From NCBI GenBank assembly GCA_001750645.1, contig MEIF01000005.1, positions 11,776 to 75,775 of the forward strand: a stretch of 64,000 nucleotides of DNA, given 5' to 3'. This document shows, piece after piece, positions 1 to 64,000 of this stretch. This stretch comes from Gammaproteobacteria bacterium AqS3 (GTDB lineage: Bacteria; Pseudomonadota; Gammaproteobacteria; MEIF01; AqS3). Position numbers and translations under genes: made by a program. Positions within the stretch are counted from its first letter, which is position 1; every line of letters begins with the position of its first letter. Under the pieces are notes generated by a model. It saw only the letters and a list, made by a program, of their open reading frames with translations, was not told the origin of the DNA and did no database searches.

Positions 1-342
1 GAAATCGTCGCCCTGTACGGCCCGCCCGAGGCCGTCGCCGCCATCGCCGTCGTGCTGTTCGTCTACGCGGCGGCGTTTCAGATTCCCGACGGGCTGCAGG
101 TCTGCTACGTCTGCATCCTGCGCGGCCACAAAATCACGATGTTCACGCTGTGGACCATGATGGTCGGCTACTGGTTCATCGGCCTGCCGGTCGGCTGGAT
201 CCTCGGCATGAGCGACTGGTGGGGGCCGGCGCAGGGGGCCGAGGGCATGTGGAAGGGCATGATCGCCGGGCTGATCGCGGTATTCCTGATGCTGGCGGTG
301 CGGCTGCGGATGCAGACCCGCAGGCTGCTGGCGGCGGGCTGA
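1..342 (+). CDS. MATE-family efflux transporter, C-terminal fragment (gene starts upstream of the window)
   Basis: The frame is open from nt 1. The translated tail (FQIPDGLQV...ILRGHK...FIGLPVGWILG...MWKGMIAGLIAVFLMLAVRLR) matches the last TM helices of NorM/MATE proteins. The stop TGA at 340-342 overlaps the next ATG. Confidence 0.7.
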   Translation, partial: EIVALYGPPEAVAAIAVVLFVYAAAFQIPDGLQVCYVCILRGHKITMFTLWTMMVGYWFIGLPVGWILGMSDWWGPAQGAEGMWKGMIAGLIAVFLMLAVRLRMQTRRLLAAG

Positions 343-584
343 TGCACCGCATCGACGCCCGGGGACTCAAGTGCCCCGAACCGGTGATGCTGCTGCACAA
401 CCGCATCACCCGACTGGGCGGCGGCGAGCGCATCGAACTGCTCGCCACCGACGCCGGCAGCGCGCGGGACATCGAGCGCTTCTGCGGCTTTCTCGGGCAC
501 GTGCTGGTGCACAGCGAGCAGGACGCAGAGGGTGTTTATTTATTTGTTATTGAAAAGCGGGGGCGGGGGACGCTCGGGTACTAG
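342..584 (+). CDS. tusA: TusA/SirA-family sulfurtransferase-like protein
   Basis: 80-aa product MHRIDARGLKCPEPVMLLHNRI... carries the TusA-type DxRGxxCPxP active-site motif. The ATG at 342 overlaps the upstream stop (TGATG). Confidence 0.8.
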   Translation: MHRIDARGLKCPEPVMLLHNRITRLGGGERIELLATDAGSARDIERFCGFLGHVLVHSEQDAEGVYLFVIEKRGRGTLGY

Positions 585-587
585 CGC

Positions 588-1523
588 CTAGCGCGTCGGC
601 GGCTCGCCGTAGTTGTGCGCCAGCACCGCAATGGCGTCGTGGGCGTGCAGACTCTCGTAGTGCTGCACCCGCAGCCAGAAGCCGTCGATGCCCTCAACCC
701 CGCGCAGATGAGCCCCCAGCCGGCGGCTGGCGTCCTCGACGAACAGCGGGTTCTCGCCGTTCAGACGGGCGAACTCCTGCTCGTCCTCGCGCTTGACCGC
801 CGTCTGCACCGGCGTGCCGAGCGTGTTCTCAAGCCCCTCGATCAGCTCCTCAAAGTTGTAGCTCTGGGCGCCCTCGTCCAGGCGCAGGCGCACATCGGCC
901 TCGCTGCGCTGGCTGTGCGCCGAGGCCCACTTCGGCGAGGACTCCAGCCACTCGCCGATGCGCTCGATATCGACCGGGGCGCCGCCGCCGAACTGCTCGT
1001 TGAACTGCTCGCGAATGTGGGTGCGCGCCAGCGCCTGCGAGCACGGGCAAGTCGAGGAATAGGTGATCTGCAGCTGCAGTTCGGAGCGCACCCGACCGTC
1101 CGGGCGACGCTCAACCTTCAGCTCCACCGGATACTCGCGCCAGCCGCTGTTGTCGCTGATCAGTGCGGGGCGGCGCAGCAGCAGATCAAAGCGAAAGGTC
1201 ACGCTGACGGCGTCGCTGAGGTCTTCGTGCGAATCCAGCAGACTGTCCAGCAGGGCGCTGTTGGCCTGCGGGGTCAGCCTGCTCTTCTGGGAGAACTGGT
1301 CCAGCAGCAGGAACATCCTGGACATGTGAACCCCGCGGACATCGGGGCGATTGAGGTTGACGTAGACATCCGCCGAGGCGCGCACCGATTGTTCGGAGCC
1401 GTCGGCGAGCGGAACCTGAAGGATCAGGGCGATGTTGCTCATGCCGACCCAGTCAATGCGACCGCTGACATCAACCGACCCAGCGGCGATGTCGGGCATG
1501 CTTGATGTTGGATTGGAGTTCAT
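588..1523 (-). CDS. folE2: GTP cyclohydrolase I type 2 (FolE2)
   Basis: 311-aa ORF with FolE2-like blocks (VRGVHMSRM, YSSTCPCSQALAR, EDEQEFARLNGENPLFVEDA, HYESLHAHDAIA). Confidence 0.8.
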   Translation of the reverse strand: MNSNPTSSMPDIAAGSVDVSGRIDWVGMSNIALILQVPLADGSEQSVRASADVYVNLNRPDVRGVHMSRMFLLLDQFSQKSRLTPQANSALLDSLLDSHEDLSDAVSVTFRFDLLLRRPALISDNSGWREYPVELKVERRPDGRVRSELQLQITYSSTCPCSQALARTHIREQFNEQFGGGAPVDIERIGEWLESSPKWASAHSQRSEADVRLRLDEGAQSYNFEELIEGLENTLGTPVQTAVKREDEQEFARLNGENPLFVEDASRRLGAHLRGVEGIDGFWLRVQHYESLHAHDAIAVLAHNYGEPPTR

Positions 1524-1690
1524 GGGACAGCCGAGGACTTATTTTCCCCCGCAAATGCGGCGAGGGGGCGCAGGCTATTCTGCCTAGTTTAACACTGCCG
1601 CCAGCGGGCTTTGATGCGGCTGTCATTGCTGAGGGAGAGCGCCGCTGACTTGTCTTCGTTTTCAGATGTCACGCATGTCTGCATTTCATC

Positions 1691-2026
1691 ATGAGCACCC
1701 CGACCATCTCCATTTTGAGACCCTGCGGGACTTGCTTGAGGTCAGTGATATGCAGCCCGCTTGAGATGTCAGAAAGCGCCAGCATCTCCTATTTTGGCGA
1801 GGACAGCGGTCATGACAACACCATTGTCCTGCGTTCCGACAGCAAAATCATCGTCAATCAGAATGACCGCTACACGGGTAACCGAAACGTCGCAGAAATA
1901 AGGGAGGCGTATCCCGAGATTGATTGTCTTTTCACACAATCAATGCACCAGCGAGCAAGGATATTGACGACATTCTTCAAACTTTCAATGAAGGCGTTAA
2001 AAGAGCCGGCTTATAGCGTCGCATGA
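1691..2026 (+). CDS. Hypothetical protein (weak call)
   Basis: It is the only ORF of 60 aa or more in the AT-rich gap between folE2 and the M48 gene. I see no recognisable motif and no clear RBS. Confidence 0.2.
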   Translation: MSTPTISILRPCGTCLRSVICSPLEMSESASISYFGEDSGHDNTIVLRSDSKIIVNQNDRYTGNRNVAEIREAYPEIDCLFTQSMHQRARILTTFFKLSMKALKEPAYSVA

Positions 2027-2152
2027 TGATTTTCAGGAGGTTTTCCAGCCGTCTCAAAAAGAAGGAAAACAAGCGTGTGTGCATCAATAGATCTCACTGC
2101 ATCTAGCAGGTACGTATCTAGTATCCAAGTACATATCCTCACTCATCCATCG

Positions 2153-3175
2153 CTACTGATCAGAGAGATACTCAAGACGCTCGGCGCCCGACGGGTGGGA
2201 GGACAGCCAGCCGCTTTCGGTCTCCTCCAGGCACTCTTGCACCGATTGCCCGGGTGACAAAGAGCAGAAATATTCTGTCAGCTTTTTGAGAGCCAGTCCG
2301 AGAGCCGCCTTGTCAAGATCGGCTTTTTCCAGGTACTCGACAGCCAGCAGATCCGACTGTTTTTCAAACTCCCGGCTTTGCTGGCTGACCCATAAATTGA
2401 CGGCGACAGCAGACATTTCCTCGATCAATACATCGTCTGCACCCAGCACGACCGATGCGATCACTGCCACACCGATCGCCTCAATGACGTAGTGGAGGGA
2501 GTGCCTCTCCTGAATATGGGCAAATTCATGGGCGATCACCCCCAGCACCAGCTCGTCCTTTTCCAGGAGCGTCACCAAATCATCCGTCACCACGATTGGC
2601 CCCCCGGGGAATGCCGCAGCATTCGGCCCCCCAAGGCGACTCACCTGATGAAAAAAAATCTCGGGACTTTCAAACCCGTTTGCCGATGCCATCTGCCTGG
2701 CCTTGATGCGCAGACGCTCCACCTGAGTTGAAGGCAGCTGCGTTTTGCTGAAAACGGTACTCTCAAGCGCCTGATATGAGTTTCTGCCGATTGTCTTCTC
2801 CCACTCTTGCGGAAATATCGAAACTGCCAGGGGCGTGATGAATGTCAGTGCATACCTCAATGCGGCCAAGATCGCCATCAAGCTCAGCGAAAGGAGCAGC
2901 GCCTTTGACAGCGAGAAATTCTCCAGCCAGGCGATGCCCCTTTCCGTCTTTCCCAAAATAAGCTTTTCCTGCTCGGAGGTCAAAGGTTCGGCCAGCGCGA
3001 ACAGATAATCGTTGTCCAGGTAGATATCCCTTTTGTTCTGGACAGATTGGATCCCCGCCCCTTCGCAGACCGTCGCACCATCCGAGGTGATGGATGCGAC
3101 GCCATCCACCACAATAATTTTTCCAGAATCCCTTTTGGATGACTGTGGTCTGAAGAAGTGTCCGAATAATTCCAT
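2153..3175 (-). CDS. M48-family zinc metallopeptidase with N-terminal extra domain and TM helices
   Basis: 340 aa with an HExxH motif in VIAHEFAHIQERH, hydrophobic helices before and after the motif, and a C-terminal SSHPSGAERL block typical of M48/HtpX-like peptidases. The start lies 1 nt after the stop of the upstream DUF898 gene. Confidence 0.75.
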   Translation of the reverse strand: MELFGHFFRPQSSKRDSGKIIVVDGVASITSDGATVCEGAGIQSVQNKRDIYLDNDYLFALAEPLTSEQEKLILGKTERGIAWLENFSLSKALLLSLSLMAILAALRYALTFITPLAVSIFPQEWEKTIGRNSYQALESTVFSKTQLPSTQVERLRIKARQMASANGFESPEIFFHQVSRLGGPNAAAFPGGPIVVTDDLVTLLEKDELVLGVIAHEFAHIQERHSLHYVIEAIGVAVIASVVLGADDVLIEEMSAVAVNLWVSQQSREFEKQSDLLAVEYLEKADLDKAALGLALKKLTEYFCSLSPGQSVQECLEETESGWLSSHPSGAERLEYLSDQ

Positions 3176-3176
3176 C

Positions 3177-4316
3177 TCAAATGCTCACATCCAGACCTTC
3201 GAAATCGGCATAAGCCTCGCCAAAAGATGAACGGGCGGCATCAGATTCATCGACGAATTTCTCGAGACCGCCGCTGATTTCGATGTGCGTGCAATCTGCA
3301 AAATAACGATACATGCGCACTGCCGCCCAGGGCTGCAGCAATCCAAGAGAGCAAATGACAGCCACCAGGTTTGACGACAGGATCCATGCATACCTGGCGG
3401 GACTGAGGGTGGAGTCGAAATCCACTGCATCGGTCAGGGCAAGACCCTTGATCATCAGTTTGGTGCCCCATGCTCCATAGATGTATGAGATTGAAAAAGT
3501 AAAGGCGTAAAAGGCGACGGGCAGTGTTTTTAGAGCGGCTGATAGGGCATCAAAACCCGCATCGCCGCCAAACCCCTGCCATAACAAAAACAGCACGAAT
3601 GCTGCGGTGCTTATCAATGCAGTCGGCAAAGCAGCGCCCAATAAAAATGCAGGATAAAACTCGCGGACTGTTAGCTCGCAGGAAAATTTTGATGTTCCAT
3701 AGGAGTGAGAGCGGGCAAAATAAGAGTAGTAGGGTCTGGACACCAGGGGAATGAGCAGACCCAAAGTCAGCACGCCGAGAAGAGGGGCAATGATCAGAAA
3801 CCAAAACGTTTCCCAGTATGTCCCGTGCCAGTTAAAGTGGACGTTCCTGTATGAGGTCATTCGCGCTGAAAATCTCAGCGAACTGTTAATCGCCCATGGC
3901 ATCACAAAAATCAAGGCAATCGCCATCATCGCACCAAGCAGTGGCTGAAAAAATGACACAATGAAGAGGCCAACAAAAAATGCGACGGCCAGCAGCCTGC
4001 CCTTCAGTATCTGCACCCCGGTGGCGTGGTAGCCAAATGCACTGTCGGCGATCCTGGTGTTGCTTTTGAAGTAAGTCTCGCGCCGGACCTTTGCCCAGGC
4101 GCTGTAAATCCCGAGCGTCATGATCGACAGCGTGAGATTGACAATCCATATACCGAAATATTCGCCGGCGTTGCCGGTGAACTCAATGCTTTGCTTTATC
4201 GGGGTTGGGGCGTTGCAATCAGTCTCTTCGCCCGGCCTTTGAACCGCTGCTGCCTCTTCGGGTGCGGTGTCTGAACCGAAATCGGCTCTTGGCGCTTCTC
4301 TATCAGTCTCAGTCAT
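3177..4316 (-). CDS. DUF898 / YjgN-family multi-pass membrane protein
   Basis: FTGNAGEYFGIWIVNLTLSIMTLGIYSAWAKVRRETYF is the hallmark YjgN/DUF898 N-terminal block, repeated in the second half (YIYGAWGTKLM). I chose the start at MTETD (4316) because GGAGGAG precedes it. The ORF track begins at 4343. Confidence 0.75.
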   Translation of the reverse strand: MTETDREAPRADFGSDTAPEEAAAVQRPGEETDCNAPTPIKQSIEFTGNAGEYFGIWIVNLTLSIMTLGIYSAWAKVRRETYFKSNTRIADSAFGYHATGVQILKGRLLAVAFFVGLFIVSFFQPLLGAMMAIALIFVMPWAINSSLRFSARMTSYRNVHFNWHGTYWETFWFLIIAPLLGVLTLGLLIPLVSRPYYSYFARSHSYGTSKFSCELTVREFYPAFLLGAALPTALISTAAFVLFLLWQGFGGDAGFDALSAALKTLPVAFYAFTFSISYIYGAWGTKLMIKGLALTDAVDFDSTLSPARYAWILSSNLVAVICSLGLLQPWAAVRMYRYFADCTHIEISGGLEKFVDESDAARSSFGEAYADFEGLDVSI

Positions 4317-4498
4317 CTTCTCCTCCCCTGACGAAACGGGCAAGTCATTGCTCTATATGAACGGGGGCATCTTACCCCAGCCGTGTCTATGGCGTGAGGC
4401 GGGCAAGCCGGCGGTCATCTGACCGTGCCCTCCTAGCTTTTTGCTCGCCTACTTGCGACACCACTTCCCTTGACAAGGAATAGACGAGCAACTCTTAT

Positions 4499-6580
4499 TC
4501 AATCAAACCTCTGGCGGTTTTTGTATAGATTGATGATCTCTGCCTCATCCTGATCCAGACCGCTTTCGTCAATCTGGCTGACCCGTCTGTTCAGTTCGTC
4601 AATGTCCCCAAAGGGTTTGATTGATTCTTTATTAATCTTTAGAATATTTTTTGAGCTGTAATCATCCATATCATGCACCGTCGTTTCTGATACAAAACAT
4701 CTGAGGAAGTCGAGCAATCCTTTATCTGTTTTTATCAATTCATCAACGTAATTTTTCACTGCTTCTTCTGATACCCATTTTTTCCATTGGTCAAGTAGAA
4801 ATAAGAAATTTTGTTTGCCTGCTAACGATCCGTTCTCTGCTGCATGTTTGATTTTTCTGACACACAGTTTATTCAATTCATCAATTTTATCTTTTGCAAA
4901 CAAAGGCTCCTCTTCCGGTTCCAATGGGCCCCATTCATGCTTTCTCATGTCTTGAATCAAAGCCAGCACCAACAGTACCAATAAAGAAACACTTTGTGAT
5001 GAATGAAAAATTTGGGTCAAAAAATTCATTCTTTTCTCTTTTTTAACTCTTTTCAGAATCTGATAGCCTAGACCCCATGCCTGTGTACCGATATCCTGTA
5101 AATCAAATGCTCCATGCTTATAATCTTTAACGTCTTCGGCTATATCAAAAACACTCAAAAATAAATTTTCGCGCTGCTGATCATTTAAGTTATCAAGATA
5201 ATCTGGCAATCGCCACAAAGCTAGACGCAGCTTATCTTCCTTCTGAAGTTTTTCTAGAATCTTAGCCAAGACCGATACGCTATCAGTTGCATTCAAAACA
5301 TCATTAAATCTTTTTTCCGAAAGAACTGTAGAAGGAACAGAGAGTGCAAAATATTTATCAAAAATATCTTCAGAACAAACCCTCAACTGCCGCCTCCATT
5401 CCTGCTGCTGATCCGAGGAATAATGAACATCAGAATCAAGCACCTTAACCTGGGGGAATAGCTGCTGAATTATCCCCCCAATAGCATCGGCCAAACCTTC
5501 AGGAGATTTCTTGATAATTTGCTCGTGAATTTGCCTGCGGGCATCCAGTTCTCGATTGTCATCGGTGACATATCGATTATCAACCGCAGTAAACACTTCT
5601 TTTTCACCAGTCATTGCCAAATAAACTTCCGGTGCAAAGACTCGAATGGCTTCTACACCCAGAAAATCAATTGGATTCACTTCCTCCTTGCCTATGATTT
5701 TCAAATCAAGCTGCAAACTGTTGATATAACGCCTTATGTCACGAATAGTCGGAAAAAGTTTTTTGAATCCGGAATGAAACAGATTACCCCGCCGTACATC
5801 ATCCCAAGTCTTCTTATCCAAACCCAAGAACGTTGCATTGATACCATCAAACAATATCTCGAATAAATCCTGCGACTCAGGTTTAGGTAGAGTGAAACTG
5901 ACTTGGATAATCTTCTTCATATACTCTTCGCCCTTAATTCCTTTTTCATTCATACGCTTACCCACCTTGCCCCTGTCATAAGCGAGAAGGAATATTGTGT
6001 TCGCAAAATTGGCGGTCATTTTGACCAGTTTGAATATCAGCTTGGTCTCTTGACTGTCCAAACGATCAATATCGTCAACAACGATGACTATTTGCTTGCC
6101 GATTTTCTTTAGAAGTGAATTAACCTCTTGTTTCTGCATTTCCAAAGGATCATCGCCACCGAGATCATGAAACCCTCCAAGTTTCCATTTAAGAAAGCCG
6201 AAAAAAGAAATTGTTATATCACTGTGTTTTAACAGCTTTAAAGAATAATTAATTATCTTTTTTATATGTTTTTTCCATTTCTTCCGTCCAGTTTGTTTTA
6301 GAGCATCAATGAGCGAGTTGAAAAGATCCTTGACAATCTCGTCTTGATTGGAAAAATTCCACGGATTGAACTCAATGATCAGAACATCATCTGCCTCTCG
6401 CAGGCCTTCAAGAACCAGGTTGATAAAGGATGTCTTGCCAGAACCCCATTCACCCTCAATGCCAATAACAAGACTTTCATCGCCCTGATATCGTTTTATC
6501 TCACCCGCAACCCCGCTCGCCAATGGATAACGGCGCAGCAGATCTTTGTCTTTCGTCAAGATGGGGTTATCTGGAATCAT
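4499..6580 (-). CDS. KAP-family P-loop NTPase
   Basis: 693 aa with Walker A GIEGEWGSGKTSF, Walker B-like VIVVDDIDRL, and FLLAYD further on. Size and layout are typical of KAP NTPases. GAGG lies 7 nt upstream of the ATG. The gene is very AT-rich relative to the backbone. Confidence 0.8.
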   Translation of the reverse strand: MIPDNPILTKDKDLLRRYPLASGVAGEIKRYQGDESLVIGIEGEWGSGKTSFINLVLEGLREADDVLIIEFNPWNFSNQDEIVKDLFNSLIDALKQTGRKKWKKHIKKIINYSLKLLKHSDITISFFGFLKWKLGGFHDLGGDDPLEMQKQEVNSLLKKIGKQIVIVVDDIDRLDSQETKLIFKLVKMTANFANTIFLLAYDRGKVGKRMNEKGIKGEEYMKKIIQVSFTLPKPESQDLFEILFDGINATFLGLDKKTWDDVRRGNLFHSGFKKLFPTIRDIRRYINSLQLDLKIIGKEEVNPIDFLGVEAIRVFAPEVYLAMTGEKEVFTAVDNRYVTDDNRELDARRQIHEQIIKKSPEGLADAIGGIIQQLFPQVKVLDSDVHYSSDQQQEWRRQLRVCSEDIFDKYFALSVPSTVLSEKRFNDVLNATDSVSVLAKILEKLQKEDKLRLALWRLPDYLDNLNDQQRENLFLSVFDIAEDVKDYKHGAFDLQDIGTQAWGLGYQILKRVKKEKRMNFLTQIFHSSQSVSLLVLLVLALIQDMRKHEWGPLEPEEEPLFAKDKIDELNKLCVRKIKHAAENGSLAGKQNFLFLLDQWKKWVSEEAVKNYVDELIKTDKGLLDFLRCFVSETTVHDMDDYSSKNILKINKESIKPFGDIDELNRRVSQIDESGLDQDEAEIINLYKNRQRFD

Positions 6581-6679
6581 GACCTAGCCTCATGGTCGGA
6601 ATGAGCTCTCATAGTTCACTGATTGAACCGCCAGCGTTCGCCTCAATTGCAATCTTCCGATCCTGTCGAAAGCGAAATC

Positions 6680-6769
6680 TGGCGGAGGGGGTGGGATTCG
6701 AACCCACGATGAGCTTGCACCCATGCCGGTTTTCAAGACCGGTGCATTCGACCACTCTGCCACCCCTCC
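6680..6769 (-). tRNA. tRNA-Ser (anticodon UGA)
   Basis: The reverse complement reads GGAGGGGTGGCAGAGTGGTCGAATGCACCGGTCTTGAAAACCGGCATGGGTGCAAGCTCATCGTGGGTTCGAATCCCACCCCCTCCGCCA. It has a 7-bp acceptor stem, anticodon loop CTTGAAA (UGA), the long variable arm of class II tRNAs, a GGTTCGAATCC T-loop and an encoded CCA. Confidence 0.9.
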
Positions 6770-6859
6770 GGCGGTGCGGATTTTATCCCAGTCAGCCAGT
6801 GAGATGACATAGGACTGGTATACAGTGCGACTGATTCGCTCAAGCACAGCTGTCGTCTA

Positions 6860-8992
6860 TTGCCACAGCCCGTTCAGGGGATGAGAATAGCCCCCGTTTG
6901 CACACCAAAACTGGATAGGCTTCCCTTGTTCAAATTCTTTGCCACTGTAGTTGGTTTCTTATTCGGAGGGGCACTCTGGATATGCGCCCCTGCTTCGCTA
7001 TCGCCCAACTTTCCGATCGAGGATGTGCATCTTGCATCCGCCGGCCTGATTGGAACGGCACTCACCGTCCTACTAACACTTTCGATTGTTCCCGCTCAAA
7101 GGGCAGCCGATCTTTTCTCATCAGCGGTGCTGAGACTGTATGCACGCGACGGCAAGTTGCTGGCGTTGTTTTTCTTGCTGTCGATATTGACCCTTTTCTC
7201 ACTAACCCTTTCCACTAGTCAAATCTTCAATATGGATGCTTCTTTTTCCCTAGCGATTCAACTAACTGTTCTCGGAGGAGCACTAGATGCTGTAAGGAGT
7301 TTCTACTTGAGAACCCTAGATCTGTTATCTCCAAAGACGGCAATGGATTTGGTTGTGAGGCATTGCTCTCACAGAATTATGCGCAACAAAAAACAAATTG
7401 ATTTCTTATCGAGAACCGCAAAGATTAGATATGTGTTCTCGGAAAATACAGGAGATTTGCTTTGGTCAAACTGGATTTCTCGCCTCAATTCATCACCAAA
7501 AAACGATATTGAATATTGGATAGATAATCTTGATGAATTTGCTCACAAATCAGTAGAACGATTCGATATCCAAGCGATAAAGCATATCGTAACTGCAATG
7601 TCCCAGATTGGAGTCATCTACGTTGAATCAAAAAAAGACGGCATCATCCTTATCCCCGACTCTCAACTTACAATAAAACCAAACACCGAGGTCAAAAAGA
7701 CACTAAAAGTGATTTATGGAAGTATAAAAAATATTTGCGAAGCAGCAATTGATCGACCTAATAAAGTTATAGCAGGTCATTGCATGGATGCATTGGGGGA
7801 GATGGCAAAAAATTTTATGTTTATCGCTCCCGATGAAAATAAAAAATCTGCCGACTTTGCGCATACTCCAATTTTTTATCTTAATGAATGTATAAAGTAC
7901 GCTGCAAATGCTGCCATGGAGGATACACTAATCGTCGCATCGAACAATCTAAGAGATATTCTGTTATGTATAGACAAAAATATTGATACCAAGCCTGCTC
8001 AAAGTACTGCTCTTAAGAGTCTTTTCTATATCGCGATAACATCGTATGGATGTTCTATGCATGTGGCAAGCATTATCGCAATTCAGGCCATTATTTATGC
8101 CGCAAAACATGATATGCAGGTTAATGGGTTTAGGAATGCATCTATTCTAAAAAGAGCTTTGCCCCATATCAAAGAATTGATGAAGTTGGAAATAAAAACC
8201 AATAGATACAGTTTTGTGGAAATTCCATTCCCAATTTATGACTCCGGTTATGGAGTGGATATCGAGTCAATACTCAATGATGTAAAAAACCAGATCATAC
8301 CCCTAGATGAACCTTCCCAAGAAGTTAATCCTTTCCTTGATTTCGAGCAGGCCTCGAAATTGCTCTCAAAGCACTTTATAGAAGTGTTTAAGGAAATTAA
8401 GTTTGGAGAATCTGATTTACTTTCTTTATCACTAAAATCTCTATTCACTTGTGCTGATACACACTGGCAACTTCTTAGTTCACCCTCTCAAGGAAGTGAC
8501 TGGCATCTATACACAATAAAGGACTGTTTAGAGAAACTCATCAAGGCTCCAACACTTTATTTTCGCGAAGGCTCTGCATTTGACAGTGGACAAGAAGGAA
8601 CTGCAGCAGATGAACTTGCAAAGCTAGGCCTTAAATTACTTACGCTAAAAAGGTGGGACTTGGCAATGGAGTGCGCCGAGATAATCGCAAGAATTCAAAA
8701 GGATTATCTAGAAACAGACAGCCCTGATTTTTCCCGTGCTGCATATTTAGATATTAGGCTCGAAATCCTAGCAAGAGGTGCTGAAGCATTTGCAACTGAA
8801 GATGCAGCTCAACAAATACGAAGCCTACTTTCAAAACACCAAAATCAGTCGGCGGAGTATCGTCGTTCTCTTGAAATACATATGGGACATCTTGATAACT
8901 TCTCAAATAGAATGCCTCATTGGGCAGATCCAGAGATGGCTGAGGGTTTGCTTGACCGGCTGATAAATCAAAATTCAGAAGACGAAACTTAA
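6860..8992 (+). CDS. Hypothetical large membrane protein (about four N-terminal TM helices plus a ~550-aa mostly helical soluble region)
   Basis: 710-aa uninterrupted ORF in AT-rich DNA, where long ORFs are unlikely by chance. The N-terminal hydrophobic helices are FFATVVGFLFGGALWI, GLIGTALTVLLTLSIV, LLALFFLLSILTLFSLTL and LAIQLTVLGGAL. I recognise no family. The start is uncertain (TTG 6860 or ATG 6881). Confidence 0.6.
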   Translation: MPQPVQGMRIAPVCTPKLDRLPLFKFFATVVGFLFGGALWICAPASLSPNFPIEDVHLASAGLIGTALTVLLTLSIVPAQRAADLFSSAVLRLYARDGKLLALFFLLSILTLFSLTLSTSQIFNMDASFSLAIQLTVLGGALDAVRSFYLRTLDLLSPKTAMDLVVRHCSHRIMRNKKQIDFLSRTAKIRYVFSENTGDLLWSNWISRLNSSPKNDIEYWIDNLDEFAHKSVERFDIQAIKHIVTAMSQIGVIYVESKKDGIILIPDSQLTIKPNTEVKKTLKVIYGSIKNICEAAIDRPNKVIAGHCMDALGEMAKNFMFIAPDENKKSADFAHTPIFYLNECIKYAANAAMEDTLIVASNNLRDILLCIDKNIDTKPAQSTALKSLFYIAITSYGCSMHVASIIAIQAIIYAAKHDMQVNGFRNASILKRALPHIKELMKLEIKTNRYSFVEIPFPIYDSGYGVDIESILNDVKNQIIPLDEPSQEVNPFLDFEQASKLLSKHFIEVFKEIKFGESDLLSLSLKSLFTCADTHWQLLSSPSQGSDWHLYTIKDCLEKLIKAPTLYFREGSAFDSGQEGTAADELAKLGLKLLTLKRWDLAMECAEIIARIQKDYLETDSPDFSRAAYLDIRLEILARGAEAFATEDAAQQIRSLLSKHQNQSAEYRRSLEIHMGHLDNFSNRMPHWADPEMAEGLLDRLINQNSEDET

Positions 8993-9019
8993 AAAAGCCG
9001 CTTGTCTTGAAACAAATCC

Positions 9020-10450
9020 CTACCCCAACCCACCCAGAGATGAACCCCCCAGCGCTTTCTGCAGCGAATCGAGGTCGGGGTCGATGACTTCAAAGCGCTC
9101 GCCCCGCTCCCGCAGGGTCGCCAGGCGGGTATCGGCCTCTGCCGTGAATTCACCCAGCCCCGCCCGCACCAGAGCCTCGGAAAACTTGGCCGGGTGCGCC
9201 GTGGCCAGCACCGCCGTCGGGTGTTCGTCGCCGTATTGCTGGGCGGCCGCCAGCGCCGCCGCTGTGTGCGGGTCCAGAACCACGCCGTAGCGCTGCTGTC
9301 CCTGCTGCATGGCCTGGAGGATGCCGTCATCGTCCCAGCGGGAGCTCGCAAACAGTTCGCGCGCGCACTGCCAGGCTGCGTCCGGCAGCGCCAGAACCCC
9401 GCTCTCGGCAAACTCGGCCTGCAGCCTCGCCGTGGTCTGTGCATCGGTCAGAAAATGCACGAGGCGCTCGAAATTGCTGGCGATGGAGATGTCCATGCTG
9501 GGGGCGACGCTGCCCTGAACCTGCACCCGGCTGTAGTCGTTGCCGACCAGTGCACGGTGCAGGATGTCGTTGCGGTTGGTGGCCAGCAGCAGCCTGCGCA
9601 CCGGCAGTCCCATCCTGCCGGCCAGCACGCCCGCATAGATATTGCCGAAATTTCCGGTGGGCACGGCAAAGTTGACGCCGCCGCCCTGATCCAGCCTCAG
9701 CCCGGCGTAAAAGTAGTAGACGACCTGCGCCATCAGCCTGGCCCAATTGATGGAGTTGACGGTCATCAAGGCGGCGCCGGTCAGCGCCTCGCCCCGGCCC
9801 AGCGCGGCCTTGAGCAGGTTCTGGCAGTCGTCAAAATCGCCGCGCACCGCCAGGCACAGGACGTTGTCCTGCTGCACAGAGGTCATCTGCCGGCGCTGAA
9901 ATTCGGTGATGCGCTCGTGCGGAAACAGCACGGCAATGTCGAGGCGGGCGCAGTTTCGGCAGGCTTCAATGGCGGCCGAGCCGGTGTCGCCCGAGGTCGC
10001 GGTGAGGATCAGACGACGCTGACCCTGCCGGCTGAGAATATCGTCCAGCAGCGTCCCGAGCAGCTGCAGGGCGACGTCCTTGAAGGCCAGCGTCGGGCCG
10101 TGAAACAGCTCGAGCAGGTGCAGCGGACCGCCGTGAAGAGTACCGCCGTCCAGCGCGCGCAGCCGGACCACTTCCTCGTGCTCAAAGCCCCGGTAGGCCC
10201 TGGCCAAGACCCCGGCCAGCTCGCCGGCAGCAAGGGCATCGCCGATGAACGGGGCGATGATGCGCTCGGCCAGCTGCAGATAGCTCAGGCGGTGCAGCTC
10301 TTCCAGCTCGTCCGGCCCAAAATGCGGCAGTCCCTCGGGCACGTAGAGCCCGCCGTCGGGCGGGCGCGGATTCAGCAGCGCCTGGGCGAAATCGCAGACT
10401 TCGCCGCCGCCGCGCGTGCTGCGGTAGCGAGACGCCGCATCAGGCGCCAT
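9020..10450 (-). CDS. thrC: Threonine synthase
   Basis: MAPDAASRYRSTRGG...GGLYVPE...HGPTLAFKDVALQ (PLP-lysine motif)...SGDTGSAA. The ATG at 10450 overlaps the hom stop (ATGA). The longer 783-aa ORF in the track is an out-of-context upstream extension. Confidence 0.9.
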   Translation of the reverse strand: MAPDAASRYRSTRGGGEVCDFAQALLNPRPPDGGLYVPEGLPHFGPDELEELHRLSYLQLAERIIAPFIGDALAAGELAGVLARAYRGFEHEEVVRLRALDGGTLHGGPLHLLELFHGPTLAFKDVALQLLGTLLDDILSRQGQRRLILTATSGDTGSAAIEACRNCARLDIAVLFPHERITEFQRRQMTSVQQDNVLCLAVRGDFDDCQNLLKAALGRGEALTGAALMTVNSINWARLMAQVVYYFYAGLRLDQGGGVNFAVPTGNFGNIYAGVLAGRMGLPVRRLLLATNRNDILHRALVGNDYSRVQVQGSVAPSMDISIASNFERLVHFLTDAQTTARLQAEFAESGVLALPDAAWQCARELFASSRWDDDGILQAMQQGQQRYGVVLDPHTAAALAAAQQYGDEHPTAVLATAHPAKFSEALVRAGLGEFTAEADTRLATLRERGERFEVIDPDLDSLQKALGGSSLGGLG

Positions 10451-11733
10451 CAGCGCGCCTCGTCCTCGACGCGCAGCCACAGCAGCTCGCGGCAGATGTC
10501 GCTGCGGGCTCTGACGGCTTCGGCAAAGGCGCGCACCGCCCCCTCCCGGGTCGGGTCGGTCAGCACCAGCAGGGGGATGTGATCGGCGACGTCGCACTCG
10601 CCGTGCTGGATCAGCTCCCTGATGCTGATCTGCTGCTCGGTCAGCAGGGCGGTGATTTCGGCGATGATGCCGGGGCGGTTGCGCTCGGGAATGTCCAGGC
10701 GCAGATAAAAGGTCGACTCGCGCAGGCCGGCGTCGAGCAGCGCAAAGTCGGCATTTCTTTTCGGCACCTGCAAACGAGCCCGCCCGGTGGCCAGGTCGAT
10801 GATGTCGGCCAGCACAGCTGATGCCGTCGCCCCGGCGCCCGCACCCGGCCCGCTCAGAAACACCTCGCCGACCGGGTCGGCCTGGATGTGCACCGCATTC
10901 ATCACCCCGCCGATGCCGGCCAGCGCATGACCCTCGGGCACCAGGGCGACGTGGGCGCGCAGGTCGCAGGCATCGCCGATGCGCTCGGCGACCGCCAGCG
11001 GGCGGATGCGGCAGTTGAGCTGCCGGGCAAAGCGAAAGTCGCGCACGCTCAGGGTGTCGATTCCCTCGCAGGTGATGCAGCGCAGCGGCTCGGCAATGCC
11101 AAAGGCCATGCTGGCCAGGATCGCCAGCTTGTGGGCGGCATCGCCGCCGCTGATGTCGAGGGTCGGGTCGGCTTCGGCATAGCCCAGCTCCTGGGCCTGC
11201 TTCAGGACGCTGCCGAAATCCGCTCCGGAGTCGAACATTTCGGACAGGATGTAGTTGCTGGTGCCGTTGAGGATGCAGGAGAGTTTGCGAATGCGGTTGC
11301 CGGCAAGCCCCTCGCCGAGGCATTTGACCACCGGAATGCCGCCGCCTATGGCGGCCTCGAAGCCGATCCACGCACCGGGGTTCTGCCGCAGCAGGGTGTT
11401 GATCTCGCCGCCCCGCTCGGCCAGCAGGGCTTTGTTGGCGGTGATCAGATGACGCCCGGCAGCGAGCGTGCTGCGGGCCACGTCAAAGGCGACGTCAACA
11501 CCGCCGATCAATTCGACGACGGCGTCGACATCGGCCTGCTGCGCCAGCTCGGCGGCGTCGGCGAAGTATTCGGCGCGGTACTCGGGGCGTTTGCCTCTGG
11601 CGCTGTAGGCGACGATCTCAACCGGCCGACCGGCGGCCTCGGCCAGGGTGTCCGGGTGTTCGGTCAGCTGCCTGTGGACTTCGCCGCCGACGGTGCCGAC
11701 CCCGCACAGCCCCAGCCGAAGCAGCCCGCTCAC
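10450..11733 (-). CDS. hom: Homoserine dehydrogenase
   Basis: 427 aa with an N-terminal GVGTVGG Rossmann motif, central NGTSNYIL and AEADPT blocks, and a C-terminal ACT-like region. It sits immediately upstream of thrC. Confidence 0.9.
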   Translation of the reverse strand: MSGLLRLGLCGVGTVGGEVHRQLTEHPDTLAEAAGRPVEIVAYSARGKRPEYRAEYFADAAELAQQADVDAVVELIGGVDVAFDVARSTLAAGRHLITANKALLAERGGEINTLLRQNPGAWIGFEAAIGGGIPVVKCLGEGLAGNRIRKLSCILNGTSNYILSEMFDSGADFGSVLKQAQELGYAEADPTLDISGGDAAHKLAILASMAFGIAEPLRCITCEGIDTLSVRDFRFARQLNCRIRPLAVAERIGDACDLRAHVALVPEGHALAGIGGVMNAVHIQADPVGEVFLSGPGAGAGATASAVLADIIDLATGRARLQVPKRNADFALLDAGLRESTFYLRLDIPERNRPGIIAEITALLTEQQISIRELIQHGECDVADHIPLLVLTDPTREGAVRAFAEAVRARSDICRELLWLRVEDEAR

Positions 11734-13232
11734 GGCCCCGCCCTGAACATCCGCCGGATGTTGGCGACGGCCTGGCGGATGCGGTGCTCGTTCTCAATCA
11801 GCGCAAAGCGCACACAGCCCTCGCCGTGCTCGCCGAAGCCGATGCCCGGCGAGACCGCAACATTGGCGCGCAGCAGCAGCTGGCGGGAAAATTCCAGCGA
11901 GCCGAGCTGATCCCAGGGCTCGGGGATCCTGGCCCAGACGTACATCGTCGCCTTGGGCGGCGTCACCCGCCAGCCCAGCTGGTTGAGCCCGCTGCAGAGC
12001 ACATCGCGGCGGCGGCGGTAGGTCTCGCAGACCCGCCCGACCTCGGCGTCGCCCCTGTTGAGGGCGTGGATGCAGGCGACCTGAACCGGCGTGAAGGCGC
12101 CGTAGTCCAGATAGGACTTGATGCGCGCCAGGGCTGCGATCAGGTCGGGGTTGCCGCAGGTGAAGCCGATGCGCCAGCCGGCCATGTTGTAGCTCTTGGA
12201 CATCGTGGTGACCTCCACGCAGTAGTCCAGCGCCCCCGCAACCTGCAGGATGGACGGGGCGCGGTAGCCGTCAAAGCACAGGTCGGCATAAGCCAGATCC
12301 TGGACGATCCAAATCCCGTAGCTGCGGGCAAATTCGAGCAGCCGCTCAAAGAAATCGATCCCGACATGGCGCGTGGTCGGGTTGCTGGGAAAGTTGACCA
12401 CCAGCATCTTCGGCTTGGGAAAGGCGCTGCGCGCGGCGGCGTCGAGGCTGTCGAGAAACTCGCCCTCGCTGCGCATGGGGACGTGGATGATCTGCGCCCC
12501 GGCGATGACGAAGCCATAGGGGTGGACGGGGTAGCTGGGGTTGGGCACCAGCACCGTGTCGCCCCGGTCGAGCGTGGCCAGCGCCAGGTGCGCCAGCCCC
12601 TCCTTGGAGCCGAGCGTGACGATGGCCTGGCTCTCGTGGTCCAGCTCGACCCCGTAGCGGCGCCGGTACCAGTCGCAGACGGCCTTGCGCAGCTTCGGAA
12701 TGCCGCGCGACTGGGAGTAGCCGTGGGTGTCGGGTCGTGCGACGGTCTCGCACAGGGCGTCGACGATGAACTGCGGGGTCGGGGCGTCGGGGTTGCCCAT
12801 GCCGAAGTCGATGACGTCCTCGCCCGCCGCGCGCGCCTCGGTCTTCATCGAGCCGATGATGCTGAACACGTAGGCGGGCAGCTGCTCGACGCGCTCGAAA
12901 TGGGCGTCGGGGAGTTTGGCGGGGGCTGCTGGTGCGGCCGGCGGCCCGCCCTGAATCACCTGCTCGCGCAGCTCTCCGAGCAGTTTTTGCGAGGGGCCGT
13001 GGATGATCTGGTCGTAAATGTTGACGCCCTTCCAGCCGGTGACGCGCCGGGCGTAGTCGTTGATTTTGCAACGCCGCCCCTCAAATTCGCAGTCTCTGTG
13101 ATTCAGCAGCAGCGCCGGATTCTCCGGATCATCCTTGAACCAGATCTCATCGCCCGCTTGAATCAGACCGGCCTCGAAAATTTGCCTGATTCTGATGCTC
13201 GGCGCTTTGGCACTGCCATTCCCGTCCTTCAT
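11730..13232 (-). CDS. PLP-dependent class I/II aminotransferase (AlaC/aspartate aminotransferase-like) with an extra ~90-aa N-terminal domain
   Basis: The core carries LPAYVF, IDFGMGNPD and the PLP-lysine block SKSYNMAGWRIG. The stop overlaps the hom start by 4 nt. The start is set at ATG 13232 (GGGGG 8 nt upstream). An alternative internal GTG at 12959 would give a canonical-length enzyme. Confidence 0.8.
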   Translation of the reverse strand: MKDGNGSAKAPSIRIRQIFEAGLIQAGDEIWFKDDPENPALLLNHRDCEFEGRRCKINDYARRVTGWKGVNIYDQIIHGPSQKLLGELREQVIQGGPPAAPAAPAKLPDAHFERVEQLPAYVFSIIGSMKTEARAAGEDVIDFGMGNPDAPTPQFIVDALCETVARPDTHGYSQSRGIPKLRKAVCDWYRRRYGVELDHESQAIVTLGSKEGLAHLALATLDRGDTVLVPNPSYPVHPYGFVIAGAQIIHVPMRSEGEFLDSLDAAARSAFPKPKMLVVNFPSNPTTRHVGIDFFERLLEFARSYGIWIVQDLAYADLCFDGYRAPSILQVAGALDYCVEVTTMSKSYNMAGWRIGFTCGNPDLIAALARIKSYLDYGAFTPVQVACIHALNRGDAEVGRVCETYRRRRDVLCSGLNQLGWRVTPPKATMYVWARIPEPWDQLGSLEFSRQLLLRANVAVSPGIGFGEHGEGCVRFALIENEHRIRQAVANIRRMFRAGP

Positions 13233-13263
13233 CTGCAGCCGCCCCCGCAAGCGCCGCAGCGTT

Positions 13264-13983
13264 TCATTTAAGTTCCAAAATCTCGGCTATCTCGTCCGTC
13301 GTGCGGAACCCGGAGATCAGGCTGCCCTCCTGCGTGATGAACGTCGGCGTTCCCCGGACGCCGACGCGCTGGCCGATGTCGTAGTGCGTCATCACCGGCT
13401 GGGTTTCGCAGACCTCAAGGTCGCTCCCCTGGCCGATTTTGAGCTGGCCGATCGCATTGACCGGATCCTCGGCGCACCAGGCTTTGGCCAGCAGCTCATA
13501 GCCCCTCGAACCCATTCCCCCGCGCGGAAAGGCCATATAGCGAACCTCGATGCCCAGCTGGTTGTAGCCCGCTATCTCTAGGTGCATCTGCTGGCAGAAG
13601 GGGCAGGTGACATCGGTGAAGGCGTAGACCACGGCGCGGGTGTCGCCCTCGGCCGGGAAGACGATGTACTGATCGGCCTCGGATATGATCTCGGCGCGCC
13701 AGAGTGCGCGCGCCTCCTCCGTGCGGTTGAACGACGCCTCGCCCTGGAATTCAAACAGGTTGGCGCCGACCAGGAGATACCTGCCGTTTTCGCTGATGAA
13801 GAACTGATCGCCGTTGTTGAGTGCGACCTGGACCAGCCCGGTGCCCTTCAACGGCCGGGTCGATTCAACAGTCCATTCGGACGAGATCATCATCTCGTCA
13901 AGGCGCTCTCGCCAGGAGGACGTATCCGCACAGGCGGACACGAGCAGCAGGGGCAGCAGCACAGCGGCGGCAAATCTGGGCAT
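13264..13983 (-). CDS. dsbC: DsbC/DsbG-family periplasmic thiol:disulfide isomerase
   Basis: Signal peptide MPRFAAAVLLPLLLVSACA, a thioredoxin-fold CPFC active site (FTDVTCPFCQQMH), and the GTPTF cis-Pro-loop region. Confidence 0.75.
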   Translation of the reverse strand: MPRFAAAVLLPLLLVSACADTSSWRERLDEMMISSEWTVESTRPLKGTGLVQVALNNGDQFFISENGRYLLVGANLFEFQGEASFNRTEEARALWRAEIISEADQYIVFPAEGDTRAVVYAFTDVTCPFCQQMHLEIAGYNQLGIEVRYMAFPRGGMGSRGYELLAKAWCAEDPVNAIGQLKIGQGSDLEVCETQPVMTHYDIGQRVGVRGTPTFITQEGSLISGFRTTDEIAEILELK

Positions 13984-14106
13984 GGCGCTCGGGGCGGTGC
14001 CGGCAGGGCGGGCAGTGTAATAGATTGCCCGCTACTGGCCGCCCGTTGAGGGCCGCTGTGTGCGGGCATTCGGGGTCAAATATCTATGGCCTGTCGCCTG
14101 TGGCCC

Positions 14107-15561
14107 TCAGGCGATGAGCAGATCCATGAACTCGTCGACCGGCGTGGCGTCCAGGGCATCGCCGTCCAGGCAGAGGTTGAAGATCCGCTCGCTCTGCTCG
14201 GCGTCATAGCGAGTGGACAGGTTGGCCTTGAATTTCTCGATCAGCAGCGGAATGCCCTCTTCACGCCGGCGGCGGTGGCCGATCGGATACTCCACCGCAA
14301 CCTGCTCGGTGCTGCTGCCGTCGCTGAAGAACACCTGCAGGGCATTGGCGATGGAGCGCTTGTCGGCCTCAAGATATTCCCGCGTGTAGCGCTGGTCCTC
14401 AACGACCTGCATTTTTTCGCGCAGGGCATCAATGGCCGGGTCGGCCGCCGCATCGTCCTCGTAGTCCTCGGCGCGCAGGCCGCCCCTGAGCAGCCCGATG
14501 GCGGTCATGTACTGCAGGCAGTGGTCGCGGTCGGCCGGGTTCGCCAGCGGGCCGACCTTGGAGATGATGCGAATGGCCGACTCGTGCGTGGTGATCTCAA
14601 CGCGCTCGATTTGATCCAGCCTGTCGGCAATCTGCGGGTGCAGCGTGACTGCGGCCTCGACCGCGGTCTGGGCGTGAAATTCCGCCGGGTAGGAGATCTT
14701 GAACAGGACGTTCTCCATGACGTAGGAATCGAGTTCGCGCGACAGCGTGACCGGCTTGCTGCCGCGCATCAGAACGTCGTCAACCCCCCAGGTCGGTGCG
14801 CTCAGCGCCCCGGGAATGCTCATCTCGCCGGTGCGGGCGATCAGGCTCAGACGCACCGCGCGGCTGGTGGCGTCCCCGGCCGCCCAGGATTTGCGCGAGC
14901 CGGTGTTGGGGGCATGGCGGTAGGTGCGCAGGCTCTGCCCGTCGACCCAGGCGTGTGAGATCGCACTGACAACCTGCTCGCGGGTGCAGCCCAGCATTGC
15001 GGCGGTGACGGCCGTGCTGGCCACCTTGACCAGGACCACGTGATCCACCCCGACACGGTTGAAGGAGTTGTCCAGCGCCAGCACGCCCTGGATCTCGTGT
15101 GCCTTGATCATCCAGGTGAGCACCTCGCGCATGCTCAGAGGGCTGCCGCCGGTCGCCCGGCTGCTGCGGCTGAGGTAATCGGCCACCGCCAGAATGCCGC
15201 CCAGATTGTCGGATGGATGACCCCACTCGGCCGCCAGCCAGGTGTCGTTGTAGTCGAGCCAGCGGATGATGCAGCCGATATCCCAGGCCGCCTTGACCGG
15301 ATCGAGCACGTAGTCCGTACCGGGAACGCGGGCGCCATTGGGAACTTCGGTGCCGGGGACGATCGGCCCCAGCAGTTTGGTGCATTCGGGAAATTTCAGC
15401 GCCAGCAGGCCGCAGCCGAGCGTGTCCATCAGGCAGTGGCGGGCCGTGTCATAGCCCAGCCGGCTGTCGATTTTTTTGTCCAGGACGTAGTCCGCCAGCG
15501 ATTGAATCAGTGCATCTGCATCGGGGCGCTGGTTGACGTCAACATTCCCGGATCCCGACAT
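14107..15561 (-). CDS. prpD: MmgE/PrpD-family protein (2-methylcitrate dehydratase-like)
   Basis: 484 aa. The N-terminus ([10 protein letters not shown]...[19 protein letters not shown]) and overall length are typical of PrpD. No prpB or prpC lies nearby. Confidence 0.8.
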
Positions 15562-15642
15562 TTTTTGGCCTTAGTCCCCCGATGCGGCGCGGATTGTACT
15601 CCACGCTTAAAATTGCCCCCCGGCTTTGTGCAGGAGGCTTCG

Positions 15643-16227
15643 ATGCGCCTTATTTTGGCTTCCGGTTCTCGCTATCGCGCCGAATTGCTGCGGCGGCTGG
15701 AGGTGACGTTTGAAACCGTCTCCCCGGAAGTGGACGAGTCCGCCTGCGACCTTGCCGGCGACGAGCGGGCGCGGCATTTGTCGCTGCTCAAGGCCGGCGC
15801 CGTCGCCGAGTGCCACCCCGATGCCTGGGTGATCGGCAGCGACCAGGTTGCCGAATGCGGCGGCCTCGCCCTGCACAAACCCGGCAGCGAAACCCGAGCC
15901 TGCGAGCAGCTGGCGGCGATCTCCGGCCAGTGCGTCGAATTTCACACCGCCGTCGCGCTGGCGGTTCCCGGGCGGGAGGTTTTCGTTGAGAGCACGCTGA
16001 CCCGGGTCTGGATGCGCACCCTCAGCACCGAGCAGATCCGCGACTACGTCCGGCGCGAGCGGCCGCTCGACTGTGCCGGGGCGTTCAAGTCCGAGGGGCT
16101 GGGGATTGCACTCATCCGGCGGGTGGAGAGCCTGGACCCGACCGCTCTGGTCGGCCTGCCGCTGACGCTGCTGACCGGTTTGCTCAAGCGCGCCGGGCTG
16201 GAAGTTTTGGCCGGAAAAACCCTGTAA
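15643..16227 (+). CDS. maf: Maf-family nucleoside-triphosphate pyrophosphatase (YceF-like)
   Basis: MRLILASGSRYRAELL... and ...CAGAFKSEGLG... blocks. AGGAGG lies 6 nt upstream of ATG 15643. The upstream part of the 395-aa track ORF is antisense to prpD and is ignored. Confidence 0.85.
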   Translation: MRLILASGSRYRAELLRRLEVTFETVSPEVDESACDLAGDERARHLSLLKAGAVAECHPDAWVIGSDQVAECGGLALHKPGSETRACEQLAAISGQCVEFHTAVALAVPGREVFVESTLTRVWMRTLSTEQIRDYVRRERPLDCAGAFKSEGLGIALIRRVESLDPTALVGLPLTLLTGLLKRAGLEVLAGKTL

Positions 16228-16233
16228 GCGCTG

Positions 16234-17172
16234 TCAGAAATCCGCGCGGCCGCCGCCCCGCTGGCGCTCGAGCTTCTCGGCACGGCGCTTCTCCTCAATG
16301 CACAGCGTCGCCGTCGGTCGAACCAGCAGACGCTCCAGACCGATCTCCTCGCCGGTGCGCACGCAGTAGCCAAAGGGCGAATCCCCCTGACCGCTGAGGC
16401 GGCGCAGAGCGTTGTCGATCTTCTGCAGCAGGTTGCTCTTGCGCTCGACCAGACGCGCCAGGATGCGGTGCTCCTCCTCGATCAGCGCCTGATCCAGCTC
16501 GTCGCTCTCATTGCTCCTGGCGCGCTTGAGCTCGATCTCGGCCTGCTCAATGTCGCGCAGCGATTCATCGCGCTCTTTTTCCAGCATGCTGCGGAAAAAA
16601 TTCTTCTGTGCCTGATTCATGTACTCGGAGGGATCAGACGCCAGCAACTGCTCCCGCGTTTTGATCACGCCATTCCTGGATCGGGCGCTCGGCTTTTTGG
16701 GGAGCGCTTTGCTGCCCTCGGTTTTTTTTTCAGCGGCTTTTTTGGCTGCCGGTTTTTTGTCGGCCGGCTGGGCCGATGCCGCCTTTTTGGACGGCGATGA
16801 TTCCACCGCCGATTTTGCCTCTGCGGGTTTCTTTGCGTCAGGTCTCTTGGCGGCGGGTTTTGCCGGTTTTTTTGCGATCCTCTCGACTTTTTTTGCAGTC
16901 GCCGATTTCGCCGACGGCCGCTTCGCTGCGGGCCTCTTTACCGCAGGTTTTTTGGCTGCGGGCCTTGCCGTTCTTTTTGCCTTCTCAACTTTTTTACCTT
17001 TGGCCTCCGCCACCCTGGCTGCGGAGGCAGCGGATGCCGACGACCGGGCGGAGGGCTGTTTTTCCGCTTTTTTTTCTGTCGATTGACGCTTATCAGGTGC
17101 GGCCTTTTTGGGCTGTCCGGAAGCCTTTTTCTCGGTGTCGCTCGCCCTTGAATCCGCTCTGTTTTTGGCCAT
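16234..17172 (-). CDS. DksA/TraR-family RNA-polymerase-binding regulator with a Lys/Ala/Pro-rich histone-H1-like N-terminal extension
   Basis: The C-terminal ~140 aa align by eye with DksA: SEYMNQAQKNFFRSML, coiled-coil tip DELDQA (DxxDxA), and FGYCVRTGEEIGLERLLVRPTATLCIEEK. Only two of the four zinc-finger Cys remain (CxxT...CxxE). The N-terminal ~165 aa are AKKPA/AKRPA-type repeats. Confidence 0.7.
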   Translation of the reverse strand: MAKNRADSRASDTEKKASGQPKKAAPDKRQSTEKKAEKQPSARSSASAASAARVAEAKGKKVEKAKRTARPAAKKPAVKRPAAKRPSAKSATAKKVERIAKKPAKPAAKRPDAKKPAEAKSAVESSPSKKAASAQPADKKPAAKKAAEKKTEGSKALPKKPSARSRNGVIKTREQLLASDPSEYMNQAQKNFFRSMLEKERDESLRDIEQAEIELKRARSNESDELDQALIEEEHRILARLVERKSNLLQKIDNALRRLSGQGDSPFGYCVRTGEEIGLERLLVRPTATLCIEEKRRAEKLERQRGGGRADF

Positions 17173-17240
17173 TTTTTCAGCCTCTGCAGCGGCCTGCTGC
17201 TGATTCGGGCGGCGATTATATACGTCTGCATCTGGCGGGG

Positions 17241-19667
17241 ATGCCGCAATACTGCCTAGATATAATCCCGCCCCAGCCGAGCCATAAAACGGGACTCGTG
17301 AACGATTTCGCTCACCTGCCCAAAGAGGTTCAAGACCTCGTCCAGATCGCTCTCAGGAGCGAAAAAACGGCGTCGCTCAGGGCCGCAATCAGCGGTATTG
17401 AGGACGAAACCGCGCTGCTGCACATCATCGAGGCGTGCAAGAACAAGGACAAGGCCGCCCACAACGCCGCCAAGCGCAAGCTGGAGGAGCTGCGCCAGCA
17501 GGCGGAACACGCCGCGCAGCAGGTTCGGGACGCCGAGGCGCTGTGCGCGGTGATGGAGCAGTGCAGCACAGACATTGACGCGCAGGAACGCGCGCATCTG
17601 CTGCTGCTCGCTCAGCAGTACCAGCAGCACCAGGCCGTCATGAGCCCCTCGCAGCAGGAGCGCGCCCAGGCAGCCCTGGCGGTCATCGAGCGGGCTCTGG
17701 AAGAGGACCCCGTCCGCCTGCACGCAGCCGCCCATGCGGAGGTCGTCACCGCCTGCGAAAAGCTCGTCCACCTTGATGCCATCAGCATTGAGGAAGTATT
17801 TGCGATCGATCCGCTGCTGCAAAAGGAGGCCAGGCTGCGCAGCGGTCTGAAATTCCGGCCCGAGCTCGCCCCCACCATGGCCGTCGTCAGCGTGCGCCAA
17901 GCGCTGTCGGCCGCGCGCAAGCTGAGGCAGCAGCTGGGCAATCTGGAGCAGCAGGAGGACGCCGGCGCACTCGAAGAGCTGCTCGAGGGCATCGACTGGC
18001 CCGCCGAGCTGGCGGTGCCCGAGGATCTGAACAAAGCACATGCCCGCCTGGACCGGCTGCGCCACCAGGATCGCAAGGCGCGCGAAGAGGAGCGCACCGC
18101 TCGGAACACGGCGCGCGCGCTGCTGCAAAGCGCCGGCGCTGCGCTGGAAAACGGTGATTTTCGTGCTGCCCGCAGCCACCTGAAGGAAATCGGCGAACAC
18201 ACTGAGATATTGAGACCCTACTGGGTCAGCAGCATTCACCGGGCGCGGGAGCGCATCAGCGCCGAGATTCGCCACCTTGAACGATGGCTCAACGATGTCG
18301 CCCAGCCCCAGAAGCTGGAAATCTGCGACGAGCTGCGCAGTCTCATTGACCAGCCGCTGGATGCGCGCCAGGCCAAGTCGGTATACGCGCGCATGAATGC
18401 CGTCACCGAGGCGCGCCGCCGCTGGAGCGAGATAGACGCCGGCCTGCTCTCAACCGATCAAAAACTCTGGAAGACATTCAATGAACTGTGCGAGGCGGCC
18501 AAAGCCCCGTGCAAGCCGTTTTATGAAAAGCGCGAGCAGCTGCAGCAGCAGAATGCCGGGCAGATGCAGAATATCGTCAAGGATCTGAAGAACGGACTGA
18601 AGCGGCCCCCGGAGGAGCTCAGCCGCCTGCTGCACGGGGTGGGGCAGCGCCTGGATCGCATCAAGCTGCTGCCCGGCAGCAAAAAAGAACGCGAGGGGCT
18701 GCGCAAGGGTGTCCAGCAGGCCGTGTCCGAGGCCGAGGCCGCCCTGGTGCCGCACTACGAGACTTGGCGCAACCGCAAGCGCCGCCTGATCGAGCGCACA
18801 CAGCTGCTGGCGCAGCGCAAGATCGACAAACCCAAAGATCGCATCGCCCAGCTGATGGAGCAGTGGAAGAAAATCCCGCAGCTGCCGCATGAGGAAAACG
18901 AAGCCCTGTGGAATGAGTTTCGCACTGCCTGCGACACCGTGTTTGAGGCTGACCGGAGCGCGCGCGGGCTGATGACCACGGCTGAGCTGCAGAAAAAATC
19001 CCAGGAGCTGCTGGACGAGCTGGAGCAGATTGGTCGCCTGGACGATGCGGCAATGCTGAATCAGGGCAACCGCATGGCCGATCTGGAGCAGCAGTTCGAA
19101 GAATTAAAACGTCCGCCGCGCGAGATTGCCCAGGCATTCCGCAAGCGTCTCAAAGAATTGAACGGCAGGCTGCGCAATCTGAACCGCAGCCAGAAGCGCG
19201 CTCACCTGGACAACGTCCGCAAGTACGCCGATGCCTGTGCTCAGGTCGAGAGCGCCGCCATGTCCTATGGCAAGGAGGCGGCGGAACTCGCCCCTCCGGA
19301 AATGCCCGATGTTCCCAAGCCCTGGCGCGAGCTGGTCGAAACCCGGTCACAGACCTGCAGTAAGCTGCTGGCGGCTCCGTCCGACTGCAACTTCGTCAAG
19401 CTGCTGTCCGAGCACCGCCGCCTGGTGATTGAGCTTGAGATTGCCGCCGAGGTCAGCACCCCGAAAAAGGATGCCGACATGCGCATGAAGATCAAGATGG
19501 AGCTGATGCAGAAGTCCCTGCAGACGCAGCAGTCCCAGCCGCGCAAGACTGCGACCTGGCTGAAGCGCTGGTGCGGTCTGCCCGCCGGCGTCCCCAACGA
19601 AGAGGGCGAAAAACAAATGACGCAGCTCATCAAGCGCTTTGACACCGCCCTGAAGGGGCTGGGCTGA
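17241..19667 (+). CDS. DUF349 repeat protein
   Basis: Repeated helical modules carry the DUF349 signature (LWKTFNELCEAAKAPCKPFYEKR; ALWNEFRTACDTVFEADR). The start is uncertain: ATG 17241, or GTG 17298 downstream of a TATAAT box. The track ORF start at 16776 is antisense to the DksA-like gene and is rejected. Confidence 0.7.
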   Translation: MPQYCLDIIPPQPSHKTGLVNDFAHLPKEVQDLVQIALRSEKTASLRAAISGIEDETALLHIIEACKNKDKAAHNAAKRKLEELRQQAEHAAQQVRDAEALCAVMEQCSTDIDAQERAHLLLLAQQYQQHQAVMSPSQQERAQAALAVIERALEEDPVRLHAAAHAEVVTACEKLVHLDAISIEEVFAIDPLLQKEARLRSGLKFRPELAPTMAVVSVRQALSAARKLRQQLGNLEQQEDAGALEELLEGIDWPAELAVPEDLNKAHARLDRLRHQDRKAREEERTARNTARALLQSAGAALENGDFRAARSHLKEIGEHTEILRPYWVSSIHRARERISAEIRHLERWLNDVAQPQKLEICDELRSLIDQPLDARQAKSVYARMNAVTEARRRWSEIDAGLLSTDQKLWKTFNELCEAAKAPCKPFYEKREQLQQQNAGQMQNIVKDLKNGLKRPPEELSRLLHGVGQRLDRIKLLPGSKKEREGLRKGVQQAVSEAEAALVPHYETWRNRKRRLIERTQLLAQRKIDKPKDRIAQLMEQWKKIPQLPHEENEALWNEFRTACDTVFEADRSARGLMTTAELQKKSQELLDELEQIGRLDDAAMLNQGNRMADLEQQFEELKRPPREIAQAFRKRLKELNGRLRNLNRSQKRAHLDNVRKYADACAQVESAAMSYGKEAAELAPPEMPDVPKPWRELVETRSQTCSKLLAAPSDCNFVKLLSEHRRLVIELEIAAEVSTPKKDADMRMKIKMELMQKSLQTQQSQPRKTATWLKRWCGLPAGVPNEEGEKQMTQLIKRFDTALKGLG
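17261..17273 (+). promoter_or_regulatory. Putative -10 box with GC-rich discriminator (TATAATCCCGCCC)
   Basis: An exact TATAAT followed by CCCGCCC lies 25 nt upstream of the GTG 17298 candidate start of the DUF349 gene. The same 11-13-mer recurs at 24854-24866 (-) and 42907-42920 (+). Confidence 0.35.
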
Positions 19668-19930
19668 TTCGTCGGTTTTTGGGTCTCGCTCGGCGGGCGA
19701 GAGCGCAGTGTTTGGAAAACGCTGTCGTTTTATGCGGGCGGTTTGACCCTGTCCGAGCCTGGAGAGACTTAAGAATTCTGCACCGTCAGCCCACCTGAGC
19801 CACGTTGCGTCCCATCTACTCCAGGGATGCGAGAGAAATAATGCAGAGCCCGACGGTGGCTGACCAGAATAGGTCACATAAAGTCCTTTCTGATCTCTCG
19901 AATATCATCTTTGATCTCTGTTTTTTGGGA

Positions 19931-19951
19931 CTTGCATACCCTAATGCACAA
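19931..19951. repeat. Left arm of a 21-bp inverted repeat
   Basis: CTTGCATACCCTAATGCACAA. Its reverse complement matches 20466-20486 at 20 of 21 positions by manual count. Confidence 0.85.
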
Positions 19952-19981
19952 GTCATCCCTGCGCGACTTTATGGGGTTGAG

Positions 19982-20239
19982 TTAAAACTTGCTTTTCTCA
20001 TACAGCCATTTGATTGCCGCCTTCTTAGATTTCTCTCTGTCAGCGCGTGCATCACTGTCTGTAGCATCCAGAAACATATCGCTGGATATTTGCTGTTTCC
20101 CATCTTCGTCCTCCCAAGTTGCCCAGACAACCCAGCCGCCGATGTACTTGACGCGCTCCATCTTTCCGCGCATCGTTGCATGGTCGACAGTCGCCTTCAC
20201 ATCAAAGACAGTTCCCTTATTGTTTCCAATCAGAATCAT
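19982..20239 (-). CDS. Hypothetical small protein (85 aa)
   Basis: MILIGNNKGTVFDVKATVDHATMRGKMERVKYIGGWVVWATWEDEDGKQ... is preceded by AGGAGAGG. It lies inside the inverted-repeat-bracketed cassette. I recognise no family. Confidence 0.4.
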   Translation of the reverse strand: MILIGNNKGTVFDVKATVDHATMRGKMERVKYIGGWVVWATWEDEDGKQQISSDMFLDATDSDARADREKSKKAAIKWLYEKSKF

Positions 20240-20240
20240 T

Positions 20241-20465
20241 TCAATTACCTCTCCTAAAAGCGAACGCACAGGCGGTTGACACCTGTGCCAGTGCTGATGA
20301 ATATGCTGAATGCTTGCTTGCCAGCCTGTTGCGGTCAAGATTAATCGTGACGTTGTTGTGGCGCCCAATGGCATAACGCTCCTGTAGCCACCCAATGTCA
20401 TAGTGCTTCTCGTGAAATTTGCTCCCTTGGCAAACAAAGATACCCCATCCAATCAAATCCTTCAT
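20241..20465 (-). CDS. Hypothetical small protein (74 aa)
   Basis: MKDLIGWGIFVCQGSKFHEKHYDIGWLQERYAIGRH... starts directly next to the right repeat arm and ends 1 nt before the start of the 85-aa gene. The call is weak because an overlapping alternative frame exists. Confidence 0.3.
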   Translation of the reverse strand: MKDLIGWGIFVCQGSKFHEKHYDIGWLQERYAIGRHNNVTINLDRNRLASKHSAYSSALAQVSTACAFAFRRGN

Positions 20466-20486
20466 TTGTGCATTAGGGTATGTAAG
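20466..20486. repeat. Right arm of a 21-bp inverted repeat
   Basis: TTGTGCATTAGGGTATGTAAG, the partner of 19931-19951. Confidence 0.85.
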
Positions 20487-20949
20487 TGCCCTTTTTTTAA
20501 TTCCGTATACATAGCCTTGTTAATTGTGCTTTAAGCAAGCCAGGGTGAAAAGGTCGACAGCAGAGGAAAACATCAAGCCAAACTGCTGGTCAACAGATTT
20601 ATCATCATGAAATCTGCCAAGCCATAAACAGACTCATTGCAACAGCAGCTCAGAGGGCTTCTGTGCATGCCAGCAGAGCATTGGAGTAATTTAGCTGCTG
20701 TGTACTCTGTGTCTTGATTTTTATGAGTTTTGTTCATGACTTGGTAAATTGGGAGGGATCGCGAGAGGTTAAAAAATCGAAGGTTTGTCTGAAATTTCCA
20801 AATTTAATTTCTCATTGCCTGACTGTGTTAACCAACTGTGTATCAAACGAAAACCTAATTGCATCAAACTTCCAAGGCATTCAACAGCACACCAACCGGC
20901 ACTATGCAATCCACTACACATACGTAGAGCCGGAGTCATCATCAACCAA

Positions 20950-23900
20950 CTAGTCGATGTAGTGCTGCAGCGAAACATGCCAGCGCTGGCTGCCCCACAT
21001 GCGGTAGGACGGATCAAAGTCATTGGCGTATGCTTCGGGGAAGTAAGGTGGATCTTGATCCAATAGGTTTTCAACACCAAAAAGGAAAGTCGTATTAATT
21101 CGATCCCAGTTATAACGCACATTGGTATCCCAGTAGTAGGTCGCATCTAGAAGCCGATCATCATTTGGGTCACCACCTCTAATACCGTTAGCCCCCAGAA
21201 ACAGCACGGAGTGAATGTAGTTGAACTCATTAACCCAACTCCAGAGGCCGTCCTCACTTTCAAAGCGCGTGTATAAGCGTCCCTTCACACGAGGATTTGA
21301 AGATCTACTCGCTCCATTAATTAATCCAGTAAAAGATACAGAATTACCGGAGCCGGTGACAGAGGAAATGTTTTCAACGTAAGTAGCATCACCAGAAATA
21401 CGCCATTGGTCATTGATGTCGTAGACAATAGCGATATCATAGCCATTGGTGTTAACTTCGGAAAAGTTAGTGTAAACATCAATGAGGTCAGAAACAGAAC
21501 CACTAGGCGAACGCTCAATCAAATTGCATAGTTCGGGAGAATAGAAAGCACCACCGGGTTTGTAGCATCTATCCAAAATGGCCTGCGGTCCGTATGTTCC
21601 AATTGCATCAGTAATCTTAATTTCCCAGAAATCAATTGTGATGAACATTGAGTCCGTAGGCTCAATGATTACGCCATAAGAAAAAGTTTCAGATTTTTCC
21701 GCCTGCAGATTACGATTGCCGCCTACCGTGATGCGGATTTGATCATTGCGCTGATCAAAACCCACCGGAACTGGGTTGTGATCCCTGTCCAAGATTTTGG
21801 CTGCAGCACATTGAGAAAAGTCGCCAGCAAGATTGTCATTAACATTACCGGCAACGGTGGCGGCACAAGGGTCAAACACTTCTGGGTATGAATCAGAAAA
21901 ACCTAAGTACTGCTCATTGATAGTCGGGGCACGAAAGCCGGACCCCTGTGTCACGCGAATCTTGAACATGTCATTGATTTCCCAGCCCACTGCAATTTTG
22001 TCAGTTGTGACTGTGCCAAAGGTGGAGAAATCTGAACTGCGAGCTGATATGGAAGCATCTAGCAATTGAACACCAGGGAGGCCGGCAACTATTGGAATCT
22101 TGGCTTCAACGTAATACTCGGTGACATCATAACCCCCGCTTGTGGGCAACCTCGCATTGCCCGAGGTAATGCCAGCAGCAATCAGTGCATCGGGCTGATC
22201 ATTGCCGTAGGTATCCCTCATCTCAAAACCGGCTGCGATGCCTAAAGGACCTGCCGGCAGATCAACAACGCTGCCAGCAACGTTTGCTGTGATCAATTTT
22301 TGGGTATTCGTGCCAGAATCCTGTGCAGTGAAGGAAATATAGTTCAGCATCTCATTAGTCATCGATCCTGAACCACCCCACAGACCATTGCCCAGATATT
22401 GAGCATTGGTGCCCTGACCACCGAAGATGTTGAGTGAATAACAACCTCCACTGCTGTCTGCGCATTTAATGTTGCCATTGTCATCCAAGACAAAACGATC
22501 TGTGGCCGCAATTGCATTGTTTCCGGTCAAGTTGTTCGCACTGTTGTAAGCGGTGGCTTCATCAGCAGTGACCTTATTGTCGTTATCTGTATCTGCGGCT
22601 TTCACACCACTCCATTCAGAATTCTCAGCACTGGGGCCAAGTGCCTGGGCAATACGGGCGGTATTGAACAAGCCCTCGGTACGAATGTATGCCTGCACTT
22701 GAGACCAAGACCAGTCAACATCATATTTCCATTCAAAAGTCCCGACATCAAAAGTTCCTTCTGCCCCAGCTTGAACATGAAATGTCTCAATATCCTGTAG
22801 GAAGTTACGTGGACCATACTCCAGCATGCGACGGCCAAACCAGCCGGTAGCGTATCCCGGCTTGGGAACATTATCATTCGAGTAGATCACATTCCCATCT
22901 TTATCCTTCTTGGCAACATCTTGGGCGATAAATTGCTGAAAGATATCAGTATTCTCAGCTATGGGGTTGGCGGAAACGGTAAAAGCTCGCCCCGTAGGAT
23001 CACTGGGATCAAGGGTAACTGCATAAAGCTTAATCGTCCCATCAGCTTCTCTTTGGGTCACGTATTTCACGACACCATCTTTGTCCAAATAACTGTCCGG
23101 ATAGCGAGAACATACAGTCGGGCTTTTATTTTTGCCGATAGGCTTTCCATTAGCAGCGCATTTGTCGTTGGCTGCAATCGGATACAAAGGAAGCTCCCGA
23201 TTACCGTTTCTATCCACTGCGTAGAGATAATTCACTTGCACATCTTCTTCTTCCCCAATGGTGAACTCGTCACCCTCCTTATAGAAATCGGGAACGGGCT
23301 TATGGACACCGTTGGCTGTGTAGTAATAGTGAGCTTTCTGCGTACAAGATTCTTTGCTGCCATACGACGAACTCCCGTAGAGATCACAGAATTCAATCCG
23401 CATGCTGTTAAAGGCATTGGATGCGCTGATCCCCTCGCCGCGATTGAATCCCCAGAACAGCGGTGTCGGTGCCAGCAACTGATCTGAACGCCTGTTTTGG
23501 TAGAGCATCTTGAAGGTGGCGGAGTGATTGTCATTAATCTCAAAATTGCCGCGCATGAATACCGAGCGACGTTCATTGGGGGTAATGACGTAGTTATATG
23601 GGTTGTAGTTAAACGCCCAGCCATTGGCACCCCCATGCCAAGATGTAAAGTCCTCCGCCCTAGTACCGCTCAGTGCATTTGGATTGTTGCCATCATCTCT
23701 CGGCGTGAAGCCAACAGCACCGGTGGCACCCCTGTTTTCAGGCGATAAGGGCAAATTTGCGAAATTACCATACTGAACCGTTACTAAGTTGCTGACATCT
23801 GCTGGATTAAAACTGCCGCTGCCGTTGAATTTGGCCAGATATTGAGCCCCGCCCCAAAGACCGGGTGTCTTGCCGTACTCCGTTCCAAGCGGATTGCTAT

Positions 23901-24735
23901 TCCGCTGCTTGATAAAGTCCGCACTCAAAAAATTGTCGTTATCAACATAGTTGGGATTATCAGCAAAATTTGGCCACGCCAAATTGCCATAAGCAAAGCG
24001 CCCCTGCGGAGTGCCTGAGGAACCGCCGCTAGAGGGGCGAACTGAAGTTTCTTCCCGCTCCCAGTTGCCAACAGCCAGTTTGTTGACCCAAGTCAAGCCA
24101 ACAGTAATGTTGCCGCGTTCGCCATCAATACCGAACAATGCCTCGACTTTCTTGCTCTCACCACCGCCTGCTTCAAATGCACCTTGCGAAACAGAGAACA
24201 GTGCTCCGTCAAAATTCTTCCGGGTGACAATATTTACCACAGCGGCGACAGCGTCTGCACCATAGATGGAGGAGGCTCCGTCCTTCAACACTTCAATCCT
24301 CTCCACAGCCCCAAGTGGAATGGTGTTGATATCAACAGTTCCGTCCGCCCCTTCGCCACCAGCTACCCAGCGACGACCATCAACCAATATCAATGTGCGT
24401 GCCGTCCCAAGATTGCGAAAATCAAGCCGGGTTGAGCCATCACCGCCATTGTTATAGGTTAGGTTGATAGCGGAGCCAGCACCGGGCAGTTCTTGAAGCA
24501 GTGCGCCGAGGTCAGTTAACCCCGAACGGGCAATCTCTTCCGCTGTGACGATCTGCACGGGCGATGTGCCATCTTTGGGTGTTGACACTGGAATTCGAGA
24601 GCCGACCACAACAATCTGCTCAATTTCTTCTTGCATTCCTGCATCATCGTCCTGTGCGACGACAGGCAGTGCCGCAAACCCCAGCAGCCCTGCCATCAGA
24701 ATGGAAACCCATCTCTGCAGTTGATCCAGTTTCAT
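20950..24735 (-). CDS. TonB-dependent outer-membrane receptor, unusually long (1261 aa)
   Basis: Signal peptide MKLDQLQRWVSILMAGLLGFAALPVVA and a TonB-box-like EQIVVVGSR. Plug-domain blocks are VQIVTAEEIARSGLTDLGALL, RNLGTARTLILVDGRR and ERIEVLKDGASSIYGADAVAAVVNI. A long beta-barrel region follows. GGGAGGG lies 6 nt upstream of ATG 24735. Confidence 0.9.
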   Translation of the reverse strand: MKLDQLQRWVSILMAGLLGFAALPVVAQDDDAGMQEEIEQIVVVGSRIPVSTPKDGTSPVQIVTAEEIARSGLTDLGALLQELPGAGSAINLTYNNGGDGSTRLDFRNLGTARTLILVDGRRWVAGGEGADGTVDINTIPLGAVERIEVLKDGASSIYGADAVAAVVNIVTRKNFDGALFSVSQGAFEAGGGESKKVEALFGIDGERGNITVGLTWVNKLAVGNWEREETSVRPSSGGSSGTPQGRFAYGNLAWPNFADNPNYVDNDNFLSADFIKQRNSNPLGTEYGKTPGLWGGAQYLAKFNGSGSFNPADVSNLVTVQYGNFANLPLSPENRGATGAVGFTPRDDGNNPNALSGTRAEDFTSWHGGANGWAFNYNPYNYVITPNERRSVFMRGNFEINDNHSATFKMLYQNRRSDQLLAPTPLFWGFNRGEGISASNAFNSMRIEFCDLYGSSSYGSKESCTQKAHYYYTANGVHKPVPDFYKEGDEFTIGEEEDVQVNYLYAVDRNGNRELPLYPIAANDKCAANGKPIGKNKSPTVCSRYPDSYLDKDGVVKYVTQREADGTIKLYAVTLDPSDPTGRAFTVSANPIAENTDIFQQFIAQDVAKKDKDGNVIYSNDNVPKPGYATGWFGRRMLEYGPRNFLQDIETFHVQAGAEGTFDVGTFEWKYDVDWSWSQVQAYIRTEGLFNTARIAQALGPSAENSEWSGVKAADTDNDNKVTADEATAYNSANNLTGNNAIAATDRFVLDDNGNIKCADSSGGCYSLNIFGGQGTNAQYLGNGLWGGSGSMTNEMLNYISFTAQDSGTNTQKLITANVAGSVVDLPAGPLGIAAGFEMRDTYGNDQPDALIAAGITSGNARLPTSGGYDVTEYYVEAKIPIVAGLPGVQLLDASISARSSDFSTFGTVTTDKIAVGWEINDMFKIRVTQGSGFRAPTINEQYLGFSDSYPEVFDPCAATVAGNVNDNLAGDFSQCAAAKILDRDHNPVPVGFDQRNDQIRITVGGNRNLQAEKSETFSYGVIIEPTDSMFITIDFWEIKITDAIGTYGPQAILDRCYKPGGAFYSPELCNLIERSPSGSVSDLIDVYTNFSEVNTNGYDIAIVYDINDQWRISGDATYVENISSVTGSGNSVSFTGLINGASRSSNPRVKGRLYTRFESEDGLWSWVNEFNYIHSVLFLGANGIRGGDPNDDRLLDATYYWDTNVRYNWDRINTTFLFGVENLLDQDPPYFPEAYANDFDPSYRMWGSQRWHVSLQHYID

Positions 24736-24832
24736 AGTTAACCCTCCCACTCCGCATATCCGTTGCCAGTGCGGATTGATGTACCCAATTGCCCAACTAT
24801 TTAGGCAAACTGCCGGCCTAGATTAATTTCCC

Positions 24833-25348
24833 TTGTTTTCTAGCTGGCGAAGCGGGCGGGATTATAGCCGAAAAGCAACCCGTATTTACGCAACTTGGTA
24901 TCGACTGAGCACATTTCGCACACCGCCATTCTCTTGTTTTGAGCGCCCGATTGAAGCCGGCTGCATGGATGTAAGGCAATGTGCCGGATCTGACCCCCCT
25001 TACACCCTGATTCGGCCCGTCAATCTGGAACCCTCTGCAGTGCATCTCCCCTATCCAGTCTCACTTGGAGCCACTGAAATCAGTGGGCAGGACGCTCTCA
25101 GGCAAGAGCTCAAAGAGAGCGTGAATGAGCTCAAGAGCTGGATCAGATGGGGTTTGGGAATCATCATTGTCGTATCAGGCGGGGCACTTGCCTTCTGCTG
25201 CTTTCTGTTCCAGGCCATGGTTGAACAGGTGCTGCGCATCACCGAAGACAGCCAGTCAGTCGAAGGAGCGGCGGGTCAACCGTCTGTCGTCCTGTCCCAA
25301 ACCAGTTTGACTCCGCCCTTCGATTCTTCTGAGCTGTCTCATTGGTGA
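24833..25348 (+). CDS. Hypothetical protein, possibly a shorter single-pass membrane protein (weak call)
   Basis: The C-terminal half has a coiled-coil-like stretch (DALRQELKESVNELKSWIRW) followed by one TM helix (GLGIIIVVSGGALAFCCFLF). The real start may be the internal GTG at 25040. Confidence 0.25.
   Translation: MFSSWRSGRDYSRKATRIYATWYRLSTFRTPPFSCFERPIEAGCMDVRQCAGSDPPYTLIRPVNLEPSAVHLPYPVSLGATEISGQDALRQELKESVNELKSWIRWGLGIIIVVSGGALAFCCFLFQAMVEQVLRITEDSQSVEGAAGQPSVVLSQTSLTPPFDSSELSHW
24854..24866 (-). promoter_or_regulatory. Putative -10 box with GC-rich discriminator (TATAATCCCGCCC) upstream of the TonB-dependent receptor
   Basis: The minus strand reads GGCTATAATCCCGCCCGC, 119 nt upstream of the receptor ATG. 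Confidence 0.35.
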
Positions 25349-25568
25349 GCGTGCAGGGGCTTCCCATCGGCTGAATGGGTTGGGACACATGGGTGCATCA
25401 AGCATCACAACCTGAAGGAAGCATGTGCGAAAGGGGAGAATCAGCTGCAGCGGCGGCAGTGGGGCAAGTTGTCCATCTGCCCTCCCCGCCAAGCGGCAAG
25501 CTGCCAATCCCTGAAAGAGCCCGGCAACCGCATCCATTTGACGGGGCAACCGCCATCACACAGAGAAC

Positions 25569-28481
<2,913 letters not shown>

Positions 28482-28553
28482 TCGGCGAGGGCGCAGCGGC
28501 GGCGGCGCATTCTACCCGCCGCCCCGATGCCCCCGAGCGGCAAAACCTGCAGG

Positions 28554-28973
28554 TTACTGCTGCTGAGCCTTGGCCATGTCAGCGGAGAAATATTCGGTGA
28601 CATTGCACGCGCGCTCGTAGCTTCCCAAGACCCCTTTGAAGCCCGCTCGCATGGCTCTCTTTCTTCCGATGGCGTCGCCCATCAATTCAAAATCCGGAAC
28701 TTTGAATTCACAGCCATTGAGCAAGCTGATGAGACCGCCCCACTGAGGCGGTTTGTCAATATGCGCCAGTTCGTGGGCGATGACATGAAAGTAAAACCCG
28801 GGCTTCTTCCCGCCCTCGAACAGATCGGCATTGGCCTGCCAGATCTTCTGATAGATCTGCTCGGTGCGCTGCTTCACAGAGGACTTGGAGGGTTTGTAAG
28901 ATTCAGAAGCTGTGCTCACCCCAGAACCTAGCGCCAACAACAGAATGGTTGCAACGATTGTTCTGACCATCAT
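28554..28973 (-). CDS. Small exported HExxH protein, paralogue 1 (shortest copy)
   Basis: Signal peptide MMVRTIVATILLLALGSGVSTA. Shared blocks are KIWQANADLF, HVIAHELAH, CEFKVPDFELMGDAIGRKRAMRAGF and GSYERAC. The start is set at 28973 (GGGGGAGG upstream). The track ORF start at 29147 would overlap paralogue 2. Confidence 0.7.
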   Translation of the reverse strand: MMVRTIVATILLLALGSGVSTASESYKPSKSSVKQRTEQIYQKIWQANADLFEGGKKPGFYFHVIAHELAHIDKPPQWGGLISLLNGCEFKVPDFELMGDAIGRKRAMRAGFKGVLGSYERACNVTEYFSADMAKAQQQ

Positions 28974-29061
28974 TCGCCTCCCCCATCTCAAGCCGCTCAC
29001 TCTTTTGACGATGAGATGCCATCCATCACCCCGGAAGTTTGCCGCTTCCGGGACTTTCAGA

Positions 29062-29670
29062 TCATTTCCGCTGCACCCCGGCCATGTCGGCTTCGATAAA
29101 TTTTGTGAGTCCGCACTCTTGCTCATATCCCCCCCACCGAGCCTCAAAACCGGCCCGCATGATCATCTTTCTGGCCACGGTATCCGCTATCACTTCATAA
29201 GCCGGAACGTCGCAATCTGAGCCCGCCATGGGTCTTTCAAAATTTGGATCATCGGCAAGTTTCTTGCTGGTCAGAACATGCGCCAGCTCGTGGGCGATGA
29301 CAAAGGCACAGCTGCCCTCTGAGCGTTGGCAGGACTGTGCAAAGATCTTGAATGAATTCCTTCCCACTCTGTGGAGCCCTCCCAGATTCCCCTTCTTCTG
29401 GTGGGAAAAATACATCTTCGGTCTCTTCTTCTTGGCCTTGAACAGATCGGCATTGGCCGCCCAAACCTTGTCATAGACATCAAAAGCCATTTGCTTGACC
29501 TCTTCTTTGGAGAGTATTCGAGGCTCGGCGACGACGGCCTCGTCAATGTTCTCCATTGCCTCGCCGTCTTCCTGAGAGGCACCGGGCACAGCCGCCAGCC
29601 CCAGCAGAGCAGCCATCAGAATGACAGGCACTCTCCCCAAGTGCCCCGGCTTCATGTCAAAGTCAATCAT
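29062..29670 (-). CDS. Small exported HExxH protein, paralogue 2
   Basis: Signal peptide ...VILMAALLGLAAVPGA. Shared blocks are KVWAANADLF, CAFVIAHELAH, CDVPAYEVIADTVARKMIMRAGF and GGYEQEC. An alternative start is MKPGH at 29655. Confidence 0.75.
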   Translation of the reverse strand: MIDFDMKPGHLGRVPVILMAALLGLAAVPGASQEDGEAMENIDEAVVAEPRILSKEEVKQMAFDVYDKVWAANADLFKAKKKRPKMYFSHQKKGNLGGLHRVGRNSFKIFAQSCQRSEGSCAFVIAHELAHVLTSKKLADDPNFERPMAGSDCDVPAYEVIADTVARKMIMRAGFEARWGGYEQECGLTKFIEADMAGVQRK

Positions 29671-29697
29671 TTTTCCCCCGCTTGCTTGAAGGACTGT

Positions 29698-30357
29698 CTA
29701 TTCTGTCGATGCACTCGGCGGCGATGGCTGCGCACTCTCGGCCATCTTCTCTTGCTCGCCATCCGCCTCGGCCTGCTCGCTCATCTTCATCTTGGCTTTT
29801 TCCTCTTCGGTCTTTTTCTGAGCCTTGGCCCAGTCGGGCAGTGGATATTTGACCCCGCCGCAGCGATATTCATAAGTCCCGATGTGACCCTTAAAGCCGG
29901 CGCGCTCGGCCATCCTCCTGCCCACGGCATCGGCTCTGAGCTGATTGATCGGCACGCCGCACTCGGCCTTCTCCGGCTTGAGCTTGGGCTTGGGCTTGGG
30001 CGGGGCATCAAAGTTGGGGACAGCGCCGCGCGGATTGGCGCGTCTGTATTCAAGCAGGTGCGCCAGCTCGTGGGCGATGACGTGGGCGCACCATTCATGG
30101 CTGTGGCCGGGTTCACAGGCCGGGGCATAGATCTGGATCGAGGACCTGCGCACCCTGCCCGTGTTGTAGCCCTTGCGCTGATCTGACATTCTCAGCCCGG
30201 GCTTGCGCGCCTTTTCGCCAAACATATCAAGGTTGGCATTCCAGATTTTGTCCAGAAAGTCCTTGGCTTTTTCCTCTGTCGGATCGACATCCTGCTGCTG
30301 AGCCAGTCCCAAACTCGCCGAAAGCAACAGCAGCACCCAAAAGATCGCTCTATTCAT
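29698..30357 (-). CDS. Small exported HExxH protein, paralogue 3 (with KP-rich insert and acidic tail)
   Basis: Signal peptide MNRAIFWVLLLLSASLGLA. Shared blocks are KIWNANLDMF, CAHVIAHELAH, CGVPINQLRADAVGRRMAERAGF and GTYEYRC. The start is at 30357. The track ORF start at 30537 would overlap paralogue 4. Confidence 0.75.
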   Translation of the reverse strand: MNRAIFWVLLLLSASLGLAQQQDVDPTEEKAKDFLDKIWNANLDMFGEKARKPGLRMSDQRKGYNTGRVRRSSIQIYAPACEPGHSHEWCAHVIAHELAHLLEYRRANPRGAVPNFDAPPKPKPKLKPEKAECGVPINQLRADAVGRRMAERAGFKGHIGTYEYRCGGVKYPLPDWAKAQKKTEEEKAKMKMSEQAEADGEQEKMAESAQPSPPSASTE

Positions 30358-30482
30358 TCCTGCCTTTGCGTTCCCGCGCTCTCGGTGGGGCCGTATGTTA
30401 CGCACCGCCCGCAACCTCTGCAACTGAACCGAGAACGATCCGCCCTCTGTCTCCGGCATCGGGCGGCTTTGGACAGGCGAAA

Positions 30483-30986
30483 TCAGTTCGTCCAAGGCTC
30501 GATTGCATCGGAGGAGATGAAGTCCCTTATGCCGCACTGTTCCTCATAGGCGCCGAGGTGCGCTGCAAAGCCGGCTCGCACCGCCATCTCCCTGCCCATG
30601 ACATCGGCGAGCAGTTCGTAGACCGGAACTCTGCAGTCCGAGATCACGAATCTTCGGTCGGGGGTTTTGTAAATCCTGTTCAGGATGTGCGCCAGCTCGT
30701 GCGCGATGACGTGCGCACACCAGGCATCGCTCTGCCGGCAAACCCACTCGTGAATCTTGATCGAGTTGCGCTTGGTGCTACCGGCAATGCTGTGATCTTT
30801 TGTGCGGCTTACCCGCAGTTTGGGCTTGTCCCTGTCCTTGAACAGATGCGCATTGGCCCGCCAGATCTTCTCAAAAACCGCTCTGGCATTATGCTGTGCA
30901 GGATGCCCGCCCCGACCCGTGCATGCAGACAGCGACAGCAACAGCGAGAACAACAGCGGCAGCAGCAGGCCGGTCAGACGACTCAT
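30483..30986 (-). CDS. Small HExxH lipoprotein, paralogue 4
   Basis: MSRLTGLLLPLLFSLLLSLSAC carries a lipobox (LSAC). Shared blocks are KIWRANAHLF, CAHVIAHELAH, CRVPVYELLADVMGREMAVRAGF and GAYEEQC. GGAG lies 5 nt upstream of ATG 30986. Confidence 0.75.
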   Translation of the reverse strand: MSRLTGLLLPLLFSLLLSLSACTGRGGHPAQHNARAVFEKIWRANAHLFKDRDKPKLRVSRTKDHSIAGSTKRNSIKIHEWVCRQSDAWCAHVIAHELAHILNRIYKTPDRRFVISDCRVPVYELLADVMGREMAVRAGFAAHLGAYEEQCGIRDFISSDAIEPWTN

Positions 30987-31107
30987 TTGGCTCCATTTCG
31001 GATCGTCTGCGGCCTGCATCTTACGACCTGCCAAGTCGGCAAAAACGACTCAAGCGGGCTGCATATATATAGTTACAGGTAGATTCGATAATAATCAGGT
31101 GGTTTCC

Positions 31108-31929
31108 ATGGATATCGGGATGTTCACTGTCAATAACTCGGGGTTTTGCGTCGGGCTGGATCCGTCAACTGAGTTGCTCCGCAGCTGGGGGCTTGACGAA
31201 GATGTCAGGGGCTTGGAAGCCTTTGGCGAGATCGTCATCACGGCTCTGCAGCTGGCTCCGGCTCCGGTCAAGCTGCAGGCGGCGTTTTACGAGCAGCACG
31301 GCGCTCGGGGCATTGCCGAACTGCAGCGCATCATTCGGAACCTGTCGCAGTCCGGCTGCCCGGTCATCCTCGACGCCAAGCGGGGCGACATCGCCAGCAC
31401 CGCCGCTGCCTATGCGCGCGCCTGGATGGGGATGGACAGCACCAGCCCGGTTCATGGAATCACCGTGGTGCCGTGGCTCGGGCTGGACGCTCTGGCGCCC
31501 TTCTTTGAGCTGGCTCGCGGGGATCACGCCGTGGTCTTTGTCGTGGTGCGCTCGTCCAATCCGGACGGCGCTCCGCTGCAGCTGGCCAGGCAGGGCGGCG
31601 GGGAGAGCAATGCCGAATGGCTGTGCGATGCCATCGCCCAGATCAACCGCGACGGACTGTGCGCGGGAGCCGTGCTCGGGGCGACGCAGAGAAAGGAACT
31701 CGCCCCGCTGCTCGACCGGCTCAATGGTGCACCGGCGCTGACTCCGGGGGTCGGTGCGCAGGGGACGCGCATGGACGAGCTGGCACAGAGTGTGGGACAT
31801 CACTACTCATCCCTGATCGTCCCGATGTCGCGCCACTGGATGATGCACGGACCGGATCCGAAAAACCTGGCTCAGGCAACCCTCGACTTTCAGCGGCAGG
31901 ATGCCGCACTGCGCAGTTACCAGTCTTGA
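31108..31929 (+). CDS. pyrF: Orotidine-5'-phosphate decarboxylase, type 2
   Basis: FCVGLDPS...VKLQAAFYEQHG...VILDAKRGDIASTAAAYA blocks are typical of the long (type 2) PyrF. AGGTGG precedes ATG 31108. Confidence 0.85.
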   Translation: MDIGMFTVNNSGFCVGLDPSTELLRSWGLDEDVRGLEAFGEIVITALQLAPAPVKLQAAFYEQHGARGIAELQRIIRNLSQSGCPVILDAKRGDIASTAAAYARAWMGMDSTSPVHGITVVPWLGLDALAPFFELARGDHAVVFVVVRSSNPDGAPLQLARQGGGESNAEWLCDAIAQINRDGLCAGAVLGATQRKELAPLLDRLNGAPALTPGVGAQGTRMDELAQSVGHHYSSLIVPMSRHWMMHGPDPKNLAQATLDFQRQDAALRSYQS

Positions 31930-32124
31930 TGCGGGGGTGTTGAACAGACGGCCGGTCGACCGCTTGACCATCCGCCGCCCGCAGGCAAGCTGACTTCCGG
32001 TGCGTCAGTCGGCGGGCGGGCGCTCCAATTCGGCAGCGTGCTGCTGCACCGCTGTGACGGTGAACTTCCAGCACCGCACAATGAAATTTCTGTGTTTGTC
32101 GATTGAGATTTTCTCGGTTTAAGA

Positions 32125-33180
32125 CTACGACTGCTCGGCGTTGATCTGCTCGAGTGCGTCGAGACCGGGAAACAGCTCATCCTGGCCGAGCTGATTCAGC
32201 GGGGTCGCCACCGTGCGGTTGACGGTGTGCAGGTCGGGCAGTTCGGTGTCGAGGTAGAGCAGGCCTGTCAGCATGCGCCCGGCATCCTGGGCGCGGTTCA
32301 TCGCCGCCAGCGCTGCGGTCTTGTCATCGAGCGCACCGGCATCCTTGCCGACCTTCTCGAGCAGCAGCTCGGAGCCGTCGTGCAGATGCACCTTCTGCAC
32401 CTCCCCCTCCGCATAGTCGATCTCTATGGCGGACTGGTGCGGGACGAAATCCAGCGCCCCGGCCACGTCAATGTGCTCCCTGGCGTAGTCGTAGCTCTTG
32501 GTGGATGCAGGCGTGTTGTTGAAGGTCACGCAGGGGGAGATGACATCGAGAAAGGCAAAGCCGCGGTGGGCGATGGCAGTCTTGAGCAGCTGCACCAGCT
32601 GGCTCTTGTCGCCCGAAAAACTGCGCCCGACCAGCGACGCCCCGCTCTGCAGCGCCAGGGCGCACAGGTCGAGGCCGTAGAGCTCGGTGGCGACGCCGGT
32701 CTTGCTGACCGATCCCAGGTCGGCGGTCGCCGAGTCCTGCCCCTTGGTCAGGCCGTAGCAGCCGTTGTTCTCGACCAGGTAGAGCATGTCGAGGTTGCGC
32801 CGGGCCGCGTGGATGAACTGCCCCATGCCGATCGAGGCCGTGTCGCCGTCGCCGGAGATGCCGATGTAGAGCAGGTCGCGGTTGCCCAAAATCGCCCCGG
32901 TGGCGACCGAGGGCATGCGTCCGTGCACGGAATTGAAGCCGTGCGAGTGATTCAGAAAATAGTTGGGGGTCTTGGACGAGCAGCCGATGCCGGAAAACTT
33001 TCCGACCCGGTGCGGCTCGACATCCATCTCAAAGCAGGCCTGGACGATGGCGGCGCTGACCGAGTCATGGCCGCAGCCGGCGCACAGCGTCGAGAGCGCA
33101 CCCTCGTAGTCGGAGCGCCGCAGCCCGAGGCCGTTGGCACCCTGCTCGGGGTGGCGGAAGTTGGGGGCGATGAAGCTCAT
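32125..33180 (-). CDS. korB: 2-oxoacid:ferredoxin oxidoreductase, beta (TPP-binding) subunit
   Basis: CAGCGHDS..., GIGCSSK and GDGDTASIGMGQF (TPP motif GDG...). It overlaps the korA stop by 4 nt. Confidence 0.9.
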   Translation of the reverse strand: MSFIAPNFRHPEQGANGLGLRRSDYEGALSTLCAGCGHDSVSAAIVQACFEMDVEPHRVGKFSGIGCSSKTPNYFLNHSHGFNSVHGRMPSVATGAILGNRDLLYIGISGDGDTASIGMGQFIHAARRNLDMLYLVENNGCYGLTKGQDSATADLGSVSKTGVATELYGLDLCALALQSGASLVGRSFSGDKSQLVQLLKTAIAHRGFAFLDVISPCVTFNNTPASTKSYDYAREHIDVAGALDFVPHQSAIEIDYAEGEVQKVHLHDGSELLLEKVGKDAGALDDKTAALAAMNRAQDAGRMLTGLLYLDTELPDLHTVNRTVATPLNQLGQDELFPGLDALEQINAEQS

Positions 33181-35033
33181 GCGGCGACGTCCTCCTTGTC
33201 CAGCACCTGAATGCCGGTGCGCCTCAGTATCCGCTGCATCTGCTCGGCAATGGTGTTGGCCGGGATCGGCATGCCGTCGTAGTGCAGCACCGGGTGGATC
33301 AGCCCGGGGGCGATCTCCAGCTCGTTGACGAGCAGCGTGCGCATCTGCGCATCCCGGTTCTGCTCGATGAGCATGACGGTGCGGTGCCTGGCGATGAACT
33401 CGCCGACATTGGGCGAGAACGGGAACGCCCGCAGCCGCAGCACATCGATGGGCACGTCAAAGCCGCGCACCGCCTCCAGCGTGGAGAGCAGGCTGGTGCC
33501 GTAGCAGATCAGCCCGATTTCGGCCTCGCCATCGCCGTGCTCAAGAGTGGCCTCGGGCACCAGGGTCTTGATGGTCTCCCACTTGCGCAGCAGCCGCTCC
33601 ATGTTGTCGGAATAGGCTTCCGACCGCTCGGTGTAGGCGGCGTAGCGGTCGCGGGAGGTGCCGCGCGTGAAGAACGCCCCCTTGTCCGGATGCGACCCGG
33701 GCCAGGTGCGCCAAGCGATGCCGTCGCCGTCGACATCCAGGTAGCGCCCGTAGCGCTCGCTGAGATTTTCCAGCGCATCGGCGTCGAGCACCTTGCCCCT
33801 GTCGTAGCTGCGCCCCTCGGGCCATGCCAGCGGCGCCGACAGATACTCGTTCATGCCGAGATCCAGATCCACCATGACGAGCACCGGCGTCTGTGCCCGA
33901 TCAGCCAGGTCAAAGGCGTCGGCCATGGCCGTGAAGCACTCGGCCGGATCCGAGGGAAACAGCAGCGGATGCTTGGTGTCGCCGTGCGAGGCGTAGGCCG
34001 ACAGCAGCACATCGGACTGCTGCGTGCGCGTCGGCATGCCGGTCGAGGGGCCGGCGCGCTGGACGTTGACCACGACTGCGGGAACCTCGGCGAAATAGGC
34101 CAGCCCGAAGAATTCATTCATCAGCGAGATGCCCGGACCCGAGGTGGCGGTGAAGCCGCGCGCACCATTCCAGTTGGCCCCGATCACCATGCCCAGGGCG
34201 GCGAGCTCGTCCTCGGCCTGAATGACGGCATAGCGTTTTTCGCCGTCCTCGGTGCGGCGCAGCCGCCGGCAATAGGCCTCAAAGGCCTCGGCGACCGAAG
34301 TCGACGGGGTAATCGGATACCACGCCATCACCGTGGCCCCGGCGTAGACCGCCCCCAGCCCCAGGGCGCTGTTGCCGGTCATCAGAATGCGCTCGGAGGC
34401 GGGCTCGAGCTCCCGGATCTTGAGCCCGCAGCTGTCCGAACCGTAGTGCTGCCGCACGTAGTCGTGACCCAGATCGAGCGCCAGGGCATTGGCGTCGATG
34501 AGCCTCTCCTTGCCGGCGAACTGCCTGGCCAGCTGCCCCTTGATGCGGTCCAGATCCATCCCGAACAGCGCCGCCAGCGCCCCGACATAGACGGTATTGC
34601 TGAGCAGCTGACGCTGGCGCATGTCGCTGAAATGATCGGCGCTCAGCGCCGTGAGCGGAACCCCGTAGTGGGTGATGTCCTCGCGGGCGAAGTGCTGCGG
34701 CAGCTGCTTGGTCGAGTCGTACAGGAAGTATCCGCCGGGACGCACCTGGGCGTAGTCCGCCTCAAGGCTCTGCGCGTTGACCCCGACCATGATGTCAATG
34801 TCGCCGCGCCGCCCCAGATGTCCGGCCTCGCTGATGCGCACCTCGAACCACGTCGGCAGACCCTGGATATTGGAGGGAAAAATATTCTTCGGGGCGACCG
34901 GGACCCCGCCTGCGAACACCGCCTTGGCAAACAGCGCATTGGCGCTCGCCGATCCGGTGCCGTTGACATTGGCGATGCAGACGACGAACTCGTTGACGGC
35001 CGAGAGCGGCGCCGTCACAGAACGCTGACCCAC
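33177..35033 (-). CDS. korA: 2-oxoacid:ferredoxin oxidoreductase, alpha subunit (fused gamma-alpha type)
   Basis: 618 aa. N-terminus is IANVNGTGSASAN, with central MTGNSALGLGAVYAGATVMAWYPITPST and TATSGPGISLM blocks. Confidence 0.9.
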   Translation of the reverse strand: MGQRSVTAPLSAVNEFVVCIANVNGTGSASANALFAKAVFAGGVPVAPKNIFPSNIQGLPTWFEVRISEAGHLGRRGDIDIMVGVNAQSLEADYAQVRPGGYFLYDSTKQLPQHFAREDITHYGVPLTALSADHFSDMRQRQLLSNTVYVGALAALFGMDLDRIKGQLARQFAGKERLIDANALALDLGHDYVRQHYGSDSCGLKIRELEPASERILMTGNSALGLGAVYAGATVMAWYPITPSTSVAEAFEAYCRRLRRTEDGEKRYAVIQAEDELAALGMVIGANWNGARGFTATSGPGISLMNEFFGLAYFAEVPAVVVNVQRAGPSTGMPTRTQQSDVLLSAYASHGDTKHPLLFPSDPAECFTAMADAFDLADRAQTPVLVMVDLDLGMNEYLSAPLAWPEGRSYDRGKVLDADALENLSERYGRYLDVDGDGIAWRTWPGSHPDKGAFFTRGTSRDRYAAYTERSEAYSDNMERLLRKWETIKTLVPEATLEHGDGEAEIGLICYGTSLLSTLEAVRGFDVPIDVLRLRAFPFSPNVGEFIARHRTVMLIEQNRDAQMRTLLVNELEIAPGLIHPVLHYDGMPIPANTIAEQMQRILRRTGIQVLDKEDVAA

Positions 35034-36835
35034 TTGATCGGCTCGGTCGGCTCCTCCCTGGCCTGGGTGACGTGGTAGAGAAACTTCTGCATGTCCCAGG
35101 CGTAGGTCGGGCAGCGCTCGGCGCAGAGCCCGCAGTGCAGGCAGAGGTTCTCATCCTTGACCATGACGCGCCCGGTCTTGAGGCCGTCGGCCAGGTAGAG
35201 CGGCTGCGTCGGCTCGAGCGCCGGCGCCGTCAGGCGGGTGCGCAGCTCCTCCTCGCTCTGGGCCGGTTCGGTGAAGGTGATGCAGTCGGTCGGGCAGACA
35301 TCGACGCAGGCGTCGCACTCGATGCAGCGCGGGGCGTCGAACACGGTCTGGACATCGCAGTTGAGGCAGCGCTGCGTCTCGGCGTAGCCGATCTCGGCGG
35401 CGAACCCCAGCTCAACCTCGACGGTGCGATCCTCCAGCGAGCGATCCTTGTCGGCCTTGGGGACGACGTGCCGGATGTCGTCGGAGACCGGGCTGTCGTA
35501 GCTCCACTGGTGAATCCCCATGCGCTGCGAGCCCTGCTGCACCGTCGGCAGCGGCCGTGCGCGGACGTCCCGGTCACGGCACAGCAGGTCGATGGAAATC
35601 GCCGCCTGATGACCGTGGGCGACCGCGGTGATGATGTTCTCCGGACCGAAGGCCGAGTCGCCGCCAAAGAACACGCGCTCATGGCCGCAGCCGAAGGTGG
35701 CCCGATCCACCACCGGCATGTCCCACTCATCAAATTCAATGCCCAGATCGCGCTCGATCCAGGGGAAGCTGTTGTCCTGGCCGATCGCGATCAGCACGTC
35801 GTCGCAGTCGATCCGCACCGGGTCCAGACCCTCGATCGGCACCAGCGAGCGCCTGCCGTCCTCGGCGTAGACCGCCTCGATGCGGGTGAAGGTCACGGCC
35901 TTGAGGACACCGTCCTCGACGATGAACTCCTTCGGGACGTGGTTGTCGAGGATGGGGATGTCCTCCTCCATCGCATCCTCCTTCTCCCAGGGCGACGCCT
36001 TCATGTTTGAGAACGGGCTGCGCACCACCACCTTGACGTCCTCCCCGCCCAGGCGGCGCGAAGTGCGGCAGCAGTCCATGGCGGTGTTGCCGCCGCCGAG
36101 GACGACCACCCGGCGACCGATCCGGCTGGTGTGGCCGAATGCCACCGAGGCCAGAAAGTCGATGCCGATCTGAATGTTGGCCGCCCCCTCGCTGCGTCCG
36201 GGAATCTCGAGGTCGCGCCCCCGGGGCGCCCCGGTGCCGACGAATACCGCATCGTAGTCCTGGGACAGAACCTCGGCCAGGCTGTCGATGCGGCGGTTGA
36301 AGTGCGTCACGACCCCCAGGTTGAGGATCTGGTCAACCTCCTCCATCAGCACCCGCTCGGGCAGGCGGAAGGCCGGGATCTGACTGCGCATCATGCCGCC
36401 GCCCTTTTTCTGGTCGTCGAAGAGGTGCAGCTCATAGCCCAGGATGGCCAGGTCGCGCGCCACCGTCAGCGAGGCCGGACCGGCTCCGATCAGGGCGATC
36501 TTCCTGCCGTTGAACTCGCCGGGAGCGCTCGGCAGCATGCGCCCCACGTCGCCCTTCAGATCGGCGGCGACGCGCTTGAGCCGGCAGATCGCCACCGCCT
36601 CCTCGCCGTCGCCGAGACGCCCGCGGCGGCAGGCCGGCTCGCACGGGCGGTCACAGGTTCTCCCCAGGATTCCCGGAAACACATTGGACTCCCAGTTGAC
36701 CATGTAGGCCTCGGCATAGCGCTGCTGTGCAATCAGACGGATGTACTCGGGCACCGGCGTGTGCGCCGGGCAGGCGTATTGGCAGTCAACCACTCGGTGA
36801 AAGTACTCGGGGTCTTCAATATTGGTCGGTCGCAT
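35015..36835 (-). CDS. GltD-like FAD/NAD(P)H oxidoreductase with N-terminal Fe-S Cys motifs and a C-terminal 2x[4Fe-4S] ferredoxin domain
   Basis: MRPTNIEDPEYFHRVVDCQYACPAHTP..., RTCDRPCEPAC, dinucleotide folds IALIGAGPASL and VVVLGGGNTAMDC, and C-terminal CLNCDV...CIECDACVDVCP and CLHCGLCAERCP. The start is at 36835. The track ORF start at 36976 is a GC-rich upstream extension. Confidence 0.8.
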   Translation of the reverse strand: MRPTNIEDPEYFHRVVDCQYACPAHTPVPEYIRLIAQQRYAEAYMVNWESNVFPGILGRTCDRPCEPACRRGRLGDGEEAVAICRLKRVAADLKGDVGRMLPSAPGEFNGRKIALIGAGPASLTVARDLAILGYELHLFDDQKKGGGMMRSQIPAFRLPERVLMEEVDQILNLGVVTHFNRRIDSLAEVLSQDYDAVFVGTGAPRGRDLEIPGRSEGAANIQIGIDFLASVAFGHTSRIGRRVVVLGGGNTAMDCCRTSRRLGGEDVKVVVRSPFSNMKASPWEKEDAMEEDIPILDNHVPKEFIVEDGVLKAVTFTRIEAVYAEDGRRSLVPIEGLDPVRIDCDDVLIAIGQDNSFPWIERDLGIEFDEWDMPVVDRATFGCGHERVFFGGDSAFGPENIITAVAHGHQAAISIDLLCRDRDVRARPLPTVQQGSQRMGIHQWSYDSPVSDDIRHVVPKADKDRSLEDRTVEVELGFAAEIGYAETQRCLNCDVQTVFDAPRCIECDACVDVCPTDCITFTEPAQSEEELRTRLTAPALEPTQPLYLADGLKTGRVMVKDENLCLHCGLCAERCPTYAWDMQKFLYHVTQAREEPTEPIKWVSVL

Positions 36836-36972
36836 TTGCCTCGTCCGGACGTCCTTGCGCTGCCTGACCCCTGCAAACGGGGGCGATATTACTACACGAC
36901 AAGCCCTGCAACCCGCCGCGCCCGTTTTTGCGCATCGACCCCCGCAGCGCACCGGGCAGCCTTTCGACCGGT

Positions 36973-37950
36973 TCAATAGCCATGAATATCGCCGTAGTGG
37001 GATCCGATCGCGGGACGGCCGAGCAGGGCGCGCGCCAGTCCCGCGACAAAGCCGGCGGCGTCGATACCCGAGGCAAACGTCCTGCCCAGCGTAACCGGCG
37101 CCAGCAACAGGTAAGTCCCCGCGTGCAGCAGCTTGAAGGCGATCACGGGCAGCGCCAGCAGCACGCCCAGGGAGGCGCGCACGCGCTTTTGATAGCGCAG
37201 CTGCACGCTCTCGCGCTTGAGGCGGTAGCGGTAGCGGACGCTCAGCCGGCTGGCCGGGATCATCTGATACGCCAGCGACCGCGGGGCCTGAACCAGCACA
37301 GCGCCGGCCTTGAGCAGCCGCACCATCAGGTCGTGATCCTCGCCGCGCCCCAGCCCGACCGACTCGTCAAAGCGCAGATCGTGACGCCGCAGAAACTCCA
37401 GCCGGCACAGCCAATTGCCGGTGCTGCCCCGGGGCCGCACCGTGATCAGGCCGTGCTCGCCCCGCCTGCGAATGTTTTTGCGCCCCAGACGGCGGCGCTC
37501 GCGAAGCTGACTGTCGCGCAGCCGCTCGGCCGACAGCCAGCGCCCGAACAGCCCCTGCGGCCCCGGCTCGGCAATGCGATCGCGCACCAGGCCGCAGACC
37601 AGATCGGCGTCGAATTCGCCCTGTGCTGCCAGCAGCTCGACTATCCAGCCCTCATCGGCGACCTCGTCGTCGTCGATGAAGGCGAGAAAGTCGCAGCCCA
37701 GCTCCAGCGCCTTGTGCAGCGCCCGATTGCGCGCCCGGGCGATGCCCCGCACCGGCTCGTGCAGTGCGTGAACCGGGCGGGCGGTGCGCTCTGCAAAGGC
37801 CTGGCAGGCCGGCTCGATATTCAGGGCGTCATCGTTTTCGACAAAAATGAAGTCGATGCGGATGTCGTCGGGAATCCGCAGCCGCAGCAGCGATTCAAGC
37901 AGGGCGGCAAACATCTCCGGGCGACGGCAGGTCAGGGCGGCAATGGCCAT
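36973..37950 (-). CDS. Family-2 (GT-A) glycosyltransferase, copy A, with C-terminal TM helices
   Basis: MAIAALTCRRPEMF...IDFIFVENDD...ARNRALHKALELGCDFLAFIDDDE (DxD). It is paralogous to copies B and C. An alternative GTG start lies at 37959. Confidence 0.8.
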   Translation of the reverse strand: MAIAALTCRRPEMFAALLESLLRLRIPDDIRIDFIFVENDDALNIEPACQAFAERTARPVHALHEPVRGIARARNRALHKALELGCDFLAFIDDDEVADEGWIVELLAAQGEFDADLVCGLVRDRIAEPGPQGLFGRWLSAERLRDSQLRERRRLGRKNIRRRGEHGLITVRPRGSTGNWLCRLEFLRRHDLRFDESVGLGRGEDHDLMVRLLKAGAVLVQAPRSLAYQMIPASRLSVRYRYRLKRESVQLRYQKRVRASLGVLLALPVIAFKLLHAGTYLLLAPVTLGRTFASGIDAAGFVAGLARALLGRPAIGSHYGDIHGY

Positions 37951-38018
37951 ATAAGTCACCGATAACGCCCCGGCTTTGCGCCCTTCTCCGCCGGCGATTT
38001 TATCGCCTGCACGTCGGG
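37951..38018 (-). repeat. 68-nt leader repeat upstream of GT2 copy A (partner 39189-39256)
   Basis: 64 of 68 nt are identical to the leader of copy B by manual count. The minus strand contains GGCGATAAAATCGCC (a 6-bp hairpin, also a GATAAAAT -10-like box). Confidence 0.8.
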
Positions 38019-38021
38019 TGT

Positions 38022-38240
38022 CCGAAGAATTTCCAGTTGCGGCTGGATGCGACGAACCGGTCGCACCAGGCCGCCGAACCGTCGCCAAATACTTCCCGGG
38101 GCTGCGCGATCAGACGGACGCGCACATCAAAATCATCTGTCCTCGCGCACAGAGCGCTGAGCGCCGGAGGCAGCCTGATGCTCTGAGGCCGGGCCCTGAT
38201 TGTTGCCGACATACTCTTCACCTCCGGGGTTCCACTTATA
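38022..38240 (-). pseudogene. Mosaic deletion scar made of fragments of the 305-aa glycosyltransferase gene and of wecB
   Basis: 38022-38066 aligns with 39826-39870 (38/45). 38069-38111 aligns with the wecB 3' end at 40229-40271 (39/43). 38111-38193 aligns with the wecB 5' region at 41240-41322 (about 63/83). The 73-aa track ORF 38000-38221 translates to a chimera (SALCARTDDFDVRVRLIAQ + PREVFGDGSAA + CDRFVASSRNWKFFG). Confidence 0.75.
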
Positions 38241-39188
38241 GGCCAGCCCCCAAGCGGCGCGCCAAAGACCTGCCGCGAATCCGAATGCCCTCAGCCCCGA
38301 TATCAGGCTGCGCCCCAGAGTCAGCGGCACCAAGGCCATAAACACCGCACCGTGCAGCAGTTTCCAGGCGATCACCACAAGCGCCAGCAGACACCGACCC
38401 GGATGCAGCCGCACTGGAGAGCCGTCGCGCTCAATGCCATAGCGCCACTGGACGGTATTGCGCTTTCTGGAGTAAACCGTCAGCGGACCAGAATGTTCAG
38501 CGGAAAAAATGTGCCAAACCCGGGCCTGCGGAGCCTGGGCAAGAGTGCCGCCACGCGCCTTCATGTCCTGATAAAAATGCCCGTCCTCGTTGTACTGATG
38601 GACAGGATCAAAACGCAGATTGTGGGTGCGCACGAAGTCGAGCCGGCACAGCCAGTTGCCGGTGCCGCAGCGGGGCTCCCTGAGCTCGACAGCGTGCTCA
38701 CCCTGGCGCACCAGTTTGTCAGACGCCATGCGTTGCCGCTCGCGGTGCCTGTGGCGCGCAATCCTGCTGCGCAGCATCCAGCCGGCCAAGCCGCCCGGAG
38801 CGTCCCTGGCCGGCTTTGGATCAACCCAGCCGCAGGTCAGGTCGGTGTCGAATTCGGCCTGGGCGGCCAGCAGCTCGACCATCCAGTCGGGATCGACCTC
38901 CTCGTCGTCGTCGACGAAGGCGAGAAAGTCGCAGCCCAGCTCCAGCGCCTTCTCCAGGGCTCGGTTGCGCCCGCGGGCAATGCCCTGCACCGGTTCGTGC
39001 AGGGCATGCACCGGAAGCCCCATGCGCTCGGCGAATGCTTGGCAGACCGGCTCGATGCTCAGACGATCATCGTTCTCGACAAAAATGAAATCGATGCGCA
39101 CTCCATCGGGCCTGTTCAGATGCGCCAGCGATTCCAGCAGGTTCCCGAACAATTTCGGGCGGCGGCGGGTCAGCGCGGCAATGGCCAT
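38133..39188 (-). CDS. Family-2 (GT-A) glycosyltransferase, copy B
   Basis: MAIAALTRRRPKLF...IDFIFVENDD...FLAFVDDDEE. It is very similar to copy C. Its last ~35 codons read into the degenerate wecB remnant, because the stop present in copy C has been lost. An alternative GTG start lies at 39197. Confidence 0.8.
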   Translation of the reverse strand: MAIAALTRRRPKLFGNLLESLAHLNRPDGVRIDFIFVENDDRLSIEPVCQAFAERMGLPVHALHEPVQGIARGRNRALEKALELGCDFLAFVDDDEEVDPDWMVELLAAQAEFDTDLTCGWVDPKPARDAPGGLAGWMLRSRIARHRHRERQRMASDKLVRQGEHAVELREPRCGTGNWLCRLDFVRTHNLRFDPVHQYNEDGHFYQDMKARGGTLAQAPQARVWHIFSAEHSGPLTVYSRKRNTVQWRYGIERDGSPVRLHPGRCLLALVVIAWKLLHGAVFMALVPLTLGRSLISGLRAFGFAAGLWRAAWGLAYKWNPGGEEYVGNNQGPASEHQAASGAQRSVREDR

Positions 39189-39256
39189 ATAAGTCACCGA
39201 TAGTGCCCCGGCTGTGCGCCCTTCTCCGCCGGCGATTTTATCGCCTGCACATCGGG
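39189..39256 (-). repeat. 68-nt leader repeat upstream of GT2 copy B (partner 37951-38018)
   Basis: See 37951-38018; 64 of 68 nt are identical. Confidence 0.8.
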
Positions 39257-39272
39257 ACCGAGTTCTGTCAAC

Positions 39273-40190
39273 TCACTCCCGCTCGCAGAGCAGCTGCCAG
39301 CCGTTGGCGCGGTAGTGGGCGATGACGGCATTGCGCTCATCGTCGTGGCCCGGGTGGTTGAGGTCTGAGGAGTGCTTCTGCTCATCGCCGCCCCGGATCA
39401 CCCCGATGGCCTCCGAGCTGTTGCTCCAGAGCGCATTCTGCCCCGGCGGGTGCGGCGGAACGAAGGTTTTCAGACCGCCGTATTTTTGTGCGCTGTAGCA
39501 CAGGTGCATGTCCTCGGAATTGCCGAGCGTGTAAGGCATCTCCCGCCACATCAACTCCAGCCAGTCGCGCCGCAGAAACCAGGTATGGCCGATGAAGTCG
39601 ACCTCCTGTGCCTGCTCCAGATAGGGTCCGCGCCAGCCGATGCGGTCGCTTTTGCGCTCAATGCCCGAGGCGGGAATGCGCATCCCCATGCCGCCGAGCG
39701 GGCCGCAGGTCTCGGCCGTCTCAATGGTGTTGATGCAGTTTTCCAGCCAGCGCTCGCCCGGAAGCATGTCGTCGTCAATCCAGTTGATGTAGCGCGTTTC
39801 GGCCATCAGGCCGAGGGCAAAGCGGCCGAAAAATTTCCAGTTGTAGTTGGACACGACGAAGCGGTCGCACAGCCCCGACAGGTCGGTCTGCGGTGTCGCA
39901 CCTCGGTTGCTCCAGATCCAGATCTCATCGGGCACGACGCTCTGGGCGCGAATCGCCTCGATCTGCGATTGCATGTAGTGGCTGCGCTCATAAGTGTTCA
40001 GGATGACCGTCACCCCCTCGGATCCGGCCGCCGCGCGTCCCGGCAGCGGCGCCTCGGAGACCGCATTCCACTCGATAGTCCCTGCACGCTGCGACAGCTG
40101 CGCACCGGCTCTGCGGGTGCGGAAGCGATCCCAGCGCTTGGTGATGCTGTGCACCGTCTTGTTCCAGCGCCGGCGAAGTCTGCCTTCCAT
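39273..40190 (-). CDS. Putative GT-A-fold glycosyltransferase (305 aa, DDD motif)
   Basis: VTVILNTYERSHYMQSQIEAIRAQSVVPDEIWIWSN and INWIDDDM resemble GT2/GT64-type nucleotide-sugar transferases. The start overlaps the wecB stop by 1 nt (TAATG). Confidence 0.6.
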   Translation of the reverse strand: MEGRLRRRWNKTVHSITKRWDRFRTRRAGAQLSQRAGTIEWNAVSEAPLPGRAAAGSEGVTVILNTYERSHYMQSQIEAIRAQSVVPDEIWIWSNRGATPQTDLSGLCDRFVVSNYNWKFFGRFALGLMAETRYINWIDDDMLPGERWLENCINTIETAETCGPLGGMGMRIPASGIERKSDRIGWRGPYLEQAQEVDFIGHTWFLRRDWLELMWREMPYTLGNSEDMHLCYSAQKYGGLKTFVPPHPPGQNALWSNSSEAIGVIRGGDEQKHSSDLNHPGHDDERNAVIAHYRANGWQLLCERE

Positions 40191-41358
40191 TAGCCTTGCT
40201 GTGCGGCCAGAATCTCGGCAATGCGCCGAGCCGCCGAGCCGTCGCCAAATATTTCCCGGGGCTGCGCCATCTGCCGGTAAACCGCCTCATCGCTCAGCAA
40301 TTCGGAAGCCGCCTTGAAAATCGCATCGGCGTCGGTGCCGACCAGCCGCGCCGCACCCGCCTCGACCGCTTCGGGACGCTCGGTGCTCTGACGCATTACG
40401 AGTACCGGCTTGCCCAGCGCCGGAGCCTCCTCCTGAATGCCCCCGCTGTCGGTCAGGATCAGCCTGCAGCTGCCCATCATCTCCACGAAGGGGCCGTATT
40501 CCAGCGGCTCCAACAGGTAGATATTGCGGCGGCCCGACAGCCGCCCATGCACCACCTGGCGCACATTGGGATTCAGGTGAACGGCATAAACCCAGTCGAC
40601 CCCAGGGTGGGCTTCGGCGAGCCGAACAATGCCGCTGCATACCCGATCAAGGCCCGCCCCGAAACTCTCGCGGCGATGGCCGGTGATCAGCACAAACGGG
40701 CGGACCGCCTCGCGGGACTGCTCAAGCGAATAGCCGGCCCGGGCAATGTCGGCGTTCACAGCAGTGCGCAGGGCGGCGTCGCCGGCAATGCGCGCGCGCA
40801 CCTCGAGCAGCGCGTCAATCACGGTGTTGCCGACCACGTTAACCTGCTCGTCAATGCCTGCGCGGGCGAGATTTTCGGCGGCACATTGGGTCGGACAGAA
40901 ATGGATGCTGGCCAGCTGACTGATGATGCGGCGATTAGCCTCCTCGGGAAACGGCGCCTTGAGCGATTCGGTTCGCAGCCCCGCCTCGACGTGCGCAACC
41001 GGCACAGAGTTGTAGAAAGCCGCCAGTGCGCAGGCAGCGGCGGTATTGGTGTCGCCCTGGACGATGGCCCAATCCGCATCAAAGCCGTCCGTGTTGAGCA
41101 GCGCATCCGCCTGGACAAGCGCCGCCGAGGTGCTCTGCACCAGCGATTGATCCGGTTGCATCAGCGGGCTGTCGATATCGATATCGAGTTCGGGAAACCA
41201 TTTCAGGGTCTGATCCAGAATCTGACGGTGCTGAGCCAGCAGACAAACGCGCACTTCAAAATCATCGGCGCGCGCGCGCAGGGCGCTGACCACCGGAGCC
41301 AGCTTGACGGCTTCGGGTCGGGTGCCGATGAAGACGGCAATGCGCCGGGGTGCGGCAC
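40190..41358 (-). CDS. wecB: UDP-N-acetylglucosamine 2-epimerase (non-hydrolysing)
   Basis: RIAVFIGTRPEAVKLAPVV..., HVEAGLRT, VLITGHRRESFG, LILTDSGGIQEEAPALGKPVLVMR and IFGDGSAARRI. The GTG start at 41358 directly follows the GT2-C stop (TGAGTG). Confidence 0.9.
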
Positions 41359-42333
41359 TCACAGGGCAGCGCCCCGCGCGGCGCGCCAAAGGCCTGCTGC
41401 GAATCCGAATGCCCGCAGACCTGAAAACAGGCTGCGCCCCAGAGTCAGCGGCGCCAAGATCATGAACACCGCACCGTGCAGCAGTTTCCAAGCGATCATT
41501 GCGAGCGCCATCAGCCACTGACGCAAGCCGAATGGCACAGGGGAGCCATCGGGCTCAATGCCATAGCGCACCTGAACAGCGTTGCGCTTTCTGCGGTAGA
41601 TCGACAGCGCTCCAGCGCTTTCAGCGGAAAAAATGTGCCAGACCCGGGCACGCCGAGCCTGGGCAAGAGTGCCTCCGAGCGCTTTCATCCTCTGATAAAA
41701 ATTCTGATCCTCCTCGCGCTTAAAGGTTGGATCAAACCGCAGATCGTGGGTGCGCGCGAAGTCGAGCCGAAACAGCCAGTTGCCGGTGCCGCACTGGGGA
41801 TGTGCTGCCACCACCGCATGCTCTCCTTGGCGCACAAGTTTTTCAGGAAGCAGCCGTTGCCTCTCACGCTCCCGGTAGCGATCCAGCCTGTACTGGAGCA
41901 TCCATCCGGCCATGCCGCCCGGGGCGTCATCAGGGATCTTCGAATAAACCCAGCCGCAGGTCAGGTCGGTGTCGAACTCGGCCTGGGCGGCCAGCAGCTC
42001 GACCATCCAGTCGGCATCGACCTCCTCGTCGTCGTCGACGAAGGCGAGAAAGTCGCAGCCCAGATCCAGCGCCTTTTCCAGAGCCTGGTTGCGCCCCAGG
42101 GAAATTCCCTGGACGGGCTCGTGCAGGACGTGCACCGGAAGCCCCGTGCGCTCGGCGAATGCCTGGCAGACCGGTTCGATGCTCAGCTGTTCATCGTTTT
42201 CGACGAAGATGTAGTCGATGCGCACGCCGTCGGGTGTCCTCAAGTGCATCAGCGATTCCAGCAGATTTTCAAACAGCTTCGGGCGGCGGCGGGTCAGCGC
42301 CGCAATCGCCACATACACTCGATCATGCACCAC
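41359..42333 (-). CDS. Family-2 (GT-A) glycosyltransferase, copy C
   Basis: VAIAALTRRRPKLF...IDYIFVENDE...FLAFVDDDEE. The GTG start overlaps the stop of the upstream lipoprotein gene by 1 nt. Confidence 0.8.
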   Translation of the reverse strand: MVHDRVYVAIAALTRRRPKLFENLLESLMHLRTPDGVRIDYIFVENDEQLSIEPVCQAFAERTGLPVHVLHEPVQGISLGRNQALEKALDLGCDFLAFVDDDEEVDADWMVELLAAQAEFDTDLTCGWVYSKIPDDAPGGMAGWMLQYRLDRYRERERQRLLPEKLVRQGEHAVVAAHPQCGTGNWLFRLDFARTHDLRFDPTFKREEDQNFYQRMKALGGTLAQARRARVWHIFSAESAGALSIYRRKRNAVQVRYGIEPDGSPVPFGLRQWLMALAMIAWKLLHGAVFMILAPLTLGRSLFSGLRAFGFAAGLWRAARGAAL

Positions 42334-42845
42334 TACCAGTCCAGCTTGGAGAACAGCCGGCGCAGCGCCTTGGAAATGGAGCGCTTGTCGAGATTCTCAA
42401 GCTCCACGCTGCGCTCAATCGAGCCAAAGGCGATCTGGCCGCCGCCCTCGCCCGCCTCCCGCAGCCGCAGGGAAAAGCGCAGCTTGCCCTGTTCGCTGGC
42501 GAGGTGGCGCCCCGTGTCGACTCCGGTGCGCAGGCCGATGCCGTAGCGGTCCATCATGCCCCGGCGGGTATGCACCACGCCGATGGCAAAGCTCGCCAGC
42601 AGCTGCGGGTTTTCATTGACCGGCTGCAGCCCCATCTCGACCAGCTCCGACTCCAGCACTTCTCTGGCGCGCTGGGGCAGGTTGGGATGCGCCGCCAGCT
42701 GCGCCCCCTGGACTTGGCTGGACTGAACCGCAAAGGTCTGATAGTGCGACAGGATGCCCCTTCCCTCATCCGAAACGCCGCGCGCACAGCCGGCGAGCAG
42801 CAGCACGATCAGACCAATCAAAACACCGAGGGGGCGCAAATCCAT
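42333..42845 (-). CDS. Lipoprotein (DUF4136-like)
   Basis: MDLRPLGVLIGLIVLLLAGC carries a lipobox, followed by YQTFAV... The start is chosen at 42845. The longer track ORF would run into the divergent acyl-CoA dehydrogenase gene. Confidence 0.55.
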   Translation of the reverse strand: MDLRPLGVLIGLIVLLLAGCARGVSDEGRGILSHYQTFAVQSSQVQGAQLAAHPNLPQRAREVLESELVEMGLQPVNENPQLLASFAIGVVHTRRGMMDRYGIGLRTGVDTGRHLASEQGKLRFSLRLREAGEGGGQIAFGSIERSVELENLDKRSISKALRRLFSKLDW

Positions 42846-42906
42846 GCCGCAGACCGTCATATTTACGGTTTGAGCAGAAATCATAACAGGGCAAATGGTC
42901 TCTATG

Positions 42907-42920
42907 TAATAATCCCGCCC
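42907..42920 (+). promoter_or_regulatory. Putative -10 box with GC-rich discriminator (TAATAATCCCGCCC)
   Basis: It ends 24 nt upstream of the acyl-CoA dehydrogenase ATG at 42944 and shares AATCCCGCCC with the boxes at 17261 and 24854. Confidence 0.3.
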
Positions 42921-42943
42921 CTGCGCAGCGGCGGGAATGACCC

Positions 42944-44134
42944 ATGGATATCCAACAATTTCGCAGTGAAACGCGCTCCTGGCTTGAAGCCAACTGCCCC
43001 GAAGAAATGCGCGCACCGGGAGGCGGCGAGGCCGATATGGTCTGGGGCGGGCGGGATGCAGAGTTTCCCAGCCCTGCGGCCGAGCAGTGGCTGCGGGTCA
43101 TGGCCGAGCGCGGCTGGACCGCCCCGACCTGGCCGGCCGAATACGGCGGCGGCGGCCTGGACCCGGACGAAAATCTCGTGCTGCAGTCCGAGCTGAGGCG
43201 CATCAAGGCACGCCCGCCGCTGGTCGGCATGGGGCTGTCGATGCTGGGGCCGGTGCTGCTGGAATTCGCCAGCGATGCGCAGCGCGCCGAACACCTCCCC
43301 AAGATCATCAACGGCGAGATTCGCTGGTGCCAGGGCTACTCCGAGCCGGGCGCCGGCTCCGATCTGGCCAGCCTCGCCACAAAATGCGAGGACAGGGGCG
43401 ATCACTGGCTCGTCAACGGCCAAAAAGTCTGGACCTCTTACGCCGATCAGTGCGACTGGATTTTCGCCCTGGTGCGCACCGGCCCGAGCGAGCCGAAGCA
43501 TCAGGGGATCAGCTTCGTGCTGATCGACATGGCCTCCGAGGGGGTCTCGACCAAGCCGATCACGCTGATCAGCGGCGCCTCGCCGTTCTGCGAGACCTTC
43601 TTTGACAACGTCAAGGTGCCCAAGGAAAACCTGATCGGCGAGCTCAACAAGGGCTGGAGCATTGCCAAGCGCCTGCTGGAGCACGAGCGCACGATGCTCT
43701 CGGCCATGGGCGGCGGGGCACGTGCCGGCGGCTTTGACATCGTCGACATCGCCCGGCGCCACATCGGCACCGACGCATCCGGGCAGCTGCGCAGCCGGGG
43801 GGCGCGCGGCGAGCTCACCCAGTGGCTGATCGACAGCCGCGCCTTTGCCCTGACGCTGAAGCGCTGGAGGGAGGAGTCCAAGGCCGAGGGGCCCAGCCCG
43901 ACCGCCTCGATGTTCAAGCTCTACGCCAGCGAGCTCAACAAGCGCCGCTACGAGCTGATGCTGCAGCTCTACGGCAATGAAATGCTCGGCTGGGAGGGCG
44001 AGGGCTTTGACGCGGGCAACCTCAGGCACACCCGCGCCTGGCTGCGCTCCAAGGCCAACTCGATCGAGGGGGGCACCTCGGAGGTGCAGCTCAACGTCAT
44101 CGCCAAGCGCGTCCTGAAGCTGGGGGTCGAGTAA
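42944..44134 (+). CDS. Acyl-CoA dehydrogenase family protein
   Basis: 396 aa with WCQGYSEPGAGSDLASL, WLVNGQKVWTSYA and a C-terminal IEGGTSEVQLNVIAKRVL. Confidence 0.85.
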   Translation: MDIQQFRSETRSWLEANCPEEMRAPGGGEADMVWGGRDAEFPSPAAEQWLRVMAERGWTAPTWPAEYGGGGLDPDENLVLQSELRRIKARPPLVGMGLSMLGPVLLEFASDAQRAEHLPKIINGEIRWCQGYSEPGAGSDLASLATKCEDRGDHWLVNGQKVWTSYADQCDWIFALVRTGPSEPKHQGISFVLIDMASEGVSTKPITLISGASPFCETFFDNVKVPKENLIGELNKGWSIAKRLLEHERTMLSAMGGGARAGGFDIVDIARRHIGTDASGQLRSRGARGELTQWLIDSRAFALTLKRWREESKAEGPSPTASMFKLYASELNKRRYELMLQLYGNEMLGWEGEGFDAGNLRHTRAWLRSKANSIEGGTSEVQLNVIAKRVLKLGVE

Positions 44135-45270
44135 TGGGGCTTCTGCTGAACGAGGAACAGCGGCTGCTGCGGGATGGCGCCCTCGGCTGGCTCGGCAGCG
44201 CCGCCCCGGTGGACAGGTTCCGCGCCATGCGCGATGCAGGGTCGACCTTCTCAGCCGATCTGTGGCAGGGCGCCTGCGAGCAGGGCTATCCCGGGATATG
44301 GATCCAGCCCGAGCACAGCGGCGCCGGTTTCGGCACGCAGGGAATGGGGGTGCTCGCCCAGGCGATGGGGCGCAACCTGTCCCCGCTGCCGCTGGTCTCC
44401 AGCGCCCTCATCTGCCCCATGCTGATCGAGCGGCTCGGCACCGAAGCACAGAAGCGCGAATGGCTGGAGCAATTCGCCGCAGGAGCGGTGCGCGGCGCCC
44501 TGGCGGTGGACGAGGCTCCCCACCACGATGTCAGCACGACCGAGCTCTCGGCCGCACCCGACGGCGACGGCCACATCCTCAGCGGCAGCAAAACCTTCGT
44601 CATGGACGGCGCCCATGCACAGCTGCTGCTCGTCGCCGCGCGCACCTCAGGCGCCTCCGGCGAGCTGGACGGCCTGAGCGTGTTTCTGGTCGACCCGAAG
44701 ACACCGGGGCTCTCGATGCGCCCGCTGAGCGCCGTCGATTCGCGCGACTGGGCGGGCCTCGAATTGGACGGCGTGCGCCTCGGCGCCGACGCCCTGCTGG
44801 GGGCATCGCCGGGGAGTGCCGGCGCCGGGCTCGAGGCGGTTCTGGATCACGCCCGCGCCGTGATCGCCGCAGAAATGCTGGGCATGGCCGAGGAGCTGTT
44901 CGACCGCACTCTGGAATACCTGCGCGAGCGCCGGCAGTTCGGCAGCGCCATCGGATCGTTTCAGGGGCTGCAGCACCGCGCCAGCTGGATGTTCTGCGAG
45001 ATCGAATTGCTCAAGTCGGCGGTGCATCAGGCTCTGAGCGCCCTGGATGAGCGCAGCGAGGAGGCCGCCGTGCTGACGAGCCTGGCCAAGTCAAAGGCCG
45101 GCGAGGTGCTGCATCTCATCAGCAATGAGGCGGTGCAGATGCACGGCGGCATGGGCGTCACCGACGAGCTGGATCTGGGGCTGTTTCTGAAGCGCGCCCG
45201 CACGCTGGAGATGCTCTACGGCTCGCGCCACTTCCACGCCGATCGCTTCGCCGAGCTGAGCGGCTACTAG
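44134..45270 (+). CDS. Acyl-CoA dehydrogenase family protein (second, paired subunit-like)
   Basis: 378 aa with the RRQFGSAIGSFQGLQHR block and AVQMHGGMGVTDE. The ATG overlaps the upstream stop (TAATG). Confidence 0.85.
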   Translation: MGLLLNEEQRLLRDGALGWLGSAAPVDRFRAMRDAGSTFSADLWQGACEQGYPGIWIQPEHSGAGFGTQGMGVLAQAMGRNLSPLPLVSSALICPMLIERLGTEAQKREWLEQFAAGAVRGALAVDEAPHHDVSTTELSAAPDGDGHILSGSKTFVMDGAHAQLLLVAARTSGASGELDGLSVFLVDPKTPGLSMRPLSAVDSRDWAGLELDGVRLGADALLGASPGSAGAGLEAVLDHARAVIAAEMLGMAEELFDRTLEYLRERRQFGSAIGSFQGLQHRASWMFCEIELLKSAVHQALSALDERSEEAAVLTSLAKSKAGEVLHLISNEAVQMHGGMGVTDELDLGLFLKRARTLEMLYGSRHFHADRFAELSGY

Positions 45271-45472
45271 ACCGACCCTGTGCTCGTGCAGCCCCGCCGC
45301 CCGGCGGCAGCACGATGCGGGAACAAAAAGCCGGCCCGAGCAGCCTAACATTGCGGACTGTCTCATCCTGCGAGACTGGCATCTTCGACGTCCTGCACCG
45401 GTCAGCTCCGCCCTCGGAGGGTCGCCCCTCGGCGATCGGTCGCAGCGTCCGGAAGCCGTTTTCCTGCGTAAA

Positions 45473-46390
45473 ATGCGGGACGCACAATCGACCGGGCCTG
45501 CCTTGAAGCCTTGGCAGACGATCCTAGGGACGCTGAGCGCCGCTCTGGCGGGGGCGCTGCTGGCTTGGGCGGGCAGCGACAACAGCGCCTCCGCCCTCGG
45601 TGACATTCCCCTGTTTGCCCTGTGCGTGGCCGGCGCCTTCGCCATCCAGTGGCTGGCCTACATCCCGGCACAGCTGCTGAAGTCGGAGCGCTTTTTTGAT
45701 CTCACCGGCGCTGCAACCTACATCCTCGCACTCGGAACCGCCCTGCTGCTGGCGGCTGAGTGGGATCTGCGGCGCGTCGTGCTGTTCGCCCTGGTGACGA
45801 TCTGGGCGGTGCGCCTCGGCGGATTCCTGTTCGTCCGGATTCAGCAGAGCGGCGGCGACGGGCGTTTTGACCGCATCAAACTCAGCGCCCCCTGGTTCCT
45901 CATGGCCTGGACGCTCCAGGGGCTGTGGGTGTCGCTGACCGCCGCCTGCGCTCTGGCGGCGATCACCTCGATGCACAGCGAAGCGCCCGACATCTCCCTC
46001 GGGCTGGGCGTCATCCTGTGGGCGGCCGGCTTCCTGATCGAGGTCGCCGCCGACCGCCAAAAGGCACACTTCAACGCCCGGCCGGAAAACACCGGTGCAT
46101 TCATTCGCACCGGGCTGTGGGCGTGGTCCAGGCACCCCAACTACTTCGGGGAAATCCTGCTGTGGTTCGGCATCGCCGTGGCCGCCGCCCCGGCCCTGGG
46201 CGGATTCCAGCTGATCTGCCTCATCTCCCCGCTCTACGTATCGCTGCAGCTGACGCGCATCAGCGGCATCAACATGCTCACGGCCCGGGGGCTGAAAAAA
46301 TGGGGCGACGAGCCCGCCTACCGGGAATACCTGGCCGAGACGCCGGCGCTGATTCCCGCAGCGCCAAAGCACCGGACGGCGCCCTCGTGA
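45473..46390 (+). CDS. DUF1295 / steroid-5-alpha-reductase-like membrane protein
   Basis: Multi-TM protein with a C-terminal GLWAWSRHPNYFGEILLWFG motif. Confidence 0.7.
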   Translation: MRDAQSTGPALKPWQTILGTLSAALAGALLAWAGSDNSASALGDIPLFALCVAGAFAIQWLAYIPAQLLKSERFFDLTGAATYILALGTALLLAAEWDLRRVVLFALVTIWAVRLGGFLFVRIQQSGGDGRFDRIKLSAPWFLMAWTLQGLWVSLTAACALAAITSMHSEAPDISLGLGVILWAAGFLIEVAADRQKAHFNARPENTGAFIRTGLWAWSRHPNYFGEILLWFGIAVAAAPALGGFQLICLISPLYVSLQLTRISGINMLTARGLKKWGDEPAYREYLAETPALIPAAPKHRTAPS

Positions 46391-46401
46391 TCGATGCACA
46401 G

Positions 46402-47259
46402 ATGCCGATGAATTGGCGGCGCCACCTGCTGGCGCTGGCGAGCATCACCTACATGACCCTCAACCTGCTGTTCTGGACGCCCATCCTGCTGGCGCTGCTG
46501 CCGTTCAAGCTGCTGCTGCCGGAGCGCTGGAAAGCCCCCCTGCACCGGCTGCTGAACGCCATATACCGCTGCGGGGTGGGGGTTCACGATTTCTGGCTGC
46601 GCCGGGTTCTGCGCGTGCGCTGGCCCAAGCCGCTGAAGCCGGGGCATCCCGAACACCCCTGCCTGGTGCTCTGCAACCACGCCAGCTGGGCCGATGCGCT
46701 GCTGGTGCAGAGCGTCATGGCGCACGCCGGCTACACCATCGTGGCGCTGTCCAAGCGCAAGCTGATGTACGTGCCGATGCTGGGGCTGATTTTCTTCATG
46801 TTTGATTTTCCGATGCTGCGGCGCGCCAAACAGAATCCGAAGAAGGCGCCGCCCAGCTCCAGGGTTGCATCGGACGTTGAGCGCATCCGGCAGACCTGTG
46901 CAAAGGTTCTCAACCTGCCGGCTGCGATTCTCGATTTTGCCGAGGGCACGCGCTGGAGCCCGCAGAAGCACGTGCAGAGCAACAGCCCCTTCTCCAACCT
47001 GCTGCCGCCCCGGATCGGGGGTTTCTCGGCGCTGTGCCAGGCGCTGGACACCCCCGGCTCCTTCATCGCCGACATCACCATCGTCTATCCCCACCCCTGC
47101 AGTTTCTGGGAATTCCTGGCCGGGACAGCCCGAAACATTGAGATTGACCTGCAGAGTCTGCCGCTGCCCGACCTCTCCCGAATCGATGCCGCCGCCTGGC
47201 TGACCGAACGCTGGCACAGAAAGGACGAACTGCTGAACCGGCGCCACACCCCGTCATAG
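46402..47259 (+). CDS. Lysophospholipid acyltransferase-family protein (YihG-like)
   Basis: An N-terminal TM segment, the acyltransferase HX4D motif (CNHASWAD), and the FAEGTR block. Confidence 0.7.
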   Translation: MPMNWRRHLLALASITYMTLNLLFWTPILLALLPFKLLLPERWKAPLHRLLNAIYRCGVGVHDFWLRRVLRVRWPKPLKPGHPEHPCLVLCNHASWADALLVQSVMAHAGYTIVALSKRKLMYVPMLGLIFFMFDFPMLRRAKQNPKKAPPSSRVASDVERIRQTCAKVLNLPAAILDFAEGTRWSPQKHVQSNSPFSNLLPPRIGGFSALCQALDTPGSFIADITIVYPHPCSFWEFLAGTARNIEIDLQSLPLPDLSRIDAAAWLTERWHRKDELLNRRHTPS

Positions 47260-47344
47260 ATTCTTCAGCCCGCACCGACCGATGCCGCCCTCAGGCTGCC
47301 GGGGGGTATAAAATGCGTCCGCAGCGCACTTGGGGGTCGTCGTC

Positions 47345-47644
47345 GTGCAGCTTGATATTCAGGGCCACCATGTTCAGCTCAGCGATGCCCTGCGTGAATA
47401 CATCGAAAAAAAATGCCGCCGGATTGAACAGCGCAATCCGGATCTCGACCTGCTTCGCGTCATCCTGACGGCTGACGGCGGCAAATTCCGCGCCGAAATG
47501 CAGACCCATGTTCCACGCAGGGATCGGGTCATTGCGCAGGCCGAGAGTGACGATATGTACGCGGCGATCGACCAGGCCGTGCGTTCGCTGGATGAGCAAC
47601 TGCGCCGCATCAGGGACAAGATCAACAAGTCGCGACACAGCTAA
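47345..47644 (+). CDS. hpf: Ribosome hibernation-promoting factor / RaiA family
   Basis: (M)QLDIQGHHVQLSDALREYIEKK...DMYAAIDQAVRSLDEQLRR. The GTG start at 47345 has GGGGG 8 nt upstream. Confidence 0.85.
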   Translation: MQLDIQGHHVQLSDALREYIEKKCRRIEQRNPDLDLLRVILTADGGKFRAEMQTHVPRRDRVIAQAESDDMYAAIDQAVRSLDEQLRRIRDKINKSRHS

Positions 47645-47646
47645 CC

Positions 47647-49008
47647 GTGGCTGGGCAGTTCGCAGAGAAGCTTCCGCAGGCAGGGGAAGAACTGCTGGAA
47701 AAAATCACGGGGGCCAACCCGTCGATGCTGCGCAGCCTGATGAGCTCCCTGAGCAGCGGCGAATTGGCACAGCTGCTGGAGCAGTCGCTGCCGGCACAGC
47801 GCGCGGTGCTCTGGAACCTGCTGGACGAGGACGCCGCCGCCGAGGTGCTGCACAGCCTTAACACCGAGGTCAGCTCGGAGATCCTGCACGACCTGCAGCC
47901 CGATCAGATCGCCTTCCTGCTCAGCAGCACCAGCGACGACGACCTGGCCGACATCCTGCAGAGCCTGCCCAAGACCCTGACGCAGGCCGTGCTGAATCAG
48001 ATGGACGAGCACGACCGCAGCCGCTCCGAGAGGGCCCTGTCCTACGACGCCAACACCGCCGGCGGCCTCATGACCACCGAACTGATCACGGTCGGGCCGG
48101 ACCACCTGCTCAAGACCGTGGCCGACCAGGCGCGCAGGCATATCGCCACCCTGCCCGAAAACCTCGACAGCCTGCTGGTGGTGGGGCGCGACAACCAGCT
48201 GCTCGGCAGCCTCCCGCTGATCAAGCTGGCGCTGCTCGATCCCAGCCTGACGGTGCGCGAGGTCATGGAGACCGACAGCCTGACCCCCCTGCCGCACACG
48301 CTCAGCAGCGCCGAGGTCGCAGAGCGGTTTCAGCTGAACCACTGGGTCAGCGCACCGGTCATCGATGAGGACGGCCACCTGGTCGGGCGCATCACGGTCG
48401 ATGACATCGTCGAGCTGGTGCGCGATCAGGCCGAGAGCGCCCTGCTGAACATGGCCTCGGTCAAGGACCACGAGGACACCTTCGCACCGACTCTCAAGGT
48501 CATGCGCCTGCGCGCCTTCTGGCTCGGAATCAATCTGCTGACCGCGCTGCTGGGCTCCTCCGTGATCAAGCTGTTTGAGGAGACCATTGCCCAGGTGATC
48601 GCCCTGGCCGTGCTGACCCCGCTGATCGCCAGCATGGCCGGCGTCGCCGGCATTCAGACATCGACCATCGTGGTGCGCGCCCTGAGTCTGAATCAGCTGA
48701 ACCGCCAGAACCGCTGGTGGCTGCTGCGGCGCGAGTTCTATGTCGGCTTCGGCAACGGGCTGATATGGGCGGTCGTGATGGCCGTGCTGGCATCGGCCTG
48801 GTTCAACGACACGACGATCGGGGCGGTCATTGCCCTGTCGATTCTGATCAGCCTCAGCTGTGCCAAGTCCATCGGCGTGCTGCTGCCGCTGGCGCTCAAG
48901 AGGCTCGGCAGCGATCCGGCGCTTTCGACCGGGGTCATCCTGACCACCTTCACCGATGTCATCGGCTTTCTCTCATTTCTCGGGCTCGCCGCCTGGTTCT
49001 ACGGCTGA
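47647..49008 (+). CDS. mgtE: Magnesium transporter MgtE
   Basis: An N-domain, tandem CBS region (GGLMTTELITV..., VIDEDGHLVGRITVDDIV) and a C-terminal five-TM MgtE domain (TPLIASMAGVAGIQ..., TTFTDVIGF). Confidence 0.9.
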   Translation: MAGQFAEKLPQAGEELLEKITGANPSMLRSLMSSLSSGELAQLLEQSLPAQRAVLWNLLDEDAAAEVLHSLNTEVSSEILHDLQPDQIAFLLSSTSDDDLADILQSLPKTLTQAVLNQMDEHDRSRSERALSYDANTAGGLMTTELITVGPDHLLKTVADQARRHIATLPENLDSLLVVGRDNQLLGSLPLIKLALLDPSLTVREVMETDSLTPLPHTLSSAEVAERFQLNHWVSAPVIDEDGHLVGRITVDDIVELVRDQAESALLNMASVKDHEDTFAPTLKVMRLRAFWLGINLLTALLGSSVIKLFEETIAQVIALAVLTPLIASMAGVAGIQTSTIVVRALSLNQLNRQNRWWLLRREFYVGFGNGLIWAVVMAVLASAWFNDTTIGAVIALSILISLSCAKSIGVLLPLALKRLGSDPALSTGVILTTFTDVIGFLSFLGLAAWFYG

Positions 49009-52000
49009 CGATCCCGCCGTCGGGATGTCGTCCTCTGAAATGATGCGGCTGACCTCGGGCTCGTCCAGCGTCCCGCCAATGTGAAACTGGATGCCCGAGG
49101 CGTCGTTGATGCGCTTGCGCGCAGCCAGCGAGGCCACGACCATCGGCCACTGGCCGATCGCGGCGAAGAACAGGGAGGCCGAGGTCCCGAGCGGCGCCTC
49201 GACGTGGCTGAACAGGTCCAGGCGCTCAGGCCAGCCCGTCCAGGGCTTGTCCGAGTCCTCGTCGGGTGCGCCCCGCCCGGCCGCATCTGCGGCCGATGCA
49301 CCGGGCACAGGGCGGACGCTTTCGGGGGGCTTTGATGTCTGCCGCAGCACCCTGCCGGTGATGTGCGTGACCCCGGCCGAGTTCTCAATCCGAATCCCCT
49401 TGCCGGTCAGCTCGATTTCCCCGTCGCTGATGCGCAGGCCGCCCCGCAGTCGATCAAACTGGATCCCGCGGTCAAACAGCCAGCGAAAATCCAGCTTCAT
49501 GGTGCGCTTGATGACGCTGTTGAGATTGATCATGCTGCCGAGGCGAAACAGAAACGAGTTGCTGCGGCTGACGCGCAGCCCGCCCTGCGACAGGTCGACC
49601 TCAAGATCGCCGTTGAACTCGGCGCTCTGAAGCCGCTCGGGGATGTCCTGCAGCGAGCCGTTCCAGTCGAGCAGCAGGCCGAACTCGGCGCCGCCCAGAT
49701 TTTCAATGACTTCGACATCGGCGAGCACCTGCTCCAGCGAATCCGTGCCCAGCTGCCCCTCCAGCTGACTCACCGCACCGTCGTAGCGATAGATCAGCGG
49801 CTCCTCGCCGGCGATGTAAAAACCCATTGCATCGGCGTCATACACGCGCATCTCGGAGCGGTCACTGGCCAGCAGGATGTCCAGATCGGCGCTGATGGGG
49901 GCATCGAGCCCCGCCGCATCCAGCCGCCTCAGATCGACCGACAGGTTGACGCCGTCCCCGGCAAACAGCCCGTCTGAACCCAGCTGCATCTGCTCGAACC
50001 AGACATTGCGCCAGAGCAGCTGGTCGAGCCGCAGATGCAGCCCCCGCAGGCCAAACTCCAGCGAGCCCCTGATGTGACGGCTGACAAAGTTCAGCGGCTC
50101 ATCGGGCCGCTTGGTCAGTGCGAGGTTCTCCAGGTTCAGCCCCAGCACCTCGGCGCGCTGTGCCGACACATCGATGTGCAGGGCAATGCCTTCCGCTCCG
50201 GCGCCGGTGTCGATGAGCGGGAACCACTGCATCGGGTGCAGCTGTGCAAGCCGCCCGCTGACGCTGAGACCGGGCGCCAGCCGCTCCGGCCAGCCGGGCT
50301 GGAAGCGCCCCAATTTGAGGCTGGAGCGCCACTGATCCTGCTCATACTCAACCCGCCCGGCCAGGCGCTCGCCGTGGCGCGCCTCGTAAACCGAGGGGCG
50401 CTGCCGCTCATCCAGGCTGATCTGGGCGTCAACCCGCAGGGGTTCGGTGGAGCCCGACAGATCCAGCGCCGGGGGCAGCTGCGTGCGCACGCGCCCCAGA
50501 TCGAGCGCCACCGTCAGGGGCAGAACATCGCCGCGCGCGCTGTCCAGGATCAGGGTGCCGGTATGGCGCACCGGCCCCTGCAGATGCCGGGTAATCGACT
50601 CGGGAAAATCCAGCGAGGCGAGCAGATGATCGATGGGGATCTCGCCGTCAAAATCGATCCGGCTGACCCCGGCTCGCTGCTCCTCTTTCAGCCGCAGCAC
50701 CACCGAGGTGTCAAAGACGCGCGCCCGCAGCCCGTCGCTCTGCAGCAGCCCGAGATTGCGGTAGCGCAGCGGACCCTGCATGGACGCCACCCTGAAACCC
50801 GAGCCGGCGAAGCCGAGGTCAACGCCCTGGAGCATCATGTCAATGTTCAGATCGAGGGTTTCCGTCGGGTTGCCGAGCGACCAGCCGATCCGGCCGTTGG
50901 CCGAGACCGGGCCGGACAGCTTCATCCTGTCGGAAAACAGATCGCGCACGTTCTGCGGCACAGGCAGCCGCCCGATCACGCCCGTCAGGGCGCCGGCATC
51001 GGCGTCAATGCGGGCGTCCACCCGGATGGGGGCGACGGCCCCGCCTTGGCTGAGATCGATGTCCAGACGCCCCCCGGGATGCACCGGCAGCCCTGAAAAC
51101 CTGCCCTCGCTCAGACTGAACCGAACATGCCGGTTGAGCTTGAAGTCGAGCACCCCGGACAGGTTCTCGACCAGATCATCCTGCTCGAAGAGCCGCGCCC
51201 TGCCGCCCTTGACGGCCAGACGCATGTTGAGGCTGCGGCGCAGATCCGGATGAATGCGCACCGGCAGACCCTCGAAGATCAGCACGCCCCGGGCGGCCTC
51301 GGCGCGGATGCTGCTGCCGAGCCATTCGGACACCGCCGCAGTCGCCTCGGTCGAGGGCAGGAATTCGTGCATGTATTGTCCGCGCCCCTCGGCAATGCCG
51401 ACCGACATCGACATCCGCACATCCCGGGGCCGCTCCAGCGGCAGCCGCAGGCCGATCTCAACGCAGGCCGAGCCGGGGTCGTAGCTGATGCAGATCGGCT
51501 CGGTGAGAAAGCGCATCCGCCTGCCGTCGAGACGCCAGCCCAGCACGACCCCGATATCGGGGATCTGCCAGATGCTGCTGAACAGCCTCGGCATGCCGAG
51601 CGTCAGCCGATCCGATGCCGCCCGCACCAGCCCGGAGCGCAGCGAGCCGTCCAGAACGCCCGAGACCTCGCTGATTTCGGGAACCGAGTTCCACGAGGAG
51701 ATCTCCACCGAGTCAAAGCGCGCCCGGATGCGGGCCTCGCTCGGATCCGCGCCCAGCCGGTGCCGGATGTGCACGGGCCCGATCATCCCGCGCAGATCGA
51801 CCTGCCGCACTCCGGCATTGATCGGATCGCTCAGCAGCCGCATATCGATCAGCGCCGCCACACCGCTGGACAGGTCGATGCGATCCAGCTGCACGGCGAT
51901 CTCATCGTCCTCACTCCAATTCAGCGAGAGCACCCCCAAATCCACGCTCTCACCGTTGACGTTCAGGTGCGAGAGATCGGCGTCCAGGCTCAAACCGCCC

Positions 52001-52863
52001 CCGGCCTCCTGGTGACCCAGCAGCGGCAGCGCCGGGAGATTGATGCGCAGCTCGCCGGGGCCGGCGCGCCTCTTCCAGAGCAGCCTGCTGGGGTGCAGGG
52101 TGCCGGCCATGCGAAAGCCCTCATCGCCCAGCGCGCCGATCAGCTGCATCCCGGTGACCAGCTCAATGCCCGCAAAGGACAGCAGATCGGAGGCGTCGAG
52201 GTCGTCCAGCTGCAGCTGCCAGTTGACGCGGTCGTCCTGGTCGCGCGCATACAGGTGCAGCTGCGGGGGACGCTGCCCGGGGATCGCCAGCTGCTCCGGC
52301 AGATGCGCATCCAGGCGCAGATGCACCGAGCCGTCGAACTGTCGCCAGTTGAGATCGATGGGGGTGAGCCGCAGCACCTGTCCATCCGGCAGGTTGAGGG
52401 TCAGCACGGCCGAGTCAATCGATCCCGAATTCATGACCCAGTCCGAAATGACCCGCTGCACTGCGCGCCAGTTGATCGGATCGGCGTCGGCATCCGTGAA
52501 GTCCAGATCGACATTCAGCCCCTCGATCCGCAGCAGCGAGGCGTCCCGGCCCATGACCCAGTCGCGCAGGTTGAAGCGCAGCACCAGGCTGTCCGCCCGG
52601 GCCCTCCAGAGCACCCTGGCGCCCCCGGCCAGGTCGATGTGGTGCGCCTCAAGGCGAATGCCCCAGTCGCCCCAGTCGCCGTCGATATCCCGGACGGAGA
52701 ACTCCTCGACCGCACCGGCGAGGCGATCCTCAAGCCATGCCGTGCGCTGCTCAAGCTGGCCGACCTGCCAGTAGAGCCAGTGCAGGCCGAGCGCGCAGAG
52801 CAGCAGCGCCCCGGCTGCTGTGCAGAGCAGCACAGACAATGCCCAGCTGACCGCCCGCCTCAC
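48973..52863 (-). CDS. yhdP: YhdP-family (AsmA-like) large envelope protein
   Basis: 1296 aa with an N-terminal TM anchor and repetitive beta-rich sequence. It sits directly after mreD with a GTGA overlap, the position yhdP occupies in enterobacterial mre regions. Confidence 0.8.
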   Translation of the reverse strand: MRRAVSWALSVLLCTAAGALLLCALGLHWLYWQVGQLEQRTAWLEDRLAGAVEEFSVRDIDGDWGDWGIRLEAHHIDLAGGARVLWRARADSLVLRFNLRDWVMGRDASLLRIEGLNVDLDFTDADADPINWRAVQRVISDWVMNSGSIDSAVLTLNLPDGQVLRLTPIDLNWRQFDGSVHLRLDAHLPEQLAIPGQRPPQLHLYARDQDDRVNWQLQLDDLDASDLLSFAGIELVTGMQLIGALGDEGFRMAGTLHPSRLLWKRRAGPGELRINLPALPLLGHQEAGGGLSLDADLSHLNVNGESVDLGVLSLNWSEDDEIAVQLDRIDLSSGVAALIDMRLLSDPINAGVRQVDLRGMIGPVHIRHRLGADPSEARIRARFDSVEISSWNSVPEISEVSGVLDGSLRSGLVRAASDRLTLGMPRLFSSIWQIPDIGVVLGWRLDGRRMRFLTEPICISYDPGSACVEIGLRLPLERPRDVRMSMSVGIAEGRGQYMHEFLPSTEATAAVSEWLGSSIRAEAARGVLIFEGLPVRIHPDLRRSLNMRLAVKGGRARLFEQDDLVENLSGVLDFKLNRHVRFSLSEGRFSGLPVHPGGRLDIDLSQGGAVAPIRVDARIDADAGALTGVIGRLPVPQNVRDLFSDRMKLSGPVSANGRIGWSLGNPTETLDLNIDMMLQGVDLGFAGSGFRVASMQGPLRYRNLGLLQSDGLRARVFDTSVVLRLKEEQRAGVSRIDFDGEIPIDHLLASLDFPESITRHLQGPVRHTGTLILDSARGDVLPLTVALDLGRVRTQLPPALDLSGSTEPLRVDAQISLDERQRPSVYEARHGERLAGRVEYEQDQWRSSLKLGRFQPGWPERLAPGLSVSGRLAQLHPMQWFPLIDTGAGAEGIALHIDVSAQRAEVLGLNLENLALTKRPDEPLNFVSRHIRGSLEFGLRGLHLRLDQLLWRNVWFEQMQLGSDGLFAGDGVNLSVDLRRLDAAGLDAPISADLDILLASDRSEMRVYDADAMGFYIAGEEPLIYRYDGAVSQLEGQLGTDSLEQVLADVEVIENLGGAEFGLLLDWNGSLQDIPERLQSAEFNGDLEVDLSQGGLRVSRSNSFLFRLGSMINLNSVIKRTMKLDFRWLFDRGIQFDRLRGGLRISDGEIELTGKGIRIENSAGVTHITGRVLRQTSKPPESVRPVPGASAADAAGRGAPDEDSDKPWTGWPERLDLFSHVEAPLGTSASLFFAAIGQWPMVVASLAARKRINDASGIQFHIGGTLDEPEVSRIISEDDIPTAGSSAVEPGGEPEK

Positions 52864-53243
52864 CCGGCGGGATGGTTGCGCCGCAGGTGGCGCAGCAGCC
52901 GATAGACCCCCGGCCAGACCAGCGCCCCGATGATCGAGCTCGACAGCAGCAGCCAGTTCCAGAGGTTTTCGGTCAGCAGAGTCATCAGGGTCAGCTGCAG
53001 GAGTTCAGACAGCAAAAGCATCAGGCCGACGAACAGCGACTGCTGCCAGCGCCGATACTGGCGCACGCGCAGCGTCAGCATCAGGCACAGCTGCACGGCC
53101 ACCAGATAGGCCAGTGCGTGGACACCGAAGGGTGTGCCCGTCACCGCATCCATCATCAGGCCGAATCCGACCGCCCAGTAGAGCGCCGGCATGGACAGCG
53201 CCAGCGACCAGTAGAGCAGCGCCAGCAGCACCCAGTCGGGCAT
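52860..53243 (-). CDS. mreD: Rod-shape-determining protein MreD (N-terminus possibly incomplete)
   Basis: MPDWVLLALLYWSLAL... matches the RPxWxxLxLxYW region of MreD and follows mreC. At 127 aa it is about 30 aa shorter than usual (see findings). Confidence 0.75.
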   Translation of the reverse strand: MPDWVLLALLYWSLALSMPALYWAVGFGLMMDAVTGTPFGVHALAYLVAVQLCLMLTLRVRQYRRWQQSLFVGLMLLLSELLQLTLMTLLTENLWNWLLLSSSIIGALVWPGVYRLLRHLRRNHPAG

Positions 53244-53307
53244 GACATCGGGCCACAGCAGACGACCGACAAAATACAGATGTTGATTCGCTCGATGACC
53301 AGCTCTC

Positions 53308-54129
53308 TCATCGGGCGGCGCCGGCGGTGCGGTGCGAGGTGTGTTTCTGAATCAGAATGAAATGCCGGCTCAGGTCGGCGCGCGCGCTCATCTTCGCCTC
53401 AACCTGCAGATAGTCCCCCTCGGGGGCGGTCCTCACCCGAGTGATGGTGCCGATGCGCAGACCGGCCCGGTAGTCGGCCAGCCCCGAAGTCACCAGCTCA
53501 TCCCCCACCTGCAGGTCTGAATCCGGCGGCACCAGCGCCGCCTCCAGCCGGTCAACCCCTCCGCCGTGCAGCAAAATTCGCTCGCCGGTGCGGGCGACCT
53601 CGGCCAGCACGCTGTGCGCCGGGTCGCTGACGGTGAGCACCTCGGAATCCTGCCACGTCAAGCTGGCCACGCGGCCGATCAATCCCCAGCTGTCCAGCAC
53701 CGCATGGCCCTCGAGCACACCGTGGCGGCTGCCGCGGTCAATCTGCAGGATGCCGGGGTTCAGCGCATCCGGGGGCGCCGCCAGCGAGGCGCCGATGACC
53801 TCGTTCTCGCCCAGACCCTCCGTGACCACCCAGAGCGCGCGCAGGCGCTCGTTCTCGCGGATGATCTCGCGCGCGCGCAGCAGCTGCCAGCGCAGCAGCA
53901 GCAGTTCGCGGTTGAGTTCGGTGATCTCGCGCGCCTGGGAGCGCTTGCTGCGCAGGTTGGAGCCGACGCGGCGCACCGAGTCGTCCAGCAGCGAGACCAG
54001 CGCGCGCACCGGGATCAGCGCCGAGTCGACCGTGTAGCGCATCGGCTGGAGCAGCGTGGTCTGCGTGTCAAACAGAATCAGCGCCGCCATTGCGAAGGCC
54101 AGCAGGACGCTCTTCAGGTTTCCCTGCAT
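53308..54129 (-). CDS. mreC: Rod-shape-determining protein MreC
   Basis: An N-terminal TM segment, a coiled coil (ELNRELLLLRWQLLRAREIIRENERLR) and a C-terminal beta domain, placed between mreB and mreD. Confidence 0.9.
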   Translation of the reverse strand: MQGNLKSVLLAFAMAALILFDTQTTLLQPMRYTVDSALIPVRALVSLLDDSVRRVGSNLRSKRSQAREITELNRELLLLRWQLLRAREIIRENERLRALWVVTEGLGENEVIGASLAAPPDALNPGILQIDRGSRHGVLEGHAVLDSWGLIGRVASLTWQDSEVLTVSDPAHSVLAEVARTGERILLHGGGVDRLEAALVPPDSDLQVGDELVTSGLADYRAGLRIGTITRVRTAPEGDYLQVEAKMSARADLSRHFILIQKHTSHRTAGAAR

Positions 54130-54138
54130 CGCCTTGCC

Positions 54139-55179
54139 CTAGAGCAGTTCAATATCCCAGCCGGCGTCGTCTATCCGCTCTATCGCCTTGCCGCCGCCCT
54201 CCGCAACGCAGGTCAGGGGGTTTTCAGCGATGTGCACCGGCACACGCACGCGTTCGTTCAGGTATTTGTCAATGTCCCTCAGCAGCGCCCCGCCGCCGGT
54301 CAGGGTGACGCCGGACTCGCCGATGTCTGCCGACAATTCCGGCGGGGCCTTCTCCAGCAGGCTGTAAAGCGCCCGGGCAATCCCCTCCAGCGGCACGTTC
54401 AGCGCCTCGCATATCTCGGCGCTGGAGACCTGAACCGATTGCGGAATGCCCTCTGAGATATTGCGACCGCGCACATCCATGCCGCGGCTGTCGCTCGACG
54501 AGTGTGCACAGCCGATCTGAATTTTGATGTGCTCGGCGGTCGACTCGCCGATCACCAGGCTGTACTTCTGGCGAATGTATTCTGTGATGGCCTCGTCCAT
54601 GCCGTCCCCTCCGATGCGCACCGAATCCGCACAGACCACGCCCCCCAGCGCCATCAGGGCCAGCTCGGTCGTGCCGCCGCCGATATCGACCACCACCGAT
54701 CCGGTGGCCTTGTCCACCGGCAGACCGGTGCCAAAGGCCGCAGCCATCGGTTCGGGGATCAGATGCACCTGGCGCACCCCGGCTGAATCAACGGCATCGC
54801 GCACCGCGCGTCTCTCGACCTCTGTGGCCATGCAGGGAACCCCGACCATCACGCGCGGGCTGGGGCGCAGGAAACTGCCGCTGTGAACCTTGTTGATGCA
54901 GTACTGCAGAAGTTCCTCGGTGGCCTCCAGCTCGGCGACGACGCCGTCCCGAACCGGGCGCACCGTGCGAATGTTTTCGGGCGTGCGGCCCAGCATTTCC
55001 TTGGCCTTGCCGCCGACCGCGACCACCTTCGATCCGCGCCCTCCCATCTGGGTCTGAATCGCCACAACCGAGGGCTCGTCGATCACGATGCCGTGTCCAA
55101 CCATGTACACCAGGGTGTTGGCAGTTCCCAGATCAATGAACAAATCGCTGGAAAACAGGCCGCGCAACGACTTGAACAC
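54139..55179 (-). CDS. mreB: Rod-shape-determining actin homologue MreB
   Basis: DLFIDLGTANTLVY, VVDIGGGTTE and GGGALLRDIDKYL. The start is GTG at 55179. Confidence 0.95.
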   Translation of the reverse strand: MFKSLRGLFSSDLFIDLGTANTLVYMVGHGIVIDEPSVVAIQTQMGGRGSKVVAVGGKAKEMLGRTPENIRTVRPVRDGVVAELEATEELLQYCINKVHSGSFLRPSPRVMVGVPCMATEVERRAVRDAVDSAGVRQVHLIPEPMAAAFGTGLPVDKATGSVVVDIGGGTTELALMALGGVVCADSVRIGGDGMDEAITEYIRQKYSLVIGESTAEHIKIQIGCAHSSSDSRGMDVRGRNISEGIPQSVQVSSAEICEALNVPLEGIARALYSLLEKAPPELSADIGESGVTLTGGGALLRDIDKYLNERVRVPVHIAENPLTCVAEGGGKAIERIDDAGWDIELL

Positions 55180-55271
55180 AGTTGACCCGCAGCGGCCAGA
55201 GGGCGCGCATTATTCCACATAAGCGGCTAACTTCTGCCTTCACGTTCCCTCCTAAATCATAACGCTCTGCT

Positions 55272-56273
55272 ATGCTTTTGCGTTCGTCCGCTTCTCAGGG
55301 GACAGTGCGAATGACCGAATCCAGTCAGTCCGATCCGCCCCGAGAGAGCGCCCAGACTCAGCACAATCCACCGAGCGCCGCGGAAGACAGCTCATCCGAG
55401 GATTTCCAGCCGCAGCGGGGCAGCGCCTACACGATCGTCGAGACCTGGTTCGGTCGCATGCTCGTCAATATCCACGACCGCTACATCGGTCGAACGCTTC
55501 AGATCTACGGCGAGTACGGGCGGGATGAGGTCGAGGTGCTGACGCAGGTGCTCCCGCCCAGCGGCGCCGTGCTCTGCATTGACGCTGGCGCCAATATCGG
55601 CCCGCTGACCGTGCCGCTGGCCAGGCATCTGGGCATGCGCGCCGGCATCCACGCCTTTGAGCCGCAGCGCCTGATCTACCAGATGCTGTGCGCCAATCTG
55701 GCCCTGAACGAGTGCTGGAATGTCTTCACGCATCAGCTCGGTCTGGGCGACGTCGAAAGCGAAATGTTTCTGCCCGTGGCGCACCCCCACTCGGTCAACT
55801 TCAACTGGGGCGGTGTCAACCTGATAGAGGGATACGAGAGCGGCGAGGAGATCAAGGTGATCAGGCTCGACGACATGAACTATCCCGCAGTACACCTGAT
55901 CAAGGCCGATGTCGAGGGCATGGAGATACAGATGCTGCGGGGCTCCGAGAACACGCTGCTGAAGAGCCGCCCGGTGCTCTACCTCGAGAACGACCGAAAA
56001 GAAAAGTCCAGAGAGCTGCTCGAGATGCTGATCAAGGAGTTCAAGTACGACATCTGGTGGCACTACCCGCCGGTGGTCACCACGAACAATCACAACTGCA
56101 TCCCGGACGACTTCACGCCGATGACAAAAATCGTCTCGCTCAATATTCTCTGTCTGCCCCAGGGTCCGGATCACAATATCCAGGGGCCGTTCATCCGGGT
56201 TGAGGACCTCGACTACTGGCCGCCGGACCACTGGGAAACCGCCGACAGGCAGGCCGCCTCCGACACGGCCTAG
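55272..56273 (+). CDS. FkbM-family methyltransferase
   Basis: IDAGANIGPLTVPLA (SAM-binding loop), AFEPQ and IKADVEGMEIQMLRG. The start may be the second Met at 55311. Confidence 0.75.
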   Translation: MLLRSSASQGTVRMTESSQSDPPRESAQTQHNPPSAAEDSSSEDFQPQRGSAYTIVETWFGRMLVNIHDRYIGRTLQIYGEYGRDEVEVLTQVLPPSGAVLCIDAGANIGPLTVPLARHLGMRAGIHAFEPQRLIYQMLCANLALNECWNVFTHQLGLGDVESEMFLPVAHPHSVNFNWGGVNLIEGYESGEEIKVIRLDDMNYPAVHLIKADVEGMEIQMLRGSENTLLKSRPVLYLENDRKEKSRELLEMLIKEFKYDIWWHYPPVVTTNNHNCIPDDFTPMTKIVSLNILCLPQGPDHNIQGPFIRVEDLDYWPPDHWETADRQAASDTA

Positions 56274-56306
56274 CCGCGCCGTTTCAGGCCCCCGATCCGG
56301 TCCGGG

Positions 56307-56741
56307 TCACTGCACCCAGCGGATCGGATACTCCTCGCAGTCCGCCACGGCATCCTCGCCCAGCGCCCAGGAGCGGATTGAGATGCCGGCCTCGTGCACG
56401 CTCTCGGGGCGGCCGCTGACGAGCGGGTGCCAGTCGGGCAGCGCATCCCCCTGGGCGATGAGCCGGTAGGCGCAGGTTTCGGGCATCCAGCCCAGGTGCC
56501 CGCGCACCCACTCGGGGGTCAGGGTGACGCAGCCCGGCACGCGGTTTTGATAGTCCGTGCACCGGCAGCTCGTCAGGTCGAGAACCCGGCACGCGACGCC
56601 GGTGTAGCGCACCCGGCCGGCGCCGTCGGGGTCGAAGTGCTTGTGCAGGCAGCAGCGCGCACAGCCGTCGCAGAGCGCCTCCCACTCCTCGGGCGAGAAC
56701 TCCTCCAGGCTTCGACCCCTCCAGAAATCCGGGTTCACCAT
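56307..56741 (-). CDS. ycgN: YcgN-family (UPF0260) Cys-rich protein
   Basis: FWRGRSLEEFSPEEWEALCDGCARCCLHK...CRCTDYQNR...CAYRL. The start is at MVNPDFW (56741). Confidence 0.8.
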   Translation of the reverse strand: MVNPDFWRGRSLEEFSPEEWEALCDGCARCCLHKHFDPDGAGRVRYTGVACRVLDLTSCRCTDYQNRVPGCVTLTPEWVRGHLGWMPETCAYRLIAQGDALPDWHPLVSGRPESVHEAGISIRSWALGEDAVADCEEYPIRWVQ

Positions 56742-57829
56742 TTCAGATCCAGCGCCTCGGCGCCCGAGCCGAACTGCTCCCGGCGCCAGCCCGAATCCAG
56801 CGGCGGCGGCATCCTGCGATGGCAGGCGTAGTGCAGCAGCTGGGAGTTGGTCGCGATGAACGAGGCCTCGATCGACAGCTCGGCGGCGCACTGCTGGCGC
56901 CATGCCTTGAGCCGCTCATAGCGCAGCTTGTGCCCGGGCATGTAGGGCGGCCGTTCAGACTGGACATCGGCGCGCCGCGAGCGCCCCCAGATCTGCCCGG
57001 CCTTCATGCGCATGCGCTGATCCTTTTGATCCTTGCCCAAAAGCGCCCCCAGCGCCTTGGCGTCGCGCGGAGCGGAGCGGGCGATCTGCATCAGCCTGTC
57101 GTCGCTCATCACCCAGGGCTGGGGGATGTCGCGCCGCTGTGCCACCTGCAGCCGCGCCTCGGACAGCGCCTGAATCAGCGGGTTGGTCGGGGCCATCTCG
57201 CCGCGTCTGCCGGAGCGGCGGGGCAGGCGGGGCGGGCGCGGCTCGCTCGCCAATGCGAGGATGCGCGCGCCCTCCTCAAGCGCCCAGTCCAGCCGGTCGA
57301 TCGCCCCCAGCTCGCCGTGCAGCCGGTCCCAGAGCGGCAGCAGCAGAAGCGCATCGAGTGCGGCATAGCGCTGGTGCGACTCGGACAGGGGGCGGGTGCG
57401 CCAGTCAAAATCGCGCTCCGATTTCGACATCTCCAATTGCAGAAACTTTTCCACCACCGGCGCCAGCCCCACCTGGAAGCGCTCGCCGATCAGGGGGGCG
57501 GCGGCCTGGGTGTCCACGAGGTGCGTCGGCAGGGCGCCGGAGACGGCGCTGAGAATGCGCAGGTCCTCATCGGCGGCGTGCATCAGGCACAGCCCGGGGC
57601 CGTTGAGCCAGCGCTGCAGCGGGCCCCAGTCGGCAATCTCGGCGCGCGGATCGATCAGCCCGCAGCCGCCGGCGTGCGCCAGCTGAATCAGGCAGGGCAC
57701 CGGGTAGAAGGTTCGGCGGTGATAGAACTCCGTGTCCAGGGCGTAGGTCTCGGGGGGCGGTCCCGAGCAGAAGGCCGCCAGGGCTGAGTCATCGGCTATC
57801 CAGGACCACTCCGGTGAGCTGAGATTCAC
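56735..57829 (-). CDS. rnd: Ribonuclease D
   Basis: DEDD exonuclease blocks (ALDTEF..., MHAADEDL, YAALDAL) plus an HRDC-like C-terminus. Confidence 0.85.
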   Translation of the reverse strand: MNLSSPEWSWIADDSALAAFCSGPPPETYALDTEFYHRRTFYPVPCLIQLAHAGGCGLIDPRAEIADWGPLQRWLNGPGLCLMHAADEDLRILSAVSGALPTHLVDTQAAAPLIGERFQVGLAPVVEKFLQLEMSKSERDFDWRTRPLSESHQRYAALDALLLLPLWDRLHGELGAIDRLDWALEEGARILALASEPRPPRLPRRSGRRGEMAPTNPLIQALSEARLQVAQRRDIPQPWVMSDDRLMQIARSAPRDAKALGALLGKDQKDQRMRMKAGQIWGRSRRADVQSERPPYMPGHKLRYERLKAWRQQCAAELSIEASFIATNSQLLHYACHRRMPPPLDSGWRREQFGSGAEALDLKW

Positions 57830-58437
57830 AGTGCGCGACGCTCGCGCAGAGCCTGCGCCAGCGTCTGCCGGTCGACATACTCGAGCTCGCCGCCCTGGGG
57901 AACGCCGCGCGACAGCCTGGAGACGGTCGCACCGCTGTCCGACAGCAATTCCTGCAGATAGCTGGCCGTGGTCTCGCCCTCCAGCGTGTAGCTCAGCGCC
58001 AGGATGACCTCGCTCGGCGGAGACCGCTCGAGCAGCGCGCGCAGCAGGGGCACCCCGATCTCATCCGGCCCGATGCGCTCCATCGGCGACAGGCAGCCGT
58101 GCAGCACGAAGTAGCGCCCGCTGTACTGCTGCAGCTGCTCGATGTTCCACTGATCCGTCGGGCTCTGCACCACGCACAGCACCTCGGCATCGCGGCGGTC
58201 GGAGGCGCACACCGAGCAGAGTTCGGTCTCGCACAGCATGCGACAGCGCGCACACAGGCGCGCCGCCTCGAGCGCATCGCCCAGCAGCCGGTGCAGCTCG
58301 CGGGCTCCGTCGGTATTGCGCTGCAGCAGGTAGAAGGCCATGCGCTGGGCAGTGCGCGGACCGACTCCCGGGAGGATCCTGAGCCCCTGCATCAGGCGGT
58401 CGATCACCGAGTCAGTCAAGGCCGAGCCCCTCGTCAT
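57826..58437 (-). CDS. recR: Recombination protein RecR
   Basis: LRILPGVGPRTAQRMAFYLL (HhH), a C4 zinc finger (CARCRMLCETELCSVC) and a Toprim domain. The start is ambiguous (ATG 58437, TTG 58419 or GTG 58407). Confidence 0.9.
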   Translation of the reverse strand: MTRGSALTDSVIDRLMQGLRILPGVGPRTAQRMAFYLLQRNTDGARELHRLLGDALEAARLCARCRMLCETELCSVCASDRRDAEVLCVVQSPTDQWNIEQLQQYSGRYFVLHGCLSPMERIGPDEIGVPLLRALLERSPPSEVILALSYTLEGETTASYLQELLSDSGATVSRLSRGVPQGGELEYVDRQTLAQALRERRAL

Positions 58438-59914
58438 CCGACAGCCGGATGTGCTCATCGCCCAGCCCGAAGTGCTCGGCAAGGGTGCGCACCACGGGAG
58501 TCTGCCTCAGCTCGGCGATGCGCTGCTGCCGATCCGCCGCAGCCGGAGAGCTCGCCGGTGTCGCCGCATCAGGCGCCTGCACCGTCGACCGGCCCGCCTG
58601 GAGGGGGGTTCCGGGTGCGGTCTGCGGATCGGATTCTGCGGCGCGCCGGGGCTCGGAGACGGGCTCCGCTGCGCGCGGCGCGGGCTCGGGGACGGGCTCG
58701 GCTGCGGGTTCAGCTGCGGGCGGCGGTTCCGATCCGGGCGGCGGCGGTTCCGGCTCGGCCCCTGGAGTGGACGGCGCCGGATCGGACACCCCCGAATCGG
58801 GCGCCGGGCTGGCCAGAGCCTGCTCGGAATGCGGGGTGAAGGCCAGCATGCGCAGCAGCAGCATTTCAAAACCCTGGCGCAGATCCGAGGCCAGCTCGAG
58901 GTCGCGCCGGCCGAGCAGGGCGATCTGATAGAGCAGCTGCAGCATCTCCGGGGCCACCCTCTGGGACAGCTCGACGACGGCCTGGCGGTGCGCACCGGCC
59001 GGATCAATGCCCGCCCCGGTCAGCTGCATCAGCGCGGCCTGGTGCAGCAGCCCCATCAGATCCTCCAGCGCCAGCAGGTAGTCGCCGCTGGCGCCGATCT
59101 GCTCGGACAGGGCGAGGGCGCGCTCGGCGTCCCTGGCGGTGAGCGCTGCGGCGAGGCCGGCGACCACGCCGCGGTCGAGCGAGCCCAGCATGGCGCGCAC
59201 CGGGTCGGCCCCCAGGTTGCCGTTGGTGAAGTTGATGGCCTGGTCGGTCAGGGTCATTCCGTCGCGGATGCTGCCGCGGGCACAGCGGGCGATCTCCTCA
59301 ATGGCGCCGGGCTCGAAGGCAATCCCCTCGCGCCCCAGAACATCGGCCAGATGGGCGCTGATCAGCTTCTCCGGCACCGGCCTGAGGGTCAGCTGCAGGC
59401 AGCGCGAGAGCACCGTCGGCGGCACCTTCTGGACATCGGTGGTGGCCAGCAGGAAGACCGCGTGCGGCGGCGGCTCCTCCAGCGTCTTGAGCATGGCGTT
59501 GAAGCTGCTGCTCGAGAACATGTGCACCTCGTCGATCAGATACACCTTGTAGCGCCCCATGCTGGGCGGGTACAGGGCGTTCTCAAGCAGCTCGCGGGTG
59601 TCGTCGACGCCGGTTCGGCTGGCGGCGTCGATCTCGATCAGGTCGGGAAAATTGCCCGCGGCAAAGCCCCTGCAGGCCGGGCACTCGCCGCAGGGATCGG
59701 GGCTCGGGCGCCCGCTCGCCGTGCAGTTGAGGCAGCGGGCGAAAATGCGCGCCAGCGTGGTCTTGCCGACCCCGCGCGTGCCGGTGAACAGGTAGGCGCT
59801 GTGCAGCCGGTTGTGCTCCAGGGCGCCCCTCAGCGACTGTACGGTCTGCTCCTGGCCGACGATGCCCTCAAACCCCTGCGGGCGCCACTTGCGCGCCAAC
59901 ACTTGGTGCCCCAT
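58412..59914 (-). CDS. dnaX: DNA polymerase III subunit gamma/tau
   Basis: ARKWRPQGFEGIVGQE, GTRGVGKTT (Walker A), the zinc module CLNC...CGECPAC, YLIDEVHM, and a Pro/Glu/Ala-rich linker. At 500 aa it has a short tau tail. Confidence 0.9.
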   Translation of the reverse strand: MGHQVLARKWRPQGFEGIVGQEQTVQSLRGALEHNRLHSAYLFTGTRGVGKTTLARIFARCLNCTASGRPSPDPCGECPACRGFAAGNFPDLIEIDAASRTGVDDTRELLENALYPPSMGRYKVYLIDEVHMFSSSSFNAMLKTLEEPPPHAVFLLATTDVQKVPPTVLSRCLQLTLRPVPEKLISAHLADVLGREGIAFEPGAIEEIARCARGSIRDGMTLTDQAINFTNGNLGADPVRAMLGSLDRGVVAGLAAALTARDAERALALSEQIGASGDYLLALEDLMGLLHQAALMQLTGAGIDPAGAHRQAVVELSQRVAPEMLQLLYQIALLGRRDLELASDLRQGFEMLLLRMLAFTPHSEQALASPAPDSGVSDPAPSTPGAEPEPPPPGSEPPPAAEPAAEPVPEPAPRAAEPVSEPRRAAESDPQTAPGTPLQAGRSTVQAPDAATPASSPAAADRQQRIAELRQTPVVRTLAEHFGLGDEHIRLSDDEGLGLD

Positions 59915-59966
59915 GCGATCCCGGCCCCGATGGCGCCATGCAATAGCCGCAAATCATAACAACCCG

Positions 59967-62015
<2,049 letters not shown>

Positions 62016-62051
62016 TGCGGCTCAGCCCGTCAGCTTTTGGGGCGCGGTATG

Positions 62052-64000
62052 TTAGCACCCGGAGGCGAGCGCGCCGGACGCCTCGGCGGGATAGCGCCAC
62101 CAGCGGCGCTCGCTGCGGCGCCAGTGCCGCACCCCGGGTGTTCCCGAGCTGCTCAGCTCAAGGTCGATGGCACCGGAGAGCCCGGTCAGGTACACCTCGA
62201 CGCCCAGCTCCCGATAGCGCCGGCAGACCTCCGGATGCGGATGGCCGAAGCGGCTGGGATAGCCGGCGCTGACCACGGCGGTGTGCGCGTCGATGTGCTC
62301 CAGCCAGGTTCGGCTCGAGGAGGTGATGCTGCCGTGGTGCGGGACCAGCAGCACCTGGATCGGCGCCAGGGCGGCGCCGTAGCGCCGGGTCAGCGCAAAC
62401 TCCGAGCGCCTGCCGATGTCGCCGGTCAGCAGGGCGCTGCCCGAGCGGGTGCGAACCCAGACGACGCAGGAGGACTCATTGCCCCGACCCGTCTCGGTCG
62501 GCCAGATCACCTGCCACCGCAGATCGCCGCCGGGAGATTGCCCGCCGACGCCCTCGATGCAGGGCAGCGCCCCGCCCTGCCCCTCCGCGGCATAGACGCG
62601 CCGGGGCCGCATCTGCTCGACGATGTCAGCGCGCCCGCCGGAGTGATCGGAATCGCCGTGGCTGATGATGAGGGTGTCGAGGCGGCGCACCCCCAGCGTG
62701 CGCAGCGCCGGCAGCACAGCACGCCGTGCCATGAGCTCGGTGCCGGTGTCGTAGAGCAGCTGATAATCCCCTGAGCGCACCAGAACGGAGCTGCCCTGGC
62801 CGACATCGAATACGGTCAGGCTGGGCGCCTCGGGGGGCCGGCCCTCAGACCACCACAGCAGCGCGGCGCCGAGCGGCAGCAGGACCCAGAAGCGCAGCGG
62901 CAGCAGCGCCGCAGCGGCCATCAGGAACAGCCCCGGGATGGCGCCCTCGAGGCGCCAGAGCGTGCGCTCCCAGGCGAGCGCATCGAGCAGCCCGTAGACC
63001 GCATCAAACGCCCAGGCGTAGAGCGGCTGCAGCCCCGAGAGATCCGAAACCACCAGCGCCAGAGCCGCCGCCAGCAGCGACAGCGGCACCAGCAGCCAGT
63101 TGAACAGCGCCCCGGCGATGAGATTCACCAGCGGTCCCAGCAGCGGGATCTGGCCGATGCTGAGCGCCATGACCGGCGCCAGCACCAGCGAGAGCGTCAG
63201 CTGCAGATGCACCGCGCGGCCCAGCCAGACCGCCCAGCGATGCCGCCCGGCGGGTCTGGAGCGGTAGCGCACCTGCAGCAAGAGCAGCACCGCCACGGCG
63301 ACAAAGGACAGCCAGAACCCCGGCGCCAGCGGCGCCAGCGGGTCGGCCCAGAGCACCAGGGTGAACGCCGCCAGCCAGCGATCCGACGGCGGAATGGGGA
63401 TCGCCGTGAGCCGGTCGCCGAACAGCACCAGCAGCATCAGAAAGGAGCGCTGCACCGGGGTGTCCCAGCCCGCCAGCAGGGCGTAGCCCAGCACGCCGAG
63501 CAGCACCGGGACGCTGAGCCAGTCGGCCCGGGGGCGCAGCAGCAGCCCCTGCCGCAGACCCGGCAGGCGCATGATCAGCACGCCCGCCCACCACAGCAGG
63601 AGGGCGATCAGGACGATGTGCATCCCCGAGATCACCGCCAGGTGCAGCGTCCCGGTGATCCGCAGCGCCTCCCACTGCACCTCGCTGAGCCCCGAGCCGT
63701 CCCCGAGCGACAGTGCAATCACGCCGCCGTTCAGCTCGTCGCGCAGCCTCGCACCGAGCCGCTGGCGCAGTGCGTCGACGGGTGCGGCCCGATCCGGACA
63801 GCGCCGCAGCGCCTCCAGGACGCCGGCGCTGGCGGCGAGCCGGTCGCGCGCGGACCAGCGCGCCAGGTCAAAGCTGCCGGGGTTGCCGCGCGAGCGCAGC
63901 TCGGAGCGGCGCACGCGCAGCTCCCAGCACTGCCCGGGGGCGATCTGCGGGGCGTTGCGCCAGAACACCAGCCAGCGCAGATCGTCCTCGTCCCGGCTCT
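62052..64000 (-). CDS. comEC: ComEC/Rec2 DNA-internalisation competence protein (N-terminus beyond the window end)
   Basis: A multi-TM competence domain is followed by a C-terminal metallo-beta-lactamase domain (ISHGDSDHSGG, VPHHGS). The frame remains open to nt 64000. Confidence 0.85.
   Translation of the reverse strand, partial: SRDEDDLRWLVFWRNAPQIAPGQCWELRVRRSELRSRGNPGSFDLARWSARDRLAASAGVLEALRRCPDRAAPVDALRQRLGARLRDELNGGVIALSLGDGSGLSEVQWEALRITGTLHLAVISGMHIVLIALLLWWAGVLIMRLPGLRQGLLLRPRADWLSVPVLLGVLGYALLAGWDTPVQRSFLMLLVLFGDRLTAIPIPPSDRWLAAFTLVLWADPLAPLAPGFWLSFVAVAVLLLLQVRYRSRPAGRHRWAVWLGRAVHLQLTLSLVLAPVMALSIGQIPLLGPLVNLIAGALFNWLLVPLSLLAAALALVVSDLSGLQPLYAWAFDAVYGLLDALAWERTLWRLEGAIPGLFLMAAAALLPLRFWVLLPLGAALLWWSEGRPPEAPSLTVFDVGQGSSVLVRSGDYQLLYDTGTELMARRAVLPALRTLGVRRLDTLIISHGDSDHSGGRADIVEQMRPRRVYAAEGQGGALPCIEGVGGQSPGGDLRWQVIWPTETGRGNESSCVVWVRTRSGSALLTGDIGRRSEFALTRRYGAALAPIQVLLVPHHGSITSSSRTWLEHIDAHTAVVSAGYPSRFGHPHPEVCRRYRELGVEVYLTGLSGAIDLELSSSGTPGVRHWRRSERRWWRYPAEASGALASGC

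Follow-up and report, generated by a model that had tools for sequence, protein, structure and literature searches.

What do the four small genes between gcvP (PF02347) and pyrF (PF00215) encode, and are they genes at all? In the 64-kb stretch of DNA analysed here (the window), four co-directional reading frames lie back to back on the minus strand between these neighbours (Table 1), as first described from the letters alone, and public gene calls agree with them (138, 202, 219 and 167 aa). Probable ATG starts are at 28973, 29670, 30357 and 30986 for copies 1 to 4, each with a Shine-Dalgarno-like purine run. The array had also looked AT-richer than its neighbours, and it is: GC is 0.53–0.59 and GC3 0.64–0.74, compared to 0.65–0.67 and 0.78–0.89 in gcvP and pyrF. 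In every copy GC3 > GC1 > GC2 in the reading frame.

Pairwise BLASTP among copies 1–4 gives 29–45 per cent identity (E 1e-16 to 1e-36), close to the one third estimated by eye. Thirty-one columns, signal peptides counted in, are identical in all four full-length copies. They cover K.W.AN...F, VIAHELAH, VP, D...R....RAGF and G.YE..C, and so bear out the ordered blocks reported for all four proteins. Two details of those blocks were too general. The spacing CxxxVP holds for copy 1 (C-xxx-VP) but copies 2–4 have C-x-VP, and the Met of the proposed RxM is absent from copy 1. Eighteen of the 26 invariant columns that lie after the signal peptide and hold multi-codon amino acids vary synonymously, and the shared blocks have therefore been kept at the protein level. 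With synonymous sites saturated at such divergence, we used synonymous variation at invariant residues rather than dN/dS. On this sequence evidence the array genes are real and under protein-level constraint, and the original prediction of an old, maintained expansion is supported.

The array's promoter region is probably the divergent spacer that separates copy 4 from pyrF. A sigma-70 consensus scan found no promoter match on the minus strand, this region included. Intergenic hairpins were no better than in shuffled sequence and lacked U-tracts, and Rfam detected no RNA element close to the array, riboswitches included. We found no island boundaries around the array; the sole DNA repeats are the conserved coding blocks.

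Table 1. Coordinates of the array genes, their motifs and the adjoining intergenic region.
Feature	Position	Strand	Remarks
Copy 1	28554..28973	-	ORF list and public gene calls; about 138-139 aa
Copy 1 E-L-M-G-D	28674-28688	-	
Copy 1 HELAH	28761-28775	-	
Copy 2	29062..29670	-	ORF list and public gene calls; 202 aa
Copy 2 E-V-I-A-D	29182-29196	-	
Copy 2 HELAH	29278-29292	-	
Copy 3	29698..30357	-	ORF list and public gene calls; 219 aa
Copy 3 Q-L-R-A-D	29929-29943	-	
Copy 3 HELAH	30058-30072	-	
Copy 4	30483..30986	-	ORF list and public gene calls; 167-aa lipoprotein precursor
Copy 4 G-A-Y-E-E-Q-C	30534-30554	-	
Copy 4 E-L-L-A-D	30603-30617	-	
Copy 4 HELAH	30687-30701	-	
Copy 4–pyrF divergent intergenic region	30987..31119		133 bp, AT-rich

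A fifth paralogue (copy 5) lies on another contig of the same assembly and is 31–38 per cent identical to the array copies. Judged by eye, all five proteins begin with a signal peptide. Cleavage would fall between GVSTA and SE in copy 1, VPGA and SQ in copy 2, and LGLA and QQ in copy 3. Copy 4 has a lipobox (LSA-C, residues 19–22) and a mature domain of 146 aa. This matches the Sec-type signals, and the lipobox on copy 4, described earlier. HELAH is invariant in all five sequences. After an HExxH-to-Glu spacer of 23–38 residues, copies 1, 2, 4 and 5 have E-x-x-(A/G)-D and copy 3 has Q-x-x-A-D, with Gln replacing the predicted zinc-binding Glu. The mature proteins contain two Cys in copy 1 and four each in copies 2, 3 and 4, the last with a lipid-modified Cys in addition. 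An upstream Cys pair is present in copies 2–4, as the original prediction had it, but the spacing is C-x6-C (copies 2 and 4) or C-x8-C (copy 3), not C-x7-C. By alignment, copy 1 is missing about 36–40 residues (about 35 were claimed), corresponding to a three-stranded β-sheet together with this Cys pair. Copy 3 does carry the KPKPKLKP insert and acidic tail that had been noticed; the insert lies between the two active-site helices, and the tail is of low complexity.

It had not been possible to name a family for these proteins, and scans with Pfam, NCBIfam, PHROG and PADLOC likewise returned no model at threshold. The weak Pfam matches are all to small HExxH metallopeptidase families (SprT-like, M48, M78 and YgjP-like). 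For SprT-like (PF10263, cut-off 25.6 bits), copy 4 scored 23.3 bits (E 6e-5), copy 3 14.1 and copy 2 12.3, with no match for copy 1. The best M48 score (PF01435) was 12.3 bits against a cut-off of 20.3 and was confined to the HExxH region, and M78 (PF06114) reached 14.8 bits against 22. NCBIfam gave 12–18 bits for SprT (cut-off 175) and no match for M48, and PADLOC matched capP weakly to copy 2 (E 1e-5). When 1.84 billion representative proteins were searched exhaustively by HMM, copies 1–4 and copy 5 were the only matches. A word-indexed search of 5.8 billion proteins, using copy 4 and then the family profile, found only the array's four proteins at E ≤ 0.001; the next matches were SprT and M48 proteins at E 0.5–8, with SprT the closest outside the family. 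No relative came from GTDB genomes, JGI metagenomes or IMG/VR, scanned by pattern and tblastn, or from plasmids, searched by tblastn. In PDB sequences, phmmer and the profile found M1 aminopeptidases and designed proteins, through the HExxH motif alone. No orthologue in another genome, for which a search had been proposed along with the original prediction, was found in these collections.

The host is an uncultured genome without close relatives. Its closest PyrF homologues are 57 and 48 per cent identical and sit in unrelated gene contexts, and gcvP relatives in GTDB are about 50–56 per cent identical among the matches listed. Because the host lineage is so barely sampled (nearest PyrF 57 per cent), the orphan claim is weakened, and orphan status partly reflects sampling. 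Descent from the window's own M48 gene (2153–3175) was also considered and is not supported; only HExxH aligns with the family.

Given an alignment of five sequences, all from one genome, AF2 predicts a minimal zincin fold for copy 4 (pLDDT 81.9, pTM 0.81). The elements follow the order of the minimal gluzincin fold: an N-terminal helix, a three-stranded β-sheet, an active-site helix and a ‘glutamate helix’. The copy 1 model (pLDDT 66.8, pTM 0.58) has no β-sheet. With Foldseek, the best PDB matches are proabylysin (4jiu), projannalysin (4jix) and selecase (4qhi), with probabilities of 0.98–1.0, E 0.05–0.2 and TM 0.4–0.53, followed by IrrE/PprI-like proteins, BepA (M48), M61 and thermolysin-like enzymes. 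Matches in BFVD are M48, SprT-like and IrrE-like phage proteins (TMq about 0.5, E about 2e-3). Overall TM is 0.4–0.55 and the E-values are weak; as a predicted fold, the minimal zincin guessed from the letters agrees with both AF2 and Foldseek.

Profile alignment with hhalign points the same way. Against two PF01435 proteins, HELAH and E-L-x-A-D..G....RAG(F/Y) align (probabilities 95.5 and 94); against SprT, the N-terminal helix-sheet half and HELAH align (probability 95). Kinship with M48, SprT and similar families had been set aside in the original prediction, and that exclusion did not hold: the N-terminal half of the proteins aligns to SprT and the C-terminal half to M48. Its suggestion for a third zinc ligand, the Asp of the (A/G)D motif or a nearby Glu, fits the gluzincin E-x-x-x-D helix in these alignments. 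In MecR1, E-x-x-x-D forms the metal-site helix (PMC6925264). The corresponding helix of copy 4 (residues 101–116, VYELLADVMGREMAVR) is His-free. In sequence and model, then, the family appears to have the features of clan MA(E) gluzincins, an HExxH helix and a downstream Glu helix with Asp at i+4.

We therefore favour, with a probability of about 0.6, the reading that copies 1–4 and copy 5 encode exported gluzincin-type minimal zinc metallopeptidases. By alignment and predicted fold, they are closest to the M48/M56 catalytic core and the minigluzincins, with a SprT-like N-terminal half. Since the halves align to SprT and M48, we read them as a new family, a sequence-orphan branch, within the known clan MA and not as a new kind of protein. 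Their motifs suggest export of all five through Sec, after which signal peptidase I would cleave copies 1–3 and 5, and copy 4 would be lipid-anchored through its lipobox Cys. The copies are probably disulfide-locked. Judging by the conserved, even Cys counts, two disulfides would form in the oxidising periplasm and lock a core of about 125 residues. In mature copy 4 numbering, C62–C69 would bracket the turn into the active-site helix, and C97–C130 would join the C-terminal G-x-Y-E-x-x-C to the loop that precedes the second helix. From the alignment to M48/M56-type gluzincins, the zinc ligands would be H75 and H79 (both in HELAH) and E103 (in the E-x-x-A-D helix). H75 would have D107 as its support, E76 would act as general base on the zinc-bound water, and the substrate would bind through its backbone to the edge β-strand.

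Not every copy need be an active enzyme. Copy 1 is probably an inactive derivative because its entire substrate-binding β-sheet is missing and its model is poor (pLDDT 67), and copy 3 may be impaired by its Glu to Gln change. These two features, together with the fact that all database similarities are below curated thresholds, count against the metallopeptidase reading. For the role of the family, we favour enzymes of diversified specificity that cleave envelope or extracellular proteins or peptides, in nutrient acquisition or in encounters with other organisms. We prefer this role to a conserved housekeeping one because the family is confined to one lineage, has diversified in tandem and has a lower GC than its housekeeping neighbours.

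The housekeeping alternative would make them periplasmic or outer-membrane-anchored quality-control proteases, by analogy with the M48 lipoproteins YcaL and LoiP and the soluble BepA of E. coli, which degrade stalled outer-membrane-protein assembly intermediates. Copy 4 as a lipoprotein and the others as soluble exported proteins would suit such a role, as would the M48-aligned C-terminal half and the presence of BepA among the structural matches. YcaL and LoiP are themselves outer-membrane-lipoprotein M48 proteases (bioRxiv 10.1101/2020.07.30.230011). However, M48 proteases of this type are widely conserved, and our family was found in one genome only. The H-P-x4-R active-site plug, conserved throughout PF01435 (bioRxiv 10.1101/2020.07.30.230011), is absent from all five sequences. 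Moreover, the window already has a regular M48 gene, to which the family aligns at HExxH only, and tandem diversification at reduced GC is unlike a core function. We consider this role unlikely.

A second alternative keeps the zincin scaffold without the protease, so that the copies would be binding proteins or pseudoenzymes (decoys, inhibitors or adaptors). The β-sheet loss in copy 1 and the Gln at a predicted ligand in copy 3 are what one might expect of such proteins, and the invariant G-x-Y-E-x-x-C segment might fill the cleft, as C-terminal segments do in minigluzincin zymogens. Set against this, HELAH is invariant in all five copies at about 30–45 per cent identity while its codons vary synonymously, a sign that selection acts on the catalytic motif as such, and E-x-x-x-D is intact in four of the five. 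As an account of the whole family, it seems to us improbable.

The N-terminus of copy 2 suggests a third alternative. Its first 50 or so residues can be aligned collinearly to the start of an adjacent 1266-aa TonB-dependent receptor, including the receptor's IEQIVVVGSRI region (IDEAVVAEPRI in copy 2). The Smith-Waterman score is 82 compared to 23±5 for shuffled sequences, and none of 5000 shuffles reached it. Colicins and pyocins engage TonB through N-terminal TonB boxes, and copy 2 could carry a similar tag in a bacteriocin-like or otherwise TonB-interacting protein, for import into competitors by way of a TonB-dependent receptor or for action at the producer's own TonB machinery. Most of the similarity is in the signal peptide, though, and the mature part alone is marginal (33/5000 shuffles). 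The resemblance is clear in only one of the five copies, that of copy 3 being weak (5/2000 shuffles). A Sec signal peptide is atypical of colicin-like toxins, an immunity or lysis gene is not evident, and capture of an export signal from the receptor's 5′ end would suffice for the data. We regard a toxin-like or TonB-interacting function as very improbable.

Two further alternatives can be dealt with briefly. Weak Pfam and PADLOC matches to SprT-like, M78 and capP might suggest cytoplasmic zincins of named families, either SprT/Wss1-type proteases of DNA-protein crosslinks or ImmA/IrrE/CapP repressor cleavers, but we give this hardly any weight: every match is below threshold, all five proteins have signal peptides, a conserved third His after HExxH and a zinc ribbon are lacking, and the adjoining genes are gcvP and pyrF, with no HTH repressor, CBASS or partner genes. 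The idea that the ORFs are spurious, or are pseudogenes decaying in AT-richer spacer DNA, has in its favour the low GC, the lack of homologues outside the genome and the internal truncation of copy 1. It is practically dismissed by the frame-specific GC pattern, the intact signal peptides, the Shine-Dalgarno-like sequences, the confident fold prediction, and the conserved motifs of five paralogues, in which codons for invariant residues vary synonymously.

If the proteins are active metallopeptidases, as we favour, they would provide very small, naturally soluble relatives of the M48/M56 core, stabilised by disulfides. The membrane proteases to which that core belongs (HtpX, Ste24, Oma1, BlaR1/MecR1) are difficult to study, which is why archaeal minigluzincins have been sought as soluble models of it. 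Cores of about 125 residues would also be among the smallest of secreted metalloproteases. Neither family databases nor 15 billion public proteins reveal the family, yet its fold and motifs allow it to be assigned. A bolder version of our reading is possible, and we put it forward tentatively: the first bacterial, Sec-exported, disulfide-locked ‘minigluzincins’, forming a new family at the MEROPS level, tandemly diversified for nutrient capture or inter-organism conflict, with copy 2 using the receptor's signal peptide and TonB-box region to couple a protease to TonB-dependent traffic. Practical importance is limited pending a substrate or phenotype.

Among known systems, M48 proteases share with the family the sequence of an HExxH helix, an E-x-x-A-D helix and G....(R)AG(Y/F), and E. 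coli also has exported and lipoprotein M48 forms. The array proteins differ in having no ‘HP’ downstream of RAGF for the plug in any of the five, in their much smaller core, in their four conserved Cys and in lacking TM helices, TPR and PDZ domains. Their HExxH-to-Glu spacer is also shorter than the 60 residues of BepA (H140 to E201), where E201 is the zinc-binding Glu (bioRxiv 10.1101/2020.07.30.230011). SprT, the best Pfam match (copy 4), is similar in its N-terminal helix, three strands and ‘hVIAHELAHi’ helix. It differs in being cytoplasmic and in having a third zinc-binding His shortly downstream of HExxH and, in bacterial SprT, a C-terminal Cys4 zinc ribbon; here no conserved His comes after HELAH (only copy 5 has one, at +3), there are two downstream Cys and no CxxC...CxxC, and the C-terminal half is M48-like. 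ImmA, IrrE and CapP are likewise small zincins in which an E-x-x-A-(N/D)-type helix follows the HExxH, but they are cytoplasmic and come with an HTH repressor or a defence operon, a partner that the array does not have.

The minigluzincins (4JIU, 4JIX, 4QHG/4QHI) are the best structural matches (TMt about 0.5). They are soluble minimal gluzincin scaffolds of about 100 residues related to M48/M56, a kind of scaffold that the family is predicted to share. Minigluzincins are archaeal and cytoplasmic, and are not known to have signal peptides or conserved disulfides. HMM search against the PDB detected no sequence similarity between the two. The third zinc ligand of minigluzincins is a His (PMC6925264), whereas the family has Glu or Gln at this position and no conserved His on the helix. 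Exported bacterial proteins with the native Glu ligand would, if active, model the M48/M56 core more closely than the archaeal proteins do.

Four open reading frames lie in the same direction on the minus strand (28554-29147, 29062-29670, 29698-30537, and 30483-31034). We took as each gene's start the first start codon with a purine-rich, Shine-Dalgarno-like run 5′ of it and a signal peptide after it. The resulting genes, copies 1 to 4 (c1-c4), agree with those annotated publicly for the source contig (138, 202, 219, and 167 aa), where the array sits between gcvP (PF02347) and the divergently transcribed pyrF (PF00215), as in the original prediction. The array is indeed AT-richer than both neighbours (GC 0.53-0.59 vs 0.65-0.67; GC3 0.64-0.74 vs 0.78-0.89), and every gene frame shows GC3 > GC1 > GC2. 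A MAFFT alignment of the copies has thirty-one invariant columns within the ordered blocks that had been described as common to all four. At eighteen of the twenty-six invariant columns that follow the signal peptide and hold amino acids with more than one codon, codons differ among copies, so the motifs are kept by selection on the protein and not by recent gene conversion. Pairwise BLASTP identities (29-45%, E 1e-16 to 1e-36) agree with the predicted one third or so, and the duplications are old, as proposed, because the most similar pair, c2 and c4 (45%), is not adjacent. These are real, related genes.

Features of the array, its surroundings and the c4 model (window coordinates unless stated; cleavage sites of c1-c4 by eye; / marks cleavage)
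Feature	Position	Strand	Product or structure	Remark
M48 gene	2153-3175	-	PF01435, 83 bits	
DUF898 gene	3177-4343	-	membrane protein, 332 bits	directly upstream of M48 gene
KAP-family P-loop NTPase gene	4499-6580			
tRNA-Ser(tga)	6680-6769			
710-aa protein gene	6860-8992		710 aa	no Pfam or NCBIfam match
963-aa protein gene	16776-19667	+	963 aa	DUF349 repeats the sole family match
tRNA-Ser(gga)	19682-19761	+		called by ARAGORN
TonB-dependent receptor gene	20950-24750	-	1266 aa	
Receptor segment matching c2	24592-24741	-		
75-aa protein gene	25121-25348	+	75 aa	no matches
gcvP	25569-28481	-		
c1	28554-28973	-	139 aa	STA/SE
c2	29062-29670	-	202 aa	PGA/SQ
c2 segment matching receptor	29520-29661	-		
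c3	29698-30357	-	219 aa	GLA/QQ
c4	30483-30986	-	167 aa	canonical lipobox L-S-A/C, then Thr
pyrF	31120-31929	+		
c5	L082:240-968	+	242 aa	…GGPGHA/ETR
Methyltransferase fragments	L082:1100-1773	-		DPPYN and DPFLGS motifs in separate ORFs
c4 model element 1	8-28 (mature)		helix	bears K-I-W-x-A-N block
c4 model element 2	35-39, 48-51, 54-58 (mature)		strands	
c4 model element 3	59-64 (mature)		short helix	
c4 model element 4	66-85 (mature)		helix	bears H75-E76-L-A-H79
c4 model element 5	101-116 (mature)		helix	bears E103-L-L-A-D107...R111...R116
c4 model element 6	125-129 (mature)		short helix	bears Y126-E127

No flanking direct repeats or integrase were found around the array, and the conserved blocks of its coding sequence account for all DNA repeats seen. 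Its intergenic hairpins are no better than shuffles, neither a consensus promoter nor a terminator is conspicuous, and an Rfam scan gave no RNA match nearby; the promoter region is likely the 133-bp AT-rich gap to pyrF. The genome (about 65% GC) is compositionally mosaic, with other low-GC patches in the TonB-dependent receptor gene and in the KAP NTPase and 710-aa genes. The latter pair has about 40% GC and flanks tRNA-Ser(tga), and the region (4499-8992) has the look of an island gained by horizontal transfer, with a possible role in defence. The sole Rfam tRNA report in the window is at 6683-6769; the Rfam tRNA model is silent at its gathering threshold at the tRNA-Ser(gga).

Signal peptides were judged by eye. 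Each N-terminus has a short basic n-region, a hydrophobic core of 12-15 residues, and a small-x-small site, bearing out the Sec-type signals predicted for all four copies and the lipobox of c4. The organism is diderm, since a 1266-aa TonB-dependent receptor is encoded nearby. Mature cysteine counts are even (two in c1, four in c2 and c3, and four plus the acylated residue in c4), as would be expected for disulfide-bonded exported proteins. The predicted cysteine pairs are present, but their spacing differs: the upstream pair is C-x6-C in c2 and c4 and C-x8-C in c3, and the downstream C-xxx-VP occurs in c1 only, c2-c4 having C-x-VP.

A tblastn search of the window with c2 matched the 5′ end of the receptor gene, which lies on the opposite side of gcvP from the array. 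This receptor is unusually long, with 49% GC (GC3 0.49) and generic plug and barrel matches only, to no specific subfamily; the 75-aa gene lies between it and gcvP. The match (46% identity over fifty collinear residues from the initiator region) runs through the c2 signal peptide and ~20 residues into the mature protein. In Smith-Waterman comparisons with the receptor, the whole c2 N-terminus scores 82 (23.4±4.7 in shuffles, 0/5000 reaching it) and the signal peptide alone 53 (19.9±4.1, 0/5000), while the mature part alone is marginal (32 vs 19.0±3.8, 33/5000). The mature part aligns SQEDGEAM-ENIDEAVVAEPRI with receptor AQDDDAGMQEEIEQIVVVGSRI, and c2 IDEAVVAEPRI with the TonB-box-like IEQIVVVGSRI, in what we take, by comparison with receptor TonB boxes, to be the TonB-box region. 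The other copies have no comparable match to the receptor N-terminus, c3 giving a weak score only (5/2000 shuffles). On the simplest reading of the alignment, c2 would have taken over its export signal from the 5′ end of a receptor gene; that the segment works in c2 as a TonB-box tag is possible, if weakly supported.

Scans of the array proteins against Pfam, NCBIfam, PHROG, and PADLOC found no model at threshold. The best sub-threshold Pfam match was SprT-like (c4, E 6e-5, 23.3 bits vs a cut-off of 25.6), and others were to M78, M48, YgjP-like, and PADLOC capP (c2, 1e-5). Word-indexed searches of 5.8 billion proteins returned c4 itself only with c4 as the query, and c1-c4 only with a four-sequence profile, the next matches being to SprT (two proteins at E 0.5) and M48 (three at E 5-8). 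When hmmsearch was run exhaustively over 1.84 billion representatives at 50% identity, it added a single protein, P0010 (E 2e-8), from another contig, JADHEJ010000076.1 (L082), of the same assembly (GCA_015278115.1). The public call for this fifth paralogue, c5, is 154 aa and starts too late; the full ORF gains a signal peptide and the first block, K-V-W (FQKVWDAVGHEF). It carries extra cysteines and, where the β-sheet lies, a Cys-rich insert; its C-terminal tail (49% GC vs 63% in the core) looks foreign in composition. DNA methyltransferase fragments adjoin c5, with two SocA_Panacea genes farther along the contig.

No relative of the family was found in GTDB species genomes, JGI metagenomes, IMG/VR, or PLSDB. 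The host lineage is itself barely sampled, since the best relative of its housekeeping PyrF among the 5.8 billion proteins is 57% identical (the second, from a Parvularculales MAG, 48%), so the family's orphan status partly means that there are no sister genomes. GcvP is likewise at most ~56% identical to GTDB species representatives among the matches listed, and neither of the two nearest PyrF relatives has a gene context syntenic with the window.

An AlphaFold2 model of mature c4 from the five-sequence alignment (pLDDT 81.9, pTM 0.81) has the predicted topology of a minimal zincin, the class that HExxH had led the original prediction to expect. The top Foldseek matches in the PDB are the minigluzincins proabylysin (4JIU), projannalysin (4JIX), and selecase (4QHI/4QHG), with prob 0.98-1.0, E 0.05-0.2, and TMt about 0.5. 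IrrE/PprI-like proteins, BepA (M48), M61 aminopeptidase, vibriolysin/protealysin, and LTA4H/ERAP come next, all gluzincins. Matches in BFVD are phage M48, SprT-like, and IrrE-like proteins (TMq about 0.5, E about 2e-3 to 1e-1). With hhalign, the family profile aligned to two PF01435 proteins over HELAH and the second helix (prob 95.5 and 94; 'vP..EL.AD.vGRrmA.RAGF' with 'GPDKELEADALGLMLMHRAGY'), and to a SprT protein over the N-terminal helix-sheet half and 'SHVIAHELAHIL' (prob 95).

The HExxH...E-x-x-x-D pair is the gluzincin metal-site signature. BepA binds zinc through H136, H140, and E201 (bioRxiv 10.1101/2020.07.30.230011), and HE205LSH and E245KVCD are the motifs proposed for MecR1 (PMC6925264). 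By analogy with these motifs, the Glu at i-4 would be a zinc ligand and the invariant Asp would support a His, so the earlier choice of the (A/G)D Asp or a nearby Glu was essentially right. Real genes, export motifs, a zincin fold, and gluzincin motifs are what the computation establishes; beyond these, we propose that H75, H79, and E103 hold the zinc, that E76 may serve as general base, that C62-C69 and C97-C130 may form disulfides, and that the proteins are putative peptidases.

The copies differ in ways that bear on activity. The gap seen earlier in c1 removes the residues forming all three β-strands, along with the upstream Cys pair, and its model is poor (pLDDT 66.8, pTM 0.58, no sheet). 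Because zincins hold their substrate along the edge strand of this sheet, c1 is unlikely to be active. The c3 protein has Q-L-R-A-D, placing Gln at the predicted ligand position; its acidic tail and its KPKPKLKP insert, the latter separating the two helices, are as described before. Both c2 and c4 look complete.

We think it likelier that the family carries out diversified proteolysis, acting on proteins and peptides of the envelope or outside the cell, than that it serves in conserved quality control. Its restriction to one lineage, its tandem diversification, and its atypical composition point this way, and two further observations do so too. The H-P-x4-R plug, conserved across PF01435 (bioRxiv 10.1101/2020.07.30.230011), is absent in all five paralogues, and the window has a regular M48 gene that matches the family only at HExxH (hhalign prob 48). 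That gene and the DUF898 gene have 52-54% GC, under the window norm.

Scores for M48, SprT-like, and M78/CapP all fall under their cut-offs; the family has neither the conserved third His nor the zinc ribbon of SprT-like proteins, and no repressor partner for M78/CapP. Minigluzincins are cytoplasmic archaeal proteins. Their third zinc ligand is a His (PMC6925264), which sets the array proteins outside that group. The statement that they belong to no nameable family holds for each family compared, but fold and motifs place them as gluzincins in the general definition, and we therefore treat them as a family that is new but falls inside a known clan. The family is a sequence orphan whose fold and motifs mark its members as minimal gluzincins that are exported, and it exemplifies a database blind spot. 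The HELAH-type motif lies sixty residues from the Glu in BepA but 23-38 in the array family, which would work like a minimal M48/M56-type gluzincin, is not an M48 member, and has appeal as a model of the M48/M56 core that is both small and soluble.
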